A DNA stretch of 41,287 nucleotides, taken from Kiritimatiellia bacterium. Lineage in GTDB: Bacteria > Verrucomicrobiota > Kiritimatiellia > B70-G9. A model generated the notes under the pieces. It was not told the DNA's origin and ran no database searches. It saw only the letters and a list, made by a program, of their open reading frames with translations. The position numbers and the translations under genes are program-made. The stretch's first letter is position 1, and every line of letters starts with the position of its first letter. Location of the stretch: positions 1-41,287 of the forward strand of contig JAOZMZ010000008.1 in the NCBI GenBank assembly GCA_029934055.1, written 5' to 3'. This document shows positions 1 through 41,287 of this stretch, in pieces.

Positions 1-52
1 CACGCTGGGATCTGTGCGGGGGGTGCCGGGCAACCGGCATCCCTACCGCGAC
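1..52 (+). mobile_element. 3' end of a group II intron (3' half of domain V, domain VI, terminal ...GCGAC); the rest lies upstream of the window
   Basis: CACGCTGGGATC matches the AC bulge and 3' strand of DV. It is followed by the TGT linker and a DVI hairpin GCGG-GGGGTGCCGG-GCAA-CCGGCATCCC-T-A-CCGC with a bulged A at 45, 8 nt from the AC terminus at 52. This resembles bacterial IIB-type intron ends. Confidence 0.8.
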
Positions 53-71
53 AAGGATGCGAAGGTGTTTA

Positions 72-2657
72 TCAGCTCGAGGGCGGACGGGGTTGGATGC
101 TGAGACCGCGCAGGGTCATGGGCGCACCACGGTTGTAGACGAAGACGATGAAGAAAGGCAGGTTGGTTTTGTGAGTGTAGGAGGAGACAGCAGGGCGCCC
201 GGCAATAACGGTGGTCCAGCCGGTCTCGTCGGAATCGAAGCGGCGCACGTTGAATCGTCCCAGGACGGTGCCGCGTGAGGCGGGTGTGTCGAAGAGCAGT
301 CGGAGGGTATAGGTGCCGGGAGCGAGAGGGAGCTTGGGTCCGTAGAGGGTGATGGCGGCGGGATCGCGCCGTGGGCGCAGGAGTACGGCCCGATCAGTGG
401 GGCGGGTTTCTCCGGCGTGGAACAGGCAGGCGGCGGGGATAAAGATTTCTTTTCCGGGTTGCATGGCAAGGCCGTTCCAATCACCGGCGGCGAGGAGGAC
501 GCAATCGAGGTCGATGCGCCCGCGGGCGCCGAGGCGCAGGGCGATCCTGGAGAAGTCGCTGATGTTGCAGGGCGCCGGGTACCATTGCCAGGCGGCGGAG
601 TCGAGGGAAATTTCGGTGCGCGCGAGGAGGGAGGTGGGCTGGAGGGTGTCGGCCAGGAGGGAGCCGCGCCCGCGGGCGCGGATGAGCCAGCGGAGGTCGG
701 GAGCGGGCGGGGACCAGGTGGAGCGCAGGGTGACCGACTGGGAAGGTTGGTCGAGACGCACGAAAGCGGCGGGGGAGGAGGGGTTGCCGGGGGCGAGGAT
801 GGCGGGGGAAGCGTGAAGATGTCCCTTTTCGGCCTCCCAGCGGCGCGAGGGGCAGATGAGCGGGCAGGGGGTGGTGGTGGATGTGGTGGTGGTGGAAGGC
901 CGCGGGAGGATTGTGAAGGCCCAGACGGGGCCGGCGTGGTGCAGGAGGCGCAGGCGCGGATTGTGCAGGAGACTGTCGAGTGTATAGGAGACGGCGAAGG
1001 GGCTCACCTTTTCGGGGAAGGCGTTTTCGTGGAGGATCACGGCGGTGACACCGCGGCGCAGGAGGTCGTCGAGAAGCGGAGGGGGGAGAACGCCGCTGTT
1101 GGCGGATACGAAGCGCAGAAAAACGTCGCGGTAATAGTGGCGGGTTATGATCGGGCAGTATCCGTTGACCATGCGGATGTCATAGAGGGAGGAATAGTAC
1201 TGGTAGAGTGAGGACCAGGCGGAATCGCCGGGCCAGAGGGGGATGGCGAGGGCGTGGGGCCGGGATCCTGTAGCGCGGGCCTCCGCGGCGACGGCGGCGT
1301 AGGCGTCCTGGCGGGAATCGAGCAGACAGATGGTGGGGCTGACCTGGCAGCGGTATTCGAGAAGGACGGCGGCGACGAGGAGGGCGAGGAGGCTGCTGCG
1401 GAGCGGGCGGGGAGGGAAGGGTGGGAGGGGTGGAATGAGGGCGGCGAGGGCGATTGCGAGGGCGGGGGCGAGGAAAAAGGGAGTCAGGCAGAATACCTTG
1501 CCGGGTTGGCGGATAAGTTTGAGACCGGGCAGGAAATGACGCGCGGTGGAGAATATGCGGCCGTGAAAGGGTCCGCGCGGACCGAGGGCGAGGGCCACGA
1601 CGGCGGTGACGGCGAGGGCGAAGATGAGCAGGAGGGTCAGGTCGTGACGGGCGGAGACGTCGGGTGCGAGTCGTTCGCGGGTGCGCCGGTGGAGGCGCAG
1701 AGCGCCGGCGCAGATGATGGCGGGGACGAGGAAGCCGAGATATATCTGGTTGGAGAGTCCGCGGAGGGAGCGCCACGCGAAGAGTCCGATGGGGCGCGGG
1801 GAATAGAGGGCGATTTCGCGGTAACTGCGCGAGCCGGCGTGGTGGGCGAGGAGGCTGATCTTGCGGGCGACGGCGAGGGAGTAGAGTCCGGCGGCGGCAA
1901 CGGCGGCGATGGCCGGCAGGAGGGCGAAGGTCACCGCCGGCAGGGAGCGCAGGCGCTGGGAGAGTGGGCCGGGCCGGATTGAAAAGGACGCCAGGCACCA
2001 CCATGGTGCCAGCAGGACCATGTAGAGGAAGGCATGGGCATCGGCGCAACGGGCGAAGATCACGGCGATCCCGGCCAGCAATCCCCCGGTGGGACGCGCA
2101 TTGCGCACGGCGATATCGAGTCCGAGCAGGAAGAGCGGGATCCAGGGCAATGCGAATTCCATCGGGCTGCCGCCGAGGGCGGCGTGCCACCGGAAAGGCA
2201 TGATGACCCCGAGGAGTGCGGCGTAGAGTGCGAAGGGTTCCCTGCGGACGAAGCGGCGCACGAGTAACCAGGTGAAGAGATATCCCAGCCAGAGGGCGAG
2301 CAGGCCGGTGAGGTTGCGGGCGGCGGCGCGGCCGGTAAGGGGTTCGAGGGCGGCGTAGACGGTGGAGAAGGGCAGGTAGTAATGGTAGAGCCAGAAGGGC
2401 TCCGGCGTACCGGCGTTGAATTGCCAGGGATCCTCGAACGGGGGGACGCGTCCGGCGAAGGTGCGCGCGGCGAGATGGAAGTAGTAGAGCTGCTGGAGAT
2501 GGTCACCGGGGATCATGGACCGGAGGTGATGCTTTTCGACGTTGCGGGCCCCGGAGGGAATTCCTTCGCCGAAATGCAGTGCCAGCGGCCAGGTGAATAT
2601 GAGCCATACAGCGGCGGCTACGAGGGCGCTGGTCGCCAGAAGGGTACGCGTTTTCAT
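72..2657 (-). CDS. Polytopic membrane protein, GT-C/YfhO-like glycosyltransferase with large C-terminal extracytoplasmic beta-rich (CBM-like) domains
   Basis: 861-aa ORF with about 12 hydrophobic segments in the N-terminal half and a PGDH acidic loop after TM1. It then has an MVNGY-type motif and VILH, a Thr-rich linker, and soluble domains with PGTYTL. Confidence 0.7.
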   Translation of the reverse strand: MKTRTLLATSALVAAAVWLIFTWPLALHFGEGIPSGARNVEKHHLRSMIPGDHLQQLYYFHLAARTFAGRVPPFEDPWQFNAGTPEPFWLYHYYLPFSTVYAALEPLTGRAAARNLTGLLALWLGYLFTWLLVRRFVRREPFALYAALLGVIMPFRWHAALGGSPMEFALPWIPLFLLGLDIAVRNARPTGGLLAGIAVIFARCADAHAFLYMVLLAPWWCLASFSIRPGPLSQRLRSLPAVTFALLPAIAAVAAAGLYSLAVARKISLLAHHAGSRSYREIALYSPRPIGLFAWRSLRGLSNQIYLGFLVPAIICAGALRLHRRTRERLAPDVSARHDLTLLLIFALAVTAVVALALGPRGPFHGRIFSTARHFLPGLKLIRQPGKVFCLTPFFLAPALAIALAALIPPLPPFPPRPLRSSLLALLVAAVLLEYRCQVSPTICLLDSRQDAYAAVAAEARATGSRPHALAIPLWPGDSAWSSLYQYYSSLYDIRMVNGYCPIITRHYYRDVFLRFVSANSGVLPPPLLDDLLRRGVTAVILHENAFPEKVSPFAVSYTLDSLLHNPRLRLLHHAGPVWAFTILPRPSTTTTSTTTPCPLICPSRRWEAEKGHLHASPAILAPGNPSSPAAFVRLDQPSQSVTLRSTWSPPAPDLRWLIRARGRGSLLADTLQPTSLLARTEISLDSAAWQWYPAPCNISDFSRIALRLGARGRIDLDCVLLAAGDWNGLAMQPGKEIFIPAACLFHAGETRPTDRAVLLRPRRDPAAITLYGPKLPLAPGTYTLRLLFDTPASRGTVLGRFNVRRFDSDETGWTTVIAGRPAVSSYTHKTNLPFFIVFVYNRGAPMTLRGLSIQPRPPSS

Positions 2658-2668
2658 CTTCGGGGTGC

Positions 2669-2697
2669 ATTCTGCCAGAGGAGGGGCCTACTGCCAA
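2669..2697 (-). promoter_or_regulatory. Putative sigma70 promoter for the GT-C gene (TTGGCA-17-CAGAAT)
   Basis: Hexamers with 17-bp spacing; the -10 element ends 11 nt before the ATG at 2657. Confidence 0.4.
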
Positions 2698-2713
2698 GAG
2701 TGCGGGTTAGCTC

Positions 2714-2742
2714 TTTACTGGCGGAAGGCGGGCGGCCAGAAT
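2714..2742 (+). promoter_or_regulatory. Putative sigma70 promoter (TTTACT-17-CAGAAT), divergent from the previous one
   Basis: Hexamers with 17-bp spacing upstream of the GGAGG RBS of the 2765 ORF. Confidence 0.4.
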
Positions 2743-2764
2743 AGCGGCGGAGTTTGACGGAGGC

Positions 2765-3217
2765 GTGATGAGGATCTGGATCGAGGGTGAGGAGCGCGAC
2801 GGGCTCGGCGCGGAGATCGCTGCGGGGGCGCGGCGCCTGCGGGAGGGCGGGAGCGCGCCGCGGTTCCTGGCGCCGCAACACAGTGCCCTGCTGCTGCGGG
2901 AAGCCGTCTCGGAAGAGGAATACGACCGGACGTACTCGCGCCTGCTGCAAATGCGCTGCGGTGTGGACACCGGGGATTTCAACGTCCCGCGGCGCAAGGG
3001 GCCGGCCGGGATGCTGGCCGGATGGGTACGGGCGCTGTTGTGGAGGGTGCTGCGCTACCAGCATGAACGCATGGCGTTGCAGCAGAACACGATCAATGAA
3101 CTGATCGCCGCGGCGGTGGAATTCGAACGGCAGAGACGCCGACGGGAGACAGGGGAACTGCGGCGGAGGATCGAGCAATTGGAGAAGGCGGCCGGGAGCG
3201 GCGGAGGGACGGGCTGA
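2765..3217 (+). CDS. Hypothetical protein with amphipathic helix and C-terminal coiled coil (glycan-cluster associated)
   Basis: GGAGG RBS before GTG/ATG (2765/2768). Sequence GWVRALLWRVLRYQ..QQNTINELI followed by a coiled coil. Ends 4 nt before the GT4 gene. Confidence 0.75.
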   Translation: MMRIWIEGEERDGLGAEIAAGARRLREGGSAPRFLAPQHSALLLREAVSEEEYDRTYSRLLQMRCGVDTGDFNVPRRKGPAGMLAGWVRALLWRVLRYQHERMALQQNTINELIAAAVEFERQRRRRETGELRRRIEQLEKAAGSGGGTG

Positions 3218-3221
3218 TTTC

Positions 3222-4301
3222 GTGAGGCGCGTTGACCAGATTCTGGCCGGGTACGCAGAGGGGGATGCGGTTTCGGGTATTGCGGTGGTGATCCGGGACG
3301 TTCTTCGTCGAATGGGATCGTCGTCGGAGATTTTCAGTGACCCGGAACGGACCGCCGCCGACCGCGTGGCGGCGGGTGACTGGCGGCCGCTGGGGGAATA
3401 CGACGGAGGGCGGGACGACGTCCTCATTTATCATTATTCGAGCGAGAGTCCGGCGACGGACGTATTTCTGGGTACGCGCGCGCGGCGGATTCTCGTCTAC
3501 CACAATATCACCCCGGCGGAATGGTACCGCGGTTACGATGATCGGATTGCGGGGGAACTCGCGGAGGCGCGTTCCCGCCTGCCGGCAGCGGCGGGGGCGG
3601 CGGATGCGGTGTGGGCGGTTTCCGATTACAATGCCGGGGAGTTGCGGCGGATGACGGGGGTGGGTGAGGTCAGGGTATGGCCGCCGCCGCTGGACACCGC
3701 GCGGCTGGACGTGGCGCCGGACGCGGCGGAGGTGGAGAAGTTGGCGGGGGGGCTGGTGAATTTCCTGTTTGTGGGAAGGCTGGTGCCCAACAAGTGCGTT
3801 GAGGATCTGATTCTGGCGTTCGCGTGGTACACGCGGGCGATCAATCCTCATGCGCGCCTGGTGCTGGCCGGTTCCGGGAAGGCTGTTCCGCGTTACACGG
3901 CCATGTTGCGCATGCTGGCCGGGGAACTGAAACTGGAGAACGTATGTTTCGAGCGTTTTGTTTCGCCGTCCGGGCTGGCGGCGTGTTACCGCAGGGCGCG
4001 GGTGTTCGTCACCGCCAGCCGGCACGAGGGATACTGTCTGCCCTTGCTGGAGGCGATGTATGCGGGAGTTCCGGTGATTGCACGGGCGGCGGGCGGAATG
4101 CCGGAGGCCGTAGGGTCTGCGGGCATCCTCGTGGACGATTTCGAGGCCGAGGAGCTGGCGGTGGTGATGGACAAGGCGGCGCGGGACGGGGACCTACGGC
4201 GGGCGCTGCTGGCATCCGGAAAGGCACGCATAGCGGCTGAGACGGGACGCGACCTGGAGAAAGAACTGGGTTCACTCCTGGCGCCTTTCGGGGTGGTTTG
4301 A
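3222..4301 (+). CDS. Glycosyltransferase family 4 (GT-B)
   Basis: GDAVS N-terminus, YHNITP, FVGRLVPNK, and EGYCLPLLEAM (EX7E motif). Confidence 0.92.
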   Translation: MRRVDQILAGYAEGDAVSGIAVVIRDVLRRMGSSSEIFSDPERTAADRVAAGDWRPLGEYDGGRDDVLIYHYSSESPATDVFLGTRARRILVYHNITPAEWYRGYDDRIAGELAEARSRLPAAAGAADAVWAVSDYNAGELRRMTGVGEVRVWPPPLDTARLDVAPDAAEVEKLAGGLVNFLFVGRLVPNKCVEDLILAFAWYTRAINPHARLVLAGSGKAVPRYTAMLRMLAGELKLENVCFERFVSPSGLAACYRRARVFVTASRHEGYCLPLLEAMYAGVPVIARAAGGMPEAVGSAGILVDDFEAEELAVVMDKAARDGDLRRALLASGKARIAAETGRDLEKELGSLLAPFGVV

Positions 4302-4312
4302 GGGCCGGGCGG

Positions 4313-5446
4313 TTATTCCGGCGGGGAAGACGGATCGCTGATGAGTGTGCCGTTTCTGATCAGCTCCAGGGAGGGGTTTTGTGGGAATGAGAGGACGAGG
4401 CTCTGGACAGTGAGCTTGCCGCCGGGGGGATAGACTTCGTCCTGATGGACGATACATTCCCGGTTGGTGAAGCCGGCAGGACCCACTGTTCCTCCAAGAT
4501 GGTCGCTGCGCCCGCATGCCCAGTGAAAGCCGGTTTTTTCATCCTCGATGATGTTGCCGCTGACGACGGCCTTTTCGTTGCAGCCGAGGCCGAGCTCGGC
4601 GATGTTGCGGCGGGCCGGATCGCATGCGAAGAAGCGCTGAAGTTCCCGGGCCGGCGCGCCGTCGCCGTGGACGGCCCGGACGCGGTTGGCGCTGACTTCG
4701 AGACGGAGAATGCGTCCTTCGCGGAGGACGGGGAGGATGCCGGCGGTACGACTGGGATCGGAGGGCCTTTCGCCCTCGTAGGGCGCGATGTAGGCTTCGC
4801 CGCCGGGAAGATTGATGAGGGGAAAATCGGTGTCGGGTGTGCAGCGGCCGCCGTCGGCGTGTCCGCGGCGGTGACGCAGGTCGAAAACGAAGACGTCGCC
4901 GGTCGAGAAGACCGCGCGGGCGGATTCGGCATCGTTCAAAAGGCGGGCCAGGCGGTCGGCAACGCGGGCGATACGGCGGTAATCGGCGGCCAGGGCGGTA
5001 TGTTGCATGGCGGGCGATACGCCCGGCATGCTGGCGATACGGCATCCGCCGGGACCGGGACGGACGAAGGCACTGAGAGGGGCGGTGGCGGAAAACTCCG
5101 TCATGGCGAGAACGATGTTGAACGCGGCCACCGTTTCGGCGATGGAGCGTTCTTCTTTGCCGTCGAGGAGTCCGGTGGCGGGCAGGGGGGCGTTATGGGC
5201 GCCGGTCGCCGGGAATAGGAGAATAGGGGGCGGGGGCAGCCCGCAGCCGGGGAAGGCGTTCCGCCATTCCCGGGCCATACGGCGGCGGCTGCGCCAGGCG
5301 GGGTTATCGGGGACACCGTCGCGGGGAACGTCCACCATGATGAGTGCGGATTCACCGGGACGGGGATCGAAGACTTCGCGCAGGAGACGCGGGAGGTTGA
5401 AGTCCGAGGGCGGTGAAGCTTGTCCTGAGGGTGAGTTTTTTTCCAT
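4313..5446 (-). CDS. Aminopeptidase, M29 (thermophilic metalloprotease/AmpS-like) family
   Basis: [37 protein letters not shown] and VHQD motifs. Start moved to ATG 5446 with a GAGGAG RBS. Confidence 0.8.
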
Positions 5447-5457
5447 GGACGCTCTCC

Positions 5458-6102
5458 TCAAGCATAGTCGCGCGAGGGGCAATCCTCGCGCACGGGGCAT
5501 TTCCGGCAGGCCGGTTTGCGGGCCGTACAGCAGTAGCGGCCGTGAAAGACCATGGTGTGGGAGAAGGAACCCCAGGAGGTACGCGGGATGAGTGCCTTGA
5601 GATCCTCTTCGATTCGGGCCGGGTCGTTGTTGTCGGTCAGTTGCAGGCGACGGGCGACGCGGCGGCAGTGGGTATCGACCACGAGTCCCGGCTTATGGAA
5701 GGCGACGGCCATCATCAGGTTGGCGGTTTTGCGTCCGATGCCGGGAAGCGAGACGAGTGTCTCGAAATCGTCGGGCACGCGTCCGCCGAAATCTTCCGCC
5801 AGACGACGGGTGAGAGCGATGATGTTGCGGGCCTTGTTGCGGAAGAACCCGGTGGAACGGATTTCATTTTCGAGCACGGCCTGCGGTACGCCGGCCCAAT
5901 CGGCGGCGCTGCGGTACTTGCGGAAGAGCTCCGGCGTGACACGGTTGACGCGTTCATCGGTGCACTGGGCGGAGAGGATGGCGGCGATGAGCAGTTCCAG
6001 GGGATTGTTGAAGTTCAGTTCGCAGCGGGCGTCGGGATATGCGCGGCGGAGCTTGCGGGCGATCCGCCGCGCCCGTTCCTTGAGTTGGGGCGAAATTTTC
6101 AT
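5458..6102 (-). CDS. nth: Endonuclease III
   Basis: [17 protein letters not shown], Hh[15 protein letters not shown], and the 4Fe-4S motif C-x6-C-x2-C-x5-C. Start moved to ATG 6102. Confidence 0.97.
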
Positions 6103-6137
6103 TCCGTCACCTTGCGGCCGTACGCCGCTGGGTCCGG

Positions 6138-8363
6138 TCAGCGCCGTCGCCGCCGACCGCCACGGCGGTCGGAACCCCGCCGAGATTCGCGGCGGGAGTC
6201 GCGTTGGGGCTGGGCATGCTGTGCGGCACCGGCGGGCGGCTGTTCCTCGCCGGGCTCTTCGAGGCCCTGTTCGCGACGGTCGTCCAGGGCGGCGCGGCGG
6301 CTGAGGCGCACGCGACCCTGGTCGTCGATGCTGATACACTTGACCCACATCGGGTCGCCGATCTTGCAGATATCCTCCACGCGGCCGACGCGGAAATTGG
6401 CCAATTCGCTGACGTGGACGAGTCCTTCCTTGCCGGGAAAGATTTCCACGAAGCAGCCGAAGTCCTTGATGGAGGTGACCTTGCCGCGGTAGATCTTGCC
6501 GATTTCCGCCTCGGCGGTGACGGCCTCGATTTCGCGGATGGCGGCATCCATGGCGGGTTTATCGGCACTGTAGACATTCACGGTGCCGTCTTCCTCGACG
6601 TCTATCTGCACACCGGTGGTTTCGGTGATGCGGCGGATGGTCTTGCCGCCGGGTCCGATGAGGGCGCCGATTTTTTCGCGGTCGATCTTGATGCGTTCCA
6701 CGCGCGGTGCGTAGGGGGAGATATCGCCGCGTGGGGCGGCCATGACGCCGTCCATGAAGTCGAGTATATGCATGCGTGCGGTGTGCGACTTGGCGACGGC
6801 CTGCTCGAGGATTTCCCAATCAAGACCGGGGATCTTGAGGTCGAGCTGGAATCCGGTGACGCCCTGGCGGGTGCCGGCGAGTTTGAAATCCATGTCGCCG
6901 CAATGGTCTTCGTCGCCGAGGATATCCACGAGCACGGCGGCACGATCCTTTCCGGTGATGAGGCCGATCGAGATTCCGGCGACGTTGCGTGTGGTCGGTA
7001 CGCCGGCGTCCATGAGGGCGAGTGAACCGGCGCAGACGCTGGCCATGGAGGTCGACCCGTTGGACTCCATGATTTCCGATACCACGCGCACGGTGTAGAC
7101 GTAGTCGGGCGGCATGACGGGAACCAGGGAGCGTTCCGCGAGTGAGCCGTGACCTATTTCGCGCCGGCCGGGTGACCCGATCCGGCGGACTTCGCCGACG
7201 CTGTAAGGCGGGAAGTTGTAGTGGAGCATGAAACGTTTTTCATCCGGTCCGCCGGCGAGGGCATCCATGGCCTGGGCATCGGAGATGGTGCCGAGCGTAA
7301 TCGTGGCCAAGGCCTGGGTTTCTCCACGGGAGAAGAGGGCGGAGCCGTGGGTGCGCGGCAGGATGCCGACCGCGGCGTCGAGCGGACGGACTTCATCGAA
7401 GCCGCGACCGTCAATGCGGCGGGTTTCCTCGAGAACCATGCGGCGGACGAGTTCTTTTTCAAGGTCATGGAAAGCGTTCTTGAAGTCTTCCTCGGACAGT
7501 TCGGGGTTTTCTTCCCTGAGGGAGGCCAGGATTTCATCATAGAGTTGGTCGAGGGTGCGGCTGCGATCCCGTTTGGCGGATATGGTGAGCGCCGTGTGCA
7601 TGCGGTCGGCGGCCAGTCCGCGCAGGCGTTCGAGAAGGGAGTCGTCCTTTTCGGGTATGGAAATTTCCTTGTCGGGAAGGCCGCACATGCGGCGCAGCTC
7701 GAGCTGGGCCTCGACCAGTCGGGTGACGAACGGCTGGGCGAAACGCATGGCTGCGGGAATGACCTCATCGGGCACTTCGCGGGCGCTGCCTTCGATCATC
7801 ATGGGCAGATCGCGGGTACCGACGTAGAGCAGGTCGAGATCGCTGTTGTCGAGTTCGGCGTGGGTGGGATTGACGATGAATTCGCCGTCAACGCGTCCGA
7901 TACGGACGGCGGCGATGGGGCCGAGGAAGGGGATATCCGAGAGGGTCAGGGAGGCGCTGGCGGCGGTGATGCTGAGGATATCGGCGTCGAAGTCGCCGTC
8001 GGCGCACAGAAGTGTATTCATGATCTGGACGTCGTTGCGGTAGTCCTCGGGGAAGAGGGGGCGGATTGGGCGGTCGGTGGCGCGGGCGGTGACGATTTCC
8101 TTTTCCGTGGGGCGCGCCTCGCGTTTGAAATAGCCTCCGGGGAAACGTCCGGCGGCGTAGAATTTTTCGCGATATTCCACCTGAAGGGGGAAGAAATCTA
8201 TGCCTTCGCGCACGCTCTTGGATGCGGTTGCGGCCGAAAAGACGATGGTATCGCCGATTCTGGCGGTGACGGAGCCGCCCGCCTGGCGGGCGAGCAGGCC
8301 GGTTTCGAGACGGATCTTACGGCCGCCGATTTCGGGTTCGACTGCGATGATGTTCTTGTTCAT
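6138..8363 (-). CDS. pnp: Polyribonucleotide nucleotidyltransferase (PNPase)
   Basis: Two RNase PH domains ([33 protein letters not shown]), plus KH (IGPGGK) and S1 domains. Confidence 0.99.
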
Positions 8364-8484
8364 GCTGTTTTTTCTCCCTGTATCTGAATCACTTGATCCT
8401 GGATTCGGGCCGGGGGTTCCGGGGGTACGCGGTTTGCGCGGGGGGATGAAGAACGCAGGGTTGATTCATCGCCTTCCGGCAGAA

Positions 8485-8505
8485 TCCATTTCGTGACGAA
8501 ATGGA
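8485..8505 (-). terminator. Stem-loop just downstream of rpsO; weak intrinsic terminator or processing hairpin
   Basis: Perfect 10-bp inverted repeat TCCATTTCGT-G-ACGAAATGGA, 16 nt after the rpsO stop. Only a short U tail on the minus strand. Confidence 0.5.
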
Positions 8506-8521
8506 ACGCGAGATCCCCGAA

Positions 8522-8785
8522 TTACCGGCGAAGACCGAGTCGGCCGATGAGTTCCCTGTAGCGCGCGGTATCCTTGCGGTTCAGGTAATTCAAGAGACGA
8601 CGCCGCTTGCTGACGAGCATAATGAGACCGCGGCGCGAGCTGTTGTCTTTCTTGTGTCGCTGGAGGTGCTCGGTGAGTTCGCGAATTCGTCGCGTCAACA
8701 AAGCCACCTGCACGTCCACCGAACCGGTATCGCGCTCGTGCCGCTGAAACTCGTGGCGCAGGGCCTCTTTGGTCTCCGCATCCAT
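8522..8785 (-). CDS. rpsO: 30S ribosomal protein S15
   Basis: [24 protein letters not shown] and LGLRR motifs; upstream of pnp as usual. Confidence 0.99.
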
Positions 8786-8844
8786 GGTCTGATTCAGACG
8801 CTTCTCCTCTACTTCTTTCTGCTTTCTGTTTGTGTCGAGGCCGG

Positions 8845-8873
8845 ACTATAAAGGTGGCGGTGAGCTTTGTAAA
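8845..8873 (-). promoter_or_regulatory. sigma70 promoter of rpsO-pnp (TTTACA-17-TATAGT) with an upstream A-tract
   Basis: Near-consensus hexamers with a 17-bp spacer. An A8 tract at 8889-8896 (minus strand) lies in the UP-element position. Confidence 0.7.
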
Positions 8874-8931
8874 GAGCATCTTGCGTGCTTTTTTTTCGGC
8901 CCCGTAGGGGCCGGCACCGGCGGGAACTGGC

Positions 8932-8960
8932 TTTCATTTTGCGGGCGGGCGGGTTAGATT
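8932..8960 (+). promoter_or_regulatory. Putative promoter for the OB-fold/TctA/YdjM operon (TTTCAT-17-TAGATT)
   Basis: Hexamers with 17-bp spacing about 40 nt before the ATG at 9000. Confidence 0.4.
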
Positions 8961-8999
8961 GGCAATGAACGAGTGCGGCGCTTGTGAGGGTCCGTAAGC

Positions 9000-10520
9000 A
9001 TGAGGGTGGTGGCTATGAACGCGGAAAGTCTTCCCGGCCAGCAGGAATATCGCGAGCAGATCATCTGTCCGAGTTGCGGGCGTTTCGTCGGTCCGCTGAC
9101 ACGTTGTCCGTATTGCGGGGCGCGGATCCGCAAAAGGTTGAGCGTGCGGCTGTTTCGTTACCTGGCGCTTCTGCTGGCGACGGTGGGGCTGTTTTTCTTG
9201 TATCTGATGGCCACCCACCGGGAGGTGCCGCGTATCCGCGTGGGAGATATCCGTCCGACGATGAATTTCGCCTACGTGCGGGTGGCGGGACTGGTGAGCA
9301 GCGATGCGCGCATATACCGGGAGGGGGATGCGGTGCGCAGTCTGCGGTTTACGGTCGACGACGGCAGCGGTGAGATTCCGGTGACGGCTTACCGGGCGCA
9401 GGCGCGGGAGCTGGTGGCCTCCGGGCGGGTGCCGCGAATGGGGGACAAGGTTGAAGTCGCCGGCAGCCTCAGCGTAGCGGCCGACGACCGGGTGATGATG
9501 CGCCTGCAGAGTCCCGACCAGCTCATACTGACGCGGGCGGAACTCCCCCTGATGCCGCTGGGAAGTGTGAGCACGAACGACGTGGGCCGCAGTATAATGG
9601 TAAAAGGTGTGATAAGCGACATTCGGGCGCCGCGTCCCAACAGCCGGGCGCCGTGGCTGATTCGGGTGAGTGATTCTTCCGGCGAAAAGGGGATATCCTT
9701 CTGGGATGACACGTATGCGGAGATCGCGGACAAGGACCGCCTGGTGCCGGGCGCGGCGGTGCGCGCGCGGGTGAGCGTGGGGACTTTTCGCGGACGGGTT
9801 CAGTTGCGGCTTGCGAGCGGCCGGGATCTCGAATTTCTGCAGGGAGAAGAGGCGGCGGCGGTTTCCGCGGGTGTGCGGCCGGAGGGACGCTACGAGAGAA
9901 CGCCGATCAGCGCCTTGAAACCATCCATGGTGGGGCGGGAAGTCGAAGTGAGCGGGCGGGTTCTGGACGTGCGGCCGCCCAGGGAGGGTTCGCGGGCTCC
10001 CTGGCGGGTGGTGCTGGAAGAGGATGGGGCCCAGGTGATGGTGGTCTACTGGGACAAGGTCGCCCGCCATCTGCGGGCGAAGCGGCCGGAGAAGGGCGCC
10101 TATCTGGTGGTTCGCGGGCGTTTGGCGGTTTACCGCGGCAGGCTTCAGCTCAAGGTGAGCAATTCGCGGGATATCGAGTTGACGCGGGCCCCGCAGCATG
10201 CGCCGGACGCCGGCAGCGGCGGGGGCGGGATTCTTCCGATAGCGAAGATCACTCCCGAGATGAAAGGGCGCATCGTGCGGGTTCGGGGTATATTGGGTCA
10301 GGCGCGTTCGATTCCCGGCGGGGTGGTTTATCAGTTGAAGGACGACAGTGGGGAAATAAAGGTGGTTCTGTGGGATCGTTTCGTTTCCGGGGAGGCGCGC
10401 GACGCGCTTGATACGGGCCGGCGGGTGCGGGTGAGCGGGAAGGTGTCCGAATATCACGGGCAGTTGGAGATAGTTCCTCAAGGTGCCTATCAGGTGGTGG
10501 TCGAGGACGGCGGAGAATGA
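9000..10520 (+). CDS. Membrane-anchored protein: Zn ribbon + one TM helix + four tandem OB-fold nucleic-acid-binding domains
   Basis: CPSC-x8-CPYC, a basic stretch, then TM LALLLATVGLFFLYLMA. Four repeats follow the pattern V.V.G.V ... DxSGEI.V..W ... G..V.V.G.V..Y.G.LEI (RPA/tRNA-anticodon-type OB). Alternative start at 9015. Confidence 0.88.
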   Translation: MRVVAMNAESLPGQQEYREQIICPSCGRFVGPLTRCPYCGARIRKRLSVRLFRYLALLLATVGLFFLYLMATHREVPRIRVGDIRPTMNFAYVRVAGLVSSDARIYREGDAVRSLRFTVDDGSGEIPVTAYRAQARELVASGRVPRMGDKVEVAGSLSVAADDRVMMRLQSPDQLILTRAELPLMPLGSVSTNDVGRSIMVKGVISDIRAPRPNSRAPWLIRVSDSSGEKGISFWDDTYAEIADKDRLVPGAAVRARVSVGTFRGRVQLRLASGRDLEFLQGEEAAAVSAGVRPEGRYERTPISALKPSMVGREVEVSGRVLDVRPPREGSRAPWRVVLEEDGAQVMVVYWDKVARHLRAKRPEKGAYLVVRGRLAVYRGRLQLKVSNSRDIELTRAPQHAPDAGSGGGGILPIAKITPEMKGRIVRVRGILGQARSIPGGVVYQLKDDSGEIKVVLWDRFVSGEARDALDTGRRVRVSGKVSEYHGQLEIVPQGAYQVVVEDGGE

Positions 10521-11851
10521 GTCTGGTACTGACAGTAGTGGTGTCGGTGCTCATCGGCACGCTGATTTCGACGGTACTTTCGTGCCTGCCGGGGTTGCAT
10601 GTTTACAACGTCATCGGGTTGCTGGTTCTCCTGGTGTTGACCCTGGGCTCGCACGGGGTCACCTTGCCGCCGGAGGTGTACCTGCCGTTCATCGCGGGAA
10701 TGATCGTGGGCTGGTCCATGCTGAACACGATTCCCTCGGTTTTCCTCGGGGCGCCGGATGAGAGTGCGATTTTCACCGTGTTGCCCGGGCAGAAGTATCT
10801 CATGTTCGGGCGGGGATTCGAGGGAGCCATGATCACCGGGGTCGGCGGCCTGGCGGGGGTGTTTTTCCTGGTGCTGGTGGTGGGACCTCTGGCCCCGCAC
10901 TATTTGCCGGTGGTCCAGCAGGTCATGCGGCCGCATATGCACTGGGTCCTGTGGGTGATCATAACCTATATTCTCATGTCCGAGTGGCCCAAGGGGGGTA
11001 ACTGGGGCCCGGCGGGCTGGTCGAAATTCTTCGACGCATGGCGTTCCCTTCTGGCGGGACTGGCGACTTTTCTGCTGGCGGGCCTGCTGGGGTTCATCCT
11101 CCTCTACCGTTCGCCGGTTTCGACGGACATGGCTTTTCAGAACATCATGCCGGCGTTCGTCGGGCTGTTCGCGGTCCCCTGGTGTCTGGTGAACATGATA
11201 AGCGGCGTTTCCGTGCCGGAGCAGCATGTCGCCGCATCCCTGGATATAGACGGGGACGTTATTCTGCGCAGCGTCGGGGCGGGTGGGCTGGGGGGTGGTT
11301 TCGCGGCCTTCTTTCCGGTGATCACCGGTGGTGTGGGGGGACTCCTGGCAGGGCATGCCACCGCCCAGCGCGACGAGCGCGTCTTCCTGATGTCGCAGGG
11401 GGTTTCCAAACTGGTCTACTATACCGGTGCTTTCATGCTGGCCTTTGTTCCGGGGCTGGGTATTACGCGTGGCGGAGGCGCCTGGTTGATCCGGACGCTC
11501 TACACCCCGCGCACGTACTATGACTATTTCATGATTCTGGGCGCGGTTGCTATCGGCGGTGCGGCGGCGTATCTGATGATGGAACCGCTGACGCGCGGGA
11601 TCATATGGCTGATCCGGAGGTTCAACTACCGCTACGTGTCGGCGGCGGCGCTGGTGATCATCATGGCGCTGGTATACGCCATCACCGGCTGGGTGGGGAT
11701 TTTCATTGCCGCGGTGGGTACAGGGATCGGACTCATCCCGGTGCTTTTTGCATCACGGCGGCTGAACTGTCTCGGCATCCTGTTGTTGCCGATCGCCTGC
11801 AACATGTCGGGCGTCGGGCATCACGTGGCGGCCTTTTTGCATTTGGTATGA
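10517..11851 (+). CDS. TctA/DUF112-family (tripartite tricarboxylate transporter-like) permease, archaeal-type
   Basis: About 12 TM segments; LPGLHVYN and IPSVFLGAPDESAIFTVLPGQKYLMFGRG motifs. ATGA overlap with the upstream gene. Confidence 0.85.
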   Translation: MSLVLTVVVSVLIGTLISTVLSCLPGLHVYNVIGLLVLLVLTLGSHGVTLPPEVYLPFIAGMIVGWSMLNTIPSVFLGAPDESAIFTVLPGQKYLMFGRGFEGAMITGVGGLAGVFFLVLVVGPLAPHYLPVVQQVMRPHMHWVLWVIITYILMSEWPKGGNWGPAGWSKFFDAWRSLLAGLATFLLAGLLGFILLYRSPVSTDMAFQNIMPAFVGLFAVPWCLVNMISGVSVPEQHVAASLDIDGDVILRSVGAGGLGGGFAAFFPVITGGVGGLLAGHATAQRDERVFLMSQGVSKLVYYTGAFMLAFVPGLGITRGGGAWLIRTLYTPRTYYDYFMILGAVAIGGAAAYLMMEPLTRGIIWLIRRFNYRYVSAAALVIIMALVYAITGWVGIFIAAVGTGIGLIPVLFASRRLNCLGILLLPIACNMSGVGHHVAAFLHLV

Positions 11852-12852
11852 AGGGTATATCACATTTTATTTCCGGGGTGGCGGCGGCGTCGTTCTGCCC
11901 GTGGGCGGTGCAGGCGGCGCAGGAGGGCAACCCTCTATATTTTATCCTGGGAGGAGCTTTCGGGCTCCTGCCGGACACGCTGGACTTCAAGTTCTACAGG
12001 TTTTTCTACCGCCACGAGATGTACGTCGATCCGGACCCCGAGAATCCCGATCCGCAGGCCATCGCGGATGCACTGGCGGATGCCGTGAGGCGCGCGGGTG
12101 AGGAGGGCCGACGGGTGCGGATAAAGCTGAACACCATCCGGCTCGGAGCGGATTTCTGGCGCCAGTATGTGGTCAAGTTCGATCCCGATGCCGGGGAGGT
12201 TCTGGTACGGTTCGGGCCGGTGGTGAATACCGGGCAGGTCCCCGTTCCGGGCACGGGAGGGGACGAGCGGGTCGGCCGGGCGAAGCTGGCGTTTCCGGTT
12301 GTGCAGACGTACGATGCGACGACGAGCGTGGACATCTTCGATGGCCCGACGTTCGCTTTCACGCGCGATGAGAGCGGTCGGGTGGTGATTCATTTTCTGC
12401 CGTGGCATCGGGAGTGGTCGCACAGCTTCGTTATCGGGGCGTTGTTCGCGCTGGCGGGGTGGGCGCTGTGGAGCTGGAAGGCGGCGGTGGTGATCATGGC
12501 GGGCTACTCGATACACGTTTTGGAAGACCAACTCGGGTTCATGGGTTCGAATCTCTTTTTTCCGTTTTCGCGGCGTCGTTTTCCGGGCATACACCTGATG
12601 CGTTCGGGAGACGCCCTGCCGAACTTCACGACCGTCTGGACCAGTTGCCTGCTGATATTCTGGAACCTGTATCGCCAGGGTCCGCCGTCGATATACAACT
12701 TTAGTTTTCTGCAACTGTTGGTATACGGGGCGGTATTGCCGCTGGGGTTGTTTGCGGCGGCGATCTACTTCGTGCGGCGGCTTTCCGGCGGGGGGGAGGA
12801 AAGCGAGGAGATAGACCTCTCAGACGAGTGGGGCGATCCGAAGATGTCGTGA
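11848..12852 (+). CDS. YdjM/DUF457-like membrane-bound metal-dependent hydrolase with a large soluble insertion
   Basis: MKGISH, LLPDTLD, HREWSHS and HVLEDQLGFMG..LFFPF motifs. True start is ATG 11848 (ATGA overlap with the TctA stop). Confidence 0.85.
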   Translation: MKGISHFISGVAAASFCPWAVQAAQEGNPLYFILGGAFGLLPDTLDFKFYRFFYRHEMYVDPDPENPDPQAIADALADAVRRAGEEGRRVRIKLNTIRLGADFWRQYVVKFDPDAGEVLVRFGPVVNTGQVPVPGTGGDERVGRAKLAFPVVQTYDATTSVDIFDGPTFAFTRDESGRVVIHFLPWHREWSHSFVIGALFALAGWALWSWKAAVVIMAGYSIHVLEDQLGFMGSNLFFPFSRRRFPGIHLMRSGDALPNFTTVWTSCLLIFWNLYRQGPPSIYNFSFLQLLVYGAVLPLGLFAAAIYFVRRLSGGGEESEEIDLSDEWGDPKMS

Positions 12853-12943
12853 ACTTCCGCGTGCGGGGGGGGAGGAAGAGCCGGATGTTGCCAAGAGTAT
12901 GCGGCAGCGGATAAAGTAGCCTGCCGACAGGAGACGAGCGAGG

Positions 12944-13684
12944 ATGAAAGGCGTGGTATTGGCAGGCGGACTGGGAACGCGATTGTATCCCCTGACGAAG
13001 ATCACCAACAAGCATCTGTTGCCGGTGTATGACCGGCCCATGATCTACTACCCGATCCAGATGCTGGTGGAGGCGGGCATCACGGACATAATGATCGTGA
13101 CCGGGGGCAACGGCGCCGGTGAGTTTCTGAGGCTGCTGGGCAACGGCCGCGATTTCGGGTTGAAGCGGATTCACTACACATACCAGGAAGGCGAGGGCGG
13201 CATTGCCGACGCGCTGGGTTTGGCGGAGGAATTCGTCGAGGGCGACAAGGTCGTGGTCGTACTCGGTGACAACCTTCTCGAAAGGGGGATCCGTAGCGGC
13301 GTGGAGTCTTTTCGCCGCCAGCAGAGGGGGGCACGAATATTCCTGAAGGAGGTCGAGCATCCCTGGGAATACGGGATCGCGCAACTCGAGGGGGAGCGTA
13401 TCACCGGGGTGATCGAGAAGCCGCGCGAGGATGTCGGGCGCCTGGCGGTGATCGGGGTCTACATGTACCCGGCGGACGTTTTCGACGTGGTGCGGGGTTT
13501 GAAACCGTCGGCGCGCGGTGAGCTGGAGATTACGGATGTCAACAATCATTACATTGAACGCGGCGAGATGGAATACGAGATCGTCGAAGGCTGGTGGGTG
13601 GATGCGGGCGAGAACCACGGCGCCTTGCTGCGCGCCAACATCATGGCCGCGCGCCTGGGCGGCGAGGGGGTGTCACTGGAATGA
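12944..13684 (+). CDS. rmlA: Glucose-1-phosphate thymidylyltransferase (short SpsI-like form)
   Basis: LAGGLGTRLYPLTKITNKHLLPVYDRPMIYYP, LGDN, EKP and SARGELEITD motifs. Confidence 0.93.
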   Translation: MKGVVLAGGLGTRLYPLTKITNKHLLPVYDRPMIYYPIQMLVEAGITDIMIVTGGNGAGEFLRLLGNGRDFGLKRIHYTYQEGEGGIADALGLAEEFVEGDKVVVVLGDNLLERGIRSGVESFRRQQRGARIFLKEVEHPWEYGIAQLEGERITGVIEKPREDVGRLAVIGVYMYPADVFDVVRGLKPSARGELEITDVNNHYIERGEMEYEIVEGWWVDAGENHGALLRANIMAARLGGEGVSLE

Positions 13685-14532
13685 AAGTCACCGTCGTCGG
13701 CAGCCGGGGGATGCTGGGCAGTGACCTGGTTGCGGCCGGCCGGCGGCGCGACCTGGAAATTCAGGGGTTGGACCTGCCGGAGATTGATCTCACCAAGTTC
13801 CGCGACGTGTTGGGAGTATTGCCGGTTTCCGACTGGGTGGTCAACTGTGCGGCCTACACGAACGTCGACGGGGCCGAGAAGGAGCGGGCGGCGGCGCACG
13901 CGGTCAATGCGCAGGGGGCGGGCAACATTGCCCGGGCGTGCCGCAAGAAGAAGATGCGCCTGATGCACATAAGTACCGACTACGTATTCAACGGCAAGCT
14001 GAAGCGTCCCTATCGTGAGGAAGACCGGCCGGACCCGATAAACGTGTACGGGGCGAGCAAGCTGGCGGGGGAAAAGGAGGTGCGCGCCGAGGGGGGACGT
14101 TTTCTGATTGTGCGCACGCAAGCGCTTTTCGGACGGCACGGCCACAACTTCGTCAAGGCGATCATGCGGCGGATATGGGAGCATCCCGGCGAGGTGCTCA
14201 AGGTGGTGGACGATCAGATAACCGCGCCGACCTATACGCGGCATTTGGCGGAGGCTTTGCTTGATCTGCTGGAGTTGGAGCACGGCGGGGTGGTGCACGT
14301 TTCGGCGGAGGGCGAGTGTTCGTGGTACGAATTTGCGCGTGAGATCGCGGCGCTGGCGGCGCCGGGGACGCCGGTGGAGCCGATTACGAGCGAGGAACTC
14401 GAGCGGGCGGCGCCGCGCCCGCCGTACACGGTGTTGAACAAGCATCGTTTCCTGATATGGACGGGTCGGCGGATGCCGGAATGGCGGGTGGGCCTGCGGG
14501 AGTATCTCGAAGAGGAGGGCTGGTTGGCGTGA
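13681..14532 (+). CDS. rmlD: dTDP-4-dehydrorhamnose reductase
   Basis: GSRGMLG, NCAAYTNVD, ISTDYVF, YGASK and DDQITAPT motifs. Start ATG 13681 (ATGA overlap). Confidence 0.95.
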   Translation: MKVTVVGSRGMLGSDLVAAGRRRDLEIQGLDLPEIDLTKFRDVLGVLPVSDWVVNCAAYTNVDGAEKERAAAHAVNAQGAGNIARACRKKKMRLMHISTDYVFNGKLKRPYREEDRPDPINVYGASKLAGEKEVRAEGGRFLIVRTQALFGRHGHNFVKAIMRRIWEHPGEVLKVVDDQITAPTYTRHLAEALLDLLELEHGGVVHVSAEGECSWYEFAREIAALAAPGTPVEPITSEELERAAPRPPYTVLNKHRFLIWTGRRMPEWRVGLREYLEEEGWLA

Positions 14533-15542
14533 AGATTCTTGTTACCGGAGGGGCAGGATTCATCGGGTCCAATTTCATCCGATACGTTCTGCGCGAGCAC
14601 GACGATATCGAGGTGGTCAATTTCGATGCCTTGACTTACGCCGGCAACCTGGAGAACCTCGCCGGGCTGGAGGATGATCCGCGTTACCGTTTTGTCCGCG
14701 GTGATCTGGCTCTCGAATCGGATCTGGAGAGGGGTTTCGGCGAGGGCCCCTTCGACGCGGTAGTCAATTTTGCGGCCGAGAGTCATGTCGACCGCAGCCT
14801 GCACATGGGGGCTGACCGGTTCATTTTGACTAATATTCTGGGGACGCAGTTGTTGCTCGACGCGGCGCGGCGCAGCGGGGTCGGCCGTTATGTTCAGGTT
14901 TCGACGGACGAGGTCTACGGCGACCTGGGAAGCGAGGGGGTTTTCACCGAGGAAACGCCTTTGGCGCCGAACAATCCCTATGCGGCCACCAAGGCGGCGG
15001 CCGATCTGCTGGTGCATGCCGCCTGGCATTCGCATGGGATCGCGGCGGTGATAACGCGTTGTTCGAACAATTTCGGGCCCTATCAGTTTCCGGAAAAGCT
15101 GATTCCCTTGATGATCGCCAATGCCTTGGAAGAGCGTCCTTTGCCGGTATACGGGGATGGGCGCAACGTGCGCGACTGGATATACGTGGAGGATCATTGC
15201 GCGGCGGTGGACCTGGTGATGCGGCGCGGGCGGCCGGGCGAGGTCTATAACATCGGTGCGATGAATGAAATGCCGAACATCGAGGTGGTCCAGCGGATCC
15301 TGAAGTATCTGGGTAAGCCCGAGAGCCTGATAACATTTGTAAAAGATCGGCCCGGCCACGACCGGCGCTATGCCATGGATGCGTCCAAGATCCGCCGCGA
15401 ACTCGGGTGGCGTCCACGTTTCAGCTTCGAGGATGCCTTGGCGGCGACGGTGGAATGGTATCGGACGCACGATGACTGGCTCAGGCATGTGCGCAGCGGA
15501 GAGTACCGGACCTATTACGAGGAAATGTACGGCGGGCGCTGA
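14529..15542 (+). CDS. rmlB: dTDP-glucose 4,6-dehydratase
   Basis: VTGGAGFIGS, AAESHVDRS, VSTDEVYG, YAATK and DRPGHDRRY motifs. Start GTG 14529 (GTGA overlap). Confidence 0.96.
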   Translation: MKILVTGGAGFIGSNFIRYVLREHDDIEVVNFDALTYAGNLENLAGLEDDPRYRFVRGDLALESDLERGFGEGPFDAVVNFAAESHVDRSLHMGADRFILTNILGTQLLLDAARRSGVGRYVQVSTDEVYGDLGSEGVFTEETPLAPNNPYAATKAAADLLVHAAWHSHGIAAVITRCSNNFGPYQFPEKLIPLMIANALEERPLPVYGDGRNVRDWIYVEDHCAAVDLVMRRGRPGEVYNIGAMNEMPNIEVVQRILKYLGKPESLITFVKDRPGHDRRYAMDASKIRRELGWRPRFSFEDALAATVEWYRTHDDWLRHVRSGEYRTYYEEMYGGR

Positions 15543-15553
15543 GTACCGCCTGC

Positions 15554-17860
15554 ATGAGCGGCATGGCGATGGACGAGCATGCGCTGGAGATTTTTCGGCG
15601 GACGTTGAGTCTGGACGAGTCTGAGCTGGAGGCGACCTATACCGAATTCCGCAGCCGCCGGGACGATAAGAAGGCGGAGGCCGCATCCGAGGAGGACGAA
15701 TTCCTGTCCTACCTGCGCCGCCGGGGCGTTATTTCGGACGACACCTACCGCCGCGCGGCGGCGATGATGCCGGTCGAGGTGACCGGTCGGGCTGGGGCCT
15801 CTTCGGTGATGGAATCCATCCGCTACGACCTGTTCGATACCATCGCCGAAGGCGCCATGGGTACGATCGTCGTCGGCCGGGACCGCGATCTGCGCAGGAA
15901 GGTTGCGGTCAAGATCCTCAAGGCCGAACCGGTTTCGGAGGATGTCCTGCGGCGTTTCATCGGCGAAGCGCAGGTCACTGCGCAGCTTGATCATCCCAAC
16001 ATCGTCCCGATCTACAGCCTCAACATTTCTCCGGAAGGCAGCGTTTCGTTTGCGATGAAGTTGGTGCATGGCAAGACCCTCAGAGAATTCATCGCCGAGA
16101 CGCGGGGGCAGTACCGCGCGCGCGGGCGTCCGGACGGTGAACATTCCCTGCACGCCCGGCTGGCGGTTTTTCTGAGAGTGTGTGATGCGATCGCTTTTGC
16201 CCACAGCAAGGGAGTGATCCACCGCGATCTCAAGCCCGACAATATCATGATCGGCGAGTTCGGGGAGGTGTACGTCATGGATTGGGGGGTGGCGCGGGTG
16301 GTTTCCGGGAAGGGGGAGGGCGGGGAGTGCGCGGAGAACGTCGTTCCGTCACCGTCCGACGAATGCAAGGTCATCGGCACGCCGCGTTACATGGCCCCGG
16401 AACAGGCCCGCGGCGAGTGCACGCGGGTGGACGAGCGCAGTGATCTTTATGCGCTTGGGATAATGCTTTTCGAGTTGACGTTGCTCAAGCCGGCTCGGGA
16501 GGGAGAGACCCTGCGGGAGATGCTGCGCAATGCCGAGGAGGGCAGGCTGGCACCGCTGGAACACGCCGTGGCCGGTGAGCGGGTACCGGTGGAAATCAAG
16601 GCCATTGTGCGCCGGGCGACGGCGTTGAGGATGGACGAGCGCTACGCTACTGTCCGGGAGCTGGCGGATGATATCCGCCGGTTTCTGCGTGGCGAAGAAG
16701 TCCGGGCGAAGCCGGATACGCTGATTCAGAAATACGCGCGCATTCTCGGGCGCCACCGTTACGGTGCGCTGGTGGCGTTGCTGGCGGCATTCGGCATTGC
16801 GGGTGTGGGAGGCAGCTTGGGGTTGTACGCCCGGATCAAGTCCATGCGGCTTGCGCACTTGCGGGAGAACCGCCTGGCGGCGTTCCAGTCGTCCGTGGCG
16901 CGGCGCAGTCACCTGATAGATAGTCATTTCGTACGCCTTGAAGAGAAGGCGATTCATCTGGCACGCAGCAGTGCCCTGCTGCTCGAGCACGGCAGGCCGG
17001 CCGGGACGGCGGTGTATGAGTACAAGGCCTTCGGCCGGCATGGTGAGGGTGTGCCGGGGTTGGCGTACGCCCCGGCTTACGGCATGCGCGTCAGCCTGGA
17101 ATACCCGGCCTGCAAGGTTCCCGAAGGTCATACGTTTCGCGAATCGGAGGAGAGTTTCCGCCGTTTGGCCCCCTTGAGAGAAGAAATGCGCGGGATTCTC
17201 GAGGGCAGCCGCATTGATCGTGAAAAGGATCCGCACTGGTGTATCAGGGTGCCGGGCACTGTGGTCAAGTGGGCCTACGTGGGGTTGGAAGGCGGTGAGT
17301 ACATGTGTTATCCGGGGTCGGGCGACTATCCTGCCGACTACGACCCGCGCCGCAGGCCGTGGTACCGGCGGGCCGTTGAGGCCGACGCGCCGGTATGGAG
17401 CCGGCCGTATGTAGACATCGACGGGCATACTCTGGTGCTGACTTGTTCGGTTCCAATTCACGGTCGCGAGGGCGGGCTGTTGGGGGTGGCCGGAATAGAC
17501 TTGCTGGTCGAGGCGATCGTGGAGAACTACGCCAGACCCGCCGCGCGGAGGGCGATATCTTCGGGGACGGAAGCGGCGCCGGTACTACGGGCCTGGCTGT
17601 TGGATGGTGAGGGGCGTATCCTGATTGACTCAGGCGGGGGGCCGCGTCCGGGTAGGATCGAGGAAGGAGTCTTCAAGCCGGCGTTATTCTTTGATGAACA
17701 GGTGGTGAGATCTGCCAGGCTGGGGCGACCGGGTCTCTTTCACCGCGGACACGGGCGTAGCGCCCGCGCTCTTGTGAGTTGTCCGGTACCGTCGCTGGGG
17801 TGGGCATATGTGGAGTCGGCGGACATGGGCTGGCTGCTGGGTGACGCCTTTTTCAGATGA
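15554..17860 (+). CDS. Membrane Hanks-type Ser/Thr protein kinase with extracytoplasmic dCache sensor domain
   Basis: AEGAMG, VAVK, HRDLKPDN, DWG and GTPRYMAPE kinase motifs; one TM helix; then YDPRRRPWY...PYVD...GVAGID Cache motif. Confidence 0.92.
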   Translation: MSGMAMDEHALEIFRRTLSLDESELEATYTEFRSRRDDKKAEAASEEDEFLSYLRRRGVISDDTYRRAAAMMPVEVTGRAGASSVMESIRYDLFDTIAEGAMGTIVVGRDRDLRRKVAVKILKAEPVSEDVLRRFIGEAQVTAQLDHPNIVPIYSLNISPEGSVSFAMKLVHGKTLREFIAETRGQYRARGRPDGEHSLHARLAVFLRVCDAIAFAHSKGVIHRDLKPDNIMIGEFGEVYVMDWGVARVVSGKGEGGECAENVVPSPSDECKVIGTPRYMAPEQARGECTRVDERSDLYALGIMLFELTLLKPAREGETLREMLRNAEEGRLAPLEHAVAGERVPVEIKAIVRRATALRMDERYATVRELADDIRRFLRGEEVRAKPDTLIQKYARILGRHRYGALVALLAAFGIAGVGGSLGLYARIKSMRLAHLRENRLAAFQSSVARRSHLIDSHFVRLEEKAIHLARSSALLLEHGRPAGTAVYEYKAFGRHGEGVPGLAYAPAYGMRVSLEYPACKVPEGHTFRESEESFRRLAPLREEMRGILEGSRIDREKDPHWCIRVPGTVVKWAYVGLEGGEYMCYPGSGDYPADYDPRRRPWYRRAVEADAPVWSRPYVDIDGHTLVLTCSVPIHGREGGLLGVAGIDLLVEAIVENYARPAARRAISSGTEAAPVLRAWLLDGEGRILIDSGGGPRPGRIEEGVFKPALFFDEQVVRSARLGRPGLFHRGHGRSARALVSCPVPSLGWAYVESADMGWLLGDAFFR

Positions 17861-17868
17861 AGGCCGTC

Positions 17869-18951
17869 TCAGCGGTCGAGGCGCAACTTGACGTGGCGGC
17901 GGGGAGCCGTTTCCGGAGCGGGCGGGGGCGGGGCCGGCGGACCGGACGGTGGTGGTGCCGGCTGCTTGGATTGTGGCGCGGGTGACGGCGGAGGTGCTGC
18001 CGGGGTTTTCTGAGGGGCGGAGCTGCGCATCAGGATCATACGTTCATTCATTTCCCGGTATGAATGCACCAGTTGGAGGTGAGTCTGTTGGAGTTCCGCA
18101 AGTTGGATGCGCGTTTGCTCGGCGTTTTCGCGGGCTTCCCGCAGGTCTTCTTCGAGGCGGCGGATACGGTTTTCGCTGTCACGGCACTGCTGGATTTTTT
18201 CGCGCGCCAGTTTTTCTATCTCGGCGGATCGGGCGTTGAGGTCGCGGAGCAGATTCTCATTCGTACGCCGCAGGCCCTCGTAAGCCTCGCGAAGAGCCGC
18301 GGAGTCTGATTCGCCCTGGGGAGCCTGCCCCGTGGGCGGGGGAACCGGGGGTTGTTGTTGGAGCGCCTGGAGGCGGCGGCGGAGTTCGGCGATTTCGGAA
18401 TGGGAGGAGCGTTGCTCTTCGTGAAGGGCGCGGACGGTCTCGGCCAGGCGCTCTTCGAGGTGTTCCCTTTCCCGGACTTCCTGTTCATGCAGGTGCCGCC
18501 ACTTCGTCACTTCGCGGCGCAAGGCGTCACGTTCCAGGGCGAGTTCCTTCCACCCGGGAGGAGCACCGGCAGGGGGCTGCTGATCCGGCTGGTTTTGTAC
18601 GGCATCCAGTTTTTCGAGGAGAATGCGGCAGAGCAGTTCGCCGGCGAGTTTCCTTTCGCGCGAAGTGCGGTGCAGGAGAACGGTGCCGAAGGCGAGGCTG
18701 CCGCGCTGCACCGCCTCGGCGGCGGCGGAGGCGTGAATCGGGCCGTAGAACGAACCGTCTTCGAGTTCCACGAGCCAGTTCATCTCCAGTTCCGGCAGTT
18801 CCGAGGCCGTCCGCCAGGTCCGGCGGTCGGGCGAGACTGTCTCGCCGGGGGCGATACGCCCTTCCGCGGCCCATGCCGCGAGAACGTCGAGGCTCACCGG
18901 TCCGTAGACCGAGCCATCACTTTTCTTGAGATACCAGGTCATTGTCTGCAT
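17869..18951 (-). CDS. Tandem GYF_2 (DUF4339)-like domains + long coiled coil + Pro-rich tail
   Basis: Repeats WYLKKSDGSVYGPVSL..W..EGRI and WLVELEDGSFYGPI; heptad-rich middle region. Confidence 0.8.
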   Translation of the reverse strand: MQTMTWYLKKSDGSVYGPVSLDVLAAWAAEGRIAPGETVSPDRRTWRTASELPELEMNWLVELEDGSFYGPIHASAAAEAVQRGSLAFGTVLLHRTSRERKLAGELLCRILLEKLDAVQNQPDQQPPAGAPPGWKELALERDALRREVTKWRHLHEQEVREREHLEERLAETVRALHEEQRSSHSEIAELRRRLQALQQQPPVPPPTGQAPQGESDSAALREAYEGLRRTNENLLRDLNARSAEIEKLAREKIQQCRDSENRIRRLEEDLREARENAEQTRIQLAELQQTHLQLVHSYREMNERMILMRSSAPQKTPAAPPPSPAPQSKQPAPPPSGPPAPPPPAPETAPRRHVKLRLDR

Positions 18952-18976
18952 AAGTCCATTGCGTGCGCGACGGGAT

Positions 18977-19558
18977 TCATTCGGGGATAAAGAGTTTCTG
19001 TCCGACGCGGAGGCGATCGGGATTGGGGATATCGTTGGCTTCCACGATGCTGCGCACTGTCACGCCGTAGGCGGCGGCTATTTCCGATAGGGTTTCACCC
19101 GCCTTGACGACATGCTCGTATCCGTAGTCCGAGCCCCGATTCACCCGACGGCCGGTGGGGGCACTGCCGGACTTGCGCAGTACCTCGGCGATCTTACGGC
19201 TGAGTTGGTCGATGATTGCCTGGCGATCGGCGGCGCGTTCTTTTTCGAGACGCGCGAGTGCTTTTTCCAGATCGGCAACGCGCTGTTCGAAGGCGGCGGC
19301 GGTGCGGCTGCGGTCGGCGGAGTTCGCGGCGGCCTGTTGCTGGAATTCCTGCTGGATGTTTTCGACTTCCGTTTCCATTGCATCCACGCGGGCGGCGAGG
19401 TGCTCGACTTTTTCCTGAAGCACGAGAATATCCTCGCGCGTTTGCATGGCGGCGCTTTTTCTTTGCTGGACGAGATTCGCGCAGCCGGAGCCTGAAAGGA
19501 GCACGGCGGCGATCAGGCCCAGGGCCAGTTGTGACGGACATGGCGGACGGGTTTTCAT
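18977..19558 (-). CDS. Lipoprotein with coiled coil and C-terminal LysM domain
   Basis: Signal peptide ending LLSGSGC; coiled coil; LysM HVVKAGETLSEIAAAYGV...NDI.NPDRLRVGQKLFIP. Confidence 0.92.
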   Translation of the reverse strand: MKTRPPCPSQLALGLIAAVLLSGSGCANLVQQRKSAAMQTREDILVLQEKVEHLAARVDAMETEVENIQQEFQQQAAANSADRSRTAAAFEQRVADLEKALARLEKERAADRQAIIDQLSRKIAEVLRKSGSAPTGRRVNRGSDYGYEHVVKAGETLSEIAAAYGVTVRSIVEANDIPNPDRLRVGQKLFIPE

Positions 19559-19632
19559 TGCCGGATGTGATTAACGCATGGAGCATTACTTCTCAAGCAA
19601 ATATTGCGATACGGCGGGCCGGGAGCTGTGAG

Positions 19633-19662
19633 TTGTTCTTTCAACCGGCGACCGGTTATGAT
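19633..19662 (+). promoter_or_regulatory. Putative promoter (TTGTTC-18-TATGAT) overlapped by inverted repeat AACCGG-CGA-CCGGTT
   Basis: Lies in the AT-richer divergent intergenic region; the palindrome at 19643-19657 sits in the spacer. Confidence 0.35.
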
Positions 19663-19717
19663 ATGTGAGGAAAATGCGTAGTGCTAGGAAGACAACCGTG
19701 ATTCGGAGAGGGTTCCT

Positions 19718-22700
19718 GTGAACGAATCCTATCGGCGGATGATTGCGGCGGCCATTTTCGCCGGTGTCCTGGTGCTGTACTTGATTACGCTTTCGCCGGG
19801 GGCGTTTCCCGGGGAATCGGCGGCACTGTTGGCACAGCACGCCGGTTTGGACCCCTTTCCCCCGATGTCGCACCAGGTATGGGGCTGGTTTGTCAAGATG
19901 CTGGCGATGGTGCCGGTGGGGGGACTGGCCTTCAAGGTCAATGTCTTCAGTGCGTTTTGCGGCGCGGCGGCGGTGGCGCTGATTTTCTATCTGGTGAGCC
20001 TGATACCGCATGATCGCATGCAGGAAGAGGCCGAAGCCCATTTTGATGCGGGGCGGGTGGGGCTGATAAGCGGTGCGGCGGCGGCGGTGTTCGCCGCAGT
20101 GAGCATACCGGTATGGATCGTTGGCACGCGCGCGCATCCGGCGGCGTTCGACGTGTTGCTGGGGCTGGTTTTTGTCGCCGTGGTCGTGCATGTCGGCCGG
20201 GGCGGCAAGACATGGTTGCTGTATCCGGCGGCATTGCTTTACGGGATCGGGACGACGGAATTCGCGACCTTGATAACGTGGGCTCCGGTTGCGGCGGTGG
20301 CGGTGCTGTTCGTATGCTGGCGGCGCGGGATGTTGCGGGCCGGTCCACTGCTGGGAATGCTCGGGTGCTACCTGGCCGGGCTCTCTTTGTATTTTCTGTT
20401 TGCGCGTCAGTACCAGGCCAGCGCGGCGTTCGGCTGGCGGGGGTTCCACACCTATTTCGAGGCGCTGTGGTTCGTCTGGCGCGAACAATACCGGGCGATA
20501 GCCAAGAGTGTGCCGCAGGTGGGCTGGTTGCTGGTCTTCATAGTGACGGTTCTGCCGGGAATCATCATTTTCGTACGCAAGCGCGGCGGCAACCGCGCCA
20601 CGGTGCGTGGGTCATACATGTTGAACGCGGTTCTGGCAGTAATCGGTCTGGCGGTTCTTTTCAATGCCAGGATAGCGCCGTGGTCGCTGCTGAAATGGCG
20701 CCCTTTGCTGGTGACTCCCTACATGGTGGCGGCCACGTGGATGGGTTATCTGGCCGGTTACTGGTACATCGTGATTTCGCAGCGAAGCCGCTTCGATACG
20801 CGTGTTCCGGCGGCCGTCAAGAGGGTCATGAGACCGTTGTATCTGCCGGGATTGGGTGTGGTCGTGCTTTTGGCGCTGGTGATGAACGGGCGCGTGGCCG
20901 ATGGGCGCCAGGCGGGGGCGATTATCCGGCTGGCCGACGAGATCGTTGCCGGGATGGGACCGGCGAAGTGGCTGGTGAGCGACGGCGCGCTGGATGACAA
21001 CATCGTGATTACGGCCCATGACCAAGGTAAGAACATCCGGCTCCTGAGCATGGCGCGGGCGGGTGCGTCTCCTTATCTCGACTACATATCCACGCTTTTC
21101 GATGATCCACGGTTGCAGGTAATGGCGCGGATCGGGGTGCGCCCCCTGTTGGGAGAATGGCTGCGGCGTGATCCCGGAGCCGCCGGGGATCTCATGGTGA
21201 TGGGCAATCCCGATCTCTGGCTTGCCAACGGGTATCAAGAATTGCCGCAACGTGTTCTTTACCGGGGAGTGCCGGACTACAAGGGGGTGGATGCGGCGGC
21301 GGTGTTCGAGTCGCACCTGTCTTTTTGGGAAACCGAGGGGCGGGCGTTGGCCGAGATGGCGCAGCGGCGGGGTTTGTTACAGGGCTGGTACCGTTGGGCG
21401 GCGCGCTACGTCAGCAAGGCCGCCGACAATTTGGGTTATGCGTTAGAGGAGATGGAGCGCCCCGGGCTGGCCTTCAGGGCTTACGCGGAGGCCCGCCGCA
21501 TCGACACCAACAACGTCAGTGCTCTCCTGAACATGCTGATGCTGGCCGATCGTGAAAAGATGCCGGAGGCCGCCAAGATTCAGGCAGAGTTCGACGGCTT
21601 CGTAAAGGGGCTCCGCTCCAAGCTCAAGATCTGGTCGCTGGCCTATCATTTCGGCTATGTGCGGCGGCCGGAGGCATTTCTCGATCGGGGTTTTGCGTGG
21701 GCGCTTTCCGGGAAACCCAACATGGCTATTGCGGATTTGGAGAATGCGGTGCGGTTGGGCGCGCGCGGGTCGCCGGTACAGCTTGCCTTGGCGACACTCT
21801 ATTTCCGGCAGAACCGCGTGGAGGAAAGCCGCAAGACGTATCTGGACGTGCTGCGCAAGGATCCGCACAACACGGCGGCGTTGCTGGGCTTGGCGCGGAT
21901 AGCGATGCGCAGAGGTGATTTCGACACCGCACGCAACTACCTCGATCGGCTGGCGGCGCTGAAGGTCCCGGCGGCGGTGATCCTGCTGGAGCGGGTGGCC
22001 TTGGAGTCCCTGGTAGGCAATCGGACTGAGGCCCGCAAGCTGCTCGAGAGCCTGGTCGAGAAGGATCCTGAGAACATGAAAGCCTGGGCGGCCTTGGCGG
22101 TGATGGCCCAGCAGGATGGCGACACCAAGACCGTGGACCGCTGTTTGGAGAAGATCAAGAAGAAGGGGGGCGGATACCCCAGTGTAAGGATGGCCTTGGC
22201 AGAACTCGCCCTGGGCCAGGGGGACTTCGATGCGGCGCGCGAGAATCTGCTGGCGCTGCTTAAGATCAGGCCCGACAACCGGCGGGCGCTGGAACTCATT
22301 CTGCAGATTGACATGCGTCAGGCCAACCGCGCGGACGCCGAGGAGCATGCCGAGCAGTTACTCAAGGTGGACCCGGAGAACGCGGTCGGCAACCTGGTCC
22401 TTGGTGGACTGCATCTTTTGCGGGAAGAATATGCGCTGGCGGAGGACTGTTTCCGGGTCAGTCTCGCCCAGCAGCGCACGGCGTGGGCGCTGAACGAGTT
22501 GGCGTGGGTTCTTCACAAGCAGGGACGCGATAAGGAGGCGTTGCCGATCGCCGAGGAGGCGGTACGGAAAGGACCCCGTAACGGCGCGGCCTGGGATACC
22601 CTGGGAGTGGTGGCCATGGAAACGGGGCATTATCAGCGGTCGCGGGAGGCGCTTGATCAGGCCATGTCCATGCGGCCCGGCAGTGCCGTGGTCACGCTTC

Positions 22701-22846
22701 ACATCGCGCGGCTGCTCGAAAAGCAGGGGCGGCGGGCGGAGGCCCTGCGCCTGGCGGAGTCGCTATTGCCGCGCGTGGCCGACATGCCGCCGGCGGCCTA
22801 TGAGGAAGTCCGTGATCTGGTCAAGCGAACCCGCGGGGCGCGCTGA
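19718..22846 (+). CDS. DUF2723/TMEM260-like GT-C membrane protein (degenerate motif) with long C-terminal TPR array
   Basis: N-terminus LYLITLSPGAFPGESAAL...PPMSHQVW...VNVFSAFCGA parallels DUF2723. About 12 TM segments, then many TPR repeats (DPHN..ALLGLA, DPEN, WDTLG). Confidence 0.8.
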   Translation: MNESYRRMIAAAIFAGVLVLYLITLSPGAFPGESAALLAQHAGLDPFPPMSHQVWGWFVKMLAMVPVGGLAFKVNVFSAFCGAAAVALIFYLVSLIPHDRMQEEAEAHFDAGRVGLISGAAAAVFAAVSIPVWIVGTRAHPAAFDVLLGLVFVAVVVHVGRGGKTWLLYPAALLYGIGTTEFATLITWAPVAAVAVLFVCWRRGMLRAGPLLGMLGCYLAGLSLYFLFARQYQASAAFGWRGFHTYFEALWFVWREQYRAIAKSVPQVGWLLVFIVTVLPGIIIFVRKRGGNRATVRGSYMLNAVLAVIGLAVLFNARIAPWSLLKWRPLLVTPYMVAATWMGYLAGYWYIVISQRSRFDTRVPAAVKRVMRPLYLPGLGVVVLLALVMNGRVADGRQAGAIIRLADEIVAGMGPAKWLVSDGALDDNIVITAHDQGKNIRLLSMARAGASPYLDYISTLFDDPRLQVMARIGVRPLLGEWLRRDPGAAGDLMVMGNPDLWLANGYQELPQRVLYRGVPDYKGVDAAAVFESHLSFWETEGRALAEMAQRRGLLQGWYRWAARYVSKAADNLGYALEEMERPGLAFRAYAEARRIDTNNVSALLNMLMLADREKMPEAAKIQAEFDGFVKGLRSKLKIWSLAYHFGYVRRPEAFLDRGFAWALSGKPNMAIADLENAVRLGARGSPVQLALATLYFRQNRVEESRKTYLDVLRKDPHNTAALLGLARIAMRRGDFDTARNYLDRLAALKVPAAVILLERVALESLVGNRTEARKLLESLVEKDPENMKAWAALAVMAQQDGDTKTVDRCLEKIKKKGGGYPSVRMALAELALGQGDFDAARENLLALLKIRPDNRRALELILQIDMRQANRADAEEHAEQLLKVDPENAVGNLVLGGLHLLREEYALAEDCFRVSLAQQRTAWALNELAWVLHKQGRDKEALPIAEEAVRKGPRNGAAWDTLGVVAMETGHYQRSREALDQAMSMRPGSAVVTLHIARLLEKQGRRAEALRLAESLLPRVADMPPAAYEEVRDLVKRTRGAR

Positions 22847-22938
22847 GTGACGGGTGCTGGCGGGTATTCTGCGGGTCGCTTTGCGGCCACAGAGCGGCAG
22901 GAAGACACCGCCTGCTGATATACAATTACGGGGGAACC

Positions 22939-23061
22939 ATGATCGGCCGGGCGGTCTTGGAAAGCCGTGCCGTGAGCCTGTATCTGATGCCGGCGCTGGC
23001 GGCCCTGGGGATGCTGCTGTTCTGGGTCCCGCGGGGAGGCTGGCGGCAGCCGGCGGCGGTT
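22939..23061 (+). pseudogene. Probable gene remnant or small membrane peptide (about 40 codons with one TM-like segment)
   Basis: TACAAT at 22921-22926 and a GGGGGA RBS precede the ATG. 36 of the first 40 codons end in G/C, then the bias collapses at 23059. Confidence 0.4.
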
Positions 23062-23117
23062 CTAGTTGTGCCATCTGGTTGCATGATGCGTAGCTGTGTT
23101 CACCGTTCGCTTCCCGT

Positions 23118-26090
23118 TCAGAGTCCCTGGATAGGCAGTTTGAAGTTGCTTTGGACCGGCGGCACGAGTTTTTGGAAAGCGGGATCGTTGCGGATTGGAT
23201 CGAAGCGGCGGTCTTTGCGGGCCGCGTCGCGCACCGGTTCCCCGCCGAGCTTGACGGCATGGGCCAGGGATGAAATCGCCTCGTTGCTGCGGCCCGCGGC
23301 GACCTGGGCGGCGGCGAGGTCCATCCATATCCGGGTGTTGCCGGGATCGCGGGCAAGGTACTTCTGCAGGGCCGCCGCCAGGCGCGGGAACTGCTTGGCA
23401 TCGGCGAAGATTTGGGCGACGCGCAGGCAGACCGACGGGGGCAGGTTGGTGTCGGAGAGGAGGCGGTCGGTGAGTTGGTTGAGCATCGGCTGCAGGTTGA
23501 GTTTACGGTAGAGATCGGCGAGCTCGAAAGCATCGTTGAGCGTGGCGCGTTTTTCGGCGAAGGCCTGTTCGAGTTCGCGCCGGCGGGTGTCGGCCGTTTC
23601 GGCGTTGACGATCTGCGAGAGGAAGTCACGCACCTTGTCGTTACCGGGATCCTGCTTGAGGAAGTCCTCCACCAGCCGGCGGGCGTCGGCGAAGCGGCGC
23701 TGCTGCATGTAGACATCGGCCAGGCGGAAATTGGCTTCCGGGCTGAGGGGGTAAAGGGCGATGGCCTGTTTGAAGGCGTATTCCGACTCGGCGAACATGT
23801 GCCTGGCGGCGTAGAGGCCGGCGATGGCGCTGCGTAGTTTCGAGAAGGTCTTGCGCGCGACCACGTCGCGCAGGAACTTCTTGTTGCCGAGGAGGCGCTT
23901 GCAGTACCAGTCCCAGAAATCGCGGTCGTTCTTGACCATTTCGGGGGTCAGCCGGGGGAGGGGTTCGCTGTTGAGTTTCATGATCAGGCCGTGCGGCTGG
24001 AGGTAGGGGTACATCCAGGGAATGACGTAGCTTTCTTCGACGTAGAAATCGTGGGTGGCCTTGTTGGCTTCGAAAATCATGCGGGCGAGAATGCCGTTGA
24101 TCATCATCACGCCCTGGACGCCTTGGACGCTGACGCGGCCGTTTTCGAAAGTAACCGCTGCGCCCGGGGGAATCCGGCCGGCACGGACGTCCTCGACGTA
24201 CTTCTTGAAGGCGAAGTTGCTGTCCTGCTGGGAGGGAATCCATATTTCGTCGCCGTAGAGATCGCGCATGACGTTCATATAGGTATTATCGGCGAGGGCG
24301 TTTTGGGTGATGAGATAGACATCGGGGCGGACCTTGGCGGAGTAGATCATGTAGGTCGGCACGAAGCGGCCGGGGTCGGTGCCGCCGAAGAAAATAGCAT
24401 TGGTACCCATTTCGGGCGGGTAATCGGGATTGGGGTAGGACTTGCGTTCTTCCGGGCTGATTTCTTCCAGGATGGCGTGGGCGCCGCGGAGTTCCCAGGC
24501 ACCGAACTGCCAGCCGAAGTCATGGCCGTTCTGCTCGGCGCCGCCGACGATGCGGATCTGTTCCTTGTCGTAGGCGTTCTGCCATACGAGCACAAGGGGC
24601 AGCAGGGCGACGACGGTCACGCCTGCCAGACGGGACACAGCCGGGATACGGCGGCCGAGGAAGGAGGTTTCCAGGATCGTGAGCGCGGAGATCAGTCCGT
24701 AACCGAGCCAGATCGCGAAGACGGCGTGGGACTGGATGAGCTGCACCCGTTGGATGAAGAGGGTTTGGATATCCAGCTTGGGGTTGAGGAAGATGATCAA
24801 CATGATGCTAAGGGAGAAGAAGGCCCAGAGCGTGGTCAGCAGCCAGTCGCGCATGCGGCGTTCGAGACGGAAGAGGAAAAGGAAAGGAACCAGGGCCACG
24901 GCGGCGATGGGGGCGGTGTACTGGCCGCGAAGGTCGTGGAAATAGGCACCGAGCTGTTGCATGAACTTGCCGGGATTGGCGAAGACGTTGGAGAGGGTGA
25001 CCTTTTCGTACTGTCCGCGGGTGATGGCGTGCTTGAACCCTTCCAGGGTGCGGGGGTAACCCCAGTTCATGGGGGGATTCTGTTCGGACGCGAAAGGCAT
25101 GTAGGCGTAGAAGGAGAGTCCCAGGGCGGTACAGGCGATGATCAGGAAGACGCGTTTCCACTCGGTCATGATCTTGCGTTCGATCAGGTAAAGGCCGACC
25201 GGCGAGAGGAGAAAAAGCACCGCGAGGGTCTCCGTAAAAAGACGGGTGCGGGCCGCCTGGGCGGCGGCGGGGCCCGTGGAGGGCAGCTGAGTTGCTTTCC
25301 AGAAGAGGTAAGCGGATACGGCCACGAAGCCGACGGCGATGCTGTCGCGGAAGAGGGCGCGGTCGCGGAACCAGATGGCGGCCAGCAACCCGATGGAAAT
25401 GAAGAGGAGGGTCTGGTGGTTGGTGAGTCCGAGACCGAAGATGAAGGCGGTGACGTAGAGGATCTTGTCGTCTTTGGGCCGGCACATCCAGCGGTAGGCC
25501 AGCAGGATGATGAGCATCAGGAAGAAGGCGTTGAGGCTGTAGACCTCCACGATGACCGACTGTGACCAGAGTACCGGGCTGAAAGCCAGGAGGAGCCCGG
25601 CGGTTACTCCACCGACCCAACAGATGAGACTTTCGGTGGAATAGCCGAGGACGGCCGTGACCCGCCGCATGCCGCGGAGCATGTCGGCGCCGGAACGGCT
25701 GACGAGCAGGGCCAAAATCCCGCAGGCCAGCGCACCGAAAAAGGCCGACATCAGCCCGACGGCCCAGGCGGGATTGGGATGGCCGTAATATCTGACCCAG
25801 TGGAATATCCACTGAAAGAACCAGGAAAGGAGCGTCCATATCGGGTAGCCCGGCGGATGAGGCACGCCGAGGTAATCCGAGGCGACGGCGAGTTCGCCGG
25901 AATCCTCAAGGGTGACGGTGGGTGCGAGGGTGTAACAGTAGACCGCGAATGAAATCAGGAAAGTCGTCCAGAAGGCGCCCCAGTCCACGCGCCGGAAGAA
26001 GGCCCCGGCCTGGTGGTCGAAGAACGATTCCCGGGTCGGCACGCCGGGTGCGTTCTCGTCGCTGGGAGAAGTGTTTTTCCCTTTTGCCAT
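23118..26090 (-). CDS. DUF2723/TMEM260-like protein O-mannosyltransferase (GT-C) with C-terminal TPRs
   Basis: Canonical APTVTLEDSGELAVASDYLGVPHPPGYP, WSQSVIVEVYSLN and GLGLTNH motifs. Start moved to ATG 26090 (GGAG RBS). Confidence 0.9.
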   Translation of the reverse strand: MAKGKNTSPSDENAPGVPTRESFFDHQAGAFFRRVDWGAFWTTFLISFAVYCYTLAPTVTLEDSGELAVASDYLGVPHPPGYPIWTLLSWFFQWIFHWVRYYGHPNPAWAVGLMSAFFGALACGILALLVSRSGADMLRGMRRVTAVLGYSTESLICWVGGVTAGLLLAFSPVLWSQSVIVEVYSLNAFFLMLIILLAYRWMCRPKDDKILYVTAFIFGLGLTNHQTLLFISIGLLAAIWFRDRALFRDSIAVGFVAVSAYLFWKATQLPSTGPAAAQAARTRLFTETLAVLFLLSPVGLYLIERKIMTEWKRVFLIIACTALGLSFYAYMPFASEQNPPMNWGYPRTLEGFKHAITRGQYEKVTLSNVFANPGKFMQQLGAYFHDLRGQYTAPIAAVALVPFLFLFRLERRMRDWLLTTLWAFFSLSIMLIIFLNPKLDIQTLFIQRVQLIQSHAVFAIWLGYGLISALTILETSFLGRRIPAVSRLAGVTVVALLPLVLVWQNAYDKEQIRIVGGAEQNGHDFGWQFGAWELRGAHAILEEISPEERKSYPNPDYPPEMGTNAIFFGGTDPGRFVPTYMIYSAKVRPDVYLITQNALADNTYMNVMRDLYGDEIWIPSQQDSNFAFKKYVEDVRAGRIPPGAAVTFENGRVSVQGVQGVMMINGILARMIFEANKATHDFYVEESYVIPWMYPYLQPHGLIMKLNSEPLPRLTPEMVKNDRDFWDWYCKRLLGNKKFLRDVVARKTFSKLRSAIAGLYAARHMFAESEYAFKQAIALYPLSPEANFRLADVYMQQRRFADARRLVEDFLKQDPGNDKVRDFLSQIVNAETADTRRRELEQAFAEKRATLNDAFELADLYRKLNLQPMLNQLTDRLLSDTNLPPSVCLRVAQIFADAKQFPRLAAALQKYLARDPGNTRIWMDLAAAQVAAGRSNEAISSLAHAVKLGGEPVRDAARKDRRFDPIRNDPAFQKLVPPVQSNFKLPIQGL

Positions 26091-26267
26091 TTTGTAAACG
26101 TCTCCAGCCGAGTTTATGACCGGCGCCGGGAGGCGGCGTTCGAGATCAACCGCGACAAATTTTTCGCCCGTACGTCCAGGTGGGGCGCACGGGAATACCA
26201 TCCCGGCCAGAATCGGGAGAGACTATTGGGCAAGCGCGTCGGATAGTCAAGCGTGCGGGCGCGCTTT

Positions 26268-27182
26268 TCAGCGGAAACGCAGAAACATCACGATCGCGAG
26301 GATGCTCAGCCCGTACAGGAAGAGGTTGACAAGGATCGGGCCGTCACTGAGGAGAATGCGTTCAGGGCGGTCGCCCTTGGCGTGACGGTAGACGAGGTCG
26401 AGATAGCGGAAGATGCCGAAAACGACAAAGGGGATGGTCAATCCGAGCAGATGCGTGCCGAACTTGGCGACGGTGTCGGGCCAGAGCGTATAAAGCGAGT
26501 AGGAGACGACGGTGACCGCGCTGATGACGGCGATGAGCTGATCGAGGAGGCGGGGATCGTATTTTTCGAGGGTGGGGCGGGTAGCGCCCGGCAGATGGTT
26601 GAGTTCGACTTTTTCATGGCGGCGCTTGCAGACGGCCAGGAAGAGTGCCAGCCAGAAGGTGCACAGCAACAGCCAGGGCGAGATGCCGACGGAAACGGCG
26701 ACTGCACCGGCGGTCGCCCGCAGGACGAAGCCGAAGGCTATCACCAGCAGGTCCACCAGGGCGACGTTCTTCATGGCGAAGATGTAGAGTATTTGCAGCA
26801 GCACATAGGCGGCCAGTACGGCTGTCAGGGCGCGATTCACGTAAAGCGAGGCGGCCATGGACCCGGCGATGAGGAGAACGGCGAAGGTGACGGCCGTGGC
26901 AGGCGGGAGCAGGCCGGCGGCGACGGGCCGCAGGCGCTTGATGGGGTGAGCCCGGTCGAGATCGGCGTCGCGCACGTCATTGATGAGATAGATGCCGCTG
27001 GAGGTCGTGCAGAAGAGAATGGCGGCGGCGATGACGCGCCAGAGGTTGGTCAGGGGCACCTGCTGGGTACGGTCGCCGAGCGCGAAGATGAACGCCGCCA
27101 GTACTACGGCGTTTTTCGTCCACTGTGCGGGGCGCATGGCGGCGATAAGTGGGTGGCGCAGAGGCGCGGTGGAGGAGTTCAT
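26268..27182 (-). CDS. UbiA-family decaprenyl-phosphate phosphoribosyltransferase (DPPR synthase-like)
   Basis: MRPAQWTKN, YLINDVRD..DRAHPIKRLRPVAAG, GFVLRATAGA and FLAVCKRRHE motifs. Start 27182 has an ATGA overlap with ppm1. Confidence 0.9.
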   Translation of the reverse strand: MNSSTAPLRHPLIAAMRPAQWTKNAVVLAAFIFALGDRTQQVPLTNLWRVIAAAILFCTTSSGIYLINDVRDADLDRAHPIKRLRPVAAGLLPPATAVTFAVLLIAGSMAASLYVNRALTAVLAAYVLLQILYIFAMKNVALVDLLVIAFGFVLRATAGAVAVSVGISPWLLLCTFWLALFLAVCKRRHEKVELNHLPGATRPTLEKYDPRLLDQLIAVISAVTVVSYSLYTLWPDTVAKFGTHLLGLTIPFVVFGIFRYLDLVYRHAKGDRPERILLSDGPILVNLFLYGLSILAIVMFLRFR

Positions 27183-27931
27183 GCGACGATGCTCCTGGGA
27201 TTTGGACGGCGTGGCGGCCGGCGGCGGAGGCCGGCTCTGAACCATAGTTTCCAGACTGTCAACAGGGCTTCGAAGACGATGGCGGAGTTCATTTTGGAGA
27301 CGCCGGAGCGGCGTTCTTCGAAGGTTATGGGGATTTCGGTGATGTGGAACCCGTTTATCCACGCGAAGTGACACATTTCGATCTGAAAAGCATAGCCGTT
27401 GGAGGTGATATGGTCGAGGCTGACGGCTTCGAGAATGTTGCGGCGGTAACACTTGTATCCGCCGGTCGGGTCGCTGAACGGCATGCCGGTGATCAGGCGT
27501 ACGTAGATCGCGGCCGCCTTGCTGAGGATGAGGCGGGCGAGCGGCCAGTTGATAATGCGGATGCCGCCGATATAGCGGGATCCGAGCACGAGATCGGCTT
27601 CGGCGGCCGCCGCGAGGAAACGCGGTATGTCGGCCGGGTCGTGAGAGAAATCGGCGTCCATTTCGAAAACGTAGTCGTAGGAACGTTCAAGGGCCCAGCG
27701 GAAACCGGCTACGTAGGCCGGGCCCAGCCCCCCCTTGTCGCGGCGATGGAGAACGTGGATCGCGGGGTGATCGGCGGCGAGCTCGTCGAGGATCACGCCG
27801 GTCCCATCGGGCGAATTGTCGTCTACAAAGAGGATGTGGACATGGGGCGCGTGCTGATGGACGGCGGCGGCGATTCCCCGCACGTTGTCTTTCTCGTTAT
27901 ACGTGGGAATGACAACCAGTGTATCTTCCAT
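27179..27931 (-). CDS. ppm1: Polyprenol-monophosphomannose synthase (DPM1/Ppm1-like GT2)
   Basis: VIPTYNE, VDDNSPDGTG, EMDADFSH, SNGYAFQIEM and RRSGVSKM motifs. Confidence 0.9.
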   Translation of the reverse strand: MEDTLVVIPTYNEKDNVRGIAAAVHQHAPHVHILFVDDNSPDGTGVILDELAADHPAIHVLHRRDKGGLGPAYVAGFRWALERSYDYVFEMDADFSHDPADIPRFLAAAAEADLVLGSRYIGGIRIINWPLARLILSKAAAIYVRLITGMPFSDPTGGYKCYRRNILEAVSLDHITSNGYAFQIEMCHFAWINGFHITEIPITFEERRSGVSKMNSAIVFEALLTVWKLWFRAGLRRRPPRRPNPRSIVA

Positions 27932-28086
27932 CGTCTTGTGAACTCCGGCCCGTTCGTCGTCCCCGGCCTCGGACCCCGCCGCCGGGGTGCAATTGCGATT
28001 GCATCCCTGAATTCACTTCACGCGACGGTAACCGTTGCGGGCGGGGCTTGCAAGGATTATGCGCGCCGCCGAAAATGTGCTGTGGA

Positions 28087-28115
28087 TTGCAATGGGGGCG
28101 TGGGCAAAGTATATT
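28087..28115 (+). promoter_or_regulatory. Putative sigma70 promoter of def (TTGCAA-17-TATATT)
   Basis: Near-consensus hexamers with a 17-bp spacer, about 30 nt before the start. Confidence 0.55.
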
Positions 28116-28146
28116 GCGGCGATGAATTTGAAGGAAGGGCCGGGTG

Positions 28147-28686
28147 ATGGAAATTCGCATATATGGTGATCCTGTCTTGAGGCGGCAGGCCGCTCCCGTA
28201 GAGAGTGTGGATTCGGCTGTGCGCGACATGGCCCGGGAGATGCTGGAGACGATGTACGCCAACCGGGGTATCGGACTGGCCGCCGAACAGGTCGGGGGTG
28301 AGCTGGCGGTGTGTGTGCTCGACGTGCCGGCGGATATGGATCGTGACACCGCCGGCCGCCGGCTGAACAAGGCGATCAAAATGCCGCTGGTGGTTATCAA
28401 TCCACACATCGAGGATATTTCGGACACCCAGGAGTCCGCCGAGGAGGGGTGTCTGAGTTTTCCGAACATATACGTAACCGTAGCGCGGCCTGCCATCGTA
28501 CGGGTGAGCTACGTGGATTTGAACGGCGCTGCGCGGGAAGTGGAGGCGCGTGGGCTGGTCGGACGGGCCCTGCAGCATGAGATTGATCATCTCAACGGGG
28601 TGCTTTTCATAGACCGCGTGCCGGCCTTGAAAAGACTGGCGTTGTCCGGCCGCCTGTGGCGCCTGCGGGCTGCCGGGCGGCGGTGA
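28147..28686 (+). CDS. def: Peptide deformylase
   Basis: GIGLAAEQVG, EGCLS and QHEIDHLNG motifs. Confidence 0.97.
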   Translation: MEIRIYGDPVLRRQAAPVESVDSAVRDMAREMLETMYANRGIGLAAEQVGGELAVCVLDVPADMDRDTAGRRLNKAIKMPLVVINPHIEDISDTQESAEEGCLSFPNIYVTVARPAIVRVSYVDLNGAAREVEARGLVGRALQHEIDHLNGVLFIDRVPALKRLALSGRLWRLRAAGRR

Positions 28687-28715
28687 ATCGGCGCGGGTAG
28701 CTGCGGAAGTGAGGG

Positions 28716-29588
28716 TCAGAAGGAGGAGGGCGGGCCGGGGGGTGGAGGAGAGAGCGCCTCGTTGGTTTCCGTGGGAGGACTATCTGCAGAGTGGACCGCT
28801 TCCGTGGCCGCGGCGAGAGATCGGCGCTGGAGGAATTCGCGGGCGAGTTGGCGGTAGGCGGCGGCGCCGGTACAGCGCCGGTCGTAAGCGATCACGGGTT
28901 TACCGAAGCTCGGGGCTTCACTGAGGCGCACCGTGCGCGGTATGAGGGTTTCGAAGACCTTGTCACCGAAATGGGTGACGACCTCGCTGACGACCTGCTG
29001 GGAAAGATTCGTGCGTGTGTCGTACATGGTCATCACGATGCCTTCCAGCTCGAGGCCGCTGTTGGCGCCGCCGGCGCTGATACGTTGTACGAGCCCGAGC
29101 ATGACGCTGAGGCCTTCCAAGGCGTAGTATTCGCACTGCATGGGAATGAGAATCGAATCGGCGGCGGCCAGGGCGTTCATGGTGAGGATTCCGAGGGAGG
29201 GAGGGCAGTCCACGAAGATGTAATCATAGTTTCCCGTTTCGGCGAGAGGCTCGAGGGCGCGGCGGAGCCGGTGGAGATAATCGTTCGTGCGGGCGATATC
29301 GACTTCGGCGCCGGCGAGATCGACTTCGGCCGGAATGATATCCAAGCGCCGTATTCCCGTGGGCCGCACACATTCGGCGGCCGGCCGTTCGCCCAGCAGG
29401 GGCGCATAGATGCTGGCCCCGGGGGCTTTTTCGAGGCCCAATCCACTGGTGGCGTTCGCCTGGGGATCGAGGTCTACCAGAAGGATGCGCCGGCGCCGTT
29501 CGGCGAGACAGGCGGAGAGGTTGACTGCGGTGGTGGTCTTGCCGACCCCGCCCTTCTGGTTTGCGACGGCTATGATACGTGTCTGCAC
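28716..29588 (-). CDS. parA: ParA/Soj family ATPase
   Basis: NQKGGVGKTT, DLDPQANAT, DCPPSLG, QCEYYALEG and LSEAPSFG motifs. Confidence 0.95.
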   Translation of the reverse strand: MQTRIIAVANQKGGVGKTTTAVNLSACLAERRRRILLVDLDPQANATSGLGLEKAPGASIYAPLLGERPAAECVRPTGIRRLDIIPAEVDLAGAEVDIARTNDYLHRLRRALEPLAETGNYDYIFVDCPPSLGILTMNALAAADSILIPMQCEYYALEGLSVMLGLVQRISAGGANSGLELEGIVMTMYDTRTNLSQQVVSEVVTHFGDKVFETLIPRTVRLSEAPSFGKPVIAYDRRCTGAAAYRQLAREFLQRRSLAAATEAVHSADSPPTETNEALSPPPPGPPSSF

Positions 29589-29650
29589 CGCGTTCTCTTG
29601 GTTTTCCGCTTATAGGGTACGTTGAGAGCCGCCGCCCGCTCAAGTCATTA

Positions 29651-30733
29651 TCATTCCGACTCCCCGCCGGATGACGGCGAAGTGTCGCCGGGATGGTTGT
29701 CTTCTATGCGGCTGATTTCATCGCTGATGCGTCCGAGTCGCTTCTCGGCCTCGGTGTATTTCTTGATGGAATTCTCGAGATGTTGCCCGACGAGCCGGAA
29801 AGGTTCCTCGAAGGCCAACAGATCGCGGCGCAGGCGCGCGAGCTGGTTGATGATCTGGCGGGCGCTTTCTTCCACCCGCATGCCTTTCAGGCCGAGGAGG
29901 ACGGTTTGGAGGTAGGCATAGAGGTTGTTGGGAGAGACGGGGATGACGCGTTTGGCGAGGGCATACGCGAATATCGAGCCGCCGGAGGATTCATCTTCGC
30001 GGATGATGGTTTCGTAGTAGACGTTTTCGGCGGGGATATACATCAGGGCGAAATCGAAGGTGCCTTCGTCGGTACGGATGTATTTGGAAGAGATGGTGTC
30101 GATATGACTGCGGACGTCGCGCATGAATTGCCGTCGCGCGGCGGCGCGCTGGGATTCGTCGCCGGCCTGAATGACGCGACGGAAGTTTTCGAGGGGGAAC
30201 TTGGCATCCACGGGAACCATGCCGTCGCGCAGAATGATGACGGCGTCCACGGTTTGGCCGTCCTTGAAGGAGTACTGGGTGTGGAAATGCTCCGCGGGGA
30301 GGATCTGGGAGAGGAGGTCGTTGAGGAAGAGTTCCCCCATAGCGCCGCGGAGCTTGGGGGCCCGGAGGATATCGTGCAGGCCGGCGACGTCCCGGCCGAC
30401 TTCGAGAACGCGGCGGGTGGCCTCGTCGAGTTGTCCAAGCTGGCGGTTGAGGTTCTGGATCACGCGCCCGGCGTTGTCGAGGCGGTCGCCGATGGTTTTC
30501 TGGCTGTCGCCGAGGGTGCGCAGCATCTGGGAGTTGACCTGCTGGACGGAGTCGCGCAGGTTCTGCATTTCGCGGCCCATGCGGTCGGCGAGGTCATTGA
30601 TCCGGTTTTGAACCAGGAGCAACGCCTGTTCTTGGGAGGATGACTGTTGCCGCCGGATGAGGCTGCGGCGCAGCCACAGAGCCGCGACGGCCGCCGCTGC
30701 GATGGCGGCGATGATCAGCGCAATGGTGTTCAT
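29651..30733 (-). CDS. rmuC: DNA recombination protein RmuC
   Basis: N-terminal TM, coiled coil, KLRGAMGE, VDAKFP, KYI and FALMYIPAE motifs. Start ATG 30733 (or TTG 30745). Confidence 0.93.
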   Translation of the reverse strand: MNTIALIIAAIAAAAVAALWLRRSLIRRQQSSSQEQALLLVQNRINDLADRMGREMQNLRDSVQQVNSQMLRTLGDSQKTIGDRLDNAGRVIQNLNRQLGQLDEATRRVLEVGRDVAGLHDILRAPKLRGAMGELFLNDLLSQILPAEHFHTQYSFKDGQTVDAVIILRDGMVPVDAKFPLENFRRVIQAGDESQRAAARRQFMRDVRSHIDTISSKYIRTDEGTFDFALMYIPAENVYYETIIREDESSGGSIFAYALAKRVIPVSPNNLYAYLQTVLLGLKGMRVEESARQIINQLARLRRDLLAFEEPFRLVGQHLENSIKKYTEAEKRLGRISDEISRIEDNHPGDTSPSSGGESE

Positions 30734-30752
30734 TATTTCCGGCAAACGACCT

Positions 30753-31595
30753 TCAGCGTACGAGCATCACGGGAATCTCGCTTTTGGCCACGAGGCGCAT
30801 GGTATTGCTGCCGAGAATCATTTCACGGATCCGGCTGTGTCCGTAGGCGCCGACGACGACCAGATCGCAGGCGTTGGCCTCTGCTGCGGCGAGGATGGCG
30901 TCCGCGGGAGGGCCGTCGCCGATAATGGCCTTGACCGAGCAGCCGTGATCGGCGGCGAGGGTCACGGCTTCCCCGGAAATATCGGTGGGATCCTTCCCGG
31001 TGCTTTCGTCACGCACGGTCAGGACGATCAATTCGATGTTCAGGGCCACGGCGGTTTCGGCTGCTTCGCGGAGTGCCTGGCCGGCGTGGGGACTGCCGTC
31101 GTAGGCGGCGAGCAGGCGCTTGATCGGGTGATGTTCGCGTGGAGTGACCAGGCACGGTTTCACGGAGTGGCGTACGATGCGTTCGGTGCTGGAACCCATC
31201 AGTTCGCCGATGAGATCGGCATCTTCTCCCTTGCGCCCGAGGACGAGCAACTCGGCGCGGGATTCTTCCTCGAGGATCACGCTGGGGGGATGGCCCATTT
31301 TGAGGAGAGTCTCGACCTGGAGATCTTGGCTTGCGCAGCGTTCGTGGAAGGCGTTGATCACGGCTTCGCCCTTTTTTTCCATCAGCTCGCGGAACTGTTT
31401 GAGTTGGGCGCCGTAGGGCTGGGCCCCGATCCAACCGGAAAGGTCGGCCATAAAGGGGCCTTCCAACATGCGGGAGTCGAGCACGTGCAGGCCGGTGAGG
31501 CGCGCCTTGAGGCGCCGGGCGAGTTCGATGGCGTAATCGCAGGCGGCGTCGCCGTAGGTGGACCCGTCGGTGCAGACCATGATGCTTTTTATCAT
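30753..31595 (-). CDS. Universal stress protein (tandem USP domains)
   Basis: MIKSIMVCTDGS, GSSTERIVR, AYDGS and GAYGHSRIREMILGS motifs. The ORF-track extension to 32759 is an ftsK shadow. Confidence 0.93.
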   Translation of the reverse strand: MIKSIMVCTDGSTYGDAACDYAIELARRLKARLTGLHVLDSRMLEGPFMADLSGWIGAQPYGAQLKQFRELMEKKGEAVINAFHERCASQDLQVETLLKMGHPPSVILEEESRAELLVLGRKGEDADLIGELMGSSTERIVRHSVKPCLVTPREHHPIKRLLAAYDGSPHAGQALREAAETAVALNIELIVLTVRDESTGKDPTDISGEAVTLAADHGCSVKAIIGDGPPADAILAAAEANACDLVVVGAYGHSRIREMILGSNTMRLVAKSEIPVMLVR

Positions 31596-31740
31596 CTTGT
31601 CGTTTTTCCTTTCGCTGTGAGGGGTTCTCGTCTCTCCGGAGTAATGGTGGCGATGCGGGCGGGTTTTGTCCAGATCGCAATGGGGGGCGTGGGTGCGGGG
31701 GGGCTTGCGCCGGGACGGGCGGGGGATGTATTCTCGGCGC

Positions 31741-34110
31741 ATGGCGCTGAAAAAGGAAGTAGCTCGGTCCGGCCGGCGGGAGTTGCTGGGCCTGGTATTG
31801 ACGGCCGTATCGGTCCTGATGCTGTTGAGCATGATTTCGTACGATGCGGGAGATATCGGCCTGATTCGCACTCCGCGCAATGATCCGTTGCTGAATTTCA
31901 TCGGACCGGCGGGGGCCTGGTTCGCCTTCATATCGTTCATGGCGTTCGGGGTGGCGGGATACCTGTTGCCGGTGGTGGCCGCCGTTCTTGGGCTGCTGTT
32001 GCTCCTGCGGCGGCATGAGGGTGTCCGCGCGCAGGCGCTGGCGCTGGGGGCGGTGATGCTGGGGGTGATCTGCATGACCGAGCTGCAGCCCGACTTGTGG
32101 GCGGCGGTGATAGGGCGGCTGAACATTCCGGTCCCGGGCGGTATGTTGGGATACCTGGTGGGGGACGGACTGCTGAGGAAGTACATAGGCGACGTGGGCA
32201 CGGCGATCGTCTGTGCGGGGCTGATCATCGGGGGGTTGGTGGTTCTTTTCGACGTGGCTCCGCTGGCGCTGTTGGTGCGCGGGGCGGAATTGATGGGGGC
32301 GGCCACGGGGCTGGTCCGCGGATGGGTGGCCCGCCGGCGTGACCGCCGCGAGGAAATCGAGCGTGAGGAGCGGCGGCTCGAGCGCGAACGGCGCCGCCTG
32401 GAACGTTCCATGCGGCGTGATGAGGCCCGCGAAGCGGCCTTACTGAGGGCCCGCCGCCGGGTGGTGGAGGGGCCGGTGGAAAAATCGCCGGCGCCCGTGA
32501 AGGAGGAGGAACACCCGGAAGAGAAGGTGAAGGTCTCCCGGCGTAGGCCTCGTAGTGCAAGGAATCGCGCCAAGGGGATGCGCTTCAAGAGTGAGGTGCC
32601 GCCCGTGCCGGGTGGAGTGTTCCGGACGCCGCCGCTGGACATTCTCGATGAGCCGCCGGAGGGTGCCGGCGGGCGTTTGGTGAAGGGGGACGTGCAGGCC
32701 GGTGCCCGTATACTCAAGGAGACGCTGGCGGAATTCGGAATAGAGGCTGATGTGACCAACGTCGAGCGTGGTCCGGTGGTGACCCGTTACGAGGTTTTAC
32801 CGGCACCCGGAGTGCGCGTGGAGCGCATCGGCACCTTGAGCAACAATCTCGCCCTGGCGATGAAAGCCGAGAGTATCCGTATTCAGGCTCCCGTTCCCGG
32901 GAAAGGGGTGGTGGGAGTGGAGGTGCCCAATCCGAAGACCAGTCTGGTCTACCTGCGCGAGATTCTGGAGAGTCGCCGCTGGGCCGAGTCGGGTGCGCTG
33001 CTGCCGCTGGCGATCGGCAAGGATGTGAGTGGTAAGGAGATTGTGGCCGACTTGACGGAGATGCCGCATCTCTTGGTGGCCGGCGCCACGGGTTCGGGCA
33101 AAACGGTGTGCATGAATTCGTTGATTGCGGGATTGCTGATGAGCCGCACGCCGGATCAGATGCGCCTGATGTTGATAGACCCCAAGATTGTCGAGTTTTC
33201 TTCCTACAACGGGCTGCCGCACCTGATCGTGCCGGTCATCACCGACGCACGCAAGGTGGTTTTCGGGTTGCGGTGGGCCATCAACGAAATGGAGAAGCGC
33301 TACAAGCTGTTTGCGCGGGTGGGGGTGCGCAATATTCATTCCTACAACCGCCGCCCGTTGATGAAACAGGAAGAACTTTTCGATTCCGGCGCAGAGGGAG
33401 ACTCCGAGGAGAAGATCCCCGACCGCCTGCCGTACATCGTCATCGTCGTGGATGAGCTGGCGGACCTGATGCTGGTGGCGCAGAGCGACATCGAGAACGC
33501 GATTGCGCGCCTGGCACAGCTTTCGCGGGCGGTTGGGATTCACATGATCATCGCCACGCAACGGCCGTCCGTGAATGTGATCACGGGGACGATCAAGGCC
33601 AACTTCCCGGCGCGGATCGCCTTCCAGGTCGCGCAGAAGGTTGACAGCCGCACGATTCTGGATGCCAACGGCGCCGACAAGCTGCTCGGCAAGGGGGACA
33701 TGCTTTTCCTGCCGCCGGGAACCAGCAAACTCGTGCGGGCTCAGGGGACGCTTACCAGCGAGGAGGAGCTGCGGAGGGTGATCGAGTTTTACCGTCAGCA
33801 GGGCGCGCCGAATTATGAAGCAAGTATCAAGCAGAAACTTGAGAGCCGGGGGGCTCCCATGGAGGAAGGCGAAGACGAGGAACTTATCGAACGCGCCCTG
33901 GAGGTCATACGCCAGACCAGGCGTGCTTCGACTTCATCGTTGCAGCGGCGGTTGCGGATCGGCTACACCCGGGCTGCGCGGATAATGGATATTCTCGAGC
34001 AGCGGGGTGTCGTCGGTCCGCAGCATGGTTCCGACCCGCGTGAGATTCTGGTGGACCTGGATGCTTCGATTCCGCAGAATGAACGGGCGATGGAGAAGGA
34101 CGAAGATTGA
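31741..34110 (+). CDS. ftsK: DNA translocase FtsK
   Basis: 4TM N-terminal domain, HLLVAGATGSGKT, DELADLM, ATQRPSV and gamma domain LQRRLRIGYTRAARIMD. Start uncertain (31666-31741). Confidence 0.97.
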   Translation: MALKKEVARSGRRELLGLVLTAVSVLMLLSMISYDAGDIGLIRTPRNDPLLNFIGPAGAWFAFISFMAFGVAGYLLPVVAAVLGLLLLLRRHEGVRAQALALGAVMLGVICMTELQPDLWAAVIGRLNIPVPGGMLGYLVGDGLLRKYIGDVGTAIVCAGLIIGGLVVLFDVAPLALLVRGAELMGAATGLVRGWVARRRDRREEIEREERRLERERRRLERSMRRDEAREAALLRARRRVVEGPVEKSPAPVKEEEHPEEKVKVSRRRPRSARNRAKGMRFKSEVPPVPGGVFRTPPLDILDEPPEGAGGRLVKGDVQAGARILKETLAEFGIEADVTNVERGPVVTRYEVLPAPGVRVERIGTLSNNLALAMKAESIRIQAPVPGKGVVGVEVPNPKTSLVYLREILESRRWAESGALLPLAIGKDVSGKEIVADLTEMPHLLVAGATGSGKTVCMNSLIAGLLMSRTPDQMRLMLIDPKIVEFSSYNGLPHLIVPVITDARKVVFGLRWAINEMEKRYKLFARVGVRNIHSYNRRPLMKQEELFDSGAEGDSEEKIPDRLPYIVIVVDELADLMLVAQSDIENAIARLAQLSRAVGIHMIIATQRPSVNVITGTIKANFPARIAFQVAQKVDSRTILDANGADKLLGKGDMLFLPPGTSKLVRAQGTLTSEEELRRVIEFYRQQGAPNYEASIKQKLESRGAPMEEGEDEELIERALEVIRQTRRASTSSLQRRLRIGYTRAARIMDILEQRGVVGPQHGSDPREILVDLDASIPQNERAMEKDED

Positions 34111-34111
34111 A

Positions 34112-34660
34112 ATGGAGAGCATTGGAGAGATGCTGAAAACCGCGCGGGAGGCCAAAGGGGTGAGCACCTCCGAGGCGGCCAAGGGGACGCGGATCAAGGT
34201 CCAGCACATCGAGGCCATGGAGCGCGATGACTTTGATGTGATTCCGGCGGTTGCCTACGCCAAGGGATTCATCAAGATTTACGCCGAGTACCTGGGCCTC
34301 GACCCGCAGCCTCTTGTGCGGCGTTTCATGGAGGAACATGCGCCCAAGGAGCGGCCGCCGTTGGTGCCGGAAGAGACCCGGCGGGGAGATCCCGGGGCGA
34401 CCGCCGCCAAGGCCTTGGAAAACATGCGCAAGTGGCTTCAGAGTTTCGGGCCGGCGCGGCGGCGGCGGGCGGGCTATGGGGTGGCCTTGGGGGTCGTCGG
34501 GGGGGTGTTACTGGTTGTGGTGGCCGTGCGCTGTCTGCGGGAGGACAATCCCGCGCCGGGTGAGGGCGGCGCGGCGGTTGTAGCGGAAGGCGTCAGCGGC
34601 GAGATCGTGGCCGAGCCGCCGCTACCGTACCTGCCGGTCGAGACGGATGCCGGGCGATGA
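34112..34660 (+). CDS. rodZ: RodZ-like HTH membrane protein (short)
   Basis: IGEMLKTAREAKG..TRIK..IEAME..YAKGFIKIYAEYLGLD, a basic juxtamembrane patch and one TM. Position between ftsK and pgsA. Confidence 0.85.
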   Translation: MESIGEMLKTAREAKGVSTSEAAKGTRIKVQHIEAMERDDFDVIPAVAYAKGFIKIYAEYLGLDPQPLVRRFMEEHAPKERPPLVPEETRRGDPGATAAKALENMRKWLQSFGPARRRRAGYGVALGVVGGVLLVVVAVRCLREDNPAPGEGGAAVVAEGVSGEIVAEPPLPYLPVETDAGR

Positions 34661-34691
34661 CTGCGGTGGATCCGCGGAGAGCAGGGCAGAG

Positions 34692-35279
34692 ATGAATCTT
34701 CCCAATAGTTTGACGGTAAGCCGCCTTTTTCTGGCGGGGTTGATGATGCTTTTTCTCAGCGTGTCGTGGCCGCTGTCGAAGAGCGCGGCATTGCTGATCT
34801 TCATCATTGCGGCGCTGACCGACTATTTCGACGGATACCTGGCGCGGAACGTTTACGGGGTTACCTCATTCGGTCGCCTGATGGACCCGTTGACGGACAA
34901 AATCCTGGTCTGCGCGGCGTTCGTCAGTTTTGTTGAGTTGAAGCTGCTGCCGGCATGGATCGTGGTGGTGATCATTTCGCGGGAATTTCTGGTGACCGGA
35001 TTGCGCCTGCTGGCCGCCAGCAGGGGGCGCGTCATCGCGGCGGGGCGTTGGGGCAAGCACAAGACCGTCTGGCAGATAGTGGCGATTGTGACGATTCTGC
35101 TGGGACTGGCGATACAGCACGATGTGCTTGCGCGGACGGCCTGGGAGCGTATCGAAGATTACCGCCTGGGATTCGGAGTGATCGCTTACGGGATCGGGCT
35201 GGCGGTGGCGCTGATAACCGCGGCGACGGGCGGCATGTACTTCCTTGAGCACCGCGAAATCATCCGCGGCCACCTGTAA
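34692..35279 (+). CDS. pgsA: CDP-diacylglycerol--glycerol-3-phosphate 3-phosphatidyltransferase
   Basis: MNLPNSLT, TDYFDGYLAR..TSFGRLMDPLTDK and GKHKT motifs. Confidence 0.96.
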   Translation: MNLPNSLTVSRLFLAGLMMLFLSVSWPLSKSAALLIFIIAALTDYFDGYLARNVYGVTSFGRLMDPLTDKILVCAAFVSFVELKLLPAWIVVVIISREFLVTGLRLLAASRGRVIAAGRWGKHKTVWQIVAIVTILLGLAIQHDVLARTAWERIEDYRLGFGVIAYGIGLAVALITAATGGMYFLEHREIIRGHL

Positions 35280-35289
35280 AGTGGTGCGC

Positions 35290-35319
35290 TTGACCGGTTC
35301 GGCGGCCTGCGGCTAGACT
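35290..35319 (+). promoter_or_regulatory. Putative promoter for exbB-exbD-TPR (TTGACC-18-TAGACT)
   Basis: Hexamers in the 66-nt intergenic gap after pgsA. Confidence 0.5.
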
Positions 35320-35345
35320 GCCCGCGGCTTGGGGCTGACTCGGAA

Positions 35346-36122
35346 ATGGAGGCGAAGATGAAGAGCAAGGTGATCATGGCGGCGGCGGCCGTGGCCTTCG
35401 GCACGGCGGCTTGGGGGCAGACGGCGGTTTCCACCGGTGCGGTAAGCGCGGTACGGCAGAGCATGACGATGCGCGAAATCATAGCCACGGGAGGCTGGTT
35501 GATGTACGTGCTGGGGGCCATGTCGGTGATCGGCCTGGCGCTCGTAGTGTATTTTCTCTTTGTTCTGCGGCGCGAGCGCGTAGCCCCGCGGGAACTCATC
35601 ATGGATCTGCACAGGAGTTTGTCGGCCGGGCGCCTGGACGAGGCGGCGGCGGTCTGCGAACGGAATTCGTGTCCGGCGGCGTCCGTAGCGGCGGCGGCCC
35701 TGGACTATGCCCGGCGCGCCGACGATGTTTCCGCGGAAGTCCTGCGGGAGGTGATCGAAGGCGAAGGCAGCCGGCAGGCGTCGTTGATAAACAGCCAGAC
35801 ACAGTATCTTCTCGACATTGCGGTAATCGCTCCGATGGTCGGCCTGTTGGGCACGGTGCTGGGAATGTTGCGGGCTTTCAACACCGTGGCGCTGGATATC
35901 GCCAAGGCCAAGCCGATGTTGCTGGCCGCGGGCGTGTCGCAGGCACTGGTGACCACCGCCGCGGGGCTGATTGTGGGAATACCGGCGATGATCTTCTACG
36001 CCTATTTCCGGGGACGTTCCGCCAGGTTGGTGGGTGATCTCGAGGCGCTGGGGGCCGATTTGATGACTTTCCTTCTGCGGCGTCGCGGCGGAGGAGAGGA
36101 TTTGGAAGTGGTGGGGGTGTAA
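35346..36122 (+). CDS. MotA/TolQ/ExbB proton channel protein
   Basis: APMVGLLGTVLGM and GVSQALVTTAAGLIVGIP motifs; N-terminal signal-like segment. Start may be 35358. Confidence 0.95.
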   Translation: MEAKMKSKVIMAAAAVAFGTAAWGQTAVSTGAVSAVRQSMTMREIIATGGWLMYVLGAMSVIGLALVVYFLFVLRRERVAPRELIMDLHRSLSAGRLDEAAAVCERNSCPAASVAAAALDYARRADDVSAEVLREVIEGEGSRQASLINSQTQYLLDIAVIAPMVGLLGTVLGMLRAFNTVALDIAKAKPMLLAAGVSQALVTTAAGLIVGIPAMIFYAYFRGRSARLVGDLEALGADLMTFLLRRRGGGEDLEVVGV

Positions 36123-36123
36123 G

Positions 36124-36540
36124 ATGAACTTCCGCGGACGCGTCTCACAGCCGCAGGTCGGATTTCAATTGGCGCCGATGATTGATATTGTTTTTCTGCT
36201 GCTTTGTTTTTTCGTGACCAGCCAGCTTTTTTCGCAGTGGGAAACCGAGATGGACATAACCCTGCCGACGGCGCGCAGCGGTCGGATCGCGCAGCGTCTG
36301 CCGGGCGAGATAATCATCAACATCACGCGGGCCGGAGACACGATCATCAACGAGCGCCGCCTCGGCCGGGATGAGCTGGCGAAAGTTCTGGAACGGCTGG
36401 CGCAGATGTTTCCCGGTCAGCCGGTGCTGGTTCGGGCCGACAGGCTCACGCCCTATGAGCATGTGATCCGCGTACTCGACATGTGTCGGCGGGCGGATAT
36501 CTGGAATATTTCCTTCGCCACGGCGGTACCTCGGGATTGA
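36124..36540 (+). CDS. ExbD/TolR biopolymer transporter
   Basis: LAPMIDIVFLLLCFF, LP.A and VLVRAD motifs. Confidence 0.95.
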   Translation: MNFRGRVSQPQVGFQLAPMIDIVFLLLCFFVTSQLFSQWETEMDITLPTARSGRIAQRLPGEIIINITRAGDTIINERRLGRDELAKVLERLAQMFPGQPVLVRADRLTPYEHVIRVLDMCRRADIWNISFATAVPRD

Positions 36541-36572
36541 AGACGGCGTTTTTTTTCGGACTGGAGCGGAGC

Positions 36573-38960
36573 ATGATGTCGCGCGGGAAGGGGACGGCGT
36601 TTTTCATAATCGTGTTGCTGGGCGTCGGTGTTCAAGGCGCCGTAGCGGGAACGATGAGTCCTGCGGAACATCAGGAGCTCGGCGATGCCCTGTACTCGCG
36701 CGGCATGTACCGCCTGGCGGCGGATGAATACACGGCCGTTCTGACCGGTGATCCCCATTACACCAATGCCGCAGCGGTACTCCTGCGCCTGGCGGAATGC
36801 CGCCGCGAGTCCGGTGACCGGCGGGGTGCGGCTGCAGCCTATGAAAGGCTCGTGCACCAATTTCCGGATGCGCCGGAGGCCGACCGGGCGCGTATACGCT
36901 GGGCCGAACTGCTGATTCGGGATGGAAAAAACGACGCCGCGCTGGATTTGCTGGATAAGGTGCTGGCACGCCGGTCCGCCGGAGAGCTTGCCGAGGCGGC
37001 TCATTATCGGCACGCCTGCGCGCTGGCACGGGCGGGCCGGAAGGCAGAGGCCGAGCGGGAATTGCGTGCGTTGATCGAGGGGGCGGGGGGATCGCCGTAT
37101 TTTGCGGCTGCGTGCCTGGAGCTGGCGCGGATTCTAAAGGATAAAGGTGTCGTGGGGACGGAAGTCAGCGGTCTCTATTCGCAGGCCTGCGAGCGGGCTG
37201 CCTCGCCGCGGCTTGCGGCCGAGGCCTTGTTCCAGAAGGCGCACGAAGAGTATCTCGCCAAGGAATACGCCGCTGCTGCGGCGGATTACCGCCGGCTTCT
37301 GGAGAAGTATCCGACGGATGAACGCAGCCGGCAGGCGCGGTTGGAAGCCGGCTGGGCGCTGTATCACGACGGTCGTTACGCTGATGCCCTTGATCTTTGC
37401 CGGAAAACGGAGGCGGGTGAGAGGCAGGCGGCCGACGGGGAGTGGTTATACCTGGAGGCGAACTGTGAGCGTCAGCTTCTCGACGGGAAGGCGGCGCTGA
37501 AATCATATTCGCGGCTGTTGCGCGCGTATCCTTCCGGGAAGCTGGCGGCGGCCGCGCGCTATGAGAAGGCCCTGCTTCTTTTTGAGGAGGAAAAATATCG
37601 GGAGGTGACGGAGGTGCTGGAAGGCGGCGGGGTGCCTGCCGGCGTTGAGGCCGATGCATTCTGGATGCTGGGCGAGTCATGGGCGAAGCTGGGTGAGGGA
37701 GACCATGCGATGCAGTATTACCGCAAGGTATGCGACGAGCATCCGCACGGTATTCATGCACCGGCCGCGCTTTATCGCATAGGCCTGGAATTGCAACGGC
37801 GCGGAAATTTTGCGCAGGCCGCGGAATATTTCGAGCGCCTGGCTTCCGGGTATACGAACGACACTCTTGCTGCGGAAGCTTTGTGGCAGGCGGGGCGCTG
37901 CCGGGTGGCGGCCGGAGATGTTGAACAGGGGGCCGTTCAGTGGCGGGAACTGGCGCGCCGCTATCCGACCAACGAGCTTGCCGGCACGGCCCTTTTGCAC
38001 GCGGGTATGGCCGAGCTCGATCTGGGACGGGCCGGGAAGGCGCGGGAAGTTCTTGAGCAGGCGGTAGGCTTCGGCTCCGGAGCCGAGCTGGTCAAGATCC
38101 TGTACTGGCTAGGTGTAAGTTGCGATCGGCTGGAGGATTTCGAGTGTGCTGCGGATGCATACGGGCGCGCCCTTGAGAAGCATCCGGAACGGGAGACGTC
38201 CGGCAAGCTGCGCATGCGGCTGGCTGAGGTGTGGTTCCGCTTGGGGCGCGACCGTGAGGCGGCTGAGTTGATTCACGATTTGGCGGCTGAGTCGCCGCCG
38301 CCGGTGCGCTTGGATTTCACGCTCGTGCGCAAATCCGTACTGGCTTTTTCGGCGAACGGAGAGCACGAGAAGGCCGTCGAGACGGCGAGTGCGCTGGTAG
38401 AAGTGGCCTCGAATGCATTCCAGCGTCAAGAAGCGTACTATCTACGCGGCTCTGCCGAACGCGAGGGGGGTGACGCCGCCGCGGCTCTGGAGGATTTCCG
38501 GAAGGCGCTTTCCACAAAGGCTTCTACACGTGCCGGCGCGGAGGCCGCGCTGGCAGCGGCGGAGATCAGTTTTCGGGACAAGCGGTACGATGAGGCGGTG
38601 GAGTACTATTCCCGGGCCGGCGAGATGGCCGCCGGGGACGGGAATATTGATATCCGTGCGCGAAGTTACTACGGTCTGGCGCGCTGTGCCGATGCGCGCG
38701 GTGACTTGCAGGCGGCGTTGCGATACTACATGGGCGTTGGATTGCTGTTCGATGATGAGCGGATTGTGCCCGAGAGCCTTTATCGGGCGGCGGAGGATTG
38801 CCGCCGGCTGGATCGGCCGGAACAGGCGCGCAAGCTGCTCGACGAGCTGAGGCGGCGCTATCCGAAAAGCAAATGGGCCCGGCGGAAGGATGCGGCCGGC
38901 GGCTGGGAATCCGGGCGGGAGAACAATCAGACGTTGAAAGGATCCGTTGATGAGCGCTGA
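36573..38960 (+). CDS. Exported long TPR protein (CpoB/BamD-like repeats)
   Basis: Signal peptide followed by repeated YP/FP-containing TPR pairs (EKYPTD, RAYPSG, RRYPKS). Start ATG 36573 with GGAG RBS. Confidence 0.88.
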   Translation: MMSRGKGTAFFIIVLLGVGVQGAVAGTMSPAEHQELGDALYSRGMYRLAADEYTAVLTGDPHYTNAAAVLLRLAECRRESGDRRGAAAAYERLVHQFPDAPEADRARIRWAELLIRDGKNDAALDLLDKVLARRSAGELAEAAHYRHACALARAGRKAEAERELRALIEGAGGSPYFAAACLELARILKDKGVVGTEVSGLYSQACERAASPRLAAEALFQKAHEEYLAKEYAAAAADYRRLLEKYPTDERSRQARLEAGWALYHDGRYADALDLCRKTEAGERQAADGEWLYLEANCERQLLDGKAALKSYSRLLRAYPSGKLAAAARYEKALLLFEEEKYREVTEVLEGGGVPAGVEADAFWMLGESWAKLGEGDHAMQYYRKVCDEHPHGIHAPAALYRIGLELQRRGNFAQAAEYFERLASGYTNDTLAAEALWQAGRCRVAAGDVEQGAVQWRELARRYPTNELAGTALLHAGMAELDLGRAGKAREVLEQAVGFGSGAELVKILYWLGVSCDRLEDFECAADAYGRALEKHPERETSGKLRMRLAEVWFRLGRDREAAELIHDLAAESPPPVRLDFTLVRKSVLAFSANGEHEKAVETASALVEVASNAFQRQEAYYLRGSAEREGGDAAAALEDFRKALSTKASTRAGAEAALAAAEISFRDKRYDEAVEYYSRAGEMAAGDGNIDIRARSYYGLARCADARGDLQAALRYYMGVGLLFDDERIVPESLYRAAEDCRRLDRPEQARKLLDELRRRYPKSKWARRKDAAGGWESGRENNQTLKGSVDER

Positions 38961-39465
38961 TGACTGGGATATCAAGGGGCCGGGAAGCGCCTGTGCGGAA
39001 TGTGCGCGGGAGTTCGACGACGGAGAAGAGTTTTATACGCGGCTGGAGTTCGGTCCGGAAGGATACATACGCAGTGATTACTGCCGGACGTGCTGGCGGG
39101 ATGAAATGAAGGCCGGGGCGGTAAGCACATGGCGCACGGTGTTCCATCGTCCTCCGCCGCCACAGGAACCGGTGCGCAAGGAGACCGCCGAAGCCCTTTT
39201 GCGCCGGCTGATCGAAAGCGGAGACGAGAGCCGGCGCAATGTGGTGTTTATCCTGGCGGTCATGCTGGAACGGCGTCGGATCCTTGTTGAGCGCGACGTG
39301 CAGCGGCGTGCGGACGGACGCGTCTTGCGGGTCTATGAACACCGCCGAACGGGTGAGACATTCATCATTCTTGATCCCGGATTGAGTCTTTCCGAGGTCG
39401 GAAAGGTGCAGGAGGAAGTTGTGAGCCTGTTGGACGGAGAGGGCGGGAGTGAGGAGACCGGCTGA
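38950..39465 (+). CDS. Conserved hypothetical protein with putative Zn finger (CAEC...CRTC)
   Basis: Strong codon bias; overlaps the end of the TPR gene; CxxC pair and LAVMLERRRIL motif. Confidence 0.8.
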   Translation: MSADDWDIKGPGSACAECAREFDDGEEFYTRLEFGPEGYIRSDYCRTCWRDEMKAGAVSTWRTVFHRPPPPQEPVRKETAEALLRRLIESGDESRRNVVFILAVMLERRRILVERDVQRRADGRVLRVYEHRRTGETFIILDPGLSLSEVGKVQEEVVSLLDGEGGSEETG

Positions 39466-39503
39466 GCGCGACGATTGGTACGCGTGGACGATGATATGGG
39501 AGC

Positions 39504-41069
39504 ATGAGCAGGTTCGACATTCTCATCCGCGGGGGGCTGATTTTCGACGGAACGGGCGCCGATCCGGTCGTGGCCGATATCGGCGTGCGCGGCGATCGGA
39601 TCGAGGATGTTGGTGAGCTGGGGAACGCCTCGGCGGATCTGGAGGTGCGCGCCGAAGGTCTTTGCGTATGTCCCGGATTCATAGACGTGCATTCGCATTC
39701 CGACGCGTATCTTCTCGTGGAGCCTGACGCGCCGAGCAAGATTTTCCAGGGCATCACGACTGAAATAGTCGGTCAGTGCGGGACGTCTGCGGCGCCTTTG
39801 GCGGGGGATTATCGTCTGCCGGCCGACTGGCGGGCGCATCTCGGGGATATCGCTTGGAGGTCGGTGGCCGGCTACAGGGCGGCGCTGGCAACGGCCGGTC
39901 CGGCTCCCAATGTGCGTATGTTCGTCGGACACAACACCCTGCGTGGGGGGGTGGTCGGTTATGAACGGCGGCGGGCGACACCCCGCGAAATCGAACGCAT
40001 GTGTGCGCTGTTGCGGCAATCCATGGAGGAGGGTGCGGCCGGTTTCAGTACGGGTTTGATTTATCCTCCGGGGTGTTTCGCGGAGGTGGAGGAGATCCAT
40101 GCGCTGGCTGCCACGGCCGCGGAGTTCGGGGGGGTATATTCCAGCCACATGCGCAGCGAAGGCAGCCGCCTGTTGGAAGCTCTCGATGAGACGATCACGG
40201 TGGCGCGGTCCACGGGAATCCGCGTGGAGGTGTCGCACCTGAAGGCTTCCGGATCCGCAAACCGGCACCTGGCGGAGCCGGCCCTGGAGAAAATAGCCGC
40301 CGCCCGCGCCGCGGGGCTCGAGGTGGCGGCGGACCGATATCCGTATACGGCGGCCTGCACGGACCTGGACGTCGTACTGCCGGATTGGGTCCAGGAGGGT
40401 GGTCCGGAGGAAGAGTTGCGCCGCCTTCGGGACGGGAGGCTCCGCAGGCGCATCGAGGATGAGCTCAGGCGCGCGCATGAAGAAGCCTACTGGGATGAAG
40501 TGCGTATCGGAACGACGGTGCTCGAGGAACACCGGGGTCTGCGCGGACGCCGGCTGAGTGACGTGGGACGGGAGATGGGTCTTCATCCCGCGGCCGCGCT
40601 GCTGGAGATCATAGCCAAGGAAGAGCTGCGTACGGCCGGTATTTTTTTCGGGATGGACGAGGAGAACATGTGGCGAATTCTGGCGGCCCCGTTCGTCATG
40701 GTTTGCACGGATGCTTCCCTGCGGTCACCGGAAGGGCCGCTGGGTCTCGATCATCCGCACCCGCGTGCGTACGGTGCTTTTCCCCGTTTCCTGCGGGCGG
40801 CGTTCGACGGACGGACCGTTTCTCCGGCGGAAGCGATCCGCAAGATGACATCCCTGCCGGCGCAATGGTTCAGGATTGCGGACAGGGGCGTTATCCGGGC
40901 AGGGGCTTTCGCGGATATCGTGGTTTTCGCCCCGGATGAGTTGCGTGATGAGGCGACGTATGAGCGGCCGCACCGGCTGAGTCGTGGGATCCATTGGTTG
41001 CTGGTGAATGGGACGGTGACGATCGCGGCGGGCCGCCTGAGCGGGCAACGAGCCGGGCGGTGGTTGTGA
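39504..41069 (+). CDS. N-acyl-D-amino-acid deacylase (D-aminoacylase, amidohydrolase superfamily)
   Basis: PGFIDVHSHSD, GQCG, SHMR, VSHLK and HPRAYGAFPR motifs. Confidence 0.93.
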   Translation: MSRFDILIRGGLIFDGTGADPVVADIGVRGDRIEDVGELGNASADLEVRAEGLCVCPGFIDVHSHSDAYLLVEPDAPSKIFQGITTEIVGQCGTSAAPLAGDYRLPADWRAHLGDIAWRSVAGYRAALATAGPAPNVRMFVGHNTLRGGVVGYERRRATPREIERMCALLRQSMEEGAAGFSTGLIYPPGCFAEVEEIHALAATAAEFGGVYSSHMRSEGSRLLEALDETITVARSTGIRVEVSHLKASGSANRHLAEPALEKIAAARAAGLEVAADRYPYTAACTDLDVVLPDWVQEGGPEEELRRLRDGRLRRRIEDELRRAHEEAYWDEVRIGTTVLEEHRGLRGRRLSDVGREMGLHPAAALLEIIAKEELRTAGIFFGMDEENMWRILAAPFVMVCTDASLRSPEGPLGLDHPHPRAYGAFPRFLRAAFDGRTVSPAEAIRKMTSLPAQWFRIADRGVIRAGAFADIVVFAPDELRDEATYERPHRLSRGIHWLLVNGTVTIAAGRLSGQRAGRWL

Positions 41070-41108
41070 GGCCCGGTTGAAGTGCGTAAGGAGGATGCGG
41101 AGAGGGAA

Positions 41109-41136
41109 TTGACACGGGCAAGCGAAACCGTATTAT
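41109..41136 (+). promoter_or_regulatory. Stable-RNA sigma70 promoter (TTGACA-16-TATTAT)
   Basis: Perfect -35 and near-perfect -10 with a 16-bp spacer, 10 nt before tRNA-Phe. Confidence 0.85.
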
Positions 41137-41146
41137 TTCGTGCGAC

Positions 41147-41222
<76 letters not shown>

Positions 41223-41232
41223 TGCTTTTCGC

Positions 41233-41287
41233 GGGCGGTTAGCTCAGTTGGGAGAGCGCTACCTTCACACGGTAGAAGTCACAGGTT
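41233..41287 (+). tRNA. tRNA-Val(CAC), truncated by the window end
   Basis: GGGCGGTTAGCTCAGTTGGGAGAGC D-arm; anticodon arm CTACC-TTCACAC-GGTAG; start of the T arm. Confidence 0.93.

What the first reader, a model, noticed from the sequence alone, without database searches (positions are those of the whole stretch)
9000..12852. Candidate novel nucleic-acid uptake system: membrane 4xOB-fold receptor + orphan TctA/DUF112 permease + YdjM-like hydrolase
Seen: three genes joined by two ATGA overlaps. Gene 1 has a Zn ribbon and a basic patch before a single TM (N-in by the positive-inside rule), so four RPA-like OB folds should face the periplasm. Gene 2 is a TctA-like permease with no TctB or TctC partner. 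Gene 3 is a membrane metallohydrolase. Established: TTT transporters normally use a TctC binding protein, OB folds of this type bind ssDNA/RNA, and E. coli ydjM is LexA-regulated. From memory (to be verified), a TctA-family membrane protein was found necessary for natural transformation in methanogenic archaea. Inference: the OB protein replaces TctC as receptor, TctA is the channel and YdjM is the processing enzyme. This would be a functional analogue of ComEA/ComEC, for competence or DNA/RNA feeding, possibly shared with archaea.
Basis: partly seen in the sequence, partly recalled or inferred. Interest (0 to 1): 0.9.

Follow-up and report, generated by a model that had tools for sequence, protein, structure and literature searches.

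The report
Membrane OB-fold, TctA-like, YdjM-like operon
A three-gene membrane operon in a Kiritimatiellia bacterium looks like the bacterial version, with an added hydrolase, of an archaeal gene pair that a published study found necessary for natural DNA uptake.

Summary
Three + strand genes are joined by ATGA overlaps. They encode a Zn-ribbon/one-TM/4xOB protein, a TctA-family permease and a YdjM-family membrane protein.

The genes form a conserved unit. In 151 genomes of the phylum, the permease type and the YdjM type are found in the same 17. All 17 also have a gene-1 relative. Gene order is kept across several phyla.

The permease is not a canonical TctA. No TctB or TctC was found in the 89%-complete genome. 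It scores 111 bits against 445-475 for canonical TctA. In the tree it is sister to archaeal TctA-like proteins, some of which have a one-TM OB gene next door.

A published M. maripaludis study found such an adjacent pair essential for transformation (PMC10133366).

A complex model docks the gene-1 helix and first OB fold onto the permease (score 0.62, best control 0.00).

Nucleic-acid import is still an inference. ComEC coexists with the module, and the YdjM metal-type site probably faces the cytoplasm.

Verdict: a new bacterial variant of a known but mechanistically unsolved archaeal pair.

The parts
9000..10520 (+). Gene 1: membrane-anchored OB-fold array protein (506 aa from 9000; probable true start is the ATG at 9015)
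   Evidence: ORF. PF01336 in 4 stretches and PF13742 in 3. 345 relatives at E<=1e-3, named Kiritimatiellae/Verrucomicrobiota/Lentisphaerae where a name is given. Start judged from relatives' N-termini.
9066..9125 (+). Cys4 zinc ribbon (residues 23-42), predicted cytoplasmic
   Evidence: Weak Pfam zinc-ribbon hits. C23, C26, C36 and C39 are at least 90% conserved in 47 sequences. Some Pontiellaceae-type relatives lack the Cys.
9126..9215 (+). Basic patch plus single transmembrane helix (residues 43-72)
   Evidence: Hydropathy scan and flank charges. In the complex model, residues 49-77 pack on permease residues 187-209 and 396-411.
9231..9533 (+). OB fold 1 (residues about 78-178), the best-conserved OB, carrying the PTMNF motif
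   Evidence: Conservation. Residues 85-93, 132-134, 154-162 and 170-174 are in the modelled interface. Boundaries set by eye from the repeats printed.
9555..10508 (+). OB folds 2-4 (residues about 186-280, 300-393, 411-503)
   Evidence: Pfam stretches. Repeats printed. Weak match to archaeal replication factor A OB folds in the PDB (E 7.5e-4). The number of OB folds varies from about 1 to 7 in relatives.
10517..11851 (+). Gene 2: archaeal-type TctA-like (PF01970) permease, 444 aa
   Evidence: The ATGA overlap with gene 1 is at 10517-10520.
11848..12852 (+). Gene 3: YdjM-family (PF04307) six-helix membrane protein, 334 aa
   Evidence: AF2 model with pLDDT 91.2. The ATGA overlap with gene 2 is at 11848-11851.
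12010..12402 (+). Inserted alpha/beta domain of gene 3 (residues about 55-185), predicted cytoplasmic
   Evidence: Secondary structure of the model. Loop charges across 51 sequences. The best Pfam stretch of gene 3 lies after the insert, at residues 182-254.

Best explanation
The three genes encode one inner-membrane module.

Gene 1 is anchored by a single helix. A small zinc ribbon lies in the cytoplasm, and an array of RPA-like OB folds lies outside the cytoplasmic membrane. The helix and the first OB fold sit on gene 2, a TctA-like secondary-transporter protein of the archaeal type that has no TctB or TctC. Gene 1 thus takes the place of those two partners as a tethered receptor. Gene 3 is a YdjM-family metal-hydrolase-like membrane protein. 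Its conserved His/Asp cluster and inserted domain lie at the cytoplasmic face.

The most likely function is capture of single-stranded nucleic acid or oligonucleotides in the periplasm, import through or with the permease, and hydrolytic processing at the inner face. On this reading it is the bacterial counterpart of the archaeal OB-fold/TctA-like pair that is necessary for natural transformation in Methanococcus maripaludis. Because these bacteria also have ComEC and DprA, scavenging (feeding on DNA or RNA) or a distinct substrate form is more likely than a replacement for classical competence.

Shown here by computation: the operon, the domain content, the conservation, the family placement and the docking model. 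Inferred: the ligand, the direction and form of transport, and the enzyme activity.
For: Operon. Two ATGA overlaps join the genes.

Co-occurrence in a sample of 151 genomes of the phylum.
- P0002-like genes are in 17 genomes.
- P0003-like genes are in the same 17 and in none of the other 134.
- All 17 also have a P0001-like hit.
- By coordinates, OB and permease are adjacent in 14 of 14 genomes that carry the close type. YdjM is adjacent in 12 of those 14, one of them split over a contig break.
- A second, paralogous set (permease 32-35% identical) is found in 6 genomes. It forms a complete adjacent triad in 4 of them.

Across phyla (loci).
- Of 67 bacterial permease genes in 65 loci, OB is directly upstream in 56, YdjM is directly downstream in 35, and both hold in 30.
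- The loci come from Verrucomicrobiota/Kiritimatiellota, Lentisphaerota, Chloroflexota, Planctomycetota, Spirochaetota and Fidelibacterota.

Where a partner is not adjacent, it is elsewhere in the genome.
- A YdjM-like gene was found in 5 of 5 Anaerolineae genomes tested (E 1e-92 to 1e-128).
- A gene-1-like gene was found in 4 of 4 Planctomycetota genomes tested.

Family placement.
- PF01970 scores are bimodal: 3 canonical TctA at 445-475 bits against 48-125 bits for this type.
- Only 1249 cluster representatives out of 1.84 billion reach E<=1e-3.
- In the tree, an archaeal clade of 29 rows is sister to a bacterial clade of 85 rows. A long branch separates both from canonical TctA.

Archaeal neighbours. 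In 4 Aenigmatarchaeota loci, a 92-132 aa OB ORF lies directly upstream of the permease; three of them (126-132 aa) have an N-terminal TM, and the 92-aa one is cut by a contig end.

Literature. MMJJ_13020 (OB fold, single TM) and the adjacent MMJJ_13030 (TctA-like) are both essential for transformation. A TctA-like homologue is also essential in Methanoculleus thermophilus (PMC10133366, passages read).

Docking model.
- Score 0.62 (median of 0.68, 0.62, 0.61); best of 3 controls 0.00.
- The mark was reached by 58 of 80 solved complexes and by 2 of 110 mismatched pairs. These counts hold only roughly here because my own alignments were used.
- The runs agree in at least 83% of contacts, and the partner's pLDDT is at least 70.
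- No PDB sequence relative of the permease was found, so a pass from memory is unlikely.

Topology.
- Basic patch on the N-terminal side of the helix.
- In the model, the N-terminal end of the helix meets permease residues next to the nearly invariant R414 and R415. OB1 meets loops poor in K and R.
- Anaerolineae relatives have Pro/Thr-rich linkers between OB folds.

Natural fusions among the database representatives.
- P0317 is a zinc ribbon plus TM fused to a TctA-like protein (hhalign 96%, E 2.4e-9).
- P0277 is OB repeats fused to a TctA-like protein (hhalign 81%, E 1.3e-5).

Gene 3. D43, D46, H192, H223 and D227 are invariant, and H6 and H187 nearly so, in 51 sequences.
Against: - No binding or transport was measured. 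The ligand is inferred from the OB-fold type alone.
- The ectodomains are not consistently basic. Only 15 of 47 have a net positive charge, the median pI is 6.0, and the Anaerolineae ones have a pI of about 4.4.
- ComEC is present in the window's genome and in 147 of 151 sampled genomes, including all 17 with the module. DprA is present too. Classical DNA import is therefore already provided for.
- From general knowledge, not tested here: TctA-family proteins belong to transporters of small anions. No member is known to pass a polymer.
- The published archaeal result shows necessity only. It does not show that the pair is the DNA channel.
- I could not compare P0001 or P0002 directly with MMJJ_13020 or MMJJ_13030.
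- No YdjM-like gene lies in the 15 archaeal loci, so the third component is not shared as a neighbour.
- No thermonuclease (PF00565) was found in the window's genome.
- The gene-3 model has no clear structural relative. Foldseek found 0 hits at E<=1e-3, and the best VIA-align Z is 6.8. Its chemistry is therefore open.
- Related genomes are not independent, so the 17 of 17 co-occurrence overstates the number of independent events.
Confidence: 0.5

Rival explanations
1. A tethered-receptor secondary transporter for a ligand that is not nucleic acid, such as a small anion, a nucleotide-unrelated phosphoester or an oligosaccharide. The OB array simply stands in for a soluble binding protein, and the YdjM-like protein hydrolyses the imported compound.
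For: TctA-family membership. Ectodomains are often acidic: 32 of 47 are not net positive. The carriers include glycan-degrading lineages such as Kiritimatiellales, Victivallales and Anaerolineae (names; their lifestyle is recalled, not tested). ComEC already covers DNA import.
Against: The OB folds match the nucleic-acid-binding families PF01336 and PF13742. Their only PDB sequence relatives are archaeal replication factor A. The archaeal counterpart pair is needed for DNA transformation. The number of OB folds varies from 1 to 7, which suits a polymer better than a small ligand.
Confidence: 0.25
2. An envelope-maintenance or stress module. The YdjM-like protein acts on membrane lipids, as the suggested phospholipase-like role of E. 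coli YdjM would imply. The transformation defect of the archaeal mutants would then be indirect, for example through surface or pilus assembly.
For: [quoted passage not shown] In Kiritimatiellales the module often lies beside what look like lipid-transport (Mla-type) ABC genes (that naming is by eye and was not scanned). The archaeal work shows necessity only.
Against: The Mla-like neighbours are confined to one lineage, whereas the triad is kept across phyla. This reading gives no role to an array of RPA-like OB folds docked on a transporter.
Confidence: 0.15
3. An ordinary TctABC-type tricarboxylate transporter whose TctB and TctC partners are encoded elsewhere or lie in the missing 11% of the assembly.
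For: The PF01970 hit is above the cut-off. The genome is only 88.9% complete.
Against: No TctC or TctB was found. The permease scores 111 bits against 445-475 for canonical TctA of the same phylum. A long branch separates it from them. A jackhmmer search seeded with P0002 did not reach the canonical TctA loci. The conserved partners are OB and YdjM genes instead.
Confidence: 0.03

Closest known systems
Methanococcus maripaludis MMJJ_13020 (OB-fold protein with one TM helix) and MMJJ_13030 (TctA-like protein), Fonseca et al. 2023, PMC10133366
   Same: An adjacent pair of a single-TM OB-fold protein and a TctA-family permease, with no TctB or TctC. The window's permease is sister to archaeal TctA-like proteins. 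Some of those have the same kind of OB neighbour.
   Different: The bacterial gene 1 adds an N-terminal zinc ribbon and carries 1-7 OB folds, against one in the archaeal neighbours I saw. A YdjM-like third gene is linked in bacteria (35 of 67 adjacent) but in 0 of 15 archaeal loci. The hosts also have ComEC. I could not make a direct sequence comparison with the Methanococcus proteins.
TctABC tripartite tricarboxylate transporter (Salmonella citrate uptake)
   Same: The permease belongs to Pfam PF01970. A receptor is predicted to sit on its outer face.
   Different: There is no TctB and no soluble TctC. The receptor is membrane-tethered and made of OB folds. The permease is about 440 aa, scores far lower on the family model and forms a separate clade.
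ComEA/ComEC DNA-uptake machinery of bacteria
   Same: The proposed logic is the same: a DNA receptor at the membrane, a membrane passage and a metal hydrolase. ComEC carries OB-like and metallo-hydrolase-like parts (recalled, not tested).
   Different: There is no sequence relation. None of the three proteins hits PF03772, and a separate ComEC gene lies on another contig. The hydrolase here is predicted to face inward.
E. coli YdjM and the PF04307 family
   Same: The Pfam match is above the cut-off. The His/Asp residues are conserved.
   Different: Gene 3 is about twice as long, with a 130-residue alpha/beta insert. It is tied to a transporter operon. LexA control was not examined.

Membership tests
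Tripartite tricarboxylate transporter (TctABC) | TctA-family permease (PF01970) | tested here: met
   E 6e-32, 111 bits against a cut-off of 28.9. Canonical members of the same phylum score 445-475 bits.
Tripartite tricarboxylate transporter (TctABC) | Periplasmic binding protein TctC (PF03401) | tested here: not met
   0 matches in the window's 88.9%-complete genome.
Tripartite tricarboxylate transporter (TctABC) | Small membrane subunit TctB (PF07331) | tested here: not met
   0 matches in the window's genome.
Tripartite tricarboxylate transporter (TctABC) | Groups with canonical TctA in a tree | tested here: not met
   A quick ML tree of 116 rows separates the two valid canonical rows by a branch of 1.16 with 100% support. 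The third canonical row was a wrongly picked ORF and is disregarded.
Archaeal OB-fold/TctA-like transformation pair | Permease of the archaeal TctA-like type | tested here: met
   The bacterial clade (85 rows, support 96) is sister to the archaeal clade (29 rows, support 97). They share the motif IPS..LGAPD.
Archaeal OB-fold/TctA-like transformation pair | Adjacent gene for an OB-fold protein with one TM helix | tested here: met
   Gene 1. The same holds in 56 of 67 bacterial and 4 of 15 archaeal loci.
Archaeal OB-fold/TctA-like transformation pair | Direct homology to MMJJ_13020 and MMJJ_13030 | not testable with these tools
Archaeal OB-fold/TctA-like transformation pair | Needed for uptake of DNA | not testable with these tools
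   This needs genetics. It is published for the archaeal genes only.
YdjM family (PF04307) | Family model matched above the cut-off | tested here: met
   54.1 bits against a cut-off of 29, in two stretches split by an insert. The nearest Atlas clusters are PF04307.
YdjM family (PF04307) | Conserved His/Asp residues of a metal site | tested here: met
   D43, D46, H192, H223 and D227 are invariant, and H6 and H187 are at least 90% conserved, in 51 sequences. That they form one site in 3D was not checked, because no coordinates are on hand.
YdjM family (PF04307) | LexA (SOS) control, as in E. coli and S. aureus | not tested
   I saw no conserved operator by eye in nine upstream regions. No formal search was made.
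ComEC | Competence domain PF03772 | tested here: not met
   None of the three proteins hits it. The genome's ComEC is on contig C69.

The most novel reading that the evidence does not exclude
This is a second nucleic-acid import machine, independent of ComEC and shared by bacteria and archaea. A tethered OB-fold array feeds single-stranded DNA or RNA to a TctA-like protein that acts as the membrane passage, and a YdjM-family enzyme works on the strand at the inner face. It would be the bacterial form of the long-sought archaeal DNA transporter, and it would give the YdjM family its first function.
Probability: 0.3. Interest if true: 0.85.

Novelty: new variant of a known kind. Interest (0 to 1): 0.7.

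Why it matters
How archaea move DNA across the membrane is unknown. The only transporter candidate is the OB-fold/TctA-like pair of M. maripaludis (PMC10133366). Three things follow from finding the same pair in bacteria.
- The pair is kept across at least five bacterial phyla, so the archaeal question can be tested in bacteria. Some carriers come from cultured Pontiellaceae isolates (L027 and L028).
- There is now a docking model, a topology and a constant third partner to test.
- The uncharacterised YdjM family, which is under SOS control in E. coli and S. aureus, is now linked to nucleic acid through the OB protein.

The many DPANN archaeal relatives, and carriers from sediment and vent settings (DNA holders only), fit scavenging of environmental nucleic acid. 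That link is a conjecture. The papers I searched did not connect these three families.

Tried and rejected
- TctA-YdjM fusion. The apparent 810-aa fusion in L048 is an artefact. The translation holds a run of X from N bases between the two genes. I dropped it.
- P1-nuclease/phospholipase C idea for gene 3 (recalled, not from a call). It found no support. The PDB sequence search found nothing below E 1. Foldseek found 0 hits at E<=1e-3. The best VIA-align wide Z is 6.8, among unrelated helical proteins. This does not exclude the fold.
- First structure job. It ran without an alignment and was poor (pLDDT 49). The second job, with 51 sequences, was used instead.
- Defence system. There were no PADLOC hits for any of the three proteins.
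- Extra conserved neighbours. Only lineage-specific ABC/MCE-type genes and antisense ORFs recur.
- Expression. No RNA holder was listed for the stretch.
- Link to Methanococcus by name. None was seen among the 120 rows listed.
- One canonical outgroup row (L084) was a wrongly chosen ORF, with an end branch of 5.35. I disregard it but did not rebuild the tree.
- Neighbourhood counts are lower bounds. The L015 permease ORF was over-called, which hides its OB gene. The YdjM gene of L048 sits in the same N-bridged ORF as the permease.
- Supplementary files of the papers were not opened. Those of PMC10133366 may list homologues that bear on the Methanococcus link.

Full report
WHAT IS THERE

Three + strand ORFs lie at 9000-10520, 10517-11851 and 11848-12852. 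They are joined by ATGA stop/start overlaps.

Gene 1 (P0001, 506 aa):
- PF01336 matches in four stretches and PF13742 in three, with weak zinc-ribbon hits near residues 19-46.
- NCBIfam gives only sub-threshold OB hits to XseA, RecG, YhaM and archaeal SSB/RPA models.
- A hydropathy scan finds one helix at about 49-67, preceded by RIRKRLSVRLFR.

Gene 2 (P0002, 444 aa) matches PF01970 TctA end to end, but at only 111 bits.

Gene 3 (P0003, 334 aa) matches PF04307 YdjM at 54 bits, in two stretches.

Relatives of gene 1 begin M-x-LPG. The ATG at 9015, which has a GAGG before it, is therefore the more likely start.

HOST AND CONTEXT

Named relatives are Kiritimatiellae, Verrucomicrobiota and Lentisphaerae MAGs. 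PNPase and rpsO lie upstream on the other strand, and rfbA/D/B-like genes lie downstream. I read these from the translations and did not scan them.

The window's assembly (2.2 Mb, 115 contigs, 88.9% complete) has:
- one PF01970 match;
- no TctC and no TctB;
- a ComEC gene and a DprA gene;
- no SNase-type nuclease.

THE THREE GENES ARE ONE CONSERVED UNIT

Sample of 151 genomes of the phylum:
- P0002 finds relatives in 17 genomes.
- P0003 finds relatives in exactly the same 17.
- All 17 also have a P0001 relative. P0001 hits 23 genomes in all; the other six are weaker OB matches.
- By the coordinates in these calls, the close type (52-74% identical permease) occurs in 14 genomes. OB and permease are adjacent in all 14. 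YdjM is adjacent in 12, one of them across a contig break. In 2 it lies on another contig.
- A paralogous set (permease 32-35% identical) occurs in 6 genomes. In 4 of them it is a complete adjacent triad, with a second OB gene in tandem.

These genomes are related to one another, so the counts are not independent events.

Species-representative genomes in general. A pattern scan returned 80 loci, 65 bacterial and 15 archaeal. An iterated HMM search over their ORFs gave the tally.
- Of 67 bacterial permease genes, OB is directly upstream in 56, nearby in 1, absent in 8, and 2 loci have no room.
- YdjM is directly downstream in 35, nearby in 7, absent in 18, and 7 loci have no room.
- Both are adjacent in 30.

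The gaps in that tally are not losses.
- All 5 Anaerolineae genomes tested encode a full-length YdjM-like gene elsewhere.
- All 4 Planctomycetota genomes tested encode a gene-1-like protein elsewhere.

No other neighbour recurs across phyla.

THE PERMEASE IS NOT A CANONICAL TctA

- In the phylum sample, PF01970 scores fall into two groups: three canonical proteins at 445-475 bits, and this type at 48-125 bits.
- phmmer over 1.84 billion cluster representatives finds only 1249 at E<=1e-3.
- A quick maximum-likelihood tree (116 rows, LG+G4, SH-aLRT support) puts the two valid canonical rows on a long branch. An archaeal clade of 29 rows is sister to a bacterial clade of 85 rows. The third canonical row was a mis-picked ORF.
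- The archaeal clade holds Woesearchaeota, Nanoarchaeota, Aenigmatarchaeota, Hydrothermarchaeales and Methanobacteriota proteins.
- The Atlas also points to archaeal clusters, which is a lead only.
- In four Aenigmatarchaeota loci, a 92-132 aa OB ORF lies directly upstream of the permease; three of them (126-132 aa) have an N-terminal TM helix, and the 92-aa one is cut by a contig end.

LITERATURE

[quoted passage not shown] Both were hit in transposon screens. In-frame deletions of either abolish transformation, and complementation rescues it. A TctA-like homologue in Methanoculleus thermophilus is also essential. The authors propose a DNA-transporter role and note that archaea lack TctB, TctC and ComEC (PMC10133366, passages read).

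Full-text searches found no later work on these genes beyond one passing mention. They found no paper linking TctA, OB-fold and YdjM. Supplements were not seen.

ARCHITECTURE AND TOPOLOGY

In 47 aligned gene-1 relatives, the best-kept parts are the Cys4 ribbon, the basic patch, the helix and OB1 with its PTMNF motif. The number of further OB folds runs from none to six. Anaerolineae proteins have Pro/Thr-rich linkers between them. Some Pontiellaceae-type proteins have lost the Cys.

A complex prediction of the permease with residues 1-190 of gene 1 passed.
- Score 0.62 (runs 0.68, 0.62, 0.61), against 0.00 for the best of three controls.
- The mark was reached by 58 of 80 solved complexes and 2 of 110 mismatched pairs. 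These counts hold only roughly, because my own alignments were used.
- The runs agree in at least 83% of contacts, and the partner's pLDDT is at least 70.
- This supports binding but does not show it.

In that model:
- the gene-1 helix lies against permease residues 187-209 and 396-411;
- its N-terminal end is near the almost invariant R414 and R415;
- OB1 covers permease residues 38-45, 228, 326-330 and the K/R-free C-terminus;
- loops on the OB1 side average 0.2-1.0 K+R, against 1.7-3.7 for several other loops.

Two database proteins look like natural fusions. P0317 is a ribbon plus TM fused to a TctA-like protein. P0277 is OB repeats, a Ser/Thr linker and a TctA-like protein. Each is a single predicted protein and may be a gene-calling error.

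Together these results favour a cytoplasmic ribbon and an OB array outside the membrane.

GENE 3

With 51 sequences, AF2 gives a confident model (pLDDT 91.2, pTM 0.86). It has six helices and an alpha/beta insert at about residues 55-185. D43, T44, D46, R188, H192, H223 and D227 are invariant, and H6 and H187 nearly so.

Across the family, the loop at 229-255 averages 3.8 K+R, while loops 26-29, 208-209 and 278-286 have almost none. That gives an N-in/C-in topology. The His/Asp residues and the insert are then at the cytoplasmic face.

No structural or sequence relative in the PDB is convincing.

WHAT WEAKENS THE NUCLEIC-ACID READING

- The ligand is inferred from the OB type alone. The only PDB sequence relatives are replication factor A, at E 7.5e-4.
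- Only 15 of 47 ectodomains carry a net positive charge.
- ComEC is in 147 of 151 sampled genomes, including all 17 carriers.
- The third gene is not a neighbour in archaea (0 of 15). Short PF04307 genes do exist elsewhere in 5 of 5 DPANN genomes tested, 4 of them over the cut-off; two of these genomes are unpublished.
- I could not compare directly with the Methanococcus proteins.

VERDICT

This is a real, conserved, three-part membrane module. It is best read as the bacterial variant of the archaeal OB-fold/TctA-like transformation pair, with a YdjM-like enzyme added.

Its most likely job is to capture and import single-stranded nucleic acid or oligonucleotides, and more probably for scavenging than for classical competence (confidence about 0.5). 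The pair itself is already in print. The bacterial distribution, the third partner, the docking model and the inward-facing hydrolase appear to be new.

Noticed in passing
window 1-41287: GC skew is strongly positive on the + strand along the whole window, from 0.12 to 0.37 in 2-kb windows. This holds over the minus-strand pnp/rpsO genes too.
   Followed up: no
window 9000-9017: Gene 1 probably starts at the ATG at 9015 (MNAESLPG...) rather than at 9000. This is judged from relatives' N-termini and a GAGG upstream.
   Followed up: partly
L094-L097 (G077:C4, G149:C11, G065:C8, G050:C12): A second, paralogous module occurs in some Kiritimatiellia. It has two tandem zinc-ribbon/TM/OB genes, a permease 34-35% identical to P0002, and a 408-aa YdjM-like gene.
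   Followed up: partly
L003:4419-10978: The module appears twice in tandem, and the two permease copies are identical. This is either a real duplication or an assembly repeat.
   Followed up: no
L014:2034-8324: One Lentisphaerae contig carries two divergent modules back to back on opposite strands. They fall in different clades of the permease tree.
   Followed up: no
L048:3117-5546: A run of N bases between the permease gene and the YdjM gene makes them read as one 810-aa ORF. It is not a true fusion.
   Followed up: yes
window 72-2657, 2654-3427 and 4313-5500 (minus strand): Three long minus-strand ORFs of 861, 257 and 395 aa have no Pfam match at E<=1e-5. I did not check whether they are real genes.
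   Followed up: no
window 15554-17860, 19718-26201 and 31666-34110: Other genes in the window are a Ser/Thr kinase with a dCache sensor, two large TPR proteins with TMEM260-like glycosyltransferase domains, and FtsK. I saw no link to the module.
   Followed up: no
window 8890-8917: A run of eight T followed by a perfect GC-rich hairpin (CGGCCCC GTA GGGGCCG) lies in the divergent intergenic region between rpsO and gene 1. Its role is unknown.
   Followed up: no
window 8800-13000: Near-identical DNA is held by runs labelled hydrothermal vent metagenome from several studies. No RNA run was listed.
   Followed up: no
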